A DNA stretch of 63,151 nucleotides, counting the filler, from Stramenopiles sp. TOSAG23-3 (taxonomy: Eukaryota), in assembly GCA_900128585.1 (NCBI GenBank). It is 6 parts of 6 records of this genome, joined end to end, with 100 filler letters (N's around TTAATTAATTAA, not from the genome) between each part and the next. Parts side by side here need not be neighbours in the genome. Positions count along the whole stretch, not along the records: positions 42,197 to 52,629 come from LT642818.1; 5 more parts are not named here. One strand, 5' to 3'. Both the position numbers and the translations under genes were made by a program. Of this stretch, positions 1 through 63,151 are shown one piece after another. A model generated the notes under the pieces. It saw only the letters and a list, made by a program, of their open reading frames with translations, was not told the origin of the DNA and did no database searches. Every line of letters begins with the position of its first letter. Positions within the stretch are counted from its first letter, which is position 1.

Positions 1-225
1 CGTCGTGGAGTCCCCCGTGCGCAGCCTCGCGCAGGTCATGGCGATGCAGCCCAGGGCGGAGTAAACTATGAGCATCACGAGTAGCCAGAACACCGCCCTC
101 TCCCACCCCAGAAAGGTCTTCGTCTCCAGCGTCGGGCCGAGCGTGTACAGGCCGATGGAGGAGAGGATTACTATGATCATCCCGAGGACGTACACGGCCG
201 ACTGAGCCCGTACGTGCCGCAGCAT
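1..225 (-). CDS. 5' part of a membrane protein, truncated by the window/scaffold edge
   Basis: My translation from the ATG at 225 stays open to base 1: MLRHVRAQSAVYVLGMIIVILSSIGLYTLGPTLETKTFLGWERAVFWLLVMLIVYSALGCIAMTCARLRTGDSTT. It has two hydrophobic helices and GC-rich, coding-like composition. Confidence 0.6.
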   Translation of the reverse strand, partial: MLRHVRAQSAVYVLGMIIVILSSIGLYTLGPTLETKTFLGWERAVFWLLVMLIVYSALGCIAMTCARLRTGDSTT

Positions 226-447
226 TTTGAGGGCGAGCGTGTAGGAAGGAAGGAAGAAAGTGACAAAACGGAGTGACGTATGCACAGGATTGGGATATAT
301 GGGGAAATAGACGATTCACATGGAAAGGAGAAAGAAAAACGATAATGAATGGTTCGTCATCTCGTCTTTGAATATATATACATAATAATATATCAAATGA
401 AAGATTCTGAGCAAGAAAACATCGACTCTTCATACATTCTCACTCAA

Positions 448-478
<31 letters not shown>

Positions 479-901
479 TATTAATTTTACCAAGAGAAGA
501 AGAAGAGAGAAGAGAGAAGAGAGAAGAGAGAAGAGAGACCAATCCGACTAATAGACTATTATAAATTACACCTCAGCTAAATCACGACGATCGATCACAC
601 TACCTACTCTGTACGGGTACAACAGGTACTAATTATTTTAATAAAAAACAACAAAAGAAGAAGAAGAAGAAAAAACAAAATAAATATAATTAATAATGAT
701 AATATAATAATAATGATTTTGTTTTAATATGAACATTAAAACAAAAAAAATGAAGGCGAAAAAATAAAAAGGGGCCTCCTTGTTCTTTTGGTGATTTGAA
801 ATATAAAAAGTGATAGGTCGAAAAATAGACATTTTTTATGTAATTGATACCCCGATACAAACACTGCTGGGCATTTTGGTAATTTATTTGCCGTTGTGAG
901 T

Positions 902-2956
902 ATGGCGACGCAAACGCGGCGGTACACCGCAATGCTTACGGACTTGGGGGGGAGACTCTGGCGAATTCCTCGGTGGAGGGTGTTGGTATTTTTCTACGGG
1001 TCCGTCTTCGTGGGGGTGACGGCGGTGTCTTTGTCGCACAGAAAACGCGAAAAGTCGAGGGAGACCGCGGGTGCACGTGGGAAGAAGAAAAAGGCGTCTT
1101 CCTCTGACCTTCTGTCTGTCCTTTTGAAACTGGCGCCGATCATTTTTCCTTCCTATACCTGCAAGGCGGCGCAGCAGCTATGCGTCTACACCCTGCTCTT
1201 GTTTTTCCGAGTCTTCTCGTACTCTTGGCTGGCGGACATAGGCTCTGCGGCAATAAAGTGCCTGGTTAATATGGACTGGGACGGTCTGTTCTTTGCCCAA
1301 AGTCGGTTCATGTCCCTCTGCATCCCTGTGTCGGTTATCAACGCTTTCGCACGGTACCAACAGCACCAGCTTGCCATGACCGTCCGGACGCACTTACTAG
1401 ATTTTATCAATGTGAACTTTATCAACGATCACCTGACATTTTACCGAGTCAGTTCATACGGGAAAAATTTGATGTCGACAGTGGACCAAAGAATAACCGT
1501 AGACGTGGAGCAGTTCAGCGAGAAGCTCAGCGAGACGTGGGGGTCCCTCGTTCGCCCCACATTCGAAACTTTTGTCTACTGCTACAACATCGCCAGAAAC
1601 CTTGGGGGGGTCCAACTTTTCTTGTTTTCGGGGTACTTTGCCATTTCTTCGTATTGGTTAAAGACCATTATGCCCAATTTTGGCGCAATCCTTGCCAAGC
1701 AGAAAGACCTGGAAGGGGACTTTCGAAACTGCCACAGTTCAATTATTGAGCATGCTGAAGAAATTGCGCTCTTGAGGGGAAGCTCCAGGGAAAACGAAAT
1801 TGCTGAGCAAACGTTTCGAAAGATTAAACTGGGCCGACAGGATGTGCTAGAGAAAAGGGCAATGATGTCCTTTTTGGACACGACGATAATCAAGCACTTT
1901 GGTGCCCTGGTCTCCTACGAAGTTATGATACCAGCAATGTACCTGGGAAAGGAAGGAGTCAATCTGGATACTGTCGGTGATCGAACACAGTACATGCTGC
2001 AATCGATCCAATACTTTAACACACTCGCTAGTGCTCTAAACGCTATGTACAACAATGCCTATGTTGGGTTCACGGAATTGGCGGGGATGGCGAATAGAGT
2101 AGAGGAATTAGTCACGCAGCTGGGTGTTCGCGGTGGTGCAGATGGGAAGGACACGGTTGCGGACGCGGTTGTTGAGATGGCAAGGCAGGCCCTTGAGGAA
2201 CAAGGTCATGGTTGTAGCAATAGTTTTGCGGCCTCCCCGATGGTTGTTCACAGTCGTACGAACGCTTCTGTCGAGTTTCAACACGCCACGATTATCTCCC
2301 CTGAAGGGCGACTTTTAGTGTTCGACATGAACCTTACGATCCGCAAAGGTGACCACACCATTATTGAGGGAGTTAATGGCAGTGGAAAATCCTCCATTTT
2401 GCGGACCATAGGCGGTTTATGGCCGCTTTGTGCGGGAAAAATTATTATCCCTCCAGCGAAGCAACAAATCCTTTTCATGCCTCAAAAATCTTATGTTTTT
2501 GTTGGGACCCTGCGGGAGCAGTTAATCTATCCAGACACTCCTCACTGCGAACTCTCTGAAGACGACCTGAATCGGCACATTGCTGGGCTTGAAAAATTAT
2601 TAAAGATTGTCGGATTGGATTCAGCGAAGCTTTTGGCAGACAGCAAATCGCTCAGAAACCGTGGAGAATGCACGGGTTGGGACGAGGTGTTTAATTGGGA
2701 TGATGTACTGAGCGGCGGGGAAAGACAGCGGTTGGGCTTTGCCCGTGTGTTCTACCATTGTCCAGATTTTGTGTGTCTAGACGAGGCAACCAGTGCCGTG
2801 TCTCATGACATGGAGGACAAATTATTCAGCATGTGCAAGCAAAGGAACATAACAATGATTTCCATAGCACACCATGCAGAGCTTCGTAAACACCACAAAC
2901 ATATTTTGACCATAAAGGGGGATGAATTGGGAGGCTGGAGCGTCGGAACTGTTTGA
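902..2956 (+). CDS. ABCD: Peroxisomal ABC half-transporter, subfamily D (PMP70/ALDP-like)
   Basis: DQRITVDV and EEIALLRG (EAA-like) in the TM domain, Walker A GVNGSGKSS, signature LSGGERQR, Walker B VCLDEATS and H-loop SIAH. The first ATG is at 902; the ORF track starts at GTG 896. Confidence 0.92.
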   Translation: MATQTRRYTAMLTDLGGRLWRIPRWRVLVFFYGSVFVGVTAVSLSHRKREKSRETAGARGKKKKASSSDLLSVLLKLAPIIFPSYTCKAAQQLCVYTLLLFFRVFSYSWLADIGSAAIKCLVNMDWDGLFFAQSRFMSLCIPVSVINAFARYQQHQLAMTVRTHLLDFINVNFINDHLTFYRVSSYGKNLMSTVDQRITVDVEQFSEKLSETWGSLVRPTFETFVYCYNIARNLGGVQLFLFSGYFAISSYWLKTIMPNFGAILAKQKDLEGDFRNCHSSIIEHAEEIALLRGSSRENEIAEQTFRKIKLGRQDVLEKRAMMSFLDTTIIKHFGALVSYEVMIPAMYLGKEGVNLDTVGDRTQYMLQSIQYFNTLASALNAMYNNAYVGFTELAGMANRVEELVTQLGVRGGADGKDTVADAVVEMARQALEEQGHGCSNSFAASPMVVHSRTNASVEFQHATIISPEGRLLVFDMNLTIRKGDHTIIEGVNGSGKSSILRTIGGLWPLCAGKIIIPPAKQQILFMPQKSYVFVGTLREQLIYPDTPHCELSEDDLNRHIAGLEKLLKIVGLDSAKLLADSKSLRNRGECTGWDEVFNWDDVLSGGERQRLGFARVFYHCPDFVCLDEATSAVSHDMEDKLFSMCKQRNITMISIAHHAELRKHHKHILTIKGDELGGWSVGTV

Positions 2957-3020
2957 CAAGAAAAAGATGGATCAATGAAAAAAAAACAAATTATATAGAG
3001 TATGCTTTAAAACTAAAAAT

Positions 3021-3243
3021 AACAAGAAAATTGGCTGCTGTAGTTGTGTTGTGATTGCCTGGATCCGTACAACTCTTTTGTTGTTGGGGGGGGTAGGTTA
3101 TCAGTGTCTCTGTGGTTGAGTCCAGATTATAGTATGTTTTTAAGTCAAGACTCTAATTATATAATGATATTGTGTGAAATGACTCTGCTCCGTTTTTTTT
3201 TAAATATCATATAACAGCCAAAATAACAGCCAATTTTCTTGTT
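3021..3243. repeat. Inverted pair of the AACAAGAAAATTGGCTG core of the dispersed 3'-intergenic element
   Basis: AACAAGAAAATTGGCTG at 3021-3037 and its exact reverse complement at 3227-3243. Extra ATAACAGCCA copies lie at 3211 and 3246. Confidence 0.8.
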
Positions 3244-3332
3244 TTATAACAGCCATTAATTTATTGTTTTTAACTGAAAACAATCGATAAGTATTTTCAA
3301 TGTACGAAAGTAAAAATAATTTTTTAACTATG

Positions 3333-6300
3333 TTACAGACTGTCGAATTGGGTGGGCAAAAGCCTTCGTTGAGGTGATACCCTCTTCTTCTTCTTTGTTG
3401 ACGAACGCGGGGGTGGACTTGGCTTTATCTTAGAACTGCTTTGCTGTCGGTTTGCAAAGACGCCCAGGGAGGACTTACTGTTCCCTTTCCTGAGCCTTAC
3501 CCCAGAGACGTACTTCTTTTCCAGCCCGTACGTGAGTCCAAGATTGTCCAAAAACGAACTTATTTCTTCCGGGTTGGTGGCCCCAGTGGACTGGAATTTG
3601 GGACTAGCAGCGCTGCTTGCCTTCATGGCCGCGCCCTCGTCCATGCCCTTTCCACTTTGAAGGCCATCAAAATCTATGAGATTCTCCCCAAACCCGGTGG
3701 CCAGTTCTAACTGCATTGTATGTCGTTCGTCCTCCAGCATTTTCTCGTACAGAGGCTCGTTCACTTGCGTTCGAGACCTTTTCTGGGGCAGAGGCGTCAA
3801 CGGTGCATTGGGCCAGTCTCTCGAACTCAGTTCGTACGAAAACCCTTCCTTGTAAGAGACTCGGGAGGAATTGCCGTGCCCTCTTGGCTCACCATCGCCA
3901 ATACCAAAGCCTGTTTTCCCCCGCATGCGCTTGCGAAGCTCAAGAATGTTTCCAAAGTCCAATCTCCCAAAAATTGCATGAACTCGTCGCCACGTGGCCG
4001 GGTACGCTTCCGCGTACGGTTCCATAACAGTGTCCGCAAGCTGCGCGAGGCATGCGGCAAACTCGTTCTGGAGCAGCACGCCTCTTCCCTTGTTCACGGA
4101 CGACACCATATTTACATTTCGGGCGTGTTGGTCGAATATTGCCATGCACTCCTCTGGTAGCAAACACAAGTCGCCAATGCGTCGACGGATACGCCTTGCT
4201 TTTGCTTTGTCCTCCCGCAGCAAACCAAAGTCGGCGCACAGGCGACGAAACATTATACGAGATACCCCAGAGTGCTCACAAGCAATCGCCTCAAATGTGG
4301 CGACGCCACGGCTTGCCCGGGCGGCGGTGTTGCCGGCGTTTGTTCTGGAATAGAAATTGAATATGTACTTTATGCCCGGTCGGTACCGTCGGATAATTTT
4401 GGACAGCATGACTCCGTCGTCCCTCCACAACGACTTTTCTTGGTTCTCGGCGACCTCTTGGGCGGCCAGAAAACTCTTCATTTCGTTCGATCCCCCGGAA
4501 ACATCCAGTGCGCTTGTATCCAAGGACACGAACGAGTCCCAGTCCTGTCCGGACGCAGTGTCATCCCATGTGCTGGTCCCGGTGCCCGTGGTCCTATTCG
4601 CTTTCTTGTTTACATACGTTGCTTGCGTTCCAGCGTTTGCAACAACAACACACGGGACGTTGTACCGAGTGTACACGCCCTCTTCGTCGGCCTCGTTTAC
4701 TTCCTCAAAATCTTCGCGCGCTTGCAACGAGTACTCTAGTGCGGCTTCCGTTTCTTTGGCTTTGTCTTTCTCCCGTGCTACCGCGACTGCCTTTGCCGCT
4801 TCTTCCCTGTTCTCCTGCGCCCAGCTTTCTCGAACGTTGTCCATGTACGTCTTAAACTCATCGAAGGAGATGAGACCACTTTGGTCCGTGTCCATCTCCC
4901 GGAACATGTCTAATTCGGCACTGTCGGCCGCGTCCATGGAGCCTTTGTAGCCCCACTCGGCCGCTTTCTTTTCAAAGCCTTTGTGGAACTCCTCCATGGA
5001 CAATTGCCCATCTTGGTCTAAGTCTAACTCGCGAAACATGATTTCGAATTCGTCGGACCTCTTGCTAAATTCGGTTACGGATGCCCGGCGGCGGCGTGCC
5101 GCAATTTCCTTCCGGCGCTTCTTCACCCCAACCCCACCGTGGCTCGTAATGCAATTGTAAAACTCGTCGCTGTTCATGACACTTTTTCCCTTTCCATCCT
5201 TGCGGGGAAAGTCCTCCCGAGCCAAGTGCTCCACCGTATCTGCAGGCTCTATCTGCTCTTGCAGCGCAATGATTTCGTCGGGCAAGGGGTCCGCCTTCCA
5301 GCGACGAATGCGGCCCACAAAATCTTTGACGGGAAAGTCCCGGTCGTACGGCAAAATGTTCATTATCTCTTCCCCCACGGTTGGGGCACTTGCAGCGTTT
5401 ACTAGGGCGGTTATCAAAGCATCGAAGCGGACCTGTCGGTTCAATTCCTTCCGGTTTTCCGCGTCTTTGCGGACGTTCCGGCCCCTCTGAATGGCTTGAA
5501 TCTTTGCGGCCGCCTCTTCTTTTTCCTTTTGGTACTGCCGTTCCTGGCGGCCACGGATCAGGGCTTGAATCTTCGCCGCGGCCTCTTCGTCCGCGGGCGG
5601 TGCGCCCATTACGTCCTTTATGTTCTTCCAGATTGTATCGAACGAATCCATGTTTGGGTCCGATACGCTTACGCGTCGAAACGCAGAAATCTCGTTGCCC
5701 TCGTCGTCCACCGCGCGGTTGTTAAAGACTTCCTCCACATTTTCCATGTTCGACTGGAACGCATCCATGGTGTGTAAAACCTCTGCTTCGGCGTCTTTTG
5801 GGCGCTTCTCCAGGCGTGCGGCGACGTCGCTGTTCTCGGCTGGGCTATAATCTACGTGGTAGAGAATTTTGGTTTCAGGGTCAATTCTGCGCCCCTTGCT
5901 TCGTTCCACAACTTCGTTGTCGTCCAGGTCTAAAACAAGCATTGCGGAGACGGGAACGCCCGAGTCAAATATCGCGTTTGCCTGTTTCTTTGTTCGGGGA
6001 AACCCTGCAACGACGTAACCGTTCGCAATGGCATCGCCTTGTTTTACCCTGTCGATGACCAATTTAATGGTCAAATCTTCTGGCACGGAGCGGTCCGCGT
6101 CAAGCAGCCTTTTTAACTCAAAGCCTTCTTGGGACCCAGACTCTATTTCGCTGGAATACATCGCGTCCAGAGTTAGAGGAAGAATCCCGTATTCTTCTTC
6201 AAAACGTTTTGTGATCATTTTCTTTCCAGACATGGGCGGCCCGACCAGCATAAACTGGGGCTTTGGTTTCTCTTTTCGCTTCAACACGATGCGAGGTTCG

Positions 6301-6608
6301 CCATTCGGCTGCTCCGGCTGTGCCTCGGGCTCGGGCTTAGGGTCGGCCTCGGGCTCGGGCTTAGGGTCAGCCTCGGGCTCGGGCTCAGGGTCAGCCTCGG
6401 GCTCGGGCTCGGGCTCAGGGTCAGCCTCGGGCTCTGGTTCTTCTTCAGTAGCAGCTGTTTCATCTGCCATTTTTTCCGCAGTGTCTGTGCTTTCGTCCGC
6501 TGTGTTTTCTTGGCTATCCTCTGCCTGTGGGAAACTGCTTTCGCCTAAAGTGACTTCGTCTCCTTGCCCCTGTACGACGTCCTCTTCCAATTGTTTGTCG
6601 GCTTCCAT
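3333..6608 (-). CDS. Adenylate-kinase-like domain + 2 IQ motifs + EF-hands; probable flagellar/Ca2+-regulated protein
   Basis: P-loop GPPMSGKK, GYVVAGFPRT, LID GRRIDPETKILYH. IQ motifs IQALIRGRQER and IQAIQRGRNVR. EF loops DLDQDGQLSMEEF and DTDQSGLISFDEF. N-terminal PE-rich repeat. Confidence 0.85.
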   Translation of the reverse strand: MEADKQLEEDVVQGQGDEVTLGESSFPQAEDSQENTADESTDTAEKMADETAATEEEPEPEADPEPEPEPEADPEPEPEADPKPEPEADPKPEPEAQPEQPNGEPRIVLKRKEKPKPQFMLVGPPMSGKKMITKRFEEEYGILPLTLDAMYSSEIESGSQEGFELKRLLDADRSVPEDLTIKLVIDRVKQGDAIANGYVVAGFPRTKKQANAIFDSGVPVSAMLVLDLDDNEVVERSKGRRIDPETKILYHVDYSPAENSDVAARLEKRPKDAEAEVLHTMDAFQSNMENVEEVFNNRAVDDEGNEISAFRRVSVSDPNMDSFDTIWKNIKDVMGAPPADEEAAAKIQALIRGRQERQYQKEKEEAAAKIQAIQRGRNVRKDAENRKELNRQVRFDALITALVNAASAPTVGEEIMNILPYDRDFPVKDFVGRIRRWKADPLPDEIIALQEQIEPADTVEHLAREDFPRKDGKGKSVMNSDEFYNCITSHGGVGVKKRRKEIAARRRRASVTEFSKRSDEFEIMFRELDLDQDGQLSMEEFHKGFEKKAAEWGYKGSMDAADSAELDMFREMDTDQSGLISFDEFKTYMDNVRESWAQENREEAAKAVAVAREKDKAKETEAALEYSLQAREDFEEVNEADEEGVYTRYNVPCVVVANAGTQATYVNKKANRTTGTGTSTWDDTASGQDWDSFVSLDTSALDVSGGSNEMKSFLAAQEVAENQEKSLWRDDGVMLSKIIRRYRPGIKYIFNFYSRTNAGNTAARASRGVATFEAIACEHSGVSRIMFRRLCADFGLLREDKAKARRIRRRIGDLCLLPEECMAIFDQHARNVNMVSSVNKGRGVLLQNEFAACLAQLADTVMEPYAEAYPATWRRVHAIFGRLDFGNILELRKRMRGKTGFGIGDGEPRGHGNSSRVSYKEGFSYELSSRDWPNAPLTPLPQKRSRTQVNEPLYEKMLEDERHTMQLELATGFGENLIDFDGLQSGKGMDEGAAMKASSAASPKFQSTGATNPEEISSFLDNLGLTYGLEKKYVSGVRLRKGNSKSSLGVFANRQQSSSKIKPSPPPRSSTKKKKRVSPQRRLLPTQFDSL
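6322..6437 (-). repeat. Coding minisatellite encoding (PE)nAD repeats
   Basis: Repeated ctcggg hexamers grouped in 24-30 bp units, encoding PEPEADPEPEPEPEADP... Confidence 0.85.
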
Positions 6609-7442
6609 TTCGTAACTAAACTAAATAATTAAAACGTGTTCACAAAACAAAGATGGTAGTTCAAATTCTTGCCGTTTGCGCAGTCGATTGTGTGTTTCAT
6701 CAATTAATTCGAAATCAATCTCTCTCCTTTCAATTTGAATCAATAGAAGGGAGTACATAATCATTATACTGTATACATTTTCCTAAAATTGTTTACAACT
6801 GCCTTCTTCTTCATTTTGTGTTGTCTCTAATATATTCTTCATATTTTTTAATTATCTATCTGCCTTGCTATCAAGCTGTTTGTTAAATTCTTTTGTCCAT
6901 TATTTCATTTCTCATTATTTATCTCATAATAATGGTATTTCTATATATTTCATTTTAATTATTTAAATACCGGTACAGTGTACAGTATTATAATTGTATA
7001 TTTATAATAAAGACTTGTAATCTAAATTTAGACTTATTCGTTACACTTTTTCGTCGCCTCGCGAGGTTGTCCATCCCTACTCCCTACGTACATGCTGCGT
7101 AGATATTATTACCAATTACAACGAATAATAAACGTAATGCAATTCGTTATTATTTTTTTAACCTGAAGAACTGACTCTTCTTTTTTGTTCTTGTTGTTGT
7201 TGTTGTTGTTGTTGTGTAATAAATGTAATAATAATAAATAATAAAATAATACTAGTCTATAGTAGTGTAATCCCGTTATCTAATACATCCCAATGCTGTG
7301 TCTATCTTATTGTAATAAAATAATTAAAAAATTCTTCTTCTTCTTTTTTTTTTTTTTTTATATTATTAATTTTTTTTTGTTGTATTTTTTTTGAAAGAAG
7401 AGCGCGAAGATGATAGTCTAGTCATGTCACGAAAAATGATAC

Positions 7443-7571
7443 TACTAGAAAAGCTGGCCTAGTTGCTTCTTCCATTTTGAAACATAGTATGCCAAGTACT
7501 TGCACTTACTAGACAAGCCGATCTAGTTGCTTCTTCCATTTTGAAAAATAGTGAGCCAAGTAGTTGCTCTT
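7443..7571 (+). repeat. Two imperfect tandem copies of a 64-bp unit just upstream of the M20 start codon
   Basis: CTAGTTGCTTCTTCCATTTTGAAA occurs at 7459 and 7523 (period 64), and the flanks also align. Confidence 0.85.
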
Positions 7572-7591
7572 CGTATAGACTGTTATAAACC

Positions 7592-8920
7592 ATGAGCAGC
7601 ATGGTTGGAAAGAAGCGGAAGAAACTTCATGCGCCCGGACAAACGTCCCACTCCGAGAAAAATATCAAAATAAGTGAAATTGTCTCAAGTCTGAAGGACT
7701 ACGTGCATAGTCTGCGTGATCGGCTGCATCGAATTCCTGAGCTTCGGTGGGAAGAACAGAAAACAGTGACTCTCGTGAAGAAAACCATAGAGGGGATAAT
7801 GAAGCAGAAGAGCGTGGGGAGGGACGTAGCGGACGTGAATATGGTGGAGTTGACCGGCGGTGTTGTGGTGAATGTGACACTGACCCGCAAGAAGCGAGTC
7901 GGTGGCAAGGCGCTTTTGCTGAGGGCCGATTTGGACGGTCTTCCGGTAGAGGAGCCTGACAGCGACATTTCGTCGCAGCACAAAGGGAAAATGCATGCTT
8001 GCGGGCACGATATGCATACTGCAATGTTGCTAACAGCGCTGCGAGCAGTGCTTTGTTCGGGTGCCCCTATCGGCGAAAACATACAGAGTTTGAAATTTGT
8101 CTTTCAACGCGCTGAAGAAAACCCTATCACAGAATCAGGTGGCAGTCATTTGGTCAACGTAGAAAACGTTACTGAAGGTGTTGATGAGTGCTATGGCTTG
8201 CATGTGTGGGCCTCCCTGCCATCCGGAAAATTTGCAACAGCTGCGGGGCCGTTCATGGCAAATAGTGACCGCCTCAATGTTGAGATACAATGTTCCGGTG
8301 GGCACGCCAGCCAACCACATCAAGCCAGCAATGCCATAGATGTATCAACAGACATCATCGCAGGGTTGCGAAACTTTCCTGTCCAAACACTTGGCCCAAC
8401 GGAACCGTGCGCTCTTACCCCAACTGTTTTAAACTCCCATGGCGATGCGAGCAATGTGATTCCCTCTAAGGTTAGTTTATGGTACGGAGTTCGCACTTTT
8501 TTGAAAATGGACAGAAGGATAGAATTTCACAAACAACTTCGAATCAAAATTGAGAAAATTGCTGCTGGGTCTTTCGCTGGGACCAGCAGTGATGGCAGCG
8601 TTGCCGTCAATGCGAACTCTATTTTGGGACATCCAGCCGTAATTAATGCCCGCAGTACTGTACAAAGCTCGGCCGGCGCACTGAAGGGGTATTTTGGGGG
8701 CGAAAGGGTCGATGCTGAATCTCCACAGTACTTGGCAGGCGAAGATTTTGCGCACTACCTTAACTCGAAACCTGGCTGTTTCTGGTTCCTTGGAGCAAAC
8801 AAACCAGGGTGCGGAGATCACCACAGTCCTAGCTTTTCGCCAAATCCCGAGGTTCTGGGTGACGGTGTAGTCTTTTGGCTATTGCTGATTGCTGGTTCTG
8901 ATGTGATCGCAAGTCAGTAA
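7592..8920 (+). CDS. M20D family amidohydrolase (ILR1/hippurate hydrolase-like)
   Basis: LHRIPEL, LRADLDGLP, MHACGHDMH, FQRAEE, GLHV, GGHASQPH, GEDFAHY, HHSPSF. Confidence 0.92.
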   Translation: MSSMVGKKRKKLHAPGQTSHSEKNIKISEIVSSLKDYVHSLRDRLHRIPELRWEEQKTVTLVKKTIEGIMKQKSVGRDVADVNMVELTGGVVVNVTLTRKKRVGGKALLLRADLDGLPVEEPDSDISSQHKGKMHACGHDMHTAMLLTALRAVLCSGAPIGENIQSLKFVFQRAEENPITESGGSHLVNVENVTEGVDECYGLHVWASLPSGKFATAAGPFMANSDRLNVEIQCSGGHASQPHQASNAIDVSTDIIAGLRNFPVQTLGPTEPCALTPTVLNSHGDASNVIPSKVSLWYGVRTFLKMDRRIEFHKQLRIKIEKIAAGSFAGTSSDGSVAVNANSILGHPAVINARSTVQSSAGALKGYFGGERVDAESPQYLAGEDFAHYLNSKPGCFWFLGANKPGCGDHHSPSFSPNPEVLGDGVVFWLLLIAGSDVIASQ

Positions 8921-9015
8921 AGAGATAGAGAAAGAGAGGGAGACGTGAGGAAATGTTTCATGTCCGGTGGTACATAATTTAATTTTTTGTTTGTTGATCT
9001 AGAGGTATAAACATT

Positions 9016-9070
9016 AAACGAGAAAATGGGCTTTTATTTAAGTATAATTAAAATTAATATACTGCGAACT
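9016..9070 (+). repeat. Copy of the ~55-bp dispersed 3'-intergenic element
   Basis: AAACGAGAAAATGGGCTTTTATTTAAGTATAATTAAAATTAATATACTGCGAACT aligns with 23137-23197 and with the reverse complement of 26806-26856. Confidence 0.8.
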
Positions 9071-9617
9071 GAACTCTAAATTAGAGGCATAAAAACATAG
9101 ATAAAATTTATCTTAGCGCTTACTAATCATGGAAGTTAGTAGAACTAAAAAAACAAAGTATAAAGCATTTTTTTTATAGTATCATATGCTTTATATATTT
9201 TGGTTTTTTTTTCATATGCTTTACGAAATATTATCACCTAATGGCCTAATTTTTCTGGTACAACAAAATGAAGAGCAACAGAGGAGAATGGAACTCCAAG
9301 ATTATTTGTTATGTTATTAGAGTTAGAGATTTAATGGTGTGAGCCCATCGGACAATAATATTGTCGTCTTCGAGCTAGAAATTGTTGTACAACTTTTGTT
9401 GTTTCACGACAATAATATTATAATAACTGCTGACAACCTGAAGAATGATTTACGAAAATAATTGATAAATAAAGTGAGCGTCTTCAAACATACTATAAAA
9501 AAACAAAAATTATATAATAGTGTGTAATGTTTTAAGACGCTCTATTTAAAAAGGAAGGTAAAACCGTTTAAGAACCCAAACTCCTCCTATAAAAAACTAT
9601 ATATGATTTGTTCTTTT

Positions 9618-10094
9618 CTAAATTAGTCGCCTCCTGAATGAACCTCTACGCTCTGCTCGTTTTGGGAACTTCGTTGGTCCAACATAGGAGGGAGAGAGTG
9701 GAAACTGTCTACGGTCGCTCACATCGCTTGGCGGTTCCATGACATCGAAGCCGTCATCAAAATCACCATTGCTATCACCCCATTCAGACCCTGGTCCTGA
9801 TGGTGCTGATATCCCGTTAGCTTCGCTTTCCGTGTCAACCCCAACCCTAACCTTCTTGAAACCTCTTCCATCATGTCGAGCTGGTTTCCATCGGGGGGCG
9901 GGGCGCCGCTGGGGTCCTCTTCCATCACTTCTACATCCTCTGAGTTGCCTTCCGTATGGTTGCGAGACTGCCATCGCTGCACCGAATGAGTCTCTCTCTA
10001 ACACAAAGGCGTGTAAAGGTGCAACTTCCAGGGCACTGACGCCTAGTACTACCAACGCTGACGTTGCTCGCCTTGTTGAAAGAGTTGCTCCCAT
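9618..10094 (-). CDS. Hypothetical protein; exon structure uncertain
   Basis: GC-rich island in AT-rich DNA with an MGATLS start (MGxxxS). An overlapping frame (9719-9982) looks equally protein-like, so small introns may switch frames. Confidence 0.4.
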   Translation of the reverse strand: MGATLSTRRATSALVVLGVSALEVAPLHAFVLERDSFGAAMAVSQPYGRQLRGCRSDGRGPQRRPAPRWKPARHDGRGFKKVRVGVDTESEANGISAPSGPGSEWGDSNGDFDDGFDVMEPPSDVSDRRQFPLSPSYVGPTKFPKRAERRGSFRRRLI

Positions 10095-10355
10095 GGTTGA
10101 TCGTTTCGATACGACTATTTAAACCTTCTGTTTAGTTTTACTTGTTATATTTACCAGCTCTGGCGTTTTTGTGTCTCTTACGGTGAAAATATACCTGCCC
10201 TCTATTTTGTTTATCTTAAACTATTTTCGACGTGACATTCGTTTTGTTGGTTTGTTCTGGTATTGTTCACACCATTAGGGTGATGATTTTTAATAATAGA
10301 CGACTAGTTCTCTTTGGTCAAATAAGTAGCAGTGAATGATGATGAAATGAAGACA

Positions 10356-10459
10356 CATAGCATAGACATAGTGCTGAACCATTTTCACTTCAAGGTTTAG
10401 TTCTTTAAATACATAGTCATAGCATAGATATAGTGCGAACCATTTTCACTTCAAGGTTT
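10356..10459 (+). repeat. Direct repeat (~43 bp, period ~62) at the scaffold end
   Basis: CATAGCATAGA(C/T)ATAGTGC(T)GAACCATTTTCACTTCAAGGTTT at 10356-10398 and 10418-10459. The scaffold ends exactly at the end of copy 2. Confidence 0.85.
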
Positions 10460-10559
10460 NNNNNNNNNNNNNNNNNNNNNNNNNNNNNNNNNNNNNNNNN
10501 NNNTTAATTAATTAANNNNNNNNNNNNNNNNNNNNNNNNNNNNNNNNNNNNNNNNNNNN
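10460..10559. other. Artificial scaffold linker
   Basis: 44 N + TTAATTAATTAA (stops in all six frames) + 44 N. Confidence 0.98.
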
Positions 10560-11030
10560 GCTGGAAAAAAAAAACACCGGCATGTCAAGAAGCCGAAGAA
10601 TCAAATTGTGAACATTATCCCTAATCGAAATCAGGCAAAAAAGAGGGGTGCTGGTACCTTAAAATTATACATACGAAGAAGCGGGGGCAGTAAACGTCTC
10701 TGCACTAAAATTTAGTGGGAGTGTCAACCAATTCTAAATTATGAAAAAGACTAAACAAAATAATATTTTTTAAATTGTGATGCTTCTTTTTTTAAAATTT
10801 ATTTGTCAGTTATTGTATTATTGGAATTATAAAAAATGCAAAAAAAGTAATAATAAATTTCTCGTGTTGTTTTGTTTTTGCCTTACTGTATAGCTGTATA
10901 TTAATACTACGGTACCGGTACAGGTACCAGGTACCAGGAACGGTATTTAGTTCATCATTTTAATTCGTAGTGCCAAACGATGTTTAAATTAGGGTTAATA
11001 TATACTCTACACATCACTTCCCCATCTTTA

Positions 11031-14000
11031 CTACTTCCGACCCTTGACTCGCCCCCCCGATTTCTTTGTTAATAAATTTTTCCCAAAATACTCGGCGACC
11101 ACTTTGAAGCCTTTCCCTTCTGTAGTAGCGGCGTGGCTCATTTCTCTAAAAAAGTCCTCGTGGTTTTGAACTTTGTTCTTAAGGGCAGTTTCCGTTTCCC
11201 AAACCCTACGGTGTTCTGGGCCTTTAATCGGGCACTCCAGCTCGCCGTCGGGGCCCACCGGCACGTTGTCGATGCTGTAACTGTTCCCTGTCATGAAATG
11301 AACGGTTGGGGCCTCCAGCGGGTGTTCAGTGAGGTCGCATTTGTTATTTTGTACGATTTTACCTTTGGTTTTCAGCACTTTAATCTTCTCCCTCAACGCA
11401 GCCGTGCTGGTCTTTAACCGTTTCTTCTCATTTGACAGTTCAGAGATCGTATCAATGGACACACTCAACTGGCTGGAAATGTAATCCTGGATTATGGACA
11501 TTGGGAGACTTTCGTTTTTCGACAAAATGTTTACGACGAGCAAAATCGGCAATGGCTTCGATGCGGACACGTACTTGAGGACTTGCAGGATGTAAGAATC
11601 GCACTCCGGCGAAGCTAAGCTCGCAAAATGGTTCAAGACCTTAACCCAGATCTGAGGGTTCCTACCCCCTAGTTTTCGGCACGAGCGCAAAATTGAGCGG
11701 TTGTCCCCTATGTCCATGTAGTGCTGCATCATCATGCCGTACATTTTCTTTTTTTCATACAAGTACAGAAGCGCCTCGTTGCAGCCTGCCTGCTGCACTT
11801 TAACAATGATATGTAGCGTGTCGTACTTGGCGTCGGGGTCTTGCAAAAGGGACATGGTCTCTTCGCGGACCAGCGATTTTGCTGCGGTGTCAGCCCCAGG
11901 CCTGCCCGCTGCGGACAGACCCGAGTCCTTCCTTTTCACCGCCGTGGGCGATGCAACCATTCGCTTCCGCGACAACTGCCGTTTCGCAATATCTTCTATG
12001 AGGCACAGCTCGATCAGCGTATTCCAGACAAACTTGCTATCCGACCCACTTTTTCGGCCCTCTTTGGCCGGGCCTACCACAACGTCCCACAAGAACATCT
12101 TCAAATAGTACGGGTGATCGATAAAAACCGATATGTACTCTTCCGGCTGAAGGCAGTAGATTGCTTCCTCTGGATCCTCCGACGCCATGCTCTGACTGTT
12201 CGGCAGGACCCGTGTGCACAAATCTTTCAGCAAGTCGGTGGTCTCTTCGGGGAGCTTCTCGAGCATCAACATACCATACAATTTCAATATTTTTCCTGCC
12301 GCGCGCACGGGTATCATACCAATGTAATTCAACGCTTTGCGCCAATCTTGAATGACCTCAAGCTGAATTTGAATGTACTCCTTGTATTTGTTGTGCTTTT
12401 CAGCCAGGAACAGGGCTTCTGCTGAATAATTGGCGGTGGAAAGAACGTCAATGGCCGCTCCTACATCAAAGTCCATGTTCGTAGACGATGAACTTCCTTT
12501 CTTCGTCGCTGAGGCCTTGGTATTGTCGTACCCGATGAAGCCCCTCAACTTTTCGTCCGCTTCCATTTTTGTGAAGCACTTCAGGAGCAGTGTCGTATGG
12601 TTCACGGACAAATCCGCCTCGGGGTGTTTGTGGTACGCTTCCAAGTACGACGCTAGGTTCCCAATGTGTTGTGAACCCAGAAATTTACGAATAACCCGAG
12701 AAGATTCTAAATACCCGATGGTTTCAATGTACTGCTGTGTGGCTTGATCAAAGTCCCCCTTACTGTACAGGTGGTCGGCCGATTGCATGTAAATAGCCCG
12801 GCTGTCTACCCCGGATCCCACAGCGATTTTCAATGCAATGCTGTACATATGCTTTTTATACAAAGCGTTTAATTTCTCCATCAGCGTTTTCTCCTCTAAC
12901 GAGTACAGCCGCCTGGTGGACGTGGTCAAAAACACGATTCCACCGGTGCTTACCAAATGCATAGCGGACCCGTCGGAAAGCAGCATCGCTTGAAGGATGA
13001 GGTCCTTGCTATACTCGGCCTTGACAGGGGAATTCCCTTGCACTCCAGAGCTGGGGCTTCTATTGGCACGCCTGCGGTTAGAGTTTCCCGAGCGAAGCGT
13101 CATCGTCAACGCAACAAATTTCGAATTAGTGTCGTAGACACTTAAACGGTGCAGACCGCGTTCTATTGAAACAAGACACGCATAGTGCTTGTACGAGTAA
13201 ATGCCCGCTTTCGGGCCATTCAGCGCGTAGCATCCACGGCTATCCTCGGCGTTGTACATGAAAATGCCGTCGTCGCGGCATACGATCAAAATGCCCGAAG
13301 CATTTACGCACGAGCACCCCGCCTCTCCACCAACAGAAGCCTCCAGGAGGTTCGACATGCTAAGACGGTTGGGCTTGGCCTTCCTGTCTCTTATATTCTG
13401 GTAAGATTTTATGGACGTTGCAGTCACTGCAAAGAGCACCACTTCCCGTTGCCAAGTGGCAGCGCCGGGTTCCCCGTGCAAATAAAGGCCGGTCAGGGCG
13501 CCGTGCCCATTATCGATAACCACGCGGTCAAAATTGTGTTTCCTAGATCCTTCAAAAGTCCCACGGTACAGGATAATTTTCCCGTCTGATAGCCCTACAG
13601 CAATCTGGGAGAGGTCGGGGAGCACATCGAACGACGTTACGTAGGCCCCGTCTTCGATTTTGTCCGCAACCCTCAGTTTTGGTGGGAAAATCTCGATTGC
13701 CGAGAGTTGCTTCAACCCTTCTTCAGCTGTTACCCGGAAAAACTTTATTTGCACTGCTCCGCTGTCGACCTGGGCCCCAGCGTCTAAGTCTGGTGGTGGT
13801 GGTGCCGCCGCATTGCCGCTCAACGCAGTTGCTTCCGTTATTTTCGCCGCAAACGCCTGCTGCGCCTCGTCCCTGACATCCCGGCTATTTCCCAGGGCAA
13901 CAAGTATCCGAGAGAAAGACCCATTTTCGAGTACCTCGTTTGCTGCGCTAGTAAAGTTCACGCCCTTACGAAAAGCCTGAACCGATCGTTTGCCCCCGGA

Positions 14001-14195
14001 ATTGAAAGCATCGAGCATATGCAATGAGCCCATGGAATCTCCATACACTAAAAACGACGGGTCGTCCACGGTCTGTTTCTCCCTGCTCTCCGGCCCCCAA
14101 CCAACGCACGTAGTGATATCCACTTGGCGCAAAGAGTCCGTGCAGGTTTTCTTCAGCTCCTTCTTGAAGAAGGTAAATCGCTTCCACTTCTGCAT
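11031..14195 (-). CDS. VPS11: Vacuolar protein sorting 11 (HOPS/CORVET subunit)
   Basis: N-terminal WKRFTFF and a beta-propeller region. LYSKGDFDQATQQYIETIGYLESSRVIRKFL and HTTLLLKCFTK. C-terminal PTVHF...ECP...VVAEYFGK. Confidence 0.93.
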   Translation of the reverse strand: MQKWKRFTFFKKELKKTCTDSLRQVDITTCVGWGPESREKQTVDDPSFLVYGDSMGSLHMLDAFNSGGKRSVQAFRKGVNFTSAANEVLENGSFSRILVALGNSRDVRDEAQQAFAAKITEATALSGNAAAPPPPDLDAGAQVDSGAVQIKFFRVTAEEGLKQLSAIEIFPPKLRVADKIEDGAYVTSFDVLPDLSQIAVGLSDGKIILYRGTFEGSRKHNFDRVVIDNGHGALTGLYLHGEPGAATWQREVVLFAVTATSIKSYQNIRDRKAKPNRLSMSNLLEASVGGEAGCSCVNASGILIVCRDDGIFMYNAEDSRGCYALNGPKAGIYSYKHYACLVSIERGLHRLSVYDTNSKFVALTMTLRSGNSNRRRANRSPSSGVQGNSPVKAEYSKDLILQAMLLSDGSAMHLVSTGGIVFLTTSTRRLYSLEEKTLMEKLNALYKKHMYSIALKIAVGSGVDSRAIYMQSADHLYSKGDFDQATQQYIETIGYLESSRVIRKFLGSQHIGNLASYLEAYHKHPEADLSVNHTTLLLKCFTKMEADEKLRGFIGYDNTKASATKKGSSSSTNMDFDVGAAIDVLSTANYSAEALFLAEKHNKYKEYIQIQLEVIQDWRKALNYIGMIPVRAAGKILKLYGMLMLEKLPEETTDLLKDLCTRVLPNSQSMASEDPEEAIYCLQPEEYISVFIDHPYYLKMFLWDVVVGPAKEGRKSGSDSKFVWNTLIELCLIEDIAKRQLSRKRMVASPTAVKRKDSGLSAAGRPGADTAAKSLVREETMSLLQDPDAKYDTLHIIVKVQQAGCNEALLYLYEKKKMYGMMMQHYMDIGDNRSILRSCRKLGGRNPQIWVKVLNHFASLASPECDSYILQVLKYVSASKPLPILLVVNILSKNESLPMSIIQDYISSQLSVSIDTISELSNEKKRLKTSTAALREKIKVLKTKGKIVQNNKCDLTEHPLEAPTVHFMTGNSYSIDNVPVGPDGELECPIKGPEHRRVWETETALKNKVQNHEDFFREMSHAATTEGKGFKVVAEYFGKNLLTKKSGGRVKGRK

Positions 14196-15135
14196 TTTGA
14201 AAAACTTTCCAAACCTGGCAAACGTTTGTAATCTATACTTATCTCACCATGCACAAAACGAAAATACAAAAAAGTAACTCGTGCAACGTAATGAATGAGA
14301 AAACCAACGGTTTGTATTTCTTTCTTTTGTTTCCATCCATCATTTTAGTTTTAACAACACACCTTCTTTTCTTTTTTTTTTTTTTTAAATGCAAAAATGC
14401 AACAACAAATTTTAATATTATAATATTTTCTTCTTCTATATTATTAATTATTTTACTTCATCTTATTATTCGTATTTATATTATTGATGATAATATTAAT
14501 ATGAAGCCAGCATCACCAACATCATCCTAGCCACAGGATTTCCTCGTTCACCTTCGGATATAATATGTACTTATAATTATGTTATTACTATATAATGTAT
14601 ATGATAAGTAATATTATTCTTAATTAATGTTATATAATTATTACAAGTAATATAAGTATAAAATATTTCAATGTTTTATATACAAACTGTGAAGTTCAAT
14701 GCTCTATCGATGCTAAAACATTCAGACCACACTAACCGTTATTTTGAGCGACACTTTTTCTATTTTTTTTTACGATTATTTTTTTAATTGAGGAAAGGAG
14801 TTTGAAAATTAATTGCCATCCTTACTCTGATCCTGTTGATTTTTTTTGAGTTATTTGTTACAAAAAAGCAGAGATCTTTGTATCGATTTGATATGGGTTG
14901 GTATATTGACAAAAATAAAATAAATTGTGATTTCTACATGGAATTCTGGTTGTTTTACCGAAATCAAAACAACAACAAAATACCAATTGAAAACAAACGG
15001 TTTGAATTTTGAATTCAAAGAACTATTCGATACGTCGCTTTTTGTGGCGGTGCGTATTTGTTGCATTCCTTATACGAGTAGAAGGGGGGGGATGTTGTGT
15101 TTCCAGATTAGGTGACATTTAAACGTAGAAACACA

Positions 15136-16200
15136 ATGAATTTTAAGAAAAGTCTCATTCTAAAAGTAACCTTTGCCTTGCCAATTAGGCGGCTGGGCCT
15201 AGAGCTAATCAAGAAAAAAAGGGGGGGGGTTATGGTAAAGCAGGTGTACGAAAATAGTCCCGCCCACAAGAAGAATGTTAAAAAGGGAATGTCGCTTTTA
15301 GATATCAACGGGGTATCCGTTGCAAATGAAAAACTTGGCGTAAGCGATGTTCAAAGGATCATCAAAGAGGCCATTGAAAATGAGGACTATAATCCGCAAA
15401 GCGTTTTGAAACTGACTTTTCAAAAGCAAATCAGGGCAATGTCGCCAAAGAGAAAGACGCTAGTGCTTCCCACTGTTTTTAGCTCGGAGGCGGATATTGG
15501 CGTGGAGCTCATAAATAAAAGGAGCGGCGGGGTTATTGTGAAACATGTTCATAGAGGATCGCCAGCAGAAAATCAGGGTGTAAAGCGTGGGATGTCCTTG
15601 GAAAAGATCGAAAGCACGCACGTGGGCAAGGAAAATGTAGAAAACGTGATGAACCGTGTCCAGAATCATCGAAAGAATAATAATGTTTTAAAATTAAAGT
15701 TCACGAGGGCATTGTCACAGAAACGTTTAAATGGGGCGAAAATAGAGGGGCTGAATCAGGGAAGAAAAATTCAAATCGTTTGCAAGTGCAACGAAACCTT
15801 GGGCATAGAGCTCCAGCCTAAAAAACGCGGAGGGTTGATTGTGAAACGGGTATTTGATAACTCGCCAGCAATAAAGGGTGGTGTTCGTCAAGGCATGACA
15901 CTGCTGTCTGTAAATGGGAAACGGCTGAAGGAAAGTGTTCCAGCGGACGCTCTGCTTCGATGGGTGGAACAAGAAAATAAATTGACAGAGAACACTCGGT
16001 TCGTGTTTAATAGACAGGTCGTTGTATTTGATGAGGAGAAAAAAAGGCTTGCACGAAAAAGGAAATTTGGAAATCGTGTAGATACAGATTCGCTTGCAGG
16101 CTCGGAGAAATTAAAATTCGACGTCTTAAAAAGCAGAAAAAATAAATTTATTGTCACGTACCATCAGATCACGCCCATAAAATTCAGACGTTTTTTCTGA
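15136..16200 (+). CDS. Three PDZ domains; probably the 5' segment of one frameshifted gene spanning ~15136-18930
   Basis: Three repeats of (L/I)G(L/V/I)EL...GG(V/L)(M/I)VK.V...SPA...V..GM(S/T)L. First ATG at 15136. Confidence 0.75.
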   Translation: MNFKKSLILKVTFALPIRRLGLELIKKKRGGVMVKQVYENSPAHKKNVKKGMSLLDINGVSVANEKLGVSDVQRIIKEAIENEDYNPQSVLKLTFQKQIRAMSPKRKTLVLPTVFSSEADIGVELINKRSGGVIVKHVHRGSPAENQGVKRGMSLEKIESTHVGKENVENVMNRVQNHRKNNNVLKLKFTRALSQKRLNGAKIEGLNQGRKIQIVCKCNETLGIELQPKKRGGLIVKRVFDNSPAIKGGVRQGMTLLSVNGKRLKESVPADALLRWVEQENKLTENTRFVFNRQVVVFDEEKKRLARKRKFGNRVDTDSLAGSEKLKFDVLKSRKNKFIVTYHQITPIKFRRFF

Positions 16201-17501
16201 AAATACTCTGCCGACGAAAACGTCTCCAAATGCTTAGTTTACGAAGAGCACTAGAAGACGAACGGGTTGCAGGACGAACACAGTACTTTGCTACCCTCCG
16301 TTATTTGATCGACGAGTTTATGCTAAAGCACTTGCAGAGTGAAAAGCGAGGTGTTATCGTCGAAATTTACAACACATATTGTAAAGCACCAGGGCAACTT
16401 CGGGGGGTAAACTTTAAAAAGATGATGGTAGGATGCAACAGACTGCAGATTAGGGGATTTCGTGCTCACGAACTTGACATTATATTCAGTAAATTCAAAC
16501 GGCGAAATATGGATTTTATGTCTTACAGTGATCACGGTTTCGGAGGCGGGTTTGTCAAGTGTTTGTTTCACATGGCAAACTTCCGATTTCCAAAATGTAC
16601 AGACTATCGAAACAGTAAAGGGGAACACGCACAGCTCTTGAAGTTTGTAAACGAATGTTTCCTTTCCTCTAAAGCTTTCAGAAGAATATCATCGAATGCA
16701 CAGCACGTTGCTGAATCTAACATGAAGAAAATAGCAATCAAGGTGCAGACAGCATTTCGTGGGTCTCCATCCTTTTTAGAAAGATTGAAAGTGCAAGCAA
16801 AATTAGAAAAAGAACGGGCAATTCGTATTAAACTGTGCAATGTCAGTGCTAGAATCATCCAAACCCATTTCCGAGGCTACTTGTGCCGGAAAAATCAAAA
16901 CTTGAAAATCCGCAACATTTTTACAAAGTACTCGTTCACAGAAATTGTGACGATTGACGACAATTATGGAAAGCTGGGTAATTTCTACTGTTCTGTAAAA
17001 TTCAGAGGGGAACATGTTGTGCTAAATCTTGGGCGGGAAAATTTTGGATTTACATCGACATCGTTTCCAAATTGTTTCAAGAATACAAGCGGTGGCCGTA
17101 ACGAGAAATTCATTCTTTCCAGTCTTAGGAAATGGTGCGAAGAAAATAAAGTGAGTCCAACATTTGTAAAAATGCCAATAGAGAAGACTACTTACGACAT
17201 AGGGTGCCGCAAACGTTTGTTTGATATTGCGAAGCAATATGATGTTCCATGCTATTCCATAACAGATCCTTCGCTCCATCCTCCTGCTGATCATCCTAAC
17301 CATTACCGAGTCAAGAGTGTATACTGGTTTGACAAAAGAACAAAAGCACGACTTTGGGTCAAACCTCCTATTTTAAAGTATATTGGAGATGTCCCAGCTG
17401 TTACTATCCCTGAAACGCGTAATAATTATAATCCAAAATGTTCATTTTGTATTAAATGGAGAATTCATGAGAAAGATAATGATCGTCAATTTCTGCTTTG
17501 A
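16146..17501 (+). CDS. IQ-motif / WW-like segment; middle part of the same gene
   Basis: The frame is open from 16146 and holds IQ-like KIQTFFLKILCRR upstream of ATG 16230. Further IQ motifs KVQTAFRG and IIQTHFRGYLCRK, and WW-like YWFDKRTKARLWVKPP. Confidence 0.7.
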   Translation: MYCHVPSDHAHKIQTFFLKILCRRKRLQMLSLRRALEDERVAGRTQYFATLRYLIDEFMLKHLQSEKRGVIVEIYNTYCKAPGQLRGVNFKKMMVGCNRLQIRGFRAHELDIIFSKFKRRNMDFMSYSDHGFGGGFVKCLFHMANFRFPKCTDYRNSKGEHAQLLKFVNECFLSSKAFRRISSNAQHVAESNMKKIAIKVQTAFRGSPSFLERLKVQAKLEKERAIRIKLCNVSARIIQTHFRGYLCRKNQNLKIRNIFTKYSFTEIVTIDDNYGKLGNFYCSVKFRGEHVVLNLGRENFGFTSTSFPNCFKNTSGGRNEKFILSSLRKWCEENKVSPTFVKMPIEKTTYDIGCRKRLFDIAKQYDVPCYSITDPSLHPPADHPNHYRVKSVYWFDKRTKARLWVKPPILKYIGDVPAVTIPETRNNYNPKCSFCIKWRIHEKDNDRQFLL

Positions 17502-18930
17502 AAAAGCGCACATGTTTTCGGGAAAAAAGCACAAGTACGAGCATTTGCAAACATGCGACGTGTGCCATTATCAAATTGGTACTAGGAAGTGCTTCGCATG
17601 TCCAGAGGCTCACCGGCTCCAGTGCGATACATGCTTCGCGGACTTGCATGAAAAAACTCGTGGTGTTATGTTGGACTTTCGACAATCGTTTCCAATCGGG
17701 GGGGCTCGATACGGGGATGGGGCGCACAAATGGGCAGCAATCGTTCTGCCTTGCGAAGAGTGTATGAAAGTTAGTGCCCAGTGGGAATGCGATATTTGCG
17801 GTGTATTTTGCCACACGTGCTTGAACAAAATTCACAGGACTGGAAATCGGTCACGGCATGCAGTTCAGTCAATCAGCTCGTATTATACGGTGGGGAAACA
17901 TCTTCGCAAAGAAGACCAAATTTCAAAGGCTCGAAAAGCAGAGAATGAAAAGAGGCTGTTGGCATTACGACAACTTCGAGAAAAGAAGATGAAGGAATGG
18001 GTGGCCTCAAAATTACAGGCTATTTGGCGTGCAAAACTAGAGCGGAGGAACCTGCACAAAATTCAAAAAGCGATACGAATGAAGAAGCGAAGAGAGTGGT
18101 CACGCGCGTTTAAGGAGCAAATGTTGAGAAATACAGCCACGTACAGGGTATTAAATGGAGCTGGAATGGCACCCATGTTGAAGTCAGACCCGCAAGCGGT
18201 CAAAAAGGTAAAGCACATGCAAGTTCTGGGGCAAAACTCTTTGGGTCAAATAATGAATGCGTCCGTTGCAAAGATACGAAGGGGGATGAAAGCAGATGTT
18301 TTGCTTCCTGGTGTAGTGGAAATCGCATATGAAACAAACGTTGCATGGACAAGCGAGGATTTAACCAGCCATTTGAAACATGGTGAAAGCATACGGATCG
18401 GAACGTGGACGACGAAAGTTGACTCGAAGGGCAGAATATTCAACTCAAAACGCCTTCCGTTGCATGATTTTTGGGACCGAAAGAATGCCGATTCTTTACC
18501 AATCTACCGCCTATTGTCTATTGGGGAGCTACGTGAAAAATACAATTATGTGAAAAAGACCGCGCCCCAAGAGCAAAAAGTGGAAGAGGTCATTGATGAT
18601 GGAGAAGCGAAGCGCAGAGCACAACTGTTGAAGGATGCCAAATACTTGGGTGAAACAAGTCTGTGGGAAGTTATCACGGACGATGAGACTGGAAACGTTT
18701 ATTACTTCAACAAGCTCTCTAAAGAGACACAGTGGGAAAAGCCAAAATGCATTGTCAAAGAGGAGGAAGAACGAGCTGAACAGTTGGCAAAAATCAAAAT
18801 GGNNNNNNNNNNNNNNNNNNNNNNNNNNNNNNNNNNNNNNNNNNNNNNCAAGATTCAGCGCGAGGAGGAAGAAGAGGAAAAGGCCAGAGAGGAGGCAAAC
18901 CTTGAGGCGATGTTAGCGCGTACGTCGTAG
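17383..18930 (+). CDS. B-box zinc fingers + IQ + WW domain; 3' part of the same gene
   Basis: CDVC...CFAC...CDTC...H and CEEC...CDIC.VFCHTC...H...H. IQ motif KLQAIWRAKLERR and WW domain WEVITDDETGNVYYFNKLSKETQWEKP. An internal N gap lies at 18803-18848. Confidence 0.75.
   Translation: MEMSQLLLSLKRVIIIIQNVHFVLNGEFMRKIMIVNFCFEKAHMFSGKKHKYEHLQTCDVCHYQIGTRKCFACPEAHRLQCDTCFADLHEKTRGVMLDFRQSFPIGGARYGDGAHKWAAIVLPCEECMKVSAQWECDICGVFCHTCLNKIHRTGNRSRHAVQSISSYYTVGKHLRKEDQISKARKAENEKRLLALRQLREKKMKEWVASKLQAIWRAKLERRNLHKIQKAIRMKKRREWSRAFKEQMLRNTATYRVLNGAGMAPMLKSDPQAVKKVKHMQVLGQNSLGQIMNASVAKIRRGMKADVLLPGVVEIAYETNVAWTSEDLTSHLKHGESIRIGTWTTKVDSKGRIFNSKRLPLHDFWDRKNADSLPIYRLLSIGELREKYNYVKKTAPQEQKVEEVIDDGEAKRRAQLLKDAKYLGETSLWEVITDDETGNVYYFNKLSKETQWEKPKCIVKEEEERAEQLAKIKMXXXXXXXXXXXXXXXXKIQREEEEEEKAREEANLEAMLARTS
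18803..18848. other. Internal scaffold gap (46 N), not a linker
   Basis: N run without the TTAATTAATTAA core, inside a low-complexity Glu/Lys-rich coding stretch. Confidence 0.95.
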
Positions 18931-19037
18931 ATAAGAGGATCGATTTTGTTTTCTTTTGTGTTGTTCTAAATATAATAATATACTCTATCTATGCTCACCC
19001 AGGTTAAATGTTCTCTCACAGTTTTATTTCTCTTCCA

Positions 19038-20727
19038 TCATTGTTTCTTCTTTGTATTATTGTATTCTGCTGCCAGCACATACTTTGCGATTTTCTCTGC
19101 TGCGTCAGTGGTTCCAATACGTTTAGCATTCTTTTGCATAGCTGCCAATTTTTTCCGATCACGGAGAACTTTTTGGATCTTATAGCCAAGCATTCTTGAA
19201 TCAGAAATTTTAAATCCAGCACCCTCTTCGAGGATCATATCGGCGTTTCTCATTTCTTGGCCAGGCAATGAGTGATACACTGCGATAGCGCAACCGCTCG
19301 CCAATGATTCTGCAGTCGTCAATCCACCAGGCTGCAAATTGTTTTGTTTGTATATATTATAAAATGAATGTTAGTAATCGAGGCGTTTCTGTAAATCCAG
19401 CGGGTTCACTTACTTTTGTGATTATCATGTCTGCGCACGCCAAGTACTCGTGCATCACTCTGGTAAAGCCTTCAAGTTTGACCTTGTGGTGAGAAGGTAC
19501 ATTTATCTTTCCTAGCTCTTTTCTTATATCGCCTTGTCTCCCACAAATTAGGGCAATTTGACAAGCCTCGTCCATGTTCAACAAAGCCTTATAGGTATCA
19601 AACACATCGTCCCCACCAGACATTAGCAATATAATAGGCAAGGATCCATCAAGTTCAAGATCTTTCAAGCACTTTTTTTTTGTTCGAACCGTCTTAAAGG
19701 CGGGTACAATTGGCATCCCAAAAGTCTTGATTGAGTTTTCCGAAATCCCCATCTGGACCAATGCGTGCCTGCACTCGTCCCGAGCCACGAAGAATTGTTC
19801 GCATGGAGTACAGGCCCAATACGCGTGAACGTCAAAATCGGTGACCGCGCAGACTTGGGGTACATTAAACGCTTTGACTTTTGTGCGAAGATGGGATATC
19901 ACTTTAAGGCCTAAAAAGTGGGTATTGATGATGATATCCGGTCGAAAGTCAAGCAAGTACTCCACAAAGGATAGCATAAACGCTTCTTCCAAAAGTGTTT
20001 GGATGTACCCATTGTCCGTCGCCATCGGAGCAGCCTCGTTGCTCTTTTCAAACATGAATCCAATAAAAGCTTGACCATAGTCTTTTGAGACGAGAGACAT
20101 AAATGCCTGTTTATAAACCGTTCGCAAAAACCACTCTTGCGTCTCAACAATGTCTAAAACGTTAACAACATAATCATCGCGTCCTGGGTCCACAGCAATT
20201 TTTGCTTTAATTTCTTCCTCGATTGCCTGCGCAGCCCGTTTATGGCCAGACCCAACGGAAGCGTGCACGATTAAAATCCGCTTTGGGGAAGCATTTCGTG
20301 CTCGCTGCTCGTTTATGTAGGTTGCATTTGTCATAGAACGGTATCGTTTTGCTTTGTAGCATATGATGACAATTTTGTAAAGAACAGCAGTTGCGTGGGC
20401 AAAGAGGTAGGCTAAAACGTGCCACAGCAGCGCCCACCACGCCGTGTCAGGGTAGAACTGTGCCGCTAACGGTACCTGCTTGGACGCCAAGACAACGTCC
20501 CGCTGTCTTATTAGTGCACTACAAATAAGTGTGAACAAGACGGACAAGACGGCCGCGACTGTATTTATTTGGTGCGTGTTATACACCTGGTGATGCAGAT
20601 GGAATATATCCACGTCCCCATTCCATACACTGTAACCAACGAAGAGTAAAACGACAAGACAAAAGCACATCGACGTGGAGTCAATAGCGTCTCCTGGCAG
20701 TCCGCTGAAGCCAAAATTAATTTCCAT
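19038..20727 (-). CDS. GT28 diacylglycerol glycosyltransferase (MGDG synthase/UgtP-like) with N-terminal TM helices; exons 20727-19414 and 19331-19038
   Basis: SVGSGHKRAA, DIIINTHF, VTDFDVHAYW, GMPI. Splicing restores ADMIITK|PGGLTTAESLA, followed by LPGQEMRNA. Confidence 0.88.
19332..19413 (-). other. Spliceosomal intron, 82 nt
   Basis: GTAAGT donor, TACTAAC branch point (gttagta at 19370-19376 on +) and TTGCAG acceptor. Removal restores the conserved TKPGG motif. Confidence 0.92.
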
Positions 20728-21009
20728 GGTGTAGTACACACAACCGAACAAGCACTTGCTCCCCCCCCCCCCCCACGTGATTTTTTATTTGCTTTTAAAA
20801 TAACACCAAGTTAGGACTTTTTTTCCGCGTTTCTTCTTTTTATTTCTTCTGCGTGTAATACTATTTGAAATACTTACTATATTAATATTTATAGAGGTGT
20901 AAATAATATTTTATTCATCATATCTTGGAACTTTGGATTAGGTATTGTAAAATTTTATTTTGTTCTTTTCACCACCACGAATTGCAAAAAACCGTTTGTG
21001 CTTACCCCC

Positions 21010-21109
21010 NNNNNNNNNNNNNNNNNNNNNNNNNNNNNNNNNNNNNNNNNNNNTTAATTAATTAANNNNNNNNNNNNNNNNNNNNNNNNNNNNNNNNNNN
21101 NNNNNNNNN
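21010..21109. other. Artificial scaffold linker
   Basis: 44 N + TTAATTAATTAA + 44 N. Confidence 0.98.
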
Positions 21110-21217
21110 CTTCTTCTTCTTCTTTCTTCTTCTTCTTCTTCTTTCTTCTTCTTCTTCTTCTTCTTCTTCTTCTTCTTCTTCTTCTTCTCTTCTTTTTTTT
21201 TTTTTTTTTTTTTTTTT
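21110..21217 (+). repeat. (CTT)n microsatellite plus poly-T at the scaffold start
   Basis: Directly visible simple repeat. Confidence 0.9.
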
Positions 21218-21419
21218 CGCAAAAAAAAAAAAAATAATCTTCTTCTCTCGTTAACCCACCACCATATTATCTGCAAACGATATTTTGTTTTAAAGTATCA
21301 GAGACAACATTACATGTTCGATGTACTAATAATTTTAGAGGGGTGGGGGGTAGAATTGGATGTGTTTGTAACGGTAAACTAAAACGGGTAAAAAATTGTA
21401 CATAGAACCCTAAATTGCC

Positions 21420-23033
21420 ATGGCTGCAAACGCTGCACCGCCGTGCGAAACAGTAGAGTACGTGCAAAGATATGAACAGTGCTGCGGCCTTTATAACAAT
21501 GTTGTTGATACTTTGTATGGTGAGAGCTCGGTCCCGGGGCGCTCTTTGAAAGAGCGCCACGCGGTTAATTGTTTAAGGGAGTGCAGAGATCTCTTAAGTG
21601 TAGCCCTGCCTTCCTCGGTGTGTTGTAATTTTTGTGGGAAATGGAGAGCAATGCTTTCCAGGATCCTTGTCCTCCACGGTCGTATCATTGAATGGGAAAA
21701 TTCTTCGGGGGCTTTGGAACTGTACAATGATGGCTTAACTGCGTCTTCAGGGGAACATGTTGATGCACTGCTCCACACTGGCCGTTTGACATGGAAGCTA
21801 GCATCCACGGAAGAAGACTTGAAAACGTCAGAGCAGCTGCTAAGAAAGGCTCGCGCCATTGCAAGTCACAACTTGCCAGAGGAGGAGGAAGCCTTTCAAG
21901 AAGCCGGGAAATTGTTGGGCCGTTTGCTTTGCCAGAATCCAAAGAAGAGCGTAGAAGCATACCGACTGCTAGAGGAATTAGGGTTTACATTTGGCTTTTC
22001 AAATAAACTCACCACCTGCGACTTGGCTGGTGCTGGTCGCTCAGCAACGCAAAAAGAGTGTCAGGGCCGAGTGTACGTCACCGACAATGTCTATAATGAC
22101 AGAATGATGGCCCATATGCTCGACCTTTTCGCACCTAATTCAGAATTTTGGAGCGAACATAATTATGGGAGCCCGGGCCGCGGCTTCTTTTCTTACCAGA
22201 ATATTTTAGACAATCAAAAACAAAGTGATAGACCAAGGTCAACCTTTGAAGACATATTGCTGCACATTCGTTCGCGCGCGGCTGTCGGATTTCCCGCCGT
22301 TGCAAATGCAAAGTATGCGGAATGGTGGGCTCATACGCGCCCACACTCGAATGGGCATCAGCTCCATTTTGATTATGTGGTAGGAGAGGACGGCGTGAGT
22401 CCGCGCCACCCCATTATGTCGTCAATTAGTTTTATAGATGCGAGCTGTGGAGGACCTACCCTTGTGCTGGATCAAACAATGACAAACGAAATAACGTCCG
22501 AAGGGTTTTTGTTAGTTCCAAAAGCAAATCGCTTGGCTTGCTTTAATGGAAAGTTGTTGCACTGTGTTCTCCCTGGTGCGGGAGTTGTACCGGGTGGGGA
22601 CAATAGGAAGCGCCGTCTGACCTTTATGGTTGCCTTCTGGAACAAAGACCCTCGAGCGCCCCCCATGCCCAACGCAAACAGTAAGCACACGGGTCTTCAG
22701 CGGCTAAAATGGCCTGTAAAATTTGGCGAAACAGTCGCGTCAAAACTGCCAAACAGTTGCCAGAAGCGCTGCAACGTCACCCCGAGTGAAACGAACGTGC
22801 GTTACATTGATTGCGTCTTCCAGAGCGTCAAGCACCCGGTAGGATCAAAGAAACGAAAGAGAATGACAATTAAGCCAGGGATCGATTTACTTGGGGACGA
22901 TGTATTTTCTTTTTTTGGCAGTTTAGACAGTGGCCTGGTGGTTGCGAGAAGTGGCGTGTGCTCCCTAAACTGTGGCGGGAAGTGCCCTGCTTGCCTGAAA
23001 GATGCAAATGGTGATTTAAGTATGATAAATTAG
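21420..23033 (+). CDS. Fe(II)/2-oxoglutarate dioxygenase-like protein with a helical N-terminal region
   Basis: AEWWAHTRP..GHQLHFD (HxD), GGPTLV, NRLACFNGKLLHCV (distal His) and RRLT (2OG-binding Arg). Confidence 0.75.
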   Translation: MAANAAPPCETVEYVQRYEQCCGLYNNVVDTLYGESSVPGRSLKERHAVNCLRECRDLLSVALPSSVCCNFCGKWRAMLSRILVLHGRIIEWENSSGALELYNDGLTASSGEHVDALLHTGRLTWKLASTEEDLKTSEQLLRKARAIASHNLPEEEEAFQEAGKLLGRLLCQNPKKSVEAYRLLEELGFTFGFSNKLTTCDLAGAGRSATQKECQGRVYVTDNVYNDRMMAHMLDLFAPNSEFWSEHNYGSPGRGFFSYQNILDNQKQSDRPRSTFEDILLHIRSRAAVGFPAVANAKYAEWWAHTRPHSNGHQLHFDYVVGEDGVSPRHPIMSSISFIDASCGGPTLVLDQTMTNEITSEGFLLVPKANRLACFNGKLLHCVLPGAGVVPGGDNRKRRLTFMVAFWNKDPRAPPMPNANSKHTGLQRLKWPVKFGETVASKLPNSCQKRCNVTPSETNVRYIDCVFQSVKHPVGSKKRKRMTIKPGIDLLGDDVFSFFGSLDSGLVVARSGVCSLNCGGKCPACLKDANGDLSMIN

Positions 23034-23136
23034 TTAAACTCTATGTACTGCGAACTGTTGTGATTTTAGTATCTTAAATCAATATAACACCCCTTTTTAA
23101 AAACAAGAAAATTCACCCCTTATATCTTTTATTATT

Positions 23137-23225
23137 AACAAAAAAATTGGCTGTTATTTAAGTATCAGTATAATTAAAATTAAATGTACTGCGAACTTAA
23201 AACAAATTTAATATAGTATGCTTTT
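23137..23225 (+). repeat. Full copy of the dispersed 3'-intergenic element, followed by the second (TATAGTATGCTTT) motif
   Basis: AACAAAAAAATTGGCTGTTATTTAAGTATCAGTATAATTAAAATTAAATGTACTGCGAACT, then AACAAATTTAATATAGTATGCTTTT. An inverted partial copy lies at 23228-23250. Confidence 0.8.
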
Positions 23226-23286
23226 ATTAAAATAACAGCCAATATTTTGTAATTGAGCGCAAGTTTAAAATTCAGAAAACCGACCT

Positions 23287-24795
23287 CTAAAAAGGACGAT
23301 AGTACTCATCGGATTCGAATTCCTTCCCCATAGCAGATGAGAATATCCCTGCAAAGTTAAATTCCAGATCCGAATCGGAGGTAGATGGGTTTTGCACAAG
23401 GCTCAAATCTAAGTTCACCCCCTCGTCAAATGAGACTTTTGATGGGCTCAGCTGCTGCATCAATCCGGACGCATAACTCGCGACGACTTTATCGGTCTCT
23501 GTCGGCACAGCAGATTTTATAACACTTTTGATCTTGTCGTTCACTTTGGCATCAAATAAAGAAGCTATTGCTGACATGGCTTTACATGCAACGCCGTCCA
23601 TGGTGTGCGAGACGGATAAGCTGCCAAAGTCCCATGAAGAGTGCGGAGACATTACGGGCCGCCCATCACCGGTCGATGTCACATTCAAAACTACATCGAC
23701 CGCTGCGTTCGATAGCGAAGCTGTCACAGTCCCCGAGCAAGACAACCATGTTACATACATATGTTTTTTTATCGTAAACGAGCTTGACGGTATGTTCAGT
23801 GCTATTCCCGATAGCGATAGGACAGGCCCAGATTCCGCTTTGAAGGAAGAGCTTGATTTAGAAAACGAAAACCCTCTCAGCTTGATGCCCTCAACAGAGT
23901 ACCGAAAACTTGTCCCGGCAGCGGAAAAGCCCCCACTAATATCTGGAACACCAATAGAATTTAATTGCTGGCTTAAATAAGGAGAGAAATTGTCGACGGC
24001 TTTTTGCAGACCAGTCTGTTCGACGGCCATGTTCACGCCAGCAACGCCGTCGGCAAGAGCAGACGTTAGCCTTCGCCTCGCCTCTTCGATCAGCAACCGC
24101 CTGCGCTCAAGGTCGTCGGCAAGGTCATCGTCAAAGGCTATGGTTGCCGGCACAGTCAATACATTGTTTTTCAAATTTTGGATTACCATTTCGGTAAGAG
24201 TCACTCCCTCCACTTTCGGGAAGTAAATACCAGGAAAGTTTTTGTTGAATTGTGGGGCGATAATGTTCGTTGCAATCGCTTTCACAATAACGTTGAAGAA
24301 GGGGTTCGGTGGAATATCACCTATGTAACTTGCGAGCAAATCAGTGGAGGTCTCGGTAATTTTAACGGTGGCTGGGATCCTTCCCGCGTTGGGGCCCGTG
24401 GTTATCTGCTTTCCGAAGTCTGTAATCGCGCTTCCATTCACTAAAAACATCAGCAGGGGAAAGTGTTCTTTATTCGTATTAACTGCAGTCAAGTTCACAA
24501 TTAAATTATGGCCGTGGAGAACGGTATCTCCAGTGTCCAGGCTAACTGTCGGGGGGAACTCCTGCACCGTGACCTGGGCATTTATAAGGCATCCTGGACA
24601 TTTCTTATACGCCCCTGGAAGAAACTGTTTTATTGACGAAGTTGAATAACCTGGGAGAAGGGAAGAAAATTTTAGACGAGGAACGTACGCCTTTGCCATG
24701 CTGTTCAGCGAGGCTTCCGTTATCTCAAAGACGACATCCGAACACCTTGCTCCCCCGACAAAAAGCAAACACATGGCCACCCAGAGCAGACGCAT
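23287..24795 (-). CDS. Secreted BPI/LBP (TULIP) family lipid-binding protein with reversed domain order
   Basis: Signal peptide MRLLWVAMCLLFVGGARCS from ATG 24795. BPI-C-like VFEITEASLNSMAKAY...FLPGAYKKCP...PPTV precedes BPI-N-like GVNMAVEQTGLQ...IGVPDISG. The protein ends LDLSLVQNP...FAGIF. Confidence 0.75.
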   Translation of the reverse strand: MRLLWVAMCLLFVGGARCSDVVFEITEASLNSMAKAYVPRLKFSSLLPGYSTSSIKQFLPGAYKKCPGCLINAQVTVQEFPPTVSLDTGDTVLHGHNLIVNLTAVNTNKEHFPLLMFLVNGSAITDFGKQITTGPNAGRIPATVKITETSTDLLASYIGDIPPNPFFNVIVKAIATNIIAPQFNKNFPGIYFPKVEGVTLTEMVIQNLKNNVLTVPATIAFDDDLADDLERRRLLIEEARRRLTSALADGVAGVNMAVEQTGLQKAVDNFSPYLSQQLNSIGVPDISGGFSAAGTSFRYSVEGIKLRGFSFSKSSSSFKAESGPVLSLSGIALNIPSSSFTIKKHMYVTWLSCSGTVTASLSNAAVDVVLNVTSTGDGRPVMSPHSSWDFGSLSVSHTMDGVACKAMSAIASLFDAKVNDKIKSVIKSAVPTETDKVVASYASGLMQQLSPSKVSFDEGVNLDLSLVQNPSTSDSDLEFNFAGIFSSAMGKEFESDEYYRPF

Positions 24796-26010
24796 TTTTA
24801 AGTACGGCTGAAACGTTCGCGGCAGCAGATATGTATGTTTTTTAATGTTCTTCCTTAAACTGGAACTAAGTCTTTTACAAAACAAAACTAACAAATTAAA
24901 GCAGAATATTTAAAATTGTAAAGAATAATAGAATGAATTGTTCACGTACATTTCTTCATTCCAATAGTCTCTATAATAATAATATATTTATAGAAGAATA
25001 TTTTATCATATCCTCTCCTCCTCCCTCTCCTATACCTACCTCCTCTCTCTCTCGCTCCTCTTCTCCTCTCGTCGATGATGACGACGTAGTACCAGGTATA
25101 TTAAATATTTAGTATTTATTTATTATTTTTATCGGAACTTATTACTACGTACTCTGCTGTGCTCTGGCGAAATAAAAAAATAAAATAATAACTTCAATGT
25201 TTTTTTTTTTACTATCCTCCATCCGGCATAGAAGTTCTTTGGTATTGATACAGTATATGTACTTTTAATAATGTTAAAGTTAGAACTACGTACTATTAAA
25301 TTTTACTAAATTTATGTGACTAAATTTATGTATGTAGTATTTAGATGACTACGGTACAATTGTACATTTTATGAGGCTCGTACCAAGTACGGTACCAGGT
25401 TTGATTTTTAATACCTACCGGTACGAGGAGTCTTCTCTAACAATGTTTTTTTGGGTTATTGGGTTGAGCGTTGAGCGAAAACCGAACGCAATCTTCTTCT
25501 TCTTCTATTTTTTTTAATTATTTTTTTATATTTTTTTTTTTTTAGAACGACTTCTTTAAAAATTATATAAAAAATAATAATAAATAATAATAATATAAAA
25601 TTAATAATAATGATCTACGAGTAAGATATATGATGATGTTGGATGTTGTGAAGGATAATACTTCCTATTTTAGATGTTGTACCGGTACATATTTGTTATA
25701 TTATTATTAGTCGTCTATTATTACTTGTTGCCACACTACTTCTATTATTATATATAATATAAAAATACACCAAACGATTATTCCATATCCCAGCCGTGCT
25801 CGTATATATAATATGGGTACCCTTAATACGATATTATATATAAATTGTATGTTTATTTAATTTCAATTTATGAGATGAATTGCACTATCCTGGTTATGCA
25901 TTGTAATCGTGGTGAAGGTGGAGGTAAATATTTTGTTTTTCTGTTTGTACAACGTAGGAACACAAAGGAATTTTACGGACACCGGTGTAAAGAATAATTC
26001 GCCCTCAAGG

Positions 26011-26496
26011 ATGGATACGGATCAACTGACTACAGATGCAACGATCGCGGCTGGCGTTGTCGGTGGTGGTTTGTTTTTGGCAGAAAAAGCCGGGAACTCG
26101 AAAGCCAAACGACTTCGAGAGCGGTTTGAAACGAAACACGACCAATTCATACAATGGCAGAAGAAATACCCAAAGCTCATGTGGTGGTTTGGTGAACTGA
26201 ATGCAATTGTAGATGCAGCATTAGGATTTGGCGATCTTACTACCGACATTTTGACTGCTGCAATGTTTTTGCAAAAAGGCCATAGCTGGTGGTTCTTCTG
26301 GACCGTACTCTTCATTGTGCTGCCGTTCCTTCTGTCCTCGTACGCGATCGGGCAATACATTCGCCGTACTTACGGCCCAAACGGAAAATTTTTATGGTGC
26401 CTAAGTTGGTATGTGTCTGAAAACCCCAATCTCTCGGAAAATGCTGGTTGTGCTATTGCAAGCCTTCTCGGCCAACAAGCTGCTACCTCAAATTAA
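26011..26496 (+). CDS. XK-related membrane protein, N-terminal part only (truncated or mis-assembled)
   Basis: DLTTDILTAAMFLQKGHSWWFFWTVLFIVLP resembles XK-family TM1-2. A GTATGT donor lies at 26409. The later TM helices are absent. Confidence 0.5.
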   Translation: MDTDQLTTDATIAAGVVGGGLFLAEKAGNSKAKRLRERFETKHDQFIQWQKKYPKLMWWFGELNAIVDAALGFGDLTTDILTAAMFLQKGHSWWFFWTVLFIVLPFLLSSYAIGQYIRRTYGPNGKFLWCLSWYVSENPNLSENAGCAIASLLGQQAATSN

Positions 26497-26805
26497 ACAT
26501 CAAGAGCCAAGAAACGGACAAAAAGAGTCGCATATCTCTTGCACAATCTCTAACCAAGGCCAGGGAAAAAGATCCTGCAGTGATCCACAAGCATATAATG
26601 TGGTGAAGAATATTTTTTTAAAATATCCTTGTACAAGTGCATGTGTCCTAAAAAGAGAGTTTTATCATTTACGAATTAATTAAAAGTAAATGAAAACAAA
26701 ATACTATTTTCTATTTTAATTTTTAAACGTGTTAAAAAGAACAAATTATATATAATTTTGGTTTTAATTTAAGAATAAAATTAGCTAAAGTTAATAAAGA
26801 GAATA

Positions 26806-26856
26806 AGTTCGCAGTAAAAGAATTTTAAAATTACTTAAACAGCCAAGTTTTTGTTT
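26806..26856 (-). repeat. Copy of the dispersed 3'-intergenic element
   Basis: The reverse complement reads AAACAAAAACTTGGCTGTTTAAGTAATTTTAAAATTCTTTTACTGCGAACT. Confidence 0.78.
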
Positions 26857-27157
26857 ATTAAGTTTTATAAAAAAAACTAATTCAGTTGATCTAAATTTTG
26901 AGAGTAAATGTTTCAATATCATGTAAAACCACTCAAAGTTATTTTGATGTTAAACCATTTCTAAAGTTTCATAAAGTTAGGAAAAAACAAAAATGCGTAG
27001 ATTAGTTTGTTCAAAAAAGTTATATTTTTGAATACCATACGATATTTTTCCATGTAAGGCGATGCGACGTGTTCTTATACTTCATTCCATGCAAAATGCG
27101 AATTTGTTTTTATCGATTTGTCTTTCCCTTACGCGTAAATTAATGTCTACATAATAA

Positions 27158-27193
27158 AAACAAGAAAATTGGCTGTTATTTAAGTAATTAAAT
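27158..27193 (+). repeat. Partial copy of the dispersed 3'-intergenic element
   Basis: AAACAAGAAAATTGGCTGTTATTTAAGTAATTAAAT. Confidence 0.78.
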
Positions 27194-27295
27194 TTAGCTT
27201 CGTCGTACCCTAATCCTAACTACATAATATAAAACCTAAAATAAAAAATTTTACTCTCTCAGTCTCTCAGTTCTTTCTCAATGCGGAGTTAATTT

Positions 27296-30200
27296 TCATA
27301 TTCTGTCAAAATCCAAATCAGACATTTCCTTCTTTTTCCCCTTCTTCTTGCTACGCTGGACGTATTTAAATCCTCCGCCACTGTTACTGCTGCTTGGCCC
27401 ACTCAGGTTTGCATCTGGTGTGATGAAATACCCATCTTCCCCATGACTATTTTCTGACGCGAGCAGTTTCAGAATTATGGACATCACTTTATCTTCAGAT
27501 CGCTTAAAAGAGTCACTGTTTGGGTTGTCCAGTCGCTGCTCCAAAACAATGTCCATTTCTTCTCTGAGCAAAGCCATTATTTTCCACGTTTCCGCCGATG
27601 TCTTGAAGGAAATTCCTTTGTCTCCAACTGTAATTAGCATGCTGTCAAAATTGTAGTTCATCGGGCCGCCAAACAAGAGCAGGGCGCGCGAGCTGACGAC
27701 TGAACTGTCGTACACGTAAAGCTCTGACGTTCTTTGCTTTTGGTGGTACACCATCCATCGCTTTTTTCCAAAAACGCATTTATAATTGACAGACGATGGG
27801 TGAATGCAAACCTTTTCCGACCGTGAATAGAATTCGTATCCGTACCTTGCGTTTTTTTTCTGCGACTTTTGGACGCTAATAACATTCGGGTATAGGCCAG
27901 CAACCAGGACGCTTCGAATAACGGCAAGGTTTTTTCCGTTATGGTTGCATGGAGAAAGTTCTGCTCCACTTTCCCACAACGTCATGGGCTCGTCTTCGTC
28001 CAACCCAGCGCGAGCCTTATCACGCTTGCGAAGAAACCCTGCACCAATCAACAAGTTTCGAAACTGTCGTCGAAGATGCTTCATCATCTCCAAAGTTGTT
28101 TGGGACAAGAAGTTGTCCCTGCAGAATTTTCGCCTATCTTTGTTGTGTTTTATCCCAAACCACTGGTTGTATGCATTTACGATGCTTAGCAGATCGGAAT
28201 CGGCCTTGGAAAAACCGAGCTTTGCGTCTCTTGCTTTTTCGCGACAATTTAAAGGGTTCAGGAAAGGGCTTTTTGTACTGAGGCCGGCGGCAATGGTTAA
28301 AACGGGCTCGATGCACCCCAGAATAGTGCCATAAACCAGCATTTTGCCTAGCCCTGCATCAACAGGCAAGTTTGCCAAATGCAGTCCCAGAGGAGTCAGT
28401 TCTTGTTGCTGGTCGAGCGCCTTGATCTCTTGTAACTTGTTCACGGAGACATTTACTAAGCTGTCTCTGGGAGGGTCGATTGTCTTCATCAAAAACTCTG
28501 AGGGGACCCCAAGTTGCAGCAATCGAATTTGCAAGACCACGTGCTCAAGTGAGGAGCGCTGAATCTCTGGAATTTGGTAGGGCAGCATAATTTGCTCCCA
28601 GGTCGCGAAGGAAAATAGCTGAAAGCATACGCCGCGGCGGACGCGCCCAGCGCGCCCAAGACGCTGCATGGCGTTTGCGTGGCTGACCCAAGTTTCAACC
28701 AAAGCTTGGCACTGGCTGCTTTCGTTGTACTGTATCTCTTTCACCCTGCCCGTGTCAATGACAAACGCGACGTCATCGATGGTAATACTCGTCTCGGCAA
28801 TGTTAGTGGTGCAAATGACCTTTCGGACGCCTTGAAAATGCTTAAAGACAATACGTTGCTGTGGAACAGTTAACGATCCGTGCAACGGGAGGATACGGCA
28901 TCCCGCCTTTGCAACCCTCTCTTCCAACAAATTGCAGAGTCTGTTGATCTCCCCGATCCCCGGCATGAAAATCAATATCGAACCGTACGGGTTCTCCTCG
29001 TCCCTGGGCACCTCGTTGCAGATGTGCAAGACAAGTTTTTCAATCAAATCGTAGTTTATTGCCACATCATCGAGTCTCTGGACCATTTGTTGGATGTGTT
29101 GGGGGTAATTGTTCATGTAAGCCTTCACGGCGCGTTCCTTCTCCGCCGCTTTTTGTTTCTCCGCGTCTGTCATTGGCTTCCTCCGTGCAAGGTGGAACTG
29201 GTGCACTTGGTGGTTGGGATTCTTCATCTGCTGTGGCAACGGCCGGTACTTAATTTTGTGCAGTATGTCTTCAAGCCCAAATTTCTCCACTTCAAAGGTG
29301 CGCCCCGGTATATGCATTGTTGGACACCCATTGAAATAGTCGGAAAATAAGTTTGCATTCAAAGTCGCGCTCATTAGTACCAGCTTCAGATCCGAACGTT
29401 TCGACAGAATATCCTTAAGTATCACTAGCGAAAAATCGGACAGTGTTTCCCTCTCGTGAACCTCGTCGATTATGATATGGGACACCCCCGTGGCAAGCGG
29501 GTCTGAGGCCAAGCGTCGGAGAAATATTCCCATCGTGCAAAATTCAATCCTGGTGTGGTGAGATACGCGTGTTTCCAGCCTGATTTGATACCCGACTACG
29601 TCCCCGACCTTTTCTCCGCGCTCAGAGGCCACCCTCTCGGCGACCCCGATGGCGCTCAAACGGCGAGGCTGGGTACAAACGATGTTGCACTGTCCCCCGT
29701 TTTCTTTTCCCACCTCATTTTCCAATATAAACTGAGGGATCTGCGTCGTCTTTCCGCACCCCGTTTCTCCTGAAACGACGATCACTTGGCTTTTCTCCAG
29801 TTGCTCCAAAAACGCTTCCTTAAACTTGGCAGCAGGCAGGTTTGACCTGTGGTGTTGCATTTGCCGAAAACTATCCACCTGGGCAACGGAACGTGAGCGC
29901 TCAGTCAAGTACTGGCTTTCTTGGTACGGGCTTGAACGATTCCTTCTGTTATTATTTGGGTTGAATGTTTTTCGGTAAGATTGACGAAGTCGTTCCGTGC
30001 GGGATACGCCGGCGCTCCCTGCTGATGCTGCACTTTCAGAAACGTCGGAAGCGCTGCCGCCCTTCACTGACGGGGATTCCTTTGAACCCGCCTCGAAGCC
30101 GTCTGGGGCGTCCCCTTCCGAAACTACGACACAGTCCTCGTTGCACAGCGCATCTGAGCGAAGTATTTCTTCGTAGTTGGAGGAGTTCCCACTGACAGAA

Positions 30201-30760
30201 ATTTTTAAAAACGCGCGCGTCGGCTTCTTTATTTTGCACTTTTTTGATTTAAACGTCGCTTTTGCGATCTTGAAAATCTCTTTTAAATTGTCCGTCCGTT
30301 TCACCGAACTCATCTTCACCTCTGAGTTTATCAAATTCCCAACCCGAATTCTAACGTTTGCACCGGACGGGACCCGCTTCGATCGTTCCTCGTTCTTCTT
30401 GTCCAGCATTCCCTTCTTGCGATCTTCGACTAACTCAGCCTTGATGATTTTCATCACTCCTTTCCTTGCTTTTTTGCGTGGCTTGGGTTTTTTCTTCGAA
30501 CGCGACGTGTCCCCCTGCCCTTCGGCAGGCGCGTCGCCCGCTGTCCCACCCTCCCGGGCGGACCGAAGTGCGTACAGCTCGTCAAGAGCCTCAAGAATCA
30601 AATGTTTATCCGCCGATTTCAGAGATAAACCAGATGAGGCTTCAGGCTGAAACACCGTCGAAAAAATTTTCCTGCCGCCGGCCTTCTTTTTCTCTGTCGC
30701 CGCCGCCGCGTTGGCCTTCTTGTGGCGATGTTTGTTCTTCGCCATCCGCTTTGAATTCAT
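27296..30760 (-). CDS. DEAH/RHA RNA helicase (DHX57/DHX36/DHX29-like)
   Basis: GETGCGKTTQ, TQPRRLSA, DEVH, MSAT, TNIAETSITI, QRLGRAGR, HA2 region LTPLGLHLANLPVD and OB region IHPSSVN. Confidence 0.93.
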   Translation of the reverse strand: MNSKRMAKNKHRHKKANAAAATEKKKAGGRKIFSTVFQPEASSGLSLKSADKHLILEALDELYALRSAREGGTAGDAPAEGQGDTSRSKKKPKPRKKARKGVMKIIKAELVEDRKKGMLDKKNEERSKRVPSGANVRIRVGNLINSEVKMSSVKRTDNLKEIFKIAKATFKSKKCKIKKPTRAFLKISVSGNSSNYEEILRSDALCNEDCVVVSEGDAPDGFEAGSKESPSVKGGSASDVSESAASAGSAGVSRTERLRQSYRKTFNPNNNRRNRSSPYQESQYLTERSRSVAQVDSFRQMQHHRSNLPAAKFKEAFLEQLEKSQVIVVSGETGCGKTTQIPQFILENEVGKENGGQCNIVCTQPRRLSAIGVAERVASERGEKVGDVVGYQIRLETRVSHHTRIEFCTMGIFLRRLASDPLATGVSHIIIDEVHERETLSDFSLVILKDILSKRSDLKLVLMSATLNANLFSDYFNGCPTMHIPGRTFEVEKFGLEDILHKIKYRPLPQQMKNPNHQVHQFHLARRKPMTDAEKQKAAEKERAVKAYMNNYPQHIQQMVQRLDDVAINYDLIEKLVLHICNEVPRDEENPYGSILIFMPGIGEINRLCNLLEERVAKAGCRILPLHGSLTVPQQRIVFKHFQGVRKVICTTNIAETSITIDDVAFVIDTGRVKEIQYNESSQCQALVETWVSHANAMQRLGRAGRVRRGVCFQLFSFATWEQIMLPYQIPEIQRSSLEHVVLQIRLLQLGVPSEFLMKTIDPPRDSLVNVSVNKLQEIKALDQQQELTPLGLHLANLPVDAGLGKMLVYGTILGCIEPVLTIAAGLSTKSPFLNPLNCREKARDAKLGFSKADSDLLSIVNAYNQWFGIKHNKDRRKFCRDNFLSQTTLEMMKHLRRQFRNLLIGAGFLRKRDKARAGLDEDEPMTLWESGAELSPCNHNGKNLAVIRSVLVAGLYPNVISVQKSQKKNARYGYEFYSRSEKVCIHPSSVNYKCVFGKKRWMVYHQKQRTSELYVYDSSVVSSRALLLFGGPMNYNFDSMLITVGDKGISFKTSAETWKIMALLREEMDIVLEQRLDNPNSDSFKRSEDKVMSIILKLLASENSHGEDGYFITPDANLSGPSSSNSGGGFKYVQRSKKKGKKKEMSDLDFDRI

Positions 30761-31556
30761 CGCGCCAAAAAGAGAAAAGAGAGTAACAAAACAGTCTGAT
30801 GTTATGGTTTAGTGAATCTATCGCATTTATTATTTATTTTTTTATCCATAGTTTGGTATGAATGCATACTTACATATATCTATGTATAAATAAATGTTCA
30901 ATGAAACAAATCTATTTCACCAAATAAATTTTAAAGGGGGTCGGTGGCGGTTGTCGGGTTCATCTCATAATTATTATAATAAAATAATACGTAATTCTTC
31001 CGAGCGGGGAGAGCAGCGGGGATCATCGGATGAAAATACATATTATCGATCGGGCAAGTCGTCCGTCGTCCATCATCGTCCGTCTGACCAAATTTTATTA
31101 GTCTCTACTATTGAAATTGAAATTAAAATTAAATAGTTCGTAGTCTATGATATTTTGTAGTTTTATTAAATGAAAAGTATTTTTATATTATACATACTGT
31201 ATTAATCTAAAATATGATTTTTTTTCGTCTTTGTTTTTGTACTTTTGCCTATATGCATAAAATTGAAAATCAGTTGATTGTATTACAATATTAGATTTGA
31301 AATTGAATTCTTTTGTTTTTTTGTGTTTTATACTTATTTGAAATATAATCATACTAATATTAATAGGTTGATTTAAACGTCTTCCTCTTGGACCAAAAAT
31401 AACAACACTAATTCTTTTTAATTCTTTTAGAGAGACATAAAAATGAGAAAAAGTACAATGAAGCTTCAGAAGGGATCTTCTTTGAATTTACAAAAGAGAA
31501 AGAATGGGAAGGGTACAAACAATTGAATTGAATTGAATTGGCTTAATTTATTGTTT

Positions 31557-31656
31557 NNNNNNNNNNNNNNNNNNNNNNNNNNNNNNNNNNNNNNNNNNNN
31601 TTAATTAATTAANNNNNNNNNNNNNNNNNNNNNNNNNNNNNNNNNNNNNNNNNNNN
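31557..31656. other. Artificial scaffold linker
   Basis: 44 N + TTAATTAATTAA + 44 N. Confidence 0.98.
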
Positions 31657-31731
31657 AGAAGAAAGAAGAAAGAAGAAAGAAGAAAGAAGAAAGAAGAAAG
31701 AAGAAAGAAGAAAGAAGAAAGAAGAAAGAAG
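31657..31731 (+). repeat. (AGAAAGA)n heptamer microsatellite at the scaffold start
   Basis: Directly visible simple repeat. Confidence 0.9.
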
Positions 31732-31946
31732 AGAAGAATGAATGAATAAAAAATGAAAGAAGAAAACCAAGTGGTTGGGATTCAAAAGATATGATTCCCA
31801 TTTCTATAATATAGGTGTTGTAAATTAAATTGTAAACATTGATACACGAAGATATTTCATTCAGTTCATAAACATACCACAATTGCTTTCAGATTTTCAA
31901 CTGAATTCATTTTCCTTTTTTCTTTCTACGACGACTGCAGACCACC

Positions 31947-32984
31947 ATGAAGCTTTCAATGTTTGCTTTGTTGCTGCTTGCCTTGTCCTTGACCTTGGCG
32001 GCGGCGGTACAACCCATTACCGACGGGACTTTCTCGGAAGACGAAGAGTTCGAGCGTTACACCAACGTGTACAACAAGAACTACGAGTCGGAATCTGTCC
32101 GCGCGAAACGAAAGTCCACCTTTTTCAAGAACAAAGAATTGGTCGTCTCCCACAATGCTGAAGCGGCCAAGGGCGTGCACTCGTTTACCCTGGAGTTGAA
32201 CGAATTTGCGGACTTGACCAACCAAGAGTACAGGGAAATGTTCCTCGGAACCAAAGCCTCCACGGGCCGAGTCTCCGCGCACATGGACTCTTACTCTCCG
32301 AAAGGAAGCGACGCGCCAGCAGCGTGGGACTGGAGAACAAACGCGAGCAACGTTGTCGGCCCCGTCAAGAACCAAGGGTCCTGCGGGTCGTGCTGGGCGT
32401 TCTCTGCCGTCGCCGCGATGGAAGGCCAGCTGAACCACAACACAGGAAAAATCCATTCTCTTTCGGAACAAGAGTTGGTCGACTGCGTCCGTGGGGGAAA
32501 AGACACGTGCAGCGAAGGGGGAGAAATGTACGATGGCGAAGAGTACGGGACCACCAACGGGATGGAAGCGGAAGCGGACTACCCGTACCAAGGAAGCTCC
32601 GGGAACAAGTGTGGGTATGATGCGAAAAAGGTGGTACACAAATTCTCAGGTTACACGAACATCACATCGGGAGACGAGAAAGCATTGAAACAGGCCGCGT
32701 ACGAACAGCCCATCATCTCCGTCGGGATCGACGCCAGCTCAATCTGGTTCCAACTGTATTTTGGGGGCGTATACAACGTTAAGTCGTGCTCCTCTACAAA
32801 CCTGGACCATGGTGTCGCCGTCGTTGGGTACGGCACCACTCCTGTCAAAGGGGTCAGCACAGACTTTTGGATGGTCCGTAACAGCTGGGGAAAGATGTGG
32901 GGCATGTCCGGCTACATCATGATGAGCCGCAACAAAAACAACCAGTGCGGCATTGCCACCCAGGCGTCGTTTGCCAAGTTGTAG
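31947..32984 (+). CDS. Cathepsin L-like papain-family cysteine protease (pre-pro-enzyme)
   Basis: Signal peptide and I29 propeptide (LNEFADLT). Catalytic motifs QGSCGSCWAFS, LDHGV and RNSWG. Confidence 0.96.
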   Translation: MKLSMFALLLLALSLTLAAAVQPITDGTFSEDEEFERYTNVYNKNYESESVRAKRKSTFFKNKELVVSHNAEAAKGVHSFTLELNEFADLTNQEYREMFLGTKASTGRVSAHMDSYSPKGSDAPAAWDWRTNASNVVGPVKNQGSCGSCWAFSAVAAMEGQLNHNTGKIHSLSEQELVDCVRGGKDTCSEGGEMYDGEEYGTTNGMEAEADYPYQGSSGNKCGYDAKKVVHKFSGYTNITSGDEKALKQAAYEQPIISVGIDASSIWFQLYFGGVYNVKSCSSTNLDHGVAVVGYGTTPVKGVSTDFWMVRNSWGKMWGMSGYIMMSRNKNNQCGIATQASFAKL

Positions 32985-33140
32985 ACAATGTTTGCTGCTG
33001 TGTTTTGAACGTATTAAGAATTACAAAGTACGAAAATTAATTGTTATACTTCGTACACTTCGTAAATAATTCTCAACTTGATGAGGTGAATGTTTATAAT
33101 AATGCATTTTGGTTTTTTTATTATTTTTATTAAAATTAAA

Positions 33141-33167
33141 AACAAAAATTATTGGCTGTTATTTAAG
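33141..33167 (+). repeat. Partial copy of the dispersed 3'-intergenic element
   Basis: AACAAAAATTATTGGCTGTTATTTAAG. Confidence 0.72.
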
Positions 33168-34755
33168 CACTCGTAATCAATAAAATTTTATTTAGTGACA
33201 CAGTTAAAATTCTTAAATCAATGATGTGCGTCAATACCCGACATAAGCAAGGTTGCATATCCCCCCCCCCCCCCCCCCCCCCCCCCCCATTCACCCAAAG
33301 CGCCAGTTCTACAATGTTATCATCCGGATCATGAAAGAACAGAGACTGCTGGACCCCGTAATCGCAGAATTCAACGTCTGTCGGCTGGCCAGGATGCACT
33401 TGGTGCATTTTCAACCTCTCCCGCAAAAGCCCGCCCAGGTAGGCTTCAACAAATGAGTCTTCGTTCACCCTCAGGGCGAAATGGGCACCTTTGTGGTCCT
33501 GTACCATGGAACTGTTTTTTGGCAAAGGAAGAAGGGCCACGCCTCCGTGGGGGTACGCAGCAGACGGTGGGACGGAAAGAAACGCTGGGGCGCTTGGTTC
33601 AGTCGGGTAAAAGTGCTCCTCCGAAGTATGCATTTTAACGAGTCCCAAAACATTTTCATACCACTGAATGGATCTCTCCACATCAGAGACAACAACGCAC
33701 ACGTGATCCAAGCCCTGCACCTGAAATTTCGGGAGGGGCGCTTCTGATTCTGAGCCTTTGTCAGCTCCACTGTAATGCCCAGTTTTGTAGCGACAGTCCT
33801 GAAACTCGTCCAAAACGCGCCGAAGCTTTTCTTCGGCTCCTATGTCGGACGTGTCGACTACTAAATCGTAAAAATGAGCCTGGCGATAGTGGCACCGTGC
33901 AGAGTACAGAGACATCAAGCGGTGGGTGTCGTCATCATCGCGTCTCGCATTTGCCCGAAATGAGTGCAAAAAGTCGTCCCCGCCCTTCCCTTTCATTTCC
34001 TTTTCCAAGTACGACAGCACGGACACAAGGTCCGGGAAAACAGGCTGTCCCCTCGCCGCAGAGAGCAACGGCTTCACGACTTTGTCCAGTGTCGACTCGT
34101 CGATCTCACGACTGATAAAACGGTACGCCTGCTCCAACGCAGAGCACTCCAAGTAGACCCTTGAAAGGGAAGAAAACCGTTTTTTGCCCTTTAACTCTGG
34201 GTTGTGAACGTCAAAAAGGGCCTGGCAAAAGCTTGCCATAACCGCTGGCTGGCGCCCTTCTATCACCAGCAGGGGGCTATCCGTGGACTGGCCCATTCCC
34301 CCGACGTGCTCCGCAATAATGTCACAAGTTTTGTAGTCTAGTTGGACATCAAAGCTGCCGTCCCCGTCCTGGGCAAGTGCCGATGAAATGTCTCCAATAT
34401 CGACGTTGTGATCTTTTGCCAATGCCCGCATGGCCTCTCCAGTCGACCACCTCCTCGTGCCCAAGTCGATTGAGGGGTGGCTGCAGAAATCGTTTGCAAG
34501 GGTTGACTTTCCAGTCAACTGGTCCCCTGCGACAGCCAGTATGTAGTTTTCGTCTCCTGTGCCAGGTCCACATTGCATCTTCTCCACTAAATTTTCGACG
34601 GCTTCGTTGCCCAAATGGTCGCAAAAACTTTTCAATATAGGTTCAAAAAATAACAAAGACTTTGGATTTCTCCTAGTCGAAAACAATGAAGCAGACGCGC
34701 ACCTGCCCAACATTCTATCAAAACGAACCCTTCTGACACCTGCTGGAAGCAGCAT
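33163..34755 (-). CDS. Cytidylate-kinase-like P-loop domain fused to a glyoxalase/VOC domain; C-terminus uncertain beyond the 28-nt G run
   Basis: Kinase part: GDQLTGKST, STGEAMR, IEGR, RDDDD..R, YDLVVDTS. VOC part: GLDHVCVVVSDVERSIQWYENVLG, HFAL, FFHDPDDNIVEL. The Arg/Ser-rich N-terminus resembles a mitochondrial presequence. Confidence 0.82.
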   Translation of the reverse strand: MLLPAGVRRVRFDRMLGRCASASLFSTRRNPKSLLFFEPILKSFCDHLGNEAVENLVEKMQCGPGTGDENYILAVAGDQLTGKSTLANDFCSHPSIDLGTRRWSTGEAMRALAKDHNVDIGDISSALAQDGDGSFDVQLDYKTCDIIAEHVGGMGQSTDSPLLVIEGRQPAVMASFCQALFDVHNPELKGKKRFSSLSRVYLECSALEQAYRFISREIDESTLDKVVKPLLSAARGQPVFPDLVSVLSYLEKEMKGKGGDDFLHSFRANARRDDDDTHRLMSLYSARCHYRQAHFYDLVVDTSDIGAEEKLRRVLDEFQDCRYKTGHYSGADKGSESEAPLPKFQVQGLDHVCVVVSDVERSIQWYENVLGLVKMHTSEEHFYPTEPSAPAFLSVPPSAAYPHGGVALLPLPKNSSMVQDHKGAHFALRVNEDSFVEAYLGGLLRERLKMHQVHPGQPTDVEFCDYGVQQSLFFHDPDDNIVELALWVNGGGGGGGGGDMQPCLCRVLTHIIDLRILTVSLNKILLITSA

Positions 34756-35377
34756 GACAACTCTTGTCCTTCCCAGGAAAAAAAAGAAAACAATCCAGTA
34801 CAGTTCAATTCACTTCAGTTCAGTCCATTCCTTTTGGATTGAATATTGTATCAATCAGTTCATCTTCCTTCAGATGCCTGTTTTTTTCAAAATTAGTAAA
34901 AGCACTGCGTTTCACTTTGGATCAAAGAAGCATGTATAATTTTCTTGATTCTTTCTTCTTCTTCCTTTTTTTTATTATTTTTTTGTATAAAAAAAAAAAT
35001 AAGAAGAAGAAGAAGAAGAAGAGGAGGAGATATTAAAATAATAGCAGAAGGAAGATTGCTCTGGTGGTGTTGCTATGTACGTTGCGCATCATCATCTTCC
35101 ATTTTATTTTAATAATAATTAATAATTGAGGAGCTCATTATTATTATATGACGACTGAAATCCCAGTTTGTAAGAATCTTTACAAATTAAAATCCTTTAT
35201 ATTATTGAATTATTTACAGCGTAAAGAATTCTACCCGTATCCTCTCTCGTAACCTTGATATATACATATTTTTTTAACGCCCCATCATACTGCTTCTTCT
35301 CTTGTACGTAGGCTACTCGCAGGCTTATCCACTCAATGCGGGGTGTGCGACTACCAGCAAAAAAATATTTGTCATCG

Positions 35378-38300
35378 CTACGTGCCCTCTTCTCCAACAG
35401 GCTGCTTCTCCAACATGCGGTAACTTATTGCCATGCCTGCCACACCACTGAGCGTGCGCTGAACGTACATGTCGCTGTTGATCCCACTCAATGCGGCGTG
35501 TGCGACTGCCTGCAAAAATTTATTTGTCAGGTGCCCCTCGGCGCCAGCTATGATCTTTCGGGGGTGTACTTCCAGGGATGTATTGTAGAAATGGTTCACC
35601 GTGGTTATGGCTTTCAACAAGATCATCATCTTCCATCTCCATCGCTCTACTCCTTTTTTTTCTTTCAATGTCAAAGGGTTCATTTCATCTCCGTTGTACA
35701 GACCGTCGAAAAAGTTCGTTTCCTGATTGACTGCCAGAATAATATCATGCAGGTACCGAAACGGCGGCCGCTTAAGGAGCTTCTCTTCCAAGGGCAGATT
35801 CTGGATGATCTTTCCTAAGAGCTCTTTGGTATCCTCCCATTTCCCTGTGAGCTCTGGCATCGCGTTTGCTGGGGGCACCTGGGGGTGTACAACAGCCATT
35901 TTAGTGTTGGGATTTTCATCTGCTGCGTTCGCAGATCTAGATAAATTTAGAATAAGCCGCAAACGGGGCAAAACCTTTTGAAATCTATTTTTCTCTTTCT
36001 TCCGAATGTTTAAAAGTCTTTTTCGCGCCAAATAAAATGCAGCAAACCCAGCAATTATACTAGCAAAAATGACGAAAATTTGCATAAATATCATAAAAAT
36101 GCCGACTAGCTGAATTTCGTCATTGGAAGGGCTGGACATAATAATAAGTATGGACAAAAAGTTGATTACAGTGGCACTGAAGGATGTCTGAGCCAGCCAA
36201 AATACAACTTTATTTCGTTGTGGTTCAAACAAATTTAAAGTAATCAGTGCAGTTATACACACTAGTATGGAGACAATTGCTTGCATCAATGGTTGGTCTT
36301 GTAAATATATCACTGCACCTGTAAGAATGGTCTTACGAACGATTTCGTGCACTTCCCAAAATTCGCTGCCCCGTCTAAATCGTTCGTACAAGAAGCCAAT
36401 TTTTTGCTTTGTCCGGACAGTGTGTAACTCTTTCCGGTAAATCCAAATATACACTGACAAAAAGAACGGAAGTCCAATGCTGAATGCAAACAAAACCAAT
36501 AGCACAATTGGATACGTCGACACGTAATTTTTGGAAATATTGCACTCTAGAGACATATCCTTCTTTAAAAAATTACGGCCAGCCACGTTCTTGCAGTTAA
36601 AGTACTGAAAAACCATGCGAGTAACAGGAGTGTGGATTAATATAAATAGTTGTATGGTGAAAGACAACGATCTACTCGTCGATTTGTGCCGAATGTGCCA
36701 TTTTACGACCGTTAGCTCGTTTATATGGACCAAATCAGATTGTAATACCTTCACAAATTCGTTTTCATACAAACCTGTCGCTTCACAATTTAATTTTTTG
36801 AAAATGGCTTTTGCTTCCTCAATACTGTACTTTGTACTTCCCAACGCCCTCACTACGCGCCGGAACTGCTTTTGGTTTATGCACCCTTTTTGTTCTTCAT
36901 CGATTAAATAAAATATTCGGCGCAGAATGTCTTCGAAGTGCATATGCTTTTCTATGTTTGACATTCCTTTCAATTTACGTTGCCCCTTCCTTGTGCCAAG
37001 ACAATACCACAACAAGCCGATAACAATTGCCATAATAGGCCAAGATGCAGTCGCCACAAATCGGCTCGAAAAGTCTACACCCTTAATACATGTTGCTCCT
37101 GTCATGGACAACAGATCAACATTGACGAATTGAAAATGCTGCAAAAACTTGGTGAAGTTCTCTGGCCATGTTATTTCGAAAATAGAAGGGAGACTACTAT
37201 TAATCTGAAGAAAGTCCACATTAATTTTCATAATACGAAGGATATCACGCCACAATGATTTGTATTTCAATATTTTCTTTTTCAAGTAATAAAGCGCGTA
37301 GAGAGATAAAGATGCCACAAAAAGGGCAACGACAAACAGGTAGATAGGAGACGCATCATTGCAACTGACACAATCGTCCATTTGTGGACCATAACCTGGG
37401 GCGCAAAGTTCGCATAAAACCCCAGTCCTTTTCCCACGACAGCCTTCCGCGAGACAATTGGCTGGAGTAGTACATTTTACAAAAGCATTTTCAAACGAGG
37501 GTTCCCAGGGCGCACGCCAGTAACCGTCGATGGGTTTCATCCACAGTGCAGCTTTGTTTCTATGCCCAGTTTTGTTTGGCATGACACAAGATGCTCCCTC
37601 AGGGCATACAATACATTTTGATAAGATCATCGCTGTCGAATCAAAAATAGGGTAAAAATCATTTTTGCATATACACGCGGCAAAACTGTGTGATCCAGAA
37701 ACACCTCGCGTATCTGAATTTGCTATGTGAGAATCACAATTTTGGCACTCTGACAAAAATGCCGACCCTAATTGTGTGCCTACGGTATCAGGCACGCACG
37801 GATCACAGACCAGCTGCCCAGGTTTTTCTTGGTAACTCCCTTGTTCGCACAACGTACATTCTTCCTGACCGTCGAGGGCGTTGTATTGCCCTTGAAGACA
37901 TTCGAGACAGTCTACAAACGCGGTTGCCCCAATATTTGGTCCGTATCTTCCTGGAATACAGCTTTGACAGACACCATCTTTTGTTAAACTAAATCTACCT
38001 TTGTTGCATCCTCTGCTGTTTACTGATACACGCATTGATATAAATGCCATGTCCTTATACTTTTCATCAACAGAAGTACCACTGTGATAAATTTCACAAC
38101 TTCCGCTTGGTGCAAATTTTGGAAATTCCTCTCCATCATCTTTCGCCTTGATCACAATTTCTTGCTTTTGGTCAAAATTCGACACTGTAAACAGTAAATT
38201 GCCCCCTGCTTCTACAGAACACCGGCTACTTGAAGAGACTGCAATCGTGACCGTTTCGGATTGTGGAGCATCGGAGAGAGAAACCTCATAACTGTAGGTT

Positions 38301-41300
38301 TCCTCCTCAAGCAAGCTTAGATCTTGCGTGAGGACTCCAGTCAAGTGGGGCTTAGACGTGTCAATATCCCCTGCAATAAATATTCGAAGTGCCGAACTGC
38401 GTTGACTGTGCAGTTCTGGTACCCCCAACAGCTTGCGAAGAACCGATACATACGCGAACCCGCCATATCCGCCACCACTATAAATGCATGTAAAATTGTT
38501 ATTGGAAAACAAGAGTTCGTCTTCAATTGTGCAAAGATCTACCACCCCGCCGGATTTTTCAAATTCTACTCTGACTGCTGCAGCATCAGTTCCGAAGTTA
38601 TTTCCATAAACAACAACAGGTCCCGTTTCTACTGGAATTATGCTGGGGGTTACGGATATTATGTTTGGAAAAGCATAATTAAACTCAACGTATTCTACTT
38701 TTGTGTGTGGGAAACGAAGGACATTGGGCTGCCCTTCAGTAAACAGTCGCAGTTGCATGTTTTGCCCGTGGCCGTGTGGAAACACCAAGCTTGCGTTCTG
38801 ATCCAATTGCGAAAAACCTTTCCCCCTGCTTCCGTATCTTGACGATAGTGAGGGTGTTATGTAACCAATAATTAAACGGGTGGGAAAGTCAATGCAATCA
38901 TCTACATTTTTCAAGTCTGTTACCACAATGTTATCAGTAGCAGCATTGGCACGCGAGATGCTTAACGATAGTGCTATAGAGTTGGCAGAGAGATCGATTG
39001 CGCATTTCGGTGCATAAAATATTGGAAGTTCTTCCTTTAAAACCTGGCAAGAATCGCACGAAAATGTGTACGGTCTGTTCAAATTTACAGACACCGTCGT
39101 TGCAAAAACTCTCGAGTTAGACTTCATGTCTATTGCTGCCGACTGTGCCAGGATGCTATCGTCTGGGTTACTTTTCTCCACAGAAACTTGGTCCAGTGTA
39201 AGTTCTGAGTTCTCTGCACCATACACAACTCCGCCTTCCAATGCAGTGTTTAAAGTCATATTACACCCGCGAAAAGCAGCTTTATTTTCTACTCCCCCCA
39301 TGTGCAATACCCCACCTTTCGAAGTACCTGTATTTCTGTTAAAATGGCACTGCAGTAAGCTTACAGAGGATCTTCCATCCATATTAATCGCACCGCCCCA
39401 CTCACTTGCACTATTATTTTCAAAGAGAGTATTGAACGCTTCAAAATTAGTTGAGTCGTCTAAATAGACTGCCGCACCCGATCGTGCAGAACAATCAGAA
39501 ATACTAGTATTGTTTATGCTAAATCTACTGTACTGTGATCCATACATTAAACCTCCAAAATAACCATTTGACGAAACAAAAAATCCATTGTGTGCAGTGA
39601 ACAATGCTTCATTGGTGGCATATATTGAGCCTCCAAACGCACCGTCGGCATGGTCAGAAAGCATATCGAATGCAACTGTACGTGCAAGATCCTTCAGGGC
39701 TATATCACCCCCACCTCCTTCAGCAAAATTGTACGAGAATGTTACTGCAGTCAAGGTGAGTGTACCACTTTCTTGTGAAAACAAAACCCCGCCATTGCCT
39801 AAATTTTTGGCCACATTGTTCCTAAAGACAGAATTCTTTATACTAATACGATTATCGCTTGTAAAAATAACCCCACCGTTTCCATTTGCAGAGTTAAAAG
39901 AGCCCTGTATATTTTCAAAGTTTCCTGTGGTTTCACTACCTACCATTGAAAATACGCCACCAGCTGCTGCTGTGTTGCTCGCAAACTGAGAATTCTTTAT
40001 CTCAGCATGCAACCGACCATTGCCTTCAGAGATTATATAGATTGGGCTCTGTGAAGTTATTTCACCATTATTTGAAACGATGGAGTCTTCCATGGTGAGA
40101 CTACTTGACCTCACCTTTGCGATTATTTTGATTGTGCTGCTTCCGTGTTTACCATTTTTGTCAAAGGTGTTATTTATCAGAGATATGTCGACATCTTCAG
40201 CATACAAGGCCTGCGGGTTATCCTTCCACAAACACGTGTTGCATTCCACAGTCCCATAACTAGGGTAAACATGAAGGCCCGGAAGAGTAGCTCCGTTGTT
40301 AATAAGGATGTCTTTCATTAGAAGATACGACGAATTTAGTTTCATGAAGGCCATCGATTCTCCAAATAATGAAGATATTTTTGCATTCACGGAGACAAGC
40401 TTGTGCTGGTTGTGGTAAATCGTTGCATTATTAAATGTTACTGAACTGTTTACCAGTTTCAAAAATGTCCCCGGCTGCTTTAAATGAATCTCTGTTGCGT
40501 CAAAGACTAGATTATGGTACAGCCATACAGTTATAGTTTTCGCATTGCAAACACAGTTCTTAAATCGAAGAATAATATCATTTGCGGGATTGCTCTGCAG
40601 GGTTGAAAGAGAAAGTTCAAAAGAGTGCACTTCAAAACCGCTAATGTTTGCATGTATCCCCTTCCGGACCAGAGAAGAATTGGACCCGGTTGCATTTTCA
40701 AAATAAACAGGTGCATGAAGCGTTGACCACTGAAGTTGTACTCTATCAAAATGAAGCGACTCATCGAGTGTGTACAAAGTGCAGTTTTGCTCAAAATACG
40801 GATATTGGTCCTTAGAGTAATCACATGCTGATTTAAACGTCCCCCTCTCGTAATTTGAGTACAATGCAATCTCTTGTATAAGCACATCGACAAAACGGGC
40901 ATGACTGTGCAAGATATCAATCGTTAATGTGTACGAAAACGATTTTATAACAACGTGTTTAAAAGTGATATGAGATGCATTTTTTGCAAGGATAGCGGAG
41001 GAGGTGGAAGATGCGGCAATTGTCATATTTTGTAATTTCACGATAGCATGGTACAAATATAGACTTTTCCCTACTGAAAAGAGGGTTACATTTGCTCCTT
41101 GTCCACTCACATTCAGTATTTTGTCAGAAACCGTTAGCGTAGTTGCAAGATGATGTTGTTCGCTGCCGTATAATTGTATGGGCAAGCATACAGTCATTGT
41201 GTGGCATGCAACTTGAACAGCGCGCTCTATTGTAGCAAACGGCTCGTTCAGATTCGCAACTTTGCTTGTATCGTTCGCATTTGGTTGAGAAGAAACAACG

Positions 41301-42094
41301 ACATTTCGAAGCAAACAGTCATAATTGTCGTAAAAACACCTCAAATTGTCGCATTCATGGTTGCACACTCCGTTGCCCAGCAACGTTTCAGAGCAAGACC
41401 CCATTTCAGGCGTTAATGCCAACGCATTGCATCTCGCAGGTGTGTACCGAAAGAGTGTACTCGGAGCATAGTGCATCGATTCGTTTCTTACGTCAATATC
41501 TCTAAACGTTAACGTTACCTCCAACAATGACGGCTCAACAAAGCTGTCCATATCAAACGTGGAATCAAACATGCACCACCAGTGGGAGTAGTTTCCATTT
41601 GTATTATTTATAGTTGCATTCATGCTTACTCCCTCACTAAGCCAGCACTTTGGCGTGTACGGCAGCGACACATTTGGGTGGATATTCTTTACTGCAAATG
41701 ACACAAATATTTGGCCTTTCGTGGTCGTCCCTTTCCAAATAGAGGTAAAGTTGCATATAGCGATGGCATTTCCTGTTCCCAAAAATTTAACGCCAAGAAC
41801 GTCTTCGCAGTTTTTTCTCACAACCAACATGCTACCTGGTTGCAATACCATAGAAGTGGCATTAGCGACAATCCCATCTAAATGGTACAATTTTCCTGCT
41901 CTCAACGATACCTCTTGTAAGGGTAATATTGATAAGACTCCGTTTAACTGTAGTTCATCACCATACGGTAAATATAACGAACTAATGCCATATATCGATG
42001 CTTTTTCTTGCAGCAACAGAATCTTGACTCCCTCGGTACCCTCTTTGCCACCCGATGCGCCATTGGCACCATTTAACTCTATGATAATATTTAG
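35378..42094 (-). CDS. Giant multi-pass membrane protein (LNR, beta-helix/Pmp-like repeats, IPT-like, Cys-rich ephrin-receptor-like repeats, multi-TM with EF-hands, C-terminal IFT54/TRAF3IP1 CH domain); 5'-truncated
   Basis: LNR LGNGVCNHECDNLRCFYDNYDC. Many N.A..GG(A/V)I repeats. C..G.Y..C..C repeats. TM motifs KINVDFLQI..WP and GFLYERF..FWEVHEIVRK. CH motif EKLLKRPPFRYLHDII. The frame stays open to the scaffold end. Confidence 0.85.
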   Translation of the reverse strand, partial: LNIIIELNGANGASGGKEGTEGVKILLLQEKASIYGISSLYLPYGDELQLNGVLSILPLQEVSLRAGKLYHLDGIVANATSMVLQPGSMLVVRKNCEDVLGVKFLGTGNAIAICNFTSIWKGTTTKGQIFVSFAVKNIHPNVSLPYTPKCWLSEGVSMNATINNTNGNYSHWWCMFDSTFDMDSFVEPSLLEVTLTFRDIDVRNESMHYAPSTLFRYTPARCNALALTPEMGSCSETLLGNGVCNHECDNLRCFYDNYDCLLRNVVVSSQPNANDTSKVANLNEPFATIERAVQVACHTMTVCLPIQLYGSEQHHLATTLTVSDKILNVSGQGANVTLFSVGKSLYLYHAIVKLQNMTIAASSTSSAILAKNASHITFKHVVIKSFSYTLTIDILHSHARFVDVLIQEIALYSNYERGTFKSACDYSKDQYPYFEQNCTLYTLDESLHFDRVQLQWSTLHAPVYFENATGSNSSLVRKGIHANISGFEVHSFELSLSTLQSNPANDIILRFKNCVCNAKTITVWLYHNLVFDATEIHLKQPGTFLKLVNSSVTFNNATIYHNQHKLVSVNAKISSLFGESMAFMKLNSSYLLMKDILINNGATLPGLHVYPSYGTVECNTCLWKDNPQALYAEDVDISLINNTFDKNGKHGSSTIKIIAKVRSSSLTMEDSIVSNNGEITSQSPIYIISEGNGRLHAEIKNSQFASNTAAAGGVFSMVGSETTGNFENIQGSFNSANGNGGVIFTSDNRISIKNSVFRNNVAKNLGNGGVLFSQESGTLTLTAVTFSYNFAEGGGGDIALKDLARTVAFDMLSDHADGAFGGSIYATNEALFTAHNGFFVSSNGYFGGLMYGSQYSRFSINNTSISDCSARSGAAVYLDDSTNFEAFNTLFENNSASEWGGAINMDGRSSVSLLQCHFNRNTGTSKGGVLHMGGVENKAAFRGCNMTLNTALEGGVVYGAENSELTLDQVSVEKSNPDDSILAQSAAIDMKSNSRVFATTVSVNLNRPYTFSCDSCQVLKEELPIFYAPKCAIDLSANSIALSLSISRANAATDNIVVTDLKNVDDCIDFPTRLIIGYITPSLSSRYGSRGKGFSQLDQNASLVFPHGHGQNMQLRLFTEGQPNVLRFPHTKVEYVEFNYAFPNIISVTPSIIPVETGPVVVYGNNFGTDAAAVRVEFEKSGGVVDLCTIEDELLFSNNNFTCIYSGGGYGGFAYVSVLRKLLGVPELHSQRSSALRIFIAGDIDTSKPHLTGVLTQDLSLLEEETYSYEVSLSDAPQSETVTIAVSSSSRCSVEAGGNLLFTVSNFDQKQEIVIKAKDDGEEFPKFAPSGSCEIYHSGTSVDEKYKDMAFISMRVSVNSRGCNKGRFSLTKDGVCQSCIPGRYGPNIGATAFVDCLECLQGQYNALDGQEECTLCEQGSYQEKPGQLVCDPCVPDTVGTQLGSAFLSECQNCDSHIANSDTRGVSGSHSFAACICKNDFYPIFDSTAMILSKCIVCPEGASCVMPNKTGHRNKAALWMKPIDGYWRAPWEPSFENAFVKCTTPANCLAEGCRGKRTGVLCELCAPGYGPQMDDCVSCNDASPIYLFVVALFVASLSLYALYYLKKKILKYKSLWRDILRIMKINVDFLQINSSLPSIFEITWPENFTKFLQHFQFVNVDLLSMTGATCIKGVDFSSRFVATASWPIMAIVIGLLWYCLGTRKGQRKLKGMSNIEKHMHFEDILRRIFYLIDEEQKGCINQKQFRRVVRALGSTKYSIEEAKAIFKKLNCEATGLYENEFVKVLQSDLVHINELTVVKWHIRHKSTSRSLSFTIQLFILIHTPVTRMVFQYFNCKNVAGRNFLKKDMSLECNISKNYVSTYPIVLLVLFAFSIGLPFFLSVYIWIYRKELHTVRTKQKIGFLYERFRRGSEFWEVHEIVRKTILTGAVIYLQDQPLMQAIVSILVCITALITLNLFEPQRNKVVFWLAQTSFSATVINFLSILIIMSSPSNDEIQLVGIFMIFMQIFVIFASIIAGFAAFYLARKRLLNIRKKEKNRFQKVLPRLRLILNLSRSANAADENPNTKMAVVHPQVPPANAMPELTGKWEDTKELLGKIIQNLPLEEKLLKRPPFRYLHDIILAVNQETNFFDGLYNGDEMNPLTLKEKKGVERWRWKMMILLKAITTVNHFYNTSLEVHPRKIIAGAEGHLTNKFLQAVAHAALSGINSDMYVQRTLSGVAGMAISYRMLEKQPVGEEGT

Positions 42095-42096
42095 GC

Positions 42097-42196
42097 NNNN
42101 NNNNNNNNNNNNNNNNNNNNNNNNNNNNNNNNNNNNNNNNTTAATTAATTAANNNNNNNNNNNNNNNNNNNNNNNNNNNNNNNNNNNNNNNNNNNN
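42097..42196. other. Artificial scaffold linker
   Basis: 44 N + TTAATTAATTAA + 44 N. Confidence 0.98.
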
Positions 42197-42717
42197 ATTA
42201 CAGTTTAGATAAACTGGAATATAAAAGATAAAATATGAAGTCAGTTCATTTTTTATAATAATATAATTCATAATATTTTTTTTTAATAAATTATTTACTC
42301 GCTCAGCAGAAAAATAGGAAATCCCCCCATTTTAAAAAATAGAGTCTTTAGTATATATATCCTTAACATATGGAGAAAAAAGAAGAATTTTTAGTCTTTC
42401 TTATATAGTATAAGAATACAAATAAATACATTATCCAAGCACTGTTTTAAGGCGATTATATACATTGTAATATCACTGAGCGGTATGAAAAAGAGTAGAG
42501 AGGTAGGTCGGTGGTCGGTGGGGCGGGGGGTGGTGGTGGGGATTATTATTTTTTGTGGTGGTATTGATGATGAAAGTTGATGGTGTCTGATTATGATTTC
42601 TCTACATACTGTATTCCCAGTCCATGGCACTTCCCCGAAGGTAAAATTACCACCAATGTGCCACGAAAGCCACGTAACCAACCACTGAATCGCTAGCCGA
42701 AGCGTAACCACCGTATT

Positions 42718-44565
42718 ATGATGGCGAATCAAAGCAATCCGAGGTCAAAAAGTATACTTGATAAATTTAATGATGTGATACGTTACAGTGCCCTCGAAGA
42801 AGAAGAAGACATTGCACCATACGTTGAAGAAACTGAAGATAATGTACCGAATCCTTTTGAACAGAAGGTTATTATATTAGTGCTTGTCTTTATGTATACA
42901 TTCCAAAGCTTTGCCCTCCAATTTCCGACGGTTATAAGTGTATACATGTCTCATGAAATTGAACAGTGTAAGGATCGTTATTATGTAGAAAAGTATCTGG
43001 ACAATGTGATGTGGCCGGTTTCCTTTAAAATTCTTTTTGCTCCTATAGTAGACTTGGTTCCATTATGTTGTTTCAAGAAGACATATCACCGTAGAGGTTA
43101 CATTTATATCACTGGCATAATGACAGCAACTATATTGTTCTTGCTAGCATACAATTGGTCCTCTATTGACCCTCATAAGTCATGCCCTGACGCCCCATTG
43201 TTATTCGTATACCTTTTTGGAATTATATTATTTACGGCAATAGGAGGCGTTGCACTCGACGGTTTAGCAATATTGGCGTTGCAGGGTAAAAACCTTGGCT
43301 ATTTTTCAATGATATCAAAAGTTGGAACCGTGGTCGGAAAAAATGGTATCAGCACTGCGTTTCTTTTTCTTGAGAAAACAATTGGTGTCAGGATATGTTA
43401 TGTAATAGTTGGATCTTGTTTCTTACTTTCATTATTTTTCTTACGATTTATGAAGGAACAAGTGCAAGAAAGTGCAAACACAAATGCGTTGAAATCGCAC
43501 AAAGAGTCAAGAACATTGTTGACTGCATACAAACTTTTGTATCGAGTGATTTGCAATAGGCATGCTTTGTTTTTTGGCTTTGCAGGCATGGCATTCTATA
43601 GAATTTGGAGGGGCGCATTCGTTTCAGCCGTTGATGTAACAAATATTGGGTATACAAAAAGCGAAGTGGCGCTTGAAGGTATCATAGAGTTTGTGCCGAC
43701 ACTCCTCTCCTTATATTTAATTACAAAATATCTTGGTGCTCGTGTCAATGCAATAAAAAAGCTCAAGTATCTTTATCCTGTGATGATTGTCGGTTGCGGG
43801 TTGTTTGTTCTTACGATAATAATTCCACCGTACATGAACGGTACAACAAGTAGTGATCTAAAAGAAAAATGGGTTTTTCCGTTTAGAACTATTGTAAATA
43901 TAATTGCTACGCCATTGAAAAATATTCCTGGATTGTTGATAATGGCGCATGCATCTATGGTGACTCCTGTAAACTGCCCAGGAACATTTATGACCTTCCT
44001 GCGAACAATGGATTCTTTGGGGCGCAATTCCCTGATTACTGTGCGCAATTATATACGGAATATGTTAACAACATTAGCAGAAGAGAATGGGTATGGTATT
44101 TGCAGTGGTTCGAAAGACAACTTGTATCAAGGCAGACTTACAGAATGTATCAATAATACTCTGTTTACTAAGACTGGCCAGACGGATTTTGTAAGCTGTA
44201 ATACTCGTAATGCAACATTAATACGATTTTGTGGAAAAGAAGTTTGTCGTCCTGGTCAATATTGCAGTAAGTGGGGCGATGGATATGTTTTGTTCAGTGT
44301 TCTTGCATTATGTTTTGGTGTTATGTATTATATGTTGTTCTGGTTTGTTATTGCTAAAAGAATTGATAAGAAGAAGATAGATTTTGATCCAAATAATACG
44401 GATGAAAGAATATCGTGCTGCCCAATTTATTGCTGTGGCGAAAGTATGTATGACGATTACAATGATGTTTATCATACAATAGGTTATGACGACGACGACC
44501 AACCAAAAGGACCCTACATGCCGCTTCTGTTTAGCATGCCTCGAATTGAGGGCACTGAAGAATAA
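42718..44565 (+). CDS. MFS transporter, acetyl-CoA transporter (SLC33A1/AmpG-like) family
   Basis: WPVSFKILFAPIVD, RRGYI, ALDGLAI, GTFMTFL, DGY and about 11-12 hydrophobic helices. The extreme C-terminus is uncertain. Confidence 0.8.
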   Translation: MMANQSNPRSKSILDKFNDVIRYSALEEEEDIAPYVEETEDNVPNPFEQKVIILVLVFMYTFQSFALQFPTVISVYMSHEIEQCKDRYYVEKYLDNVMWPVSFKILFAPIVDLVPLCCFKKTYHRRGYIYITGIMTATILFLLAYNWSSIDPHKSCPDAPLLFVYLFGIILFTAIGGVALDGLAILALQGKNLGYFSMISKVGTVVGKNGISTAFLFLEKTIGVRICYVIVGSCFLLSLFFLRFMKEQVQESANTNALKSHKESRTLLTAYKLLYRVICNRHALFFGFAGMAFYRIWRGAFVSAVDVTNIGYTKSEVALEGIIEFVPTLLSLYLITKYLGARVNAIKKLKYLYPVMIVGCGLFVLTIIIPPYMNGTTSSDLKEKWVFPFRTIVNIIATPLKNIPGLLIMAHASMVTPVNCPGTFMTFLRTMDSLGRNSLITVRNYIRNMLTTLAEENGYGICSGSKDNLYQGRLTECINNTLFTKTGQTDFVSCNTRNATLIRFCGKEVCRPGQYCSKWGDGYVLFSVLALCFGVMYYMLFWFVIAKRIDKKKIDFDPNNTDERISCCPIYCCGESMYDDYNDVYHTIGYDDDDQPKGPYMPLLFSMPRIEGTEE

Positions 44566-44991
44566 TACCTGCCCGTGCTGCCGTCAAGAATTTACTGGCG
44601 TTAATGTTGGGGGCAAACGAAAGCGGTCAATCACCGTGAGCGACCTGCGTTCGAGAGAGACTGAAGTCCATAAGAAAGGAAAGAAACGATTACGGAGGTA
44701 CACGAAACGTGAAATCTTCGATAAGGGCTTCGCCTTGAGAATGGAGAGTGTCATCCGACCCACCGCAACTCCCTTACAACGTTGGGTGAGGCCATTGGGG
44801 CTAGTTTTCTGTTTCAGAGCGCACCACTATCCCAAGGCTCTGACACAAGCAGTGATACGAAGAAAATTGCTAACAAGGTCGTAAAATTTCTTTGGCGCAG
44901 TCGGGAGACGATAGAGGAAAGTGACTCGTCTAGTGACGAAGGAGCTAGTAGCAGCGGCAGCGACAGCGAATCATCCTGGTCAAGTGCTTAA
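44516..44991 (+). pseudogene. Headless, frameshifted fragment of a RING-finger protein
   Basis: CRFCLACLE...TCPCCRQ is the second half of a RING, in a frame overlapping the MFS tail. It continues in another frame to an acidic, Ser-rich C-terminus. Confidence 0.45.
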
Positions 44992-45019
44992 CGTTAACAC
45001 ATTTAAAGAGTAATTTTGA

Positions 45020-46270
45020 TTAGTCGGCCTCTGCTTTGATCTTCTTCTTTGTTCGACTTTTCTTCTTCTTTGGGGATTTCTCCGAAACTTCTAATTTAAC
45101 CGATTCGTTCAGTTCAGTCTCAAGCTTCAGCTTCCTCTTCTTTGCCAGCTCTTTAGCCTTTTTAGCTTTGCCCTCTTTCCTCTCTTGCTTTCCCTTTACA
45201 ATTTCATCGACGACCTGCGGCGGCAAGTGGGGGTAAAACTGCTCGAGCTCCGCGGCAAAGAGGACACTGTGCGCCCAGCCGGCATGATCTCCGAAACAAT
45301 CGACGAACAGGTTGTTCACTCGCTCGTGTCGACCGGGGGTGCAGGTGACGTCCTTAAGCGTTGGATCGAAATCGCGGCATGCGATCTGCCAGACATGGGT
45401 GTCCACGGGGACGCAACTCGTTTGATCCAACGAGAACAAGGCTACGCAATCGGCGACTTTCGGGCCTACTCCTCTGAATTTGAGCAGCTCTCTTCTCACC
45501 GCCGCGTGGTCACAATCCCGCAGGCCATGAAGGAAATCTTTTCCAGCCGGTTCTGTCATCCCATTCAAAGATTGTGCAGTATGTACAATGGACTCGGCGC
45601 GGTAGCCAAAGCTATGCCCAGTTTCACGAAGGGGCATGGCCTCCGGCTTGTTCGTCTTGGGGTTGTAGGTTAGCGGTATATTTGCCAATGTTTCTATTGT
45701 TGGAAACGAGTAGCATTCAACCCCTGCAGTTTTGTCTTTCCACAAAAGATCCCCATACTTACTCCTTAAAAAGTCTAACATTTGCGTGATGCGAGGGATG
45801 TTGTTGCAGGAACTGCAAATAAAACTGAACAAGCACTCCACTGGATCTTGCCGAACGACGCGCATGCCAGGAAGGGCCTTCGCAATCGAACGAAACTTTT
45901 TATCGCTTCGCTCCCCCCACCTGGTGTACAATGATTCTAAGTTAACTGAAAGCTGGAAGTAGTCGTGGAGTGCCTCTTTGGCAGACCTAAGGCGCTCGCC
46001 TTCGCCCACACCGTGCGATCCTGAGGTGTTCGGCTCAGCAACAACTCGAAAGAAGACGTCGTCTTGCGTCTGTCGCAAAAGAAACACCCGATCGCCAAGG
46101 GCGCCATAAAATTGAGCATTTTTGCCCTCGTTCTCTGTGGGCCTAGGGTAACGCTTCCAGTTAAAGCTCTGCCCGTTCGTCAGCGTTACTCCGATCCTTA
46201 GCTCTGCTGGCTTGACGTTCAAACTGTGCCACTCCGGATTTAGAACCTTCTGGGCAATGCGACGACGCAT
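45020..46270 (-). CDS. OGG1: 8-oxoguanine DNA glycosylase/AP lyase
   Basis: LTNGQSFNW, RQDPVECLFSFICSSCNNIPRI, FGYRA, HhH-GPD motif GVGPKVADC...VPVDTHVWQIA and AGWAHSVLF. Confidence 0.96.
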   Translation of the reverse strand: MRRRIAQKVLNPEWHSLNVKPAELRIGVTLTNGQSFNWKRYPRPTENEGKNAQFYGALGDRVFLLRQTQDDVFFRVVAEPNTSGSHGVGEGERLRSAKEALHDYFQLSVNLESLYTRWGERSDKKFRSIAKALPGMRVVRQDPVECLFSFICSSCNNIPRITQMLDFLRSKYGDLLWKDKTAGVECYSFPTIETLANIPLTYNPKTNKPEAMPLRETGHSFGYRAESIVHTAQSLNGMTEPAGKDFLHGLRDCDHAAVRRELLKFRGVGPKVADCVALFSLDQTSCVPVDTHVWQIACRDFDPTLKDVTCTPGRHERVNNLFVDCFGDHAGWAHSVLFAAELEQFYPHLPPQVVDEIVKGKQERKEGKAKKAKELAKKRKLKLETELNESVKLEVSEKSPKKKKSRTKKKIKAEAD

Positions 46271-46854
46271 TTTAGGTAATTCTTGAAATTGCGCTGCTCA
46301 CAACGTTCAGCACAAATCCTCTAGCAAGATCGTCCGACGACGCAGGGTTCAATGAGCCGTCACTGCTTGCCAACTCCACACTTTGATCAAGCTTTTTTGC
46401 AGCAAGTATCTTTAGCCTTGCGGACGATAGCGGCGGTGTCGATTTTGCTTCCTTGGGAATAGTGTGTGTTTGCAAGGTAATCTTTTTCTCGTCCTTTTGC
46501 ATGGAACGATAGTAAGCGAAGTAAAATTTTGACAAAATATTCGTGAATTAACATCTATTGTGGGAGGAAACGAAGGTGGATACAAGTACCTGCAAGAACG
46601 CTGTCAAATTCTATGCCCTCTGCGTGCCGTCGAGGATTATATAAAAACTCAAAAAGAAGTGAGATTGATTACATGATTCAAGAGAATGATTGGGGGCAGG
46701 GGGGGGGGGGGTTTTTTTCCAGCATCATAGAAGAGGCCTAATATATATTCTTCTTAATTAGTCCTATAGGATGATATCCGAGTATGATTAATGATACAAA
46801 CGTACATTATAGTACATTACGTAACTTTTATAAAATAAATGGACGTCCACCTCC

Positions 46855-49800
46855 TTACAAAACAGTAGTAGTACTGTTCGTCTTGTCAGAACCAAGAGAT
46901 CTCAGGGAACTTTGACTGACCTTGCTACTTTCTGAAGAATTAATTGTGTCCCCTGAGTGTGCCATAGAACGCTTGCCTGCCAACTGCTGTTTCCAATTAC
47001 GTTTCTTCGCGTCGAAGTACCACTGGGTACACAAAATTCCAATTCGGCTTGAGACAGGGTAAACCTGCCCACTTTCCCTCGCCAAACGCAGCAGGTGTAA
47101 TTCGTTTTTGAAATGATCGGCATCGACTATGTTGAGATCGATTGGATCCGACTGTTCCCCTCCATCCACTTTTGAGTTTTTAAAGAGGCCTGCAGCTTCT
47201 TCCTTCTTGCGGGCGGCATTTTCTTCAAAGGCTTTGATCTGAAGGAACTGCGAGTATGCCCATGTTTCATTGGCCAGTTCTTTGACACTTTCATACCCCT
47301 CTGTCATGACAGCAATAATAAGGTTCAAAAGCATGATAACGCCGTAAAAAATTACAATCGCATGAAGCAAAGGACCCAAAACACTGTTTGATTGATGAGC
47401 ATCAGACCAGGGAAGTCCGTTTATTGTAACCCCTCCTAGCATTGTCATAAGCGATCTAAAAGGAGTCGAGTAGTCGTCCATCTCGACACCAAAGCCAACA
47501 ATACTCAAAACGCTGAATGCAACCATGTATACCAACAGAATAATGAAGTACGAAAATAGCTTGCTCAACTGCCTCGAAATAATAATAGTCATCCGCGCCA
47601 CTGCTGGAATCCAGTCCAGCAAATCCAGCAGCCGCAGACTTGCTACAAATAGTGTAACGGAACACATAGACGCATAAAATTCCATTGTCTTGTTCAAGTG
47701 ATACAACCTTGCTGGGAGCACATCGGCATGGCTCGAACCTTTCACGTCTCCCAGGGTTGTCTCTATCTGCAAGCGTACGATTATGACGGCAATAAGCAAA
47801 AGGCTTGAGAGCGATTTGACGGCCTTCCGCAAATTCGTGCACACTAGATAGATGCTCCGAGGAAACCTTCGGTTCGAGCAACACATGATGCAATGAGGTA
47901 CCTGGTCTTTCCGCAAACGCCATTTACCTTCATCTCCGTGGTTGATCCTGTAGAAGCCCGCACCGTACGTTCCATTCGGACGCCAACAGAACTTATACGG
48001 CTTCGCGTTTGCCGCTGTTGGCTGGTAGAAAAAGAACTCACGCCGTTCCCCGACGTCCTTCAACACGTACGTCTTTTTCGCCGTTGCGGACCAGCTTTGC
48101 ATGTATTCGGATTTTATCAAATCCACGGACGTGAGACAAAACACAACAAGAAATAAGATGTCGCATACCAAGGAGAATGTCGTGTTTTGTTGCCTCCAGA
48201 CTTGGACCTCGTATGATGGAATAATCGCCCCGGCGGAAAAAAACTCAACTGAGAAAGTTTGAGAGGCAACCAAACCCTCCTGAACGTTCGATACAACAAA
48301 TTCGACAAAAACCACCCTTGTGCTGAGATCTATCCACTGGTCTCTCTCTAACCGCTGCAACAACATCAGGGCTTCTGTCAGATTGTTGGGAAAGAGAACA
48401 GAGTGCCCTGATCCTGGATAAAACATAGTTCCTTGGCTGCCCAGAACGCTGGGCACATCCGATGCCTCCCACTTGTAAGCGTCACCTGTCAAACCGACAA
48501 AAGTTTCTTTACTCTCCGTCTCTGTCGAATATTGAGGGAAACAGCAAGCCTTCGCTTCAGATTCGTTTCCACCTTTTCTCTCGAACGAGGCTTCGGGGTA
48601 CGTGCCACGAACGGCCTCGTTCTCTCCCGAAGGACACGATTGGCAGGCAACTCGAAGTTGGCGCAACCGGAGGCGCCCGACCATTTTAATGTGCCGCACC
48701 ACCGGCAAGTAATCCCCCGTGTTGTACGGTTCCAAAGGGCTCCCTGCTTGAACTGGTCGTTCGTAAAACAATCCTGTGTCATGAATTCCCCCGAGGACGG
48801 CTATTTTCATAAAATTGAAAAAATCTTGGCGCGTGTCTGTGTCCATAAACCGCTTGTTTGGCTGCTCAGAAAAGTCGTAAGGCTTTCCCAAATACCTAGC
48901 GACTATTGCATGGTGCAACAAGTGCGAGGTTTGGTCGTTCAACCCAAGGCGCACAATAGTCGACAAGAAAAAGAGTACAAACAGGATGAACCATCTTACA
49001 AATTGTCGCACCCGTGGCCATTTTGCAACCTCATTCCATTTCATTTCTACCGCTTTCTGAGTACGAGCGTAACCCCAAATGTGGTCTTTCCACCCATGCG
49101 GCCTCTCCGCTGACCCAATCAGTTTCGGCCTCACTTTTTCCAGCCATTCTCTCTTGCTAATGTCGTCAAACGGTTCCACGCCGCTGTTGCTGGTCGCCTC
49201 CAAATCTGCATTGTTTGCAAGCAGGTAATGTACGACGTCGTTTTGAACAGTTCGCCGACGACGAACGTCCTCCGCTGTTGCCGACAATGACTCGGACACA
49301 AAACCGACAAAATGCTTGTCCCATTGCATAATGTTTTCCCTAATTTTCTTGGCTAACGGATCGACTGGTATTGGAGAGTGCTGACCAGCTGGGGTAGCCA
49401 AGCACTCTACTACCATTTGGTCCAAATTGCCGTCGTCGTCAAGTTTTTTACACTCTGTCCACCCGCCTATCAGCTGTTCGTTAAACCACACTTCCGGTAC
49501 AGTCGTGCCTGCCATCGAGGCGTGCCGATGAGGGTATTGCTCCAAGTCAACGTTGTGGAACTTCACATTCTTCTTTAAAAAGAGATCTTTCGCCCTGCTG
49601 CAGAATGTGCACCCTGGGAGAGTGTATATTAGAATCTGTCCTCCAAACAGGCACGAGTGACTTGAGCTGCTCTTTCTCCGAACCGTCTCCCCTGGCTTGG
49701 TTGTTGACCGCTGCCGTTTTCCAGTGATCAGCTGGACGCGTTTCCACCGTCTCCAGAACTTTGAGATCAATTTTGCACACTCTACATACTGCTTCATGGT

Positions 49801-52206
49801 GTGTGAATCCTTGTAAGCTTCAAACGCGTAATGCAAGGCGCTCTTCCCATAGTAATCTCTTTTGTTAATGTGGGCCCCTCCGGCAACAAGCGCGACTGCA
49901 GTACTCAGTGAGTACGCATATTTGCAAGCCATCATCAACGGCGACCATCCCGTCTCGTTGACGGCCGTGGCAGCAGCATCGTTTATCAGAAGAATGTTCA
50001 CGATGTCAACATGTCCCATCTTTGCCGCGTAGTGAAGTGCAGTGTTGCCATCGCTATCGCGCGCGCCCACCGGGGCACCGGCTTGCATTAGCAACTTTAC
50101 AAGCTTGGTATTTTCGTTACTCATACCACACACCAAATGCAGGGCCGTGCACCCCTTCGTCAGACCTTCTCGCGCCAGATATTTGCGACCTTTGACCCTC
50201 AAGCCAAGGTTAACAACCCTTGAACCTCTCTGAAATAAGTTTGCCTTCACTGTAGAGACGTGTTCTTTTACCTTCAGCAGCCGGTCGACTATGCCGATGT
50301 TTTGCTCTTTGCAAGCAATCATCATTGCATTGATGCCATCATGGCTCTGTGCATTCAAGTTAACGTCAGTGTGAAACACGGCCCTTGCCTGGACTGGATC
50401 GGTAAGAACCCCAACGTCGTCCTTGGACCAGCCTTGTGCATAACTCAGCAGCCAGTCAACAACTTCGGCGTCGCCCCAAGCGCATGCGTACATTAGTGCC
50501 GTCCAACCGTTTGCGTCTCTTACGTTTGGGGCAGGCACAAACACTCGATATCCATTTTTGTCCCGATACTGGTTCTGCAATAGTTCCCGGCAGACCGGTT
50601 TGTTCCGCTTTACAACGGCAAAGAGCAAGCTCGTTATCACTTGAGTGCCGAATTTTCGAGAGAAGCTTCCTTGGGGCGCAAACGGGTGACGATTTTTTAC
50701 TACGACCTGAATTGGCAGGTCTATCTGCCTCCACCCAGATGGTATCCGCTGTTCCTCTTTCTCTTGCTCCAATGTTGCAATGTTCGTAACCAAGCGATAA
50801 ACGTTTGCTTCGCCGATCCAGTTGTCCATAATTTTCTTCACGTGGAGCGGCAGGTTAGTGTTCGATTCGGCGCCCTTTTGCCTACAAATTCCGATCATAT
50901 GTGACGCGCACGCTTCCGCAAGAGACCTTAAGTAGGGGGCTGGTACAAACCGCGCCAAAGGGTTGGTTCGGTCGGTCTCTTCTTTGCTTTCTGGGCCCGA
51001 ATCATTTTTCGGTGCCGATGCGTGCTTTTGCTTCAACGAAGTTGCGTTCTTGCTCCTGCGGAGGCTAAGCTGTCGTTTCGGGGCACTGGACTTCACAAAC
51101 ACCGAGAAGAATGATGAAATGGCACCAATGCCCCTGGCTTCTGCTTTCTCAGCGTCGTCTTTACGGGCCGAACCATTTTCTTCCTCGTCTTCCATCTCCC
51201 GGAGTTTCTTAGCTTTTCCTGCGGTGATGTGTTTCCTCAAATGCCCGTAAATGTTTTCAAAATATTCGATCGGTGGGAACGCAAAGCCCGTCAGAAAGGA
51301 CTGCAAGTACTCTTTCAAGTGGCCCATTCGTTGGTCTCGCACATCCAGCTCGCTCGTTCGCTCGTCCCATTTGACGTACTGGCCCAAAAACCGGCCACAG
51401 GTTTCTTGTTCTATGGAAAATAAACGAAGAACTTCTTCCGCCTCTGTCAGCAGGCTTGACCCCGCGCCTTCTCCCGATGTTGCGTCCTTCATGAGCTGCT
51501 CGTCGACAACCTCCATCCCGCTGTCAATCCTTTTCCTCATTTCCGTGGTCTCGACGCGCTGATTTTCTGCCTTCAAACTTTGTATTAGAAACTGTGCATA
51601 CGTCGGGGGTTTGGTTCGAGGGGCCTGAAACGCGCATTTTAGCTGAAAGAGCATCCACATTGCCAAGGGGATTCGCCCGTGGTACTTTTCAATCATTGGG
51701 TTGAACGCTTCGTAGTGCACATCCCGGACGGACTCGTACGTGGCACCACCGACGAGGGCTTTCACCATCGCTCCGAAAATGGCTGTTTGGGTAGTGGAAC
51801 AGTGGCACCCTATGCTGATGCTGCAGTGCGCGTCGTTTTTAACCCCTGCTGGGTCGTAACTCCTCTCTGCTGGGATGAAAATCTGGCTGCTGTAGCCATC
51901 TTCCTCGAAGGAAATTTTGTAGAACCCAATATAGTTCATGCCCTCGACGAGTCTTGGCAACGGCTCGTAGGTGCACTCGGTTGGCGGCGGCACCTGCCGC
52001 AGCAGGATGCTCTCTCTAAGCCGGGTCGAAGATACGTTCGTTTAGTTGTACGCCACCCCAGATTCCATAAAATCGATCTTCATTTCATACTCTCCCGGCG
52101 CGCCTTCCTTCTCGACAACATGGTACAAGTTCGGGACGGAGTCATGGTCAAGGTCCAGGGCCCCTTTTAAACCGTCTGGGCGAAACGGTACTGGCGTCTC
52201 CGACAT
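46855..52206 (-). CDS. Ankyrin-repeat + glutaredoxin + polycystin-2 (TRPP)-type cation channel; the 5' part 52206-52045 is separated by an in-frame TAA or a 36-nt intron
   Basis: Ankyrins GWTALMYAC, GNTALHYAA, GWSPLMMAC. Grx IYTLPGCTFCSRAK...TVPEVWFNEQLIGG. PKD2 motifs LRLRQLRV, YPGSG, WIDLSTRVVFVEF and LLNLIIAVMTEGY. The main ORF is 46855-51993. Confidence 0.88.
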
Positions 52207-52587
52207 TCCCCCTCGTTTCTTCTGTCCTGACTTCAACGTTTGTTTGTCGTTTGTTTAAACAATGACACCAATCTAGTTCTTTTCACCATGTTTCCATTCG
52301 TAATTATTTATTCGTACGTAATATTTTATACCAACACACAACACACACAAACATGCACACATTCAAACAAATACAAACACAAAACACATTCTCAAAATAA
52401 TTGCCCTCCCCGGCGCCTCCTGCCTTATTTATTATACAGGTACGTACTATTAAGATATAATAATATCGCCGGTGCTTCTAATATTTTTTATTTGAAATTT
52501 TTTTAATTTAAATTTTAAAAGAAGAAGAGCTACAGTAATAATAAGAAGGAGTAACAAAACTATATTTAATTAGTAGACTAAGATCAG

Positions 52588-52629
52588 AAGGAAGGAAGGA
52601 AGGAAGGAAGGAAGGAAGGAAGGAAGGAA
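52588..52629 (+). repeat. (GGAA)n microsatellite at the scaffold end
   Basis: Directly visible simple repeat. Confidence 0.9.
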
Positions 52630-52729
52630 NNNNNNNNNNNNNNNNNNNNNNNNNNNNNNNNNNNNNNNNNNNNTTAATTAATTAANNNNNNNNNNNNNNN
52701 NNNNNNNNNNNNNNNNNNNNNNNNNNNNN
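52630..52729. other. Artificial scaffold linker
   Basis: 44 N + TTAATTAATTAA + 44 N. Confidence 0.98.
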
Positions 52730-52730
52730 T

Positions 52731-52980
52731 TATTGTTGATTGCACGATTAGTGCACAGGGGGGGGGTGTGTGTGTCGATAAAATTTCATTTTTTTACCAA
52801 CTTGTTTAATGCTGTGTTTATATTCCCTCCTCCCTAACATTATACAGTATGCTCTGATGATACTGTACACTTAATAATATGGATACAGCATTAAACCAAT
52901 CGGTTAAAAAATGGTAAAAAAATGAAATTTTATCGACACACACACCCCCCCCCTGTGCACTAATCGTGCAATCAACAATA
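52731..52980. mobile_element. 250-bp element bounded by perfect 69-bp inverted repeats (MITE-like, or a fold-back artefact)
   Basis: 52731-52799 is the exact reverse complement of 52912-52980. The 112-bp interior is non-coding, and TA lies at both outer ends. Confidence 0.55.
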
Positions 52981-53079
52981 TAGTAGCTGTACATTACCCG
53001 GTTGCAAAGACAATAATTCATGTCATGTCTCTTAAAAAAATATTGCGTGCTTCTAAACTACGCGCATTATTAATTTAAC

Positions 53080-53670
53080 TTAAAGGATCTCACAAAATTT
53101 CGACGACTCTTTCATACTCTCACGGTCTCTCTTTTTCTCCGCCAACACATGCCATTGCCCAATTGCACCAAGTAGATTCTCCCGGGGGATCCCGCCGGCT
53201 TCCTCAGATTTACAAATTTCCATAACCCAGCTGACGTCCTCTTTCGTGACTTTCACCTGTTTTGTGTGCCCTGTCACACCTCGCGCTTTATCTTTCATTA
53301 GTTCAAACAATTCCTCTTCGGTAAGCTTTCCATCAGAGTCCACGTCGTATTTTGCGAACAAATCATCTAAATATTTTTGCTGCTTTGCGTAGTAGCGGTA
53401 CTGCTTCACGACGCGAATAATGTCGTCTTTGGAACACTCTTCCGAAGGCAACTGCTTCTTTATGAACTGCACGTCTACTTCGCAACCAGGCTCTATAAAT
53501 TTAAAAAGATTAAGTAACTCACCAGCATCTAAGTATTTGCTGTCGTCGTCATCAAACTTGTCGAACCACTGATGAATCTCAGCTTCAGCTAATTCGTCCT
53601 GTTCTCTCCGGATTTTCGCCCGTGTTTCGTACTTCTCCCTCCGCTTCCTCGCAGCGCGCGCAGCCGCCAT
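53080..53670 (-). CDS. EF-hand calcium-binding protein with a C-terminal CaaX box
   Basis: EF loops DDDDSKYLDAGEL and DVDSDGKLTEEEL. The protein ends CEIL. Confidence 0.85.
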   Translation of the reverse strand: MAAARAARKRREKYETRAKIRREQDELAEAEIHQWFDKFDDDDSKYLDAGELLNLFKFIEPGCEVDVQFIKKQLPSEECSKDDIIRVVKQYRYYAKQQKYLDDLFAKYDVDSDGKLTEEELFELMKDKARGVTGHTKQVKVTKEDVSWVMEICKSEEAGGIPRENLLGAIGQWHVLAEKKRDRESMKESSKFCEIL

Positions 53671-54566
53671 ATCTCAAACGTAAGTGTATGGTAAGACTGT
53701 AAAGAAAGGCTATTTCCGTAAAATCCTAATGTGTTGTACAATGTCGACCTGAAAATGACTTGTCTCTTTCTTCCCTTTCTGCAATTGTTTCTCGCGGACT
53801 GCTTTGGACCGAGCACTGGGTCATGTGAATCATCATATTGTGTAATACACGGTGCAGTCCTAAGCAAGCCCCTAGTACCAAGTAGTAATTAATTTGGTAC
53901 TGATGAAGATGTAACTAGCACCACCACAATAAACTGCCGCCCCAACCAACTATCGGTATTATAGGTATTATATTGTAATACCACCTACGGTAAGGCGGGG
54001 AAGAAAATATTCAAATAATAAATAATTGTAGTGAATAGACTATAAATAGATATTATAGAGATGATAGAGGTGTACGAGTATGTAGATAGCAACAACAACC
54101 AAAGCAGTTTAATATGTCGGTTCTATGTAATTATTAGGTAATAGGTAATAGACAGACAACCGCTTCATCTTCTGGAGTTGTTGATTGATGATTGATTGCC
54201 ACAAAATAAAAATATCCGCACCAAAGCCCAAAGCCCAAAGCCCAAAGCCCAAAGCCAACGAATAGAAAACACTTAAGGAGTTTAATTACATAAACAAACG
54301 TTGCATTGAAATTTTGTGCTGTACCTTTTGGTATCCTCGTAATGTAACATTATAGAGTGTGTGTCCAGGTCAGTTTTTTCTGCTTCGATTATTTTATTTA
54401 CGCTGAAAGGAACTTCATGGACGATCGAGATGTACTTATATATTGTAGAATAAAAATAGGAAACAATTTGGTTTTATACTAATTTTAATACAATATTAAA
54501 TTTTAATATATAGAACAATTTTATATTAGTATAATACTTCAAGATAACAAGTACAAAAGTTCTTTT

Positions 54567-55715
54567 TTACCAGCCATGTTCCCAAAAATTTTTCTGATCT
54601 TGCTTCTCTCGAAGTTCAGAGTCTACGTTTCGAGTGAACTGGGACACTTCAGCAGCGCCACGCACCAAATCTGGAAAAAGACTTTTTTTAATCCCATCGA
54701 GGCCACCGCCGATATCTAACTCATCTCGAGCACACACGGACATCATATCAAGTGCTTCTAGCTCGTTAAACGGGCAAAGCTTCATGCACTGGCAGGCCGT
54801 TTGTGCATTCCAATCGTTGCCTCCAAGGCTGCTTTTGTAACTAATTAAATATCTATCGCGAGCCGAGCCTTCGATTTGATCCCATAATTGAAAACAATAA
54901 TCTCCTAGCTGCGCTGGGTTCGATGCATGCTCAGGGGCAGGCTCGTATGGCGGAGATCCAAGGCCCTCTTTTAACTCCGGCTTCCCCAGTACCCGTCTTC
55001 TGCGCCGGCTCAAACCAGGAGGATGTTTGCGCTCCGGGGGCGCGGCACCGTTATGCACACCTCTATAACATTCCTCTTCAAACACTGGGAAGGTCTTTAC
55101 GACCCAGTAACACATATAACACCTATCGTTACACTCGGAACGCTCCTTGCAAAAGGGGTCGTACGCGCAGTTTTTGTCGTTCATAACTTTCGCACACTTA
55201 GACCCTTCGCCGGTGGACGGACTGTCACATTTCCCCATCTCCAGGCAGATGTTGTAGTACGACTCTTTCCCCCGCAGGCCTTTGATGATCTGCTGGGTTT
55301 TGAAACGGTCATCTCGGATTTCCAGCTTCATGTTGTTGCACAGCGATTGTTTCTCCGGGGTTTCAAACATGTCACAGTGGGACGTGAAACCGCACCCGTG
55401 GGTGTCGTCAGCTTCTCTAGCAGAGCTAAGGGTGTCTGCATTTCCTGCGCAGGGGAAAGTTTCACGCCATGTCTGCGCAACGTCCACGCAGGCCCTGCAG
55501 CGCCAACTGTTTCCTTTATATCTGCTCGGGGGCGCCACCACCCCCGGGCCGTTCATCGACGGCTTTACCCCCGAGCGGAGAAGCTGCTGCTCTTTACCGG
55601 CATTTACGAGGCAGACGAAGAATAGCGCACACCAGAGCGAAAGAAACGGCACAAGGACGGCACGCCGACCCCACCCCCTCGCCGTCCTTAAGCCCGTTGT
55701 TCGAAATGACTTCAT
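54567..55715 (-). CDS. Secreted Cys-rich protein, possibly with saposin-like modules
   Basis: Hydrophobic signal/anchor. CRACVDVA...C...ICLEMGKC and CYMCYWVV...C...ACQCMKLC patterns. Confidence 0.65.
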   Translation of the reverse strand: MKSFRTTGLRTARGWGRRAVLVPFLSLWCALFFVCLVNAGKEQQLLRSGVKPSMNGPGVVAPPSRYKGNSWRCRACVDVAQTWRETFPCAGNADTLSSAREADDTHGCGFTSHCDMFETPEKQSLCNNMKLEIRDDRFKTQQIIKGLRGKESYYNICLEMGKCDSPSTGEGSKCAKVMNDKNCAYDPFCKERSECNDRCYMCYWVVKTFPVFEEECYRGVHNGAAPPERKHPPGLSRRRRRVLGKPELKEGLGSPPYEPAPEHASNPAQLGDYCFQLWDQIEGSARDRYLISYKSSLGGNDWNAQTACQCMKLCPFNELEALDMMSVCARDELDIGGGLDGIKKSLFPDLVRGAAEVSQFTRNVDSELREKQDQKNFWEHGW

Positions 55716-56606
55716 AGTGTAGATGTTCTACGAACCCTTCCAATCGACCACCCAATCGTTCGCTTGTCTTGGTTCTTTCTAAATTTATTGTAAAATTTAA
55801 ATGGATGAACCATACTTTTCATATGAAATACTCTTTATCTATATACACAATATATTGTAATTATTATATTAACACATAGTTTTTCATTATAAAAAATATA
55901 AATACTTCGTTATAATATTATTATTTATTATTATATTATAATAATAATTAATTCATTTTTTTTTTTATTCGCAATCAATCTCTCTCTTCCTTCTTCTGCT
56001 GTCTACGAAGCTTACGTATATAATTTACAGCAAAGAAGTACAAAATTAAAATAGACTTAGTATACGAGGAATTTAAATTATACGTAATAGAGAGACAAGA
56101 CCAGTTAAAGTACGTCAATGCTGTGTTTATGTTGTGTGTCACGATAGGGTGACCAATACGAGTATAAATAAATGGTAGAATAAATACTACGCAAAAAGAA
56201 TATTAGCGTTACATAGGGTACTTATTGTAATATGCCCCCCCCCCTTTTGAAAAAAGAAGGTTCATTCCATTCACTCGTTCACCTTATTTCGATGTCCTCG
56301 TTGGTAGATATAAAAATATAGTACGAGGAAAGTATACGAGGTATGAATAGCATAATAATAATAAACAAGGAAAACAAAAAAGTCTTCTCGAATAAAAAAA
56401 GCTGTAGAAGCAGAAAAAAGAAAGACATTTGTATTACCGAAAGGTACGGTAGTCCTCGTTCGTACGGGTACCTGGTACCGGTACCCGGTTCGTATTATAT
56501 CAGGTACCCGTACTAACTGTACAATAATAGTATTATTAGACCGACTATCCTGCCGTGCTGCCGCCGATCACCCACCGATCGTGTCATCGCCGACCTGTTA
56601 ACCAAA

Positions 56607-56738
56607 ATGACGGTGGTGGAATACGCCCGCATACAGAAGCACGCCGAGGTCGTCGCCCTCTTGGAAAGCCGTATTCAGAAGGGGGCGGAAGGGCAAGGGG
56701 GGTATGAAGGCTCTCGAAGGCACGCTAAACATTTATAA
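56607..56738 (+). pseudogene. Orphan terminal ankyrin-repeat remnant
   Basis: A GC-rich patch translates as MTVVEYARIQKHAEVVALLES..., which resembles a last ankyrin repeat. No intact upstream gene is visible. Confidence 0.4.
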
Positions 56739-56762
56739 ATAATTTCTCCAGATATAATCTTT

Positions 56763-57557
56763 TCATTTTTTTATCGCATCACCGACTAACTTGATTTCGT
56801 CGAAACAATCCGTGAATCCGCCAATCTCAGAAAACGTCCACGTCGCATTTAATTTTTCAAATCTTTCTTTGGTCCCGCCAAGTAAACGGGGGTCCGGCAA
56901 AGCGACAGTATAGGCACCAGCGGCTTGCGCTCCCTGCACCCCGAACGGAGAGTCCTCAAAAACTATCGAGCGCTTTGGATTTATGTTCAGGCGCCGGGCG
57001 GCTTCCAGGAATATGTCAGGATTCGGTTTCCCGTTCTCAACTTCATTGCCCGTTACCACTGCGTCCATAAAGTCAAGAATGTCTTTGTGGTATATCATTT
57101 TTTTGTCAAAACTGTAACGAGGCGACGACGTCGCGATCGCCATGGGAAATCCCCTTGCCTTGAACTCTTTTAGCAGGCCAAGGGTCGACTCCCACTTTGG
57201 GATCGAGGGGTACAGACTTAGCATCACAGTCATGTACTCAGCGGCGTACTCAGCGGGCGAAAGCCCCAACGCTGGGGTACTCTCGACGACAATGCGACTC
57301 CAGTCTTCTGTTTTCATGCCCACAATTTTCGAGTGGAGATCCCAACTAAACGTTTTTATCCCTCTGTCCAGCAAAGGACGTTCCAGGGCTTCGTGCGAAG
57401 CGCCTTCATAGTCAATAAGCGTTCCGTCCAAGTCAAAAATGATCCCTTCAACCTCTTTCACCGCCGCCGCACTGCCGCTAGTAGACATGCCTCTCCTGCC
57501 ACAAGAAAGGGAAATGTTCTGAACAAATAGCTTTCGAAATACAAAACTGCAACGCAT
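56763..57557 (-). CDS. HAD-family phosphatase (pseudouridine-5'-phosphatase/HDHD1-like) with a possible mitochondrial presequence
   Basis: IIFDLDGTLID, IATSS, GKPNPDIF, VFEDSPFG. Confidence 0.9.
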   Translation of the reverse strand: MRCSFVFRKLFVQNISLSCGRRGMSTSGSAAAVKEVEGIIFDLDGTLIDYEGASHEALERPLLDRGIKTFSWDLHSKIVGMKTEDWSRIVVESTPALGLSPAEYAAEYMTVMLSLYPSIPKWESTLGLLKEFKARGFPMAIATSSPRYSFDKKMIYHKDILDFMDAVVTGNEVENGKPNPDIFLEAARRLNINPKRSIVFEDSPFGVQGAQAAGAYTVALPDPRLLGGTKERFEKLNATWTFSEIGGFTDCFDEIKLVGDAIKK

Positions 57558-58412
57558 GAAAATTTATGCGCGTGAGGAATTCACTTCTTTTAACCACCTA
57601 TAATTAAATTGGTTGAGAGTAGCAAGTATTTGAGGTTTGGTAGTTTAGTTTGGTATAATTATAGTAAAGGAAACTATTTTGGCATTTATCATCAACACAA
57701 AAAAATACGCAACCACCGTAGTCTAGGAAGTGCGGTCAAGAACTGTAATAATAAAAAAATAATAAATTTTATTAATTAGACGACGACGACGACGCAGCAA
57801 TAAATATCTTGTACGTATATAATAATAAGGAGGAGGACTATTAATATTATAAATATAATAAATATTATAATAAAAAAAAAAGAAGAACGAAGAAGATTTT
57901 TTATTTTATAAAAAATTATTATAATAATTTTTTTTCTTTTTTCTTTTTTTGTTGATGTCCCCCCCGAAAACAATAACACAATATTGGAACAAACTTAATC
58001 TATTAATAAATAAATAATCTATAGCTGGCAATAGCGCTACGACTAAAAAAAACACTCCTTGTTGTGTAATATAATAATAGTATTATAGCAGCAATAATGC
58101 AAAAAACGAGGAGAACCCAACGAGTTCATTCCGACCAACAACAACAACTGGTCAGTAGTAGTCAAACAACAACAACAAAACAAACAAACAAAAACATTTT
58201 TGAATTATTTACCGAGTATTAATTATTGAATATTCTAATAACTATATGTACTACATTCACATAATTGTTTTTTATTAACAGCTCATGTAAACACATTATT
58301 GAAAACGCGTAACATTCATTTACAAGAAATTTTAGAACAGACAATCTTCTCTTTACCGAGAGAGCCGTTTAGAAGAAAACCAACTGCAGCAACCCTATTA
58401 CTCAGGGAAAGG

Positions 58413-59882
58413 ATGAGACGAGGTTTCCGGATAGTGCTAAGGGCTCTGTCCGTCGTGGCCGTTTCTGGGGGAGCGGCCGTGTGCATTGGAAAAATCGTTC
58501 TGGACAGAATTCATCACTCTGTTGGAATTGCCCCACCTACGGAACAGCAGCTTGAAGAAGAAGACCAAGAAGAACATGCACTATTTCGTCATCTCCCCAC
58601 GCTTAGACGACGTTTGGCCTGGCGACAGTTGGGACATTTCCCGACCCCAATCCATAGAGGAATCATTGGCTCAGACAAAAACACTACGTTCTACGTGAAA
58701 CGAGAAGACCTGAGCTCCGGCGCGTACGGGGGCAACAAAGTTCGTACTTTGCAGCACCAGCTGGCCGTGTGCGAATCAAAAAATCCAGCCAGCAACATTT
58801 ACGTGTGCGGGTCCGGGGGATCAAACCAAGTAGTTGCAACCGTTGTCCACGGTTTTTCTCGTTTGAAACTGCGGAACATTCTCCCAGTGTACGTTACCGC
58901 GGACGTGCCGGATCTGGACAATACGATGAATATGCTGAGCGTGTTGTCCTTTGCCTTGCCAGAACCGATCGTGACATGGGGGGCGATGTCATCTGTCGTA
59001 AGCGCACTGTGGAAAGCTATTAACCCTTTGTCCGATTCATTTATTCTGCCACCTGGCGGAAACAATCCGAGTGGAGTGCTCGGACAAATTTCGGGAATGT
59101 TGGAACTGGCCGAGCAGGTGCTTAGCGGTGAAGTTTCTGACCCGAATCATATTTTTCTGGCTGTTGGAAGCTCTTGTACAATTACTGGGCTTATTATTGG
59201 CACTGCGCTGGCAAAGCATTTAAATCTACCGGTCTTTGAGAATCTCACAATTCATGGAGTTCCAATACACGACGGTATAGTAAAAGCTAATAAGAACATC
59301 AATTTTTCACGCTCAACATGGTCCTCGTATTTTCCAATGTCGATCCGACATTCTATTCGTTCAACTTGTTCAACCTTAGTCGAGCTGGGGGGACCTGACT
59401 TGGACGCCAAGGCCATGTACATTTTTGAACATAACGTTGTCATCCACAATGCAACAGACATCGTTGGAAAATATGGGGGGCATTCAGTATTAAGCAGAGA
59501 AGCCGCTTCACGGTATGACAGTCATGGGAAAGTTTTTGACGCAAGTGGGAACGAAACTCGGCCGTTGTGGCTGTGCGGGCATTTCACGTCCAAAGCTTTT
59601 GCTGTTATGATGGAAAAAGCAGAGAAGTGGAAAGAGACAAAAGGGGTGTTTCTTTTTTGGCAGACAAAATCTGCTGTGCAACCCTTAGGCACTGCGGACG
59701 AGTGGGGCAAATTGAAAATCATGCCCGGAAAGATAAAGGCATGGGCAAACAAAGGCAAAGCTGAAAGTTCACTGCGGGTTGGCCGAGTAAATGTTGATAC
59801 CGGCGACAAGGAGGACTATCGTCACTTGATGACACGGGTAGACAATGTTGATGCGAAGCATGGCAGCAGGGCAAGCATGTGA
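58413..59882 (+). CDS. PLP-dependent enzyme, D-cysteine desulfhydrase/ACC deaminase family
   Basis: FPTPI, YVKREDLS...YGGNKVR (PLP lysine), GSNQ, PPGGNNP, IFLAVGSSCT and FTSKA. First ATG at 58413, followed by a hydrophobic segment. Confidence 0.88.
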   Translation: MRRGFRIVLRALSVVAVSGGAAVCIGKIVLDRIHHSVGIAPPTEQQLEEEDQEEHALFRHLPTLRRRLAWRQLGHFPTPIHRGIIGSDKNTTFYVKREDLSSGAYGGNKVRTLQHQLAVCESKNPASNIYVCGSGGSNQVVATVVHGFSRLKLRNILPVYVTADVPDLDNTMNMLSVLSFALPEPIVTWGAMSSVVSALWKAINPLSDSFILPPGGNNPSGVLGQISGMLELAEQVLSGEVSDPNHIFLAVGSSCTITGLIIGTALAKHLNLPVFENLTIHGVPIHDGIVKANKNINFSRSTWSSYFPMSIRHSIRSTCSTLVELGGPDLDAKAMYIFEHNVVIHNATDIVGKYGGHSVLSREAASRYDSHGKVFDASGNETRPLWLCGHFTSKAFAVMMEKAEKWKETKGVFLFWQTKSAVQPLGTADEWGKLKIMPGKIKAWANKGKAESSLRVGRVNVDTGDKEDYRHLMTRVDNVDAKHGSRASM

Positions 59883-60108
59883 AATCGGCAAACGGACTTG
59901 GACGGTTTGGTTTACCCCCTTATATTTTATTTTTTTAAAGAAGTTGAAACGTAACCATTATTGTCTGACTTTAAAAAATGAGAGTCTTAAAGCATACTAT
60001 ATAATAAAAAAAAACTAATGCTATTACCAATATATAATTTGTTTTTTTTAATAATTTGTTTTTTTTAATATATAATTTGTTTTTTTATCTGCCTTTCCTC
60101 CTTGGCCC

Positions 60109-62330
60109 TTAAAACCTTCTCTTAGCTGCAGTCTGAAAAAAGTTCGCCTGCGTCTTTTTTGCCTCCCGAACACTAGCGTGTTTTTTTACCTCGTTCCGCC
60201 GACGCTGACGATCTTGTGCTTCTTGCCTCATCTTCTTCTCGTAACGCTTTGCCTCTATCTTTAACTTGTCAACAAGGTCTTTATTGGTTTTTGTAGAGAA
60301 CTTCCACGCTTTCTCTTCAGTATCAAACACGTTTTGGAAAAGTACGTTTACATCCGTTTTGAATGGGTTGCAACCGATGAACAGTGCGATCACGTTCAAC
60401 CGTTTCAATCGAATGGCAATGTCTACGGGGGATTCCCCTGTCTTGTTTTCTGTGTACATACCGTCTTTGTGCAGTTTCCAAAGCGCTTCGATGGTTTTCG
60501 TTCGAGCATACTCTGCAGCAGTGTGCAGCGGAATACCAAGCTCTCCCATTTCCGTTTTGACTTGAAACGGGTTTTCTTTGTGAAGAAACAAAATGTCGCT
60601 CGGAGAAGTGTGTTTCCATCGTCCAGCACCACGATCGTACCTTTTTCTAGCAAAAGCCTCTCTTCTTCCAATTGTCGTTTTTGTGCTTCTATTTCAGCAT
60701 TTTGATCAGCAATTCGCTGGGCTTCTTGTCTTTGTATTTCCTGGTGTCGGGCCTTTTCTTCTTCCAGGATTTGTGTTTGACGCTCCGCTTTTTTTTTGGA
60801 CTCTCTCTCCGCTGCTTCGATCTCTTTCCGCCTGGTCTCCAGCAAAGCTTCTGCTTCGACCCTTCGTTTTTCTGCCTTTTCCCTCTCCTCAGTTTCAACC
60901 TCTTTTCGCTTTGCCTCTAGTAACGCTTCATGTTCGTCGGCTTTTTCTTGTGCAGCCTCTTCTTTCTCCCTCTTCTCTTTCGCTGTTAGCTCGGCCCGCA
61001 CCGCATCCTGCCCACCCTCCTCCTCGGAGTTGTTGCCAGTTTCATTTTTTGACAATAGGTCGACTTCTTCTACTTTGATCTCAGCTGCGGTTTCCTTCCC
61101 CTCGGTGTCGTCTACCCGTAGCAAGGGAGTGCAGGCACCTTCGGGCGCAGCACGTTTTCCTGTTTTGTCATCGTCTCGGGGGGTAACGATCTCTGCCTCA
61201 CCCAGATCGTCACTTTCTTTACTCTGCGCGCTGCTCTCCTTCGGCTCCGTCTTCTTCGCTTTGGGTACTGTCAATGCCGCCTTTTCGTTTGTCAACCTCT
61301 CTTCTCTTTCCCTTCGTTTCTTCTCCAAAACTTCCTTCGCCTTTTCTTTCCGGATTAATTCGTCTTCAGCTTCTTTCTCGAGCCTCTCCTCCTCTTCAAT
61401 TTTTGCCTTTCGCGCCAGTTCTTGATTTCTATAATACTCTTGCGTTGCCTGCCTTTCCTGCCTTCTCTCTTGAATGAGTTGGTCTTCTTTTGATCGCGCA
61501 AGGTCTTGTGCCCACTGCTTTCTACACGTCTCGTCCTCCTGTTGCATTTGTATCCTTCCCTCGCTTTCCTTCATGGCATCTCGTCTTCCGTTTTTTTCTG
61601 CTAGTGCCTTATCTTTTCTATTTTGAATGTATGCCTTCTGAAGTTCTTCCCATGGCACTATTTTGTTTAGCCCTAGTGATTGCGCGACAGACGGGTACAT
61701 GTACCCCTGGAGGCACATCTTTTCTGCAAACGAATGCCACCCAGCCTCAATCTTTTCGAACTCAATTTCTGCAGTGTCTGAAGCATCTTTAACCTCCTTT
61801 CTTCGCAAAAGTTCTACTTTAAGGGCACCCAACCGCTCTTTCTCAGCTTTGGCATCTTCCACTTCCCACCGCTCCCGTTTTCTAAACTCTTCAATGGTGT
61901 AATTAGGCTCTGAAAGCAGTTCTATAGATTCTTTCCCGTTTAGGTCTTGGGCCCGCTCCAGCGCCGTTTTGCCATCGTTGCACGGCTTGTCAACAAAGTG
62001 GGACGGCCCAAACGACAGTAGGTACGGGATCAGGTCGAAATCATTGTTATCGGCGGCTAAGTGTAGCAGCGTGTCGCCGTTCTCTTCTCCGCAATAACCG
62101 ATCCCAGCACCATTGCCCGTTTCATCAGCCTTCTCTTCCACTTTTTCACACAAATATCGAACAACCTCAACGCGGGAGTGACTAAAGACAGCAAAATATA
62201 TTGGAAAATTATGGTACAACCCACCTCTCTTGAAAAGGTCACCAGGGCTTTTCGCCACCAATTTCTTCACTTCTTCTAAAGTGACCTCTTTCCACCACTC
62301 GAAATGGGGGTCGTAGAGTGACTCAAGCAT
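60109..62330 (-). CDS. Ankyrin module - long coiled coil - ankyrin module protein, with one frameshift near 60660
   Basis: GDTLLHLAA and GKTALERA, an E/K/R-rich coil, and a second module IPLHTAA, GESPVDIA. ORFs 60423-62330 and 60109-60591 join by a single-base shift. Confidence 0.8.
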
Positions 62331-63079
62331 GATGATGCCACCAAATGCTCTAGGAACTCACTACTATCTATGTACGTGTACTGCCTACAGAATTATTGGA
62401 TAGAATCCTTCTAATAAAAGAACAAGAAATGACACTTCTTCTTAAAACTATTTGGAAATCAATCAACAATTCAAAAAAAACAATCACTCTCTCCTTTCCA
62501 AAATGATGCGCAAAATACACGATGAGTTAATTATTTATAATAATATAGATTTTTTATTATGTTGTAATAAATAATTAATTTTTATTAGAAGAAAAAATAA
62601 AAAAAAACAGAGGAGGAAGAAGAAAAGAAGAAGTGCATTATATTTTGCCTTTTCTTATATGTGAATTCCCCTATATTATCGTCTGTAACGTATTTATAAG
62701 TACGTATTATATAGACTAAAAAATCAATTCGGTCATTCGTTCTGTTTGTTAAATATAAACCTATTTCTATCGTAATCTATTTTTAGTTTTGTGGTTTCGT
62801 TCTATATTTATATAATCATTGTAGTATATGATTATACATAGGGGAGAAGAATAAGATTATTGAGATGATTTGGTTGCTTGGTTACATAGACGTACTATTA
62901 AATAATAATAGTATTATAAAATATAGAACATTGAGAAATTTCCCATCTCTCCTCACATCACACATCATCAGTTCTCCTGTTCTCCTCATCTTTCTTATTA
63001 TTTTTTCTTTTTTATTTATTATTTTTTTTTATTAATAATTATTTTTTTATGTTTTCAAAAAACAACATCTTCTTTCTTC

Positions 63080-63151
63080 TTCTTTTCTTCTTTTCTTCTT
63101 TTCTTCTTTTCTTCTTTTCTTCTTTTCTTCTTTTCTTCTTTTCTTCTTTTC
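63080..63151 (+). repeat. (TTTTC/CTT)n simple repeat at the scaffold end
   Basis: Directly visible simple repeat. Confidence 0.9.

Follow-up and report, generated by a model that had tools for sequence, protein, structure and literature searches.

The window analysed here is a stretch of 63,151 nucleotides, and the contig carrying the fusion gene occupies positions 31657-42096 of it, followed by an artificial contig joint of filler (N44-TTAATTAATTAA-N44, 42097-42196). On the minus strand, where all the features described below are located, one open reading frame extends from the contig end at 42096 to a stop codon at 35378-35380 (ORF 35378-42096), and its translation gives at least 2238 amino acid residues without any internal stop. 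Since this frame is open up to the joint, the gene is 5′-truncated, and the N-terminus and the signal peptide of the product are missing. The product combines an ectodomain, a multi-pass membrane module (36041-37360, aa 1579-2018), a basic juxtamembrane stretch with a linker (35861-36040, aa 2019-2078) and an IFT54-type calponin-homology (CH) domain (35441-35860, aa 2079-2218), the C-terminus lying about 20 residues beyond the CH fold. The original prediction had an IFT54 CH domain follow the last membrane helix without a change of frame; the frame is indeed continuous, and the peptides quoted for it (WEDTKELLGKII..., EKLLKRPPFRYLHDII, FFDGLY and KIIAGAEGHLTNKFLQ) are present in the translation. 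Its reading of the CH identity, the frame and the junction stood, while the 5′ truncation, the tandem repetition of the CH domain, its origin from the second CH domain (CH2) of an IFT54 and the existence of relatives had been overlooked.

The ectodomain had been described as a mixture of LNR, beta-helix, IPT-like and Cys-rich repeats. The LNR (Notch-type) module (PF00066; 41315-41398, aa 233-260; 25.0 bits) and the Cys-rich Ephrin_rec_like (PF07699)/DUF7630 stalk (37361-38008, aa 1363-1578; 29.7 bits) clear the curated Pfam cutoffs of 21.2 and 23.1 bits, respectively, whereas the TIG/IPT-like domain (38438-38668, aa 1143-1219; 18.1 bits, cutoff 20.9) and Chlam_PMP (PF02415; 14.9 bits, cutoff 20.6) fall below them. 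PMP-like motifs are nevertheless visible in a stretch of putative beta-helix repeats at 39215-39997 (aa ~700-960), where ten GGx[IVLF] motifs follow each other at a spacing of about 27 residues (aa 712-954) with seven FxxN motifs alongside (overall aa 644-954), a spacing compatible with a PMP-like beta-helix. Fibrocystin/PKHD1, a cilia-linked protein with a short ciliary targeting sequence, has a giant ectodomain combining TIG/IPT and parallel beta-helix repeats, as the fusion protein may have too; fibrocystin, however, is single-pass without any CH domain, and the fusion protein is multi-pass with one. The ectodomain contains 52 Cys residues and 27 NxS/T sequons, the tail is free of Cys, and K or R makes up 11 of the 32 residues just past the last membrane helix; this distribution points to a cytosolic CH tail.

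That the product is a membrane protein was correctly seen, but instead of a single anchor there is a multi-pass TRP (PF06011)-like module with an EF-hand pair, which had escaped notice. A hydropathy scan gave six clear peaks and one weaker segment picked by eye, from which no consistent topology was obtained. AlphaFold modelled the membrane part with no more than moderate confidence (mean pLDDT 63.9), and a search of solved structures with this model returned no fold match for the membrane module; the fold of the EF-hand pair (36719-36967, aa 1710-1792) was recovered at model residues 151-233 (VIA-align Z 8-9.3, rmsd 2.3-2.9 Å, 73-83 residues), with Pfam EF-hand scores below the cutoff (19-21.4 versus 30 bits). 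The canonical Ca-binding loop reads D-x-D/N/S-x-D/N/S-G-x-I/V-x-x-x-E, and most relatives have D-x-D-x-S/N-G-x-I/V-D-x-x-E. Loop 1 of the fusion protein is degenerate and non-canonical: it reads D-E-E-Q-K-G-C-I-N-Q-K-Q, in which positions 5 and 12 are occupied by K and Q, respectively. Against the PF06011 profile (TRP, fungal Flc/Pkd2 type; cutoff 28.5 bits), the fusion protein scores 16.7 bits over positions 236-422 of 426 (E 0.0034). Weak matches at E ≤ 0.05 occur in 5 of the 16 family members, to the C-terminal half of the profile and all below the cutoff, the top-scoring relative being P0002 with 26.6 bits; P0180 has a precomputed PF06011 annotation. In addition, the nearest language-model neighbours include an Atlas cluster with PF06011 in 42% of its members (score 0.90). 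As judged by these profiles and neighbours, the module is a member of a widespread eukaryotic family (Ephrin_rec_like/EF-hand/TRP-like) with sub-threshold likeness to TRP. PF06011 is the family of S. pombe Pkd2, the yeast Flc proteins and Aspergillus TrpR. The fusion protein resembles the fungal members in its big N-terminal part, predicted to be extracellular, its multi-pass region, its predicted cytosolic tail and its weak profile matches, and differs from them in its giant and differently composed ectodomain, the EF-hand pair between helices and the CH tail. For S. pombe Pkd2, Ca permeability and activation by stretch have been reported (PMC9727806). A channel that lets Ca pass or responds to mechanical force is a plausible identity for the module; because the PF06011 score is under the cutoff, the homology behind the label "channel" is weak.

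The MIP-T3 CH profile (PF10243) matches the CH domain over aa 2086-2202 (Pfam core 35489-35839; profile positions 2-112 of 113), scoring 91 bits where the cutoff is 23.4 (E 6.5e-26), and the domain also matches the solved IFT54 CH structures of mouse (5fmu, E 2.1e-22, 42% identity), human (2eqo) and Chlamydomonas (5fmt). When modelled by itself with AlphaFold (pLDDT 88.5), the CH domain superposes on 5fmu with TM 0.90 and rmsd 1.5-1.6 Å over 132 columns, and on 5fmt with TM 0.87-0.89 and rmsd 1.3 Å. By profile and modelled fold, then, the domain is of genuine IFT54 type. The MIP-T3_C coiled coil (PF17749), which is present in P0009, P0014, P0016 and P0085, has no match in the fusion protein at E ≤ 0.1, in agreement with the absence claimed before, and since this IFT20-binding part is missing the protein is not an IFT-B subunit. 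We also considered an IFT54 orthologue or IFT-B2 subunit as its identity, which is ruled out by the missing coiled coil, the C-terminal position of the CH domain and the multi-pass membrane region. Compared with IFT54 (TRAF3IP1/MIP-T3, IFT-B2), the likeness consists of the CH family, the fold and a Lys triad, the closest counterpart being CH2 of a two-CH form. The linker region of IFT54 is lacking together with its coiled coil, and IFT54 is soluble with an N-terminal CH domain, whereas here the domain is tandemly repeated and forms the C-terminal end of a protein with a multi-pass membrane region. The mutant KKK64/66/69EEE of the mouse IFT54 CH domain is reported to have lost tubulin binding (PMC4818760). 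In the alignment, the fusion CH domain has K, K and K at the columns of mouse K64, K66 and K69, and K, R, R and K at those of K25, K29, R33 and R94; the equivalent of mouse R18 is Q, and a six-residue insert (VERWRW in the fusion protein), shared with P0002 only, lies within the triad between columns 68 and 69. We infer from these residues that the cassette binds tubulin, with an affinity that could differ because of the R18-to-Q exchange and the insert inside the triad.

An architecture search showed that at least three other proteins join a membrane part to such a CH domain, namely P0002 (Ephrin_rec_like, EF-hand, TRP and two CH domains), P0010 (EF-hand, TRP and CH) and P0011 (membrane helices and CH). 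A tree built from 110 CH domains, with SH-aLRT support, puts the fusion CH domain together with those of P0012 and P0002 (100); this group is joined by P0010/P0011, P0033 and CH2 of P0009 (96) and next by CH2 of P0013 (94), while the first CH domains (CH1) of P0009 and P0013 are placed elsewhere (99). Moreover, the fusion CH domain is 61% identical to CH2 of P0009 and 38% to its CH1, and a lead-in, MP.LTG.WEDT, is common to the cassette and CH2 of two-CH IFT54. On tree and identity, the cassette goes back to CH2 of the two-CH IFT54 type. This type is represented by P0009 and P0013, and its named examples (Pythium insidiosum, Aureoumbra lagunensis and Chrysophaeum taylorii) were found in stramenopiles only, where IFT54 has two CH domains and sometimes three. 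CH domains of the PF10243 family were also seen in other membrane and ankyrin-repeat proteins. In our literature searches neither these proteins nor a multi-CH stramenopile IFT54 was found in print, and no report of a membrane-CH fusion came up, so that the combination of a channel-like receptor with an IFT54 CH tail seems to be undescribed. The fusion protein and P0002 are 22% identical in the membrane modules and 83% in the CH domains, and P0002 and P0010 are 50% and 53% identical, respectively. The cassette thus sits on two membrane subfamilies; these identities, together with the GC3 shift described below, suggest that it was transferred to the 3′ ends of two or more widely divergent proteins of this membrane family.

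With middling confidence, and on sequence features, we take the fusion protein to be a microtubule-tethered receptor or channel in which the CH cassette would act as an autonomous tubulin/microtubule anchor; this role is the most likely one because the cassette has come without the parts that place IFT54 in IFT-B and yet has retained both fold and triad. In this reading it is a giant multi-pass surface protein with a Cys-rich adhesin-like ectodomain, a channel-like membrane module, and a predicted cytosolic tail carrying at least one CH copy, the cassette having been copied from CH2 of the lineage's own two-CH IFT54. The anchor might tie it to axonemal, root or cortical microtubules, in which case a force or ligand reaching the ectodomain would be sensed relative to an immobile point of the cytoskeleton. 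Channel activity and the place in the cell are predictions as well. NOMPC/TRPN, described as a microtubule-tethered mechanosensitive channel (PMC8186909), is a working analogy only, as a channel-like protein with a cytosolic module possibly tying it to microtubules: the two are not homologous, NOMPC is tethered by a spring of ankyrin repeats and the fusion protein would be tethered by a CH domain on a linker of about 60 residues, and force gating of the latter is putative. A wider idea, which we regard as speculative and rather doubtful, sees in the IFT54 CH domain a self-sufficient microtubule- or flagellum-targeting cassette, repeatedly grafted in tandem onto giant channel-like receptors of marine stramenopile flagellates to give an independently evolved, NOMPC-like mechanosensor or prey-contact sensor, in which the ectodomain would grip a particle, the CH array a microtubule, and the TRP-like module would sense the strain. 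If true, it would be a natural experiment showing what the IFT54 CH domain does alone. Both human cells and Chlamydomonas are reported to form cilia without the domain (PMC10320715); tubulin binding was observed in vitro (PMC4818760), and only there according to PMC10320715, which also reports the human domain as a binder of the dynein-2 subunit WDR60 in pull-downs. Severed from the rest of IFT54, kept in tandem and well conserved on receptor tails, it offers a clean test of its own action, with a possible direct coupling of receptor to microtubule in particle-catching flagellates.

It is the same WDR60 report that makes the "IFT-motor tether" of the original prediction a possibility, by analogy with the human protein; the flagellar location and prey sensing suggested there are hypothetical. 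The tail would then be a transport tag binding the WDR60 orthologue (the dynein-2 intermediate chain) or another component of the IFT train, so that the protein rides the trains into or out of the flagellum. The ancestry of the cassette in an IFT protein fits, and tandem copies would mean multivalent, weak and reversible binding, apt for cargo; but the contact is known for the human proteins only, the effects of CH deletion are given as marginal (PMC10320715), the CH domain is unmodelled in the IFT-train structures (PMC10191852), and the conserved tubulin triad is not needed by this model. We consider it a serious possibility, though on the unlikely side.

The tether reading has also to be set against a young fusion, neutral or decaying, in which cassette and 3′ UTR form a dispersed, functionless repeat that landed on the 3′ ends of genes. 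The CH unit is a tandem repeat in natural DNA, present in one copy in this assembly: the repeated unit (35409-35879, 471 nt) is accompanied elsewhere by a 42-nt inter-copy linker absent here, the joint between copies being found in the metagenome contigs X3 and X4 and in P0012 and L001, and the copy number varies among sequences. Remnants of additional copies follow the stop codon, among them, directly past it, a relic of 46 nt (35329-35374, 89% identical to 35484-35529 of the CH unit). The GC3 shifts abruptly at the cassette, where it is 0.613 against gene-body values of 0.394 and 0.422, and L001 has a 92%-identical cassette and 3′ UTR beside different downstream genes. These points would suit a mobile repeat, but the in-frame fusions are retained in P0002 and P0010 despite their diverged membrane modules, the cassette is far more conserved than its carrier, no frame is broken, and RNA-library contigs extend over the cassette; a functionless repeat is improbable.

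Still less do we expect the cassette to be mainly a separate small soluble protein made from the internal start M2066, with membrane and CH products functionally distinct. The eukprot gene model P0012, which has two CH copies, begins exactly at M2066, and the change in composition could mark a separate unit; short gene models, however, frequently begin at contig ends, no stop codon or intergenic space separates the last helix from M2066, the RNA-library contigs X10 (35269-36006) and X12 (35885-36118) extend upstream over this codon, and in P0002, P0010, P0011 and P0188 the frame continues past the corresponding position. An assembly chimera of a membrane gene and an IFT54 fragment is hardly credible, even though the stretch is stitched from contigs of about 10 kb and assemblers break at repeats such as the CH unit, because the membrane-to-CH junction recurs in independent DNA contigs of two marine metagenomes (X3, 35845-36849; X4, 35850-36461), in the two RNA-library contigs and in the independent ENA protein P0188 (238 aa; last membrane helix, linker, CH domain and an identical C-terminal end), and the architecture recurs in diverged relatives. 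The fusion gene is a real gene of a marine stramenopile-like protist and is probably transcribed. It belongs to an abundant marine protist lineage, and the stretch around the junction was present in 20 of the 24 listed runs, which come from 13 studies and include six RNA runs.

The minus-strand frame of the target gene runs uninterrupted from the contig end at 42096 to the stop codon at 35378-35380 and, with translation begun at 42094, gives a protein of 2238 aa, which contains all the peptides quoted in the original prediction and has the CH domain in one ORF with the membrane region, as had been claimed. Several ~10-kb contigs make up the window, and the spacers between them (10460-10559, 21010-21109, 31557-31656, 42097-42196 and 52630-52729) have the form N44-TTAATTAATTAA-N44 with stops in all six frames, so gene neighbourhood across those points is meaningless; an extra N46 run lies at 18803-18848. 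The contig piece bearing the target gene covers 31657-42096, and because the frame runs up to the contig joint without closing, the protein lacks its true N-terminus and whatever signal peptide it may have.

The C-terminal domain is a genuine IFT54-type CH domain. Residues 2086-2202 gave a full-length Pfam match to the MIP-T3 CH-like domain (E 6.5e-26, 91 bits against a cutoff of 23.4), and the region matches mouse IFT54 (5fmu, E 2.1e-22), human 2eqo, Chlamydomonas 5fmt and the IFT54 chain in the train structure 8bd7. A model of the CH domain alone (36 sequences; pLDDT 88.5, pTM 0.81) superposes on 5fmu with a target-normalised TM of 0.90 and an rmsd of 1.5-1.6 Å over 132 columns, and on 5fmt with 0.87-0.89 and 1.3 Å. 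According to Taschner et al. (PMC4818760), the basic-patch charge reversals at R18, K25, K29, R33 and R94, each alone, left tubulin binding in place, and the triple mutant KKK64/66/69EEE stopped it. By sequence alignment, the target has K, K and K at the K64/K66/K69 columns, K, R, R and K at those of K25, K29, R33 and R94, and Q at that of R18, with a 6-aa insert (VERWRW) between columns 68 and 69. Moreover, the Pfam scan found no MIP-T3_C coiled coil in the target protein, in agreement with its predicted absence, and the protein therefore cannot join IFT-B2 as IFT54 normally does.

In the rest of the protein, LNR (aa 233-260) and Ephrin_rec_like (aa 1402-1450) are above the Pfam cutoffs, while TIG (aa 1143-1219), DUF7630 (aa 1538-1578), EF-hand (aa 1724-1774) and Chlam_PMP are weaker matches. 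Of the ectodomain modules proposed earlier, LNR thus stands above cutoff, and the beta-helix and IPT-like repeats stay at the level of such weaker matches; aa 644-954 hold ten GGx[IVLF] motifs and seven of the FxxN type, spaced by ~27 aa, which fit a PMP-like beta-helix. There are 52 Cys and 27 NxS/T sequons in aa 1-1578, no Cys in the final 220 aa, and 11 K/R among the 32 residues past the last hydrophobic helix; these counts together favour an N-terminal part outside the cell and a tail in the cytosol. The hydropathy scan showed six clear peaks in aa 1575-2014, to which one weaker segment was added by eye; the pass count is approximate. The AlphaFold model of aa 1560-2238 (9 sequences; mean pLDDT 63.9, 70-88 across most of the membrane part) has long helices with a helical domain inserted; this domain matches EF-hand pairs in VIA-align (Z 8-9.3, rmsd 2.3-2.9 Å, 73-83 residues); the first EF-hand loop is degenerate in the target (K at position 5, Q at position 12) and canonical in most relatives. 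Foldseek of the 679-aa model against the PDB gave weak rows for the IFT54 CH domain only, with no membrane fold and no match at E<=0.001, and in VIA-align against 48,161 chains only the EF-hand pair was matched; for the membrane helices neither search turned up a convincing solved structure, which is not proof that their fold is new. Helical-bundle rows of the latter search (Z 7-9.5, rmsd 4-14 Å) were rejected as being inside the noise range described for the method.

Word-based searches returned seven longer relatives with the C-terminal 679 aa as query and 14 shorter ones with the membrane module. Among the 16 members of this carrier family that were scanned, EF-hands were detected in 10-11, Ephrin_rec_like in eight and PF06011 (TRP) in five (E<=0.05). 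The PF06011 matches reach E 1.8e-6 at best and 16.7 bits in the target, every member being below the cutoff of 28.5 bits, and the language-model neighbours of the module are clusters with Ephrin_rec_like and EF-hand, with PF06011 at a score of 0.90; it is therefore named TRP(PF06011)-like and not filed as a member. Its closest relatives (P0175, P0003 and P0004, 35-38% identity) end 40-90 aa past the last helix without a CH domain, and public protein sets already contain the membrane-CH architecture without annotation (P0002, P0010 and P0011). The target is a new domain architecture made from known parts. Neither the membrane-IFT54 CH fusion nor an IFT54 with two CH domains was found described in the openly searchable literature. 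A different membrane-CH design was seen in P0059 (1038 aa, JGI metagenome), with a ~310-aa Cys-/Thr-rich N-terminal part, one strong hydrophobic helix at 313-331 with the sequence YRRKQHRK behind it, then a coiled-coil-like stretch and, last, three MIP-T3 CH domains that have diverged, and P0123 (787 aa) combines an N-terminal MIP-T3 CH domain with ankyrin repeats.

For the architecture alone our confidence is high. We propose, with about an even chance for the statement as a whole, that the receptor is channel-like and that the CH cassette in its tail anchors it to microtubules; this reading is favoured because the cassette keeps the known tubulin-binding requirement without the IFT-B assembly parts. 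NOMPC, as an analogy (PMC8186909), and fission-yeast Pkd2, for which stretch-activated Ca permeability is reported (PMC9727806), are taken as leads and not as evidence. The main rival is that the CH tail is a transport tag. According to PMC10320715, the human IFT54 CH domain binds the dynein-2 subunit WDR60; however, its deletion there had marginal effects. In IFT trains the domain is unresolved (PMC10191852). We consider it less likely that the fusion is young and neutral, or that a separate soluble product starts at M2066, the internal Met before the CH domain. An assembly artefact is likewise less likely, as the junction is supported by independent sequence.

Specifically, the region 35300-36600 is present in 20 of the 24 public runs listed, from 13 studies, including six RNA libraries, two of the runs possibly being the source itself, and four of the runs were compared with the window over 34900-37400. 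In the DNA (metagenome) runs, contigs of X3 (35845-36849) and X4 (35850-36461) link the membrane region with the beginning of the CH unit. A contig of the RNA-library run X10 (35269-36006) spans the entire CH domain, with 3' UTR at one end and juxtamembrane sequence at the other, and the polyA library X12 tiles 35198-36362 with its sole break at the repeat boundary. In addition, the ENA protein P0188 (238 aa, on a contig of 1707 nt) has the last helix, linker, CH domain and C-terminal end as in the target. The membrane-CH junction is real. RNA libraries can contain DNA, so this coverage is consistent with transcription and not proof of it, and from stretches without RNA-library cover no inference on transcript ends was drawn. 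Another record of X10, a transcript-like contig of 1806 nt, matches only 35586-35603 and 35826-35869 (five mismatches), and its sequence to either side is unlike that of the window; a paralogue, or canonical IFT54 from a related organism, is a possible identity.

The window assembly shows one copy of the CH unit, and in both X3 and X4 one contig reads to 35409 and, after 42 other letters, resumes at 35879 (sides of 35 and 30 nt), giving a head-to-tail repeat unit of 513 nt (171 aa). In line with this, P0012 (eukprot, 344 aa, 98% identical) has two CH units and the C-terminal end of the target, the two units of P0002 are 98.6% identical mutually, and the metagenome contig L001 starts within the inter-copy linker. 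Single-copy forms, namely the X10 contig and P0188, could reflect either true alleles or the collapse of repeats in assembly. Relative to its flanks, the CH unit is covered 2.4x (X3) and 3.3x (X4) as deeply; contig depths are summed over organisms and paralogues, so these ratios are not taken as a copy number. Immediately past the stop codon lies a 46-nt relic of the unit (89% identical), and a 15-nt exact match follows further downstream. L001, the one confirmed among 216 matches in a pattern search of metagenome contigs, has neither gene body nor N-terminus; its positions 1-717 are cassette and 3' UTR with 92% DNA identity to window 35147-35879. Downstream it carries a Methyltransf_22 methyltransferase and a CRAL/TRIO protein, where the window has a glyoxalase-like gene and a cathepsin, so there is more than one locus, or more than one genome arrangement, that carries the cassette, and L001 represents a second locus or a rearranged relative.

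With the cassette as query against 1.84 billion representatives, HMMER found 1136 proteins (E<=0.001), and the listing covers the 150 best of them. Among 174 collected proteins, including some near-duplicates and fragments, phmmer matched 167, of which 86 had a single CH domain, 76 had two and five had three. IFT54 proteins with more than one CH domain include P0009, P0013, P0014, P0016, P0028, P0036 and many others, many of 650-740 aa with CH1 at ~10-130 and CH2 at ~230-380 followed by MIP-T3_C; an organism name was on three of 30 proteins (Pythium insidiosum, Aureoumbra lagunensis and Chrysophaeum taylorii), all stramenopile and all two-CH. A shared lead-in, MP.LTG.WEDT, can be seen in the CH alignment, as can the motifs VNHFY and LTNKFLQAVAHAALSG. 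A quick IQ-TREE analysis (LG+G4, SH-aLRT support only) used 110 of the 219 extracted segments, taking in all nine pre-labelled as fusions, the proteins with several CH domains as far as P0050 and the first 26 with just one; segments below 95 profile positions and near-duplicate cluster members had been removed beforehand. The target grouped with P0012 and P0002 (SH-aLRT 100), and this group joined P0010/P0011, the fragment P0033 and CH2 of P0009 (96), then CH2 of P0013 (94), with CH1 of P0009 and P0013 placed elsewhere (99). Two pre-labels were rejected as membrane fusions: P0033 is a fragment (143 aa) without known context, and P0115 (1208 aa), a long protein with a C-terminal MIP-T3 CH domain, is without a hydrophobic segment.

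The target and P0002 are 22% identical in the membrane module vs 83% in the CH domain, where both have the 6-aa insert, and P0002 and P0010 are 50% and 53% identical, respectively; these pairwise identities are incongruent. In the simplest reading, whose order is inferred, one gene of the membrane family would first have gained on its tail a copy of CH2 from the lineage's IFT54, the copy would next have reached a strongly different paralogue by transfer or conversion, and since then the cassette would have undergone duplication and decay by unequal exchange. GC3 of the cassette is 0.613, like most window genes (0.56-0.70), and that of the rest of the target gene is 0.39-0.42. The frame at 42697-44562 (+) and the target gene body are at ~0.35-0.42 vs 0.56-0.70 in eight other frames, and the window genes appear to fall into two compositional classes.

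Elsewhere in the window, on a contig other than that of the target, a 1728-aa frame at 46858-52041 (-) has ankyrin repeats, a glutaredoxin domain, a Polycystin domain and a PKD-type cation channel, an unusual combination of redox domain and polycystin. A 1095-aa frame at 3336-6620 (-) contains adenylate kinase, EF-hand and IQ motifs, which we take to be reminiscent of flagellar adenylate kinases. Furthermore, an MGDG-synthase-like glycosyltransferase at 19360-20784 (-) (PF06925, E 1.9e-21) could hint that the host is, or formerly was, plastid-bearing.

Follow-up and report, generated by a model that had tools for sequence, protein, structure and literature searches.

Does the long open frame at 46855-51993 encode a single polypeptide in which a glutaredoxin is built into a polycystin-type ion channel, and what would such an enzyme do there? 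To our knowledge, the only described routes of redox control in TRP channels are separate enzymes and the direct oxidation of channel cysteines. We studied the locus within a window of 63,151 nucleotides of DNA from Stramenopiles sp. TOSAG23-3 and compared its protein, P0001 (the window protein), with environmental relatives and solved structures. The analysis supports one gene with a genuine CxxC glutaredoxin and a PKD2-type channel, and we hold this domain make-up with high confidence. For the fuller reading, in which this anatomy is combined with a cytosolic class-I glutaredoxin (Grx) that links the glutathione redox state to gating of its own channel, we estimate a probability of about one in two.

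The gene and its reading frame

Translation of the window gave a single open frame of 1712 codons at 46855-51993 on the minus strand, as an earlier note on this DNA had reported, and the true start lies further upstream. The N-termini of the orthologues match 71 codons upstream of this ORF, and the ATG at 52206 (minus strand) was assigned as the start codon by collinearity of the N-terminus with P0002 and P0003. No intron-like gaps were seen in the alignment (A1) of the window protein and its relatives. The features are as follows.

46855..52206, minus strand: full coding region by comparison with the orthologues; 1783 codons and a terminal TAA, a single exon with one in-frame TAA inside
50554..52206, minus strand: N-terminal domain of about 550 residues, fold without assignment, conserved only in the Grx clade
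52042..52044, minus strand: codon 55, an in-frame TAA here and the Glu of a conserved 'GVAYxE' motif in P0002 and P0003
49804..50526, minus strand: ankyrin array of about 5-6 repeats, aa 490-730 of P0001 (Ank_2 113.2 bits, Ank 103 bits, PDB ankyrin matches)
49738..49779, minus strand: basic amphipathic stretch CAKLISKFWRRWKR (the 'IQ-like helix'); the string is present but loosely conserved, and the orthologues differ
49399..49644, minus strand: class-I-type dithiol glutaredoxin, aa 784-865 (Pfam PF00462 and PDB Grx matches)
49600-49611, minus strand: CTFC active site, aa 795-798, within the Grx domain
49489-49503, minus strand: TVP (cis-Pro), within the Grx domain
49459-49470, minus strand: GG motif, within the Grx domain
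49003..49398, minus strand: cytosolic linker before S1, aa 866-997, common to Ank-PKD relatives that lack Grx
48946..49002, minus strand: S1, aa 998-1016 (hydropathy peak 2.07)
48172..48945, minus strand: extracellular polycystin/TOP domain between S1 and S2 (Polycystin_dom; invariant Cys 1117, 1120 and 1151)
47305..48171, minus strand: S2 to S6 with the pore (hydropathy, PKD_channel, Ion_trans, PKD2 alignment)
47413..47442, minus strand: pore-helix and filter MLGGVTINGL, with I-N-G opposite L-G-D of human PKD2 and G1521 opposite the Arg that pairs with that Asp
46858..47304, minus strand: cytosolic C-terminal tail, aa 1564-1712, with conserved FK..L...SS.I..L..WY and no Pfam domain

The internal TAA stands in place of a Glu that is kept in P0002, P0003, P0004, P0005, and P0006. 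The window copy may be a null allele, may carry a base error, or may be translated from a later Met. If the stop were genuine, as in a recently formed pseudogene or a heterozygous null, the window copy would not be made at full length, and the family would have been described here rather than a working gene of the source genome. The loss of a conserved Glu codon fits this explanation, as does the comparison with P0003, which comes from another assembly and differs from the window protein at only 5 of 972 aligned residues, the TAA being one of them. Yet no further stop interrupts the remaining 1712 codons, and over the part shared with P0003 the identity reaches 99.5%; any inactivation would thus be very recent, unless the base is simply wrong in the assembly. 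One G-to-T change at 52044, the first codon base on the minus strand, is enough to create the TAA, and a start at a later Met (VEGMNY) would give a protein about 89 residues shorter. We regard a true null allele as somewhat unlikely.

The domain search proposed in the earlier note found ankyrin, Glutaredoxin, Polycystin_dom, and PKD_channel in the window protein, all above the curated Pfam cut-offs. All four domain types also exceeded the cut-offs in P0002, P0004, P0005, and P0006, with Grx at 35.7-43.2 bits. These four full-length relatives are 84, 40, 32, and 35% identical to the window protein and have an identical domain order. On one strand of a metagenome DNA contig (L001, 31% identity), Ank and Grx lie in one ORF, and Polycystin_dom and PKD_channel lie in a second ORF about 80 nt away, with no residues missing relative to P0005. 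The earlier note had itself raised the danger of a chimera at the Grx-channel junction. In such a case, a Grx/ankyrin gene would have been joined to a channel gene during assembly, and the apparent origin of the window in an environmental or draft assembly speaks for it. Because the same order recurs in the four relatives and in the contig, the locus is not a chimera in our judgement, and such an artefact is barely credible. The frame is also open over 5.1 kb, and 14 of the 24 runs listed contain half or more of the words sampled from the 5.8-kb stretch, although at index level only.

The channel and the parts before it

The earlier note had recognized a PKD2-type channel from the strings RQLRV, WID..TR, and LLNLIIAV, and this identification held. 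All three strings (the second as WIDLSTR) are present, PKD_channel (PF08016) matched aa 1430-1570 at 59.9 bits (cut-off 22.4), Ion_trans gave 35.2 bits, and human PKD2 chains matched the channel part at E of about 1e-13 to 1e-20. Polycystin_dom (PF20519) matched aa 1099-1264 at 62.5 bits (cut-off 23.6), flanked by the hydropathy peaks at 998-1016 and 1275-1293. By the crude criterion of Kyte-Doolittle peaks, there are six hydrophobic segments, with S2 at 1275-1293, S3 at 1392-1410, S4 at 1441-1462, S5 at 1483-1501, and S6 at 1545-1563, a loop of about 100 residues between S2 and S3, and the pore loop between S5 and S6. An assignment to the TRPA, TRPV, TRPC, or TRPN channels was rejected, as the only such PDB match, NOMPC (5vkq), covers ankyrin residues 594-724, and the channel part matches PKD2 and PKD2L1.

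According to the available part of PMC6056229, PKD2 has an L-G-D filter and an Arg-Asp salt bridge. In the PKD2 alignment, the window protein lacks this type of filter with its Arg-Asp pair. The members of the Grx clade all have [LIY]GG.T..[NQ]G, whereas most relatives, P0121 included, keep G-D. Since I-N-G takes the place of L-G-D and Gly that of the Arg partner, Ca2+ permeation is uncertain, the Ca2+ part of the earlier note is not supported, and the conducted ion cannot be named. With its divergent pore, the clade adds to the polycystin filters from which recordings would be worthwhile.

The predicted cytosolic N-terminus shows the order clade-specific N-domain, ankyrin array, class-I (CxxC) glutaredoxin, conserved linker, and S1. 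The several ankyrin repeats noticed before were confirmed by Pfam, whose Ank stretches span aa 495-725 of P0001. The N-domain has invariant motifs, including SYDPAG..D.H and YHGRIPL.MWML, and gave no Pfam match at E <= 10. We rejected its identification as a hemocyanin/tyrosinase (type-3 copper) domain. The whole-chain hemocyanin E-values of 7e-6 and 7.9e-13 are sums of 5-12-bit matches to repeated units, and a single-unit chain gave E = 0.48; at CuB (ligand pattern His-x3-His...His), G and K occupy two of the three His positions; and a profile of the N-domain family (A4) found no hemocyanin at E <= 10.

Two further suggestions of the earlier note were not supported. The 'IQ-like helix' proposed for calmodulin sensing is present as a string, but Pfam IQ (PF00612) did not match P0001 at E <= 0.1, and the sole pointer to a ciliary location is an IFT54-like gene elsewhere in the window. 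The same Pfam library found IQ in two neighbouring gene products.

The glutaredoxin and its possible work

The complete glutaredoxin with CTFC at 49600-49611 that the earlier note had described was borne out: PF00462 matched aa 787-842 at 38.1 bits (cut-off 22.9), and the Grx stretch alone matched solved glutaredoxins in the PDB at E = 9e-12, with CTFC opposite their CPYC. C795, C798, P833, G843, G844, and a third Cys of the domain, C864, are invariant in the alignment of five full-length sequences, and the same domain with both CxxC cysteines is present in L001/P0113. With seven members of the Grx-PKD clade known, this conservation is read from a shallow sample. From beta-1 to the active site, the domain aligns without a gap with the CPYC glutaredoxins 2khp and 2klx, and we therefore assigned it to class I, which has a short loop before the active site; the CGFS type has a five-residue extension there (PMC7351949, available part). 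The cis-Pro motif is TVP in three of six members, T/S-T-P in two, and R-V-P in P0113.

As the Grx lies N-terminal of S1, it would be on the cytosolic side, as in all TRP channels. We propose that the locus would encode one subunit of a PKD2/TRPP-type six-helix channel in a marine plastid-bearing protist, and that its Grx may bind glutathione and act in cis, on cysteines in the cytosolic portions of the same channel, by catalysing their (de)glutathionylation or disulfide exchange. The invariant C65, C561, and C864 are guessed candidates for these cysteines, and gating would then be set by the glutathione redox potential. A basic residue three positions ahead of the first Cys has a role in glutathione binding. 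At this site, Arg is present in 2khp, Leu in P0001 and P0002, Gln in P0004, and R, R, and K in P0005, P0006, and P0113. The Leu of the window protein, with R/K in only three of the six members, counts against the cis-redox proposal, as do the non-canonical pore and the premature TAA.

The window Leu is also consistent with a Grx that serves other substrates as a tethered enzyme or docking module, or that is purely a structural thioredoxin-fold spacer, the pore being gated otherwise, for example, via the ankyrin array or the N-domain. The relatives carry many unrelated N-terminal modules, so that a fusion alone is no proof of gating control, and the closest free relatives of the Grx belong to fusions of a signalling type, Grx-DEP-DUF547 in P0209 being one example. 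We consider a tether or spacer unlikely, however, because both Cys, the cis-Pro, and GG are invariant despite 31-40% overall identity, which argues for retained thiol chemistry, and because the Grx adjoins the pre-S1 linker in every clade member.

The Grx might instead be an iron-sulfur sensor. Pairs of Grx domains in the tetramer, which would bring them together, would be bridged by [2Fe-2S] as in human Grx2, with the first active-site Cys and glutathione as ligands; if the cluster were lost, whether through oxidative stress or because iron or glutathione ran short, the domains would come free and gating would change. Class-I glutaredoxins that bind such clusters have no Pro at position 2 of CxxC and have Ser or Gly in the known cases (PMC7351949, available part). 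The active sites of six clade members are CTFC, CIFC, CNFC, CSYC, CNFC, and CEYC, none with Pro at position 2; P0005 has exactly CSYC, and the Grx stretch also matches human Grx2 chains in the PDB (E of about 1e-7). We nevertheless rate this role as rather unlikely: Ser is present in only one of the six, and T, I, N, N, and E are not cases covered by that part of PMC7351949; the second Cys is invariant, although only the first is needed for the cluster; and the top PDB matches are CPYC oxidoreductases. A more specific version, in which cluster loss opens or closes an I-N-G pore with a selectivity unlike that of any characterised polycystin, is quite improbable; if true, such an iron- and oxidant-sensing channel would amount to a new mode of sensing in marine phytoplankton.

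Under either the cis-redox proposal or the iron-sulfur one, the channel would be a simple system for studying the step from glutathione redox potential, or from an Fe-S cluster, to ion flux. This rare natural fusion may tie the redox state of the cell directly to ion flux. Many marine metagenome runs contain near-identical sequence at index level, so the protein may matter to a common marine protist in sensing light, oxidant, or iron stress.

Relatives and known systems

The earlier view that a PKD channel with ankyrin repeats is something exceptional did not stand, as 18 of 32 scanned relatives have Ank with Polycystin_dom/PKD_channel, including UniRef100_A0A7S2S7E1 (P0121) from Mucochytrium quahogii. 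Only the Grx and the N-domain are clade-specific parts of the Ank-PKD architecture. The expectation that the Grx fusion is uncommon and without earlier description agreed with our results: the combination was found only in one small clade of environmental sequences, and no paper describing a glutaredoxin-PKD channel fusion was found in the literature search. In the FastTree analysis, the rows with a Grx fall together in one starred clade (100*) within a starred group with Ank-PKD proteins. The N-terminal modules of the relatives include SH3, WD40, EF-hand, PX/EH, kinase, LRR, and SPRY. In P0127, an EF-hand pair lies between Ank and S1, at the position of the Grx in the window protein, and this suggests that the stretch may be a slot for sensor modules in protist PKD channels. 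In the representative library, P0115, P0119, P0121, and P0127 start matching at query 167-190, corresponding to aa ~897-920.

Protist Ank-PKD channels such as P0121 share the ankyrin array, pre-S1 linker, TOP domain, PKD channel, and starred tree group with the window protein, but they lack the glutaredoxin and the clade-specific N-domain, and the P0121 pore keeps G-D. Animal polycystin-2/PKD2L1 (TRPP) has in common with it PKD_channel, the TOP domain between S1 and S2, and six hydrophobic segments, and S5-pore-S6 aligns with human PKD2 at E of about 1e-13. Unlike these channels, the window protein has about 1000 cytosolic residues ahead of S1 (N-domain, ankyrin, and glutaredoxin), no C-terminal EF-hand detected by Pfam, and I-N-G and Gly in place of L-G-D and the Arg partner. 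The oomycete PKDRR, a PKD channel with tandem RyR domains, is a stramenopile precedent for a lineage-specific fusion onto a PKD channel (PMC7399828 and PMC4820453, available parts); its fused part is an RyR pair near the C-terminus and no redox enzyme, and glutaredoxin is mentioned in neither paper, with 0 occurrences of the term in PMC7399828.

Human glutaredoxin 2 (CSYC) and other Pro-less class-I glutaredoxins resemble the window Grx in CxxC without Pro and in the short loop (PMC7351949, available part), but human Grx2 is a free soluble protein, whereas the window Grx, with its hypothetical cluster binding, is built into a membrane channel subunit. The yeast TRP channel Yvc1p (TRPY1) is activated by glutathionylation of specific cytosolic cysteines, which a thioredoxin reverses, and thus offers a model for how the fusion would work; its enzymes, Gtt1p and Trx2p, are separate and act in trans, and Yvc1p is no PKD-type channel (PMC5170613, available part).

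A channel that contains its own Grx would be the equivalent in nature of engineered Grx-fused redox probes. In Grx1-roGFP2 sensors and in Kv channels with Kv-beta oxidoreductase subunits, a fused or docked redox enzyme makes its partner follow a defined redox couple. Grx1-roGFP2 is man-made and Kv-beta is a separate NADPH-binding subunit, so that neither is a natural Grx-channel polypeptide like that encoded here.

Domain composition and integrity of the channel gene

The earlier note had described a PKD2-type channel with ankyrin repeats and a glutaredoxin (Grx) in a single open reading frame. This description was confirmed: each domain scored above its Pfam cut-off, all of the quoted motifs were recovered, and the CTFC motif lay exactly at 49600-49611.

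Features of the channel gene and its product, P0001 (aa numbers in its 1712-residue frame)
Window 46855-51993, minus strand: open frame of 1712 codons
aa 495-725, in stretches: ankyrin repeats (Ank_2; Pfam 113.2 bits, above the curated cut-off)
aa 787-842: glutaredoxin (PF00462; Pfam 38.1 bits, cut-off 22.9)
aa 998-1016: S1 (hydropathy)
aa 1099-1264: polycystin (TOP) domain (PF20519; Pfam 62.5 bits, above the curated cut-off)
aa 1275-1293: S2 (hydropathy)
aa 1392-1410: S3 (hydropathy)
aa 1430-1570: PKD_channel (PF08016; Pfam 59.9 bits, above the curated cut-off)
aa 1441-1462: S4 (hydropathy)
aa 1483-1501: S5 (hydropathy)
aa 1545-1563: S6 (hydropathy)

The Grx stretch alone matched solved glutaredoxins in the PDB (E = 9e-12), and chains of human polycystin-2 matched the S4-S6 part (E about 1e-13). 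The sole ankyrin-TRP match in the PDB, NOMPC, covered the ankyrin repeats alone. An IQ-like helix, also proposed previously, was not supported, as the stretch gave no Pfam IQ match at E <= 0.1 and is poorly conserved among the relatives.

Upstream of the open frame, 71 codons reaching back to an ATG at 52206 align collinearly with the N-terminal ends of the relatives P0002 and P0003; therefore, the true coding region is 46855-52206. Codon 55 of the window copy is an in-frame TAA (52042-52044, minus strand). P0003, a 972-residue fragment from another assembly, has Glu at this site and differs from the window at five of 972 positions, the other four being Q283R, W427R, L628M, and A967V (full-length numbering). 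The replaced Glu belongs to a GVAYxE motif that is kept in all full-length relatives. Thus, the window copy is a recent null allele, contains a single-base error, or is translated from a later Met. The first of these, a non-functional allele, is a rival to any functional reading of this copy.

We then considered whether the gene could be an assembly chimera. Among 5.8 billion proteins searched by word index, 108 matched, and five of these share the Pfam composition of the window protein: P0002 (84% identity, 1780 aa), P0003 (fragment), P0004 (40%, 2035 aa), P0005 (32%, 1714 aa), and P0006 (35%, 1969 aa). The remaining 103 matches are in essence ankyrin proteins. A Pfam scan found Ank, Glutaredoxin (35.7-43.2 bits), Polycystin_dom, and PKD_channel in each of P0002, P0004, P0005, and P0006. 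As the frame is open over 5.1 kb and the domain order is identical in five independent sequences, a chimera is very unlikely.

When metagenome contigs were scanned, 78 of 80 retained loci matched one of two peptide patterns through ankyrin repeats alone, and the family was represented only by L001 and L002. L002 is a fragment of the clade-specific N-terminal domain and comes from a further clade member. L001 is a DNA contig of 7104 nt with two ORFs on the same strand, the first encoding Ank and Grx and the second Polycystin_dom and PKD_channel. Its frames join across about 80 nt (4220-4300) within the TOP-domain coding region, with no residue lost relative to P0005. This break is probably a short intron of the spliceosomal type; the window gene, in contrast, is free of introns. 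At the level of a word index of sequencing runs for 46600-52400, 20 of the 24 listed runs, from 14 studies, hold part of the stretch; 14 hold at least half of its sampled words, and another six, derived from RNA, hold a share of 0.18-0.27.

The source of the window is a eukaryote with few introns, and the genes present include a plastid-type (MGDG-synthase-like) one and endomembrane ones. The best named match of the MGDG-synthase-like gene is from the bolidophyte Triparma columacea (44% identity), too weak for a lineage call. Three other genes were noted.

Window 45020-46270, minus strand: 8-oxoguanine DNA glycosylase-like gene, directly downstream of the channel gene (OGG_N, 85.7 bits)
Window 35378-42016, minus strand: 2212-codon ORF with LNR (Notch) and ephrin-receptor-like cysteine-rich modules and a C-terminal MIP-T3/IFT54 CH-like domain
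Window 3333-6608, minus strand: 1091-codon ORF with adenylate kinase, EF-hands, and an IQ motif

The adjacency of an oxidative-damage repair enzyme to a channel gene with a redox domain is probably a coincidence in a eukaryote. The 2212-codon ORF is either an odd arrangement or two merged genes; its IFT54-like domain, in a gene other than that of the channel, is the sole evidence in favour of a ciliary channel. The product of the 1091-codon ORF is a multi-domain kinase of a type found in flagellar proteins.

Relatives of the channel and a proposed insertion of the glutaredoxin

An exhaustive HMMER search with aa 730-1712 against 1.84 billion representatives gave 1708 matches at E <= 0.001. We scanned 32 of the 150 listed matches with Pfam, choosing those that were top-ranked, long, or matched in the Grx part; the sample is thus non-random. 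Ankyrin repeats occur together with Polycystin_dom and/or PKD_channel in 18 of these 32, and among such proteins is P0121 (UniRef100_A0A7S2S7E1) from the labyrinthulomycete Mucochytrium quahogii. Judging from these sequences, a PKD channel with ankyrin repeats is nothing unusual among the relatives of this channel, and such proteins are already in public databases, albeit uncharacterised; the pairing is therefore not the exception that the earlier note had taken it to be. Many of the Ank-PKD relatives bear extra modules (SH3, WD40, EF-hand, PX/EH/DUF389, or kinase), and they form a large modular radiation of polycystin-type channels, so far undescribed. The N-terminal modules vary strikingly among P0120, P0198, P0210, P0122, and P0127, and comprise DUF389+EH+PX, a protein kinase, multi-propeller WD40, and EF-hand pairs. 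Three of the 32 were PKD1-like proteins of animal type, with REJ/PLAT/GPS.

Grx was found in only one of the scanned representatives, P0113, a fragment 97% identical to L001. When a Grx HMM built from the clade was run over 334 collected proteins, including all 150 representatives, matches were confined to clade members, which are environmental sequences without an NCBI or UniRef entry, and to three non-channel glutaredoxins (P0209, with the architecture Grx-DEP-DUF547, P0222, and P0238). A quick FastTree analysis covered 129 channel regions; in it, the rows with Grx grouped in one starred clade (100*), which also includes the C-terminal fragment P0110. This clade is nested in a starred group of 40 rows (96*) with Ank-PKD proteins, and the PKD1-like rows fall in the other half of the tree. 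Most simply, an Ank-PKD channel would have acquired Grx once, by insertion between its ankyrin array and its conserved pre-S1 linker. Because P0127 has its EF-hand pair in the same interval between Ank and S1, the sequences suggest that sensor modules use this interval as a slot.

The N-terminal domain, of roughly 480-550 residues, was seen in the clade only. The word-indexed search found no relatives outside the clade among proteins of 534-1701 aa, the window sequence had no Pfam match at E <= 10, the ESM Atlas gave only ankyrin-like leads below 0.9, and a PDIA3 match to the family profile was not significant (E = 0.2). A stretch at aa 69-129 (window 51489-51993, minus strand) resembles the CuB region of molluscan hemocyanin units (ALVGG...NP..YH...W). 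We rejected hemocyanin as an identity for the domain: whole-chain E-values are inflated by summing weak matches to repeated units, two of the three copper ligands are missing, and the match disappears with the family profile.

Glutaredoxin, pore and a possible thiol switch

At 31-40% overall identity, the clade keeps invariant C795, C798, the cis-Pro P833, the GG pair G843/G844, and the domain-end Cys C864. CTFC aligns with CPYC of solved glutaredoxins, gap-free from the first strand to the active site. By the criterion in PMC7351949, the short loop before the active site is of the class-I oxidoreductase type, unlike that of CGFS-type glutaredoxins. In the P0006/L001 subclade, the CxxC Grx is preceded by an additional insert (P0006 aa about 812-923, and L001/P0113) with weak partial Grx-HMM matches; this insert resembles a second glutaredoxin that is degenerate and lacks CxxC.

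Given TRP topology, all residues N-terminal of S1, including Grx, would be cytosolic. The TOP domain is placed between S1 and S2 by hydropathy and Pfam. The cytosolic S2-S3 loop (aa 1294-1391; window 47821-48114, minus strand) is unusually long, about 100 residues, with an invariant G.YG.G.Y motif; its CIMCC cluster in the window protein is absent as a conserved feature in distant orthologues. In an alignment with human PKD2, the filter L-G-D is replaced by I-N-G and the Asp-pairing Arg by Gly. All clade members share [LIY]GG.T..[NQ]G, and most relatives retain G-D. Since the core filter is L-G-D and D523N in PKD2L1 cuts Ca2+ permeability 18-fold, as described in PMC6056229, a Ca2+-conducting pore cannot be assumed for the clade channel.

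Most likely, the fusion would act as a cis-acting, glutathione-dependent thiol switch. The tethered Grx may bring at least one cytosolic cysteine of the channel, for which the invariant C65, C561, and C864 are candidates, into equilibrium with the glutathione pool, and this would tune gating. A rival explanation is an Fe-S-bridged Grx sensor. The active sites of six clade members (CTFC, CIFC, CNFC, CSYC, CNFC, and CEYC) all lack Pro at position 2, and, according to PMC7351949, the lack of this prolyl residue is the major determinant of [2Fe-2S] ligation, with C(S/G)YC glutaredoxins holding the cluster in a dimer. The sensor model thus stays viable, P0005 having CSYC; however, only one of the six has Ser at position 2. 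Another rival is that Grx serves other substrates or a structural role only. Three residues ahead of the first Cys, the window protein has Leu in place of a basic residue, and only three of the six members have R or K there; this lack would argue against full catalytic competence.

A full-text literature search found no publication on a glutaredoxin-polycystin or glutaredoxin-TRP fusion. For the thiol switch, the yeast TRP channel Yvc1p is gated by glutathionylation (PMC5170613), but through enzymes separate from the channel, whereas the window protein has Grx built in. The nearest described analogy (PMC7399828 and PMC4820453) is the fusion of PKD with RyR domains in oomycetes.
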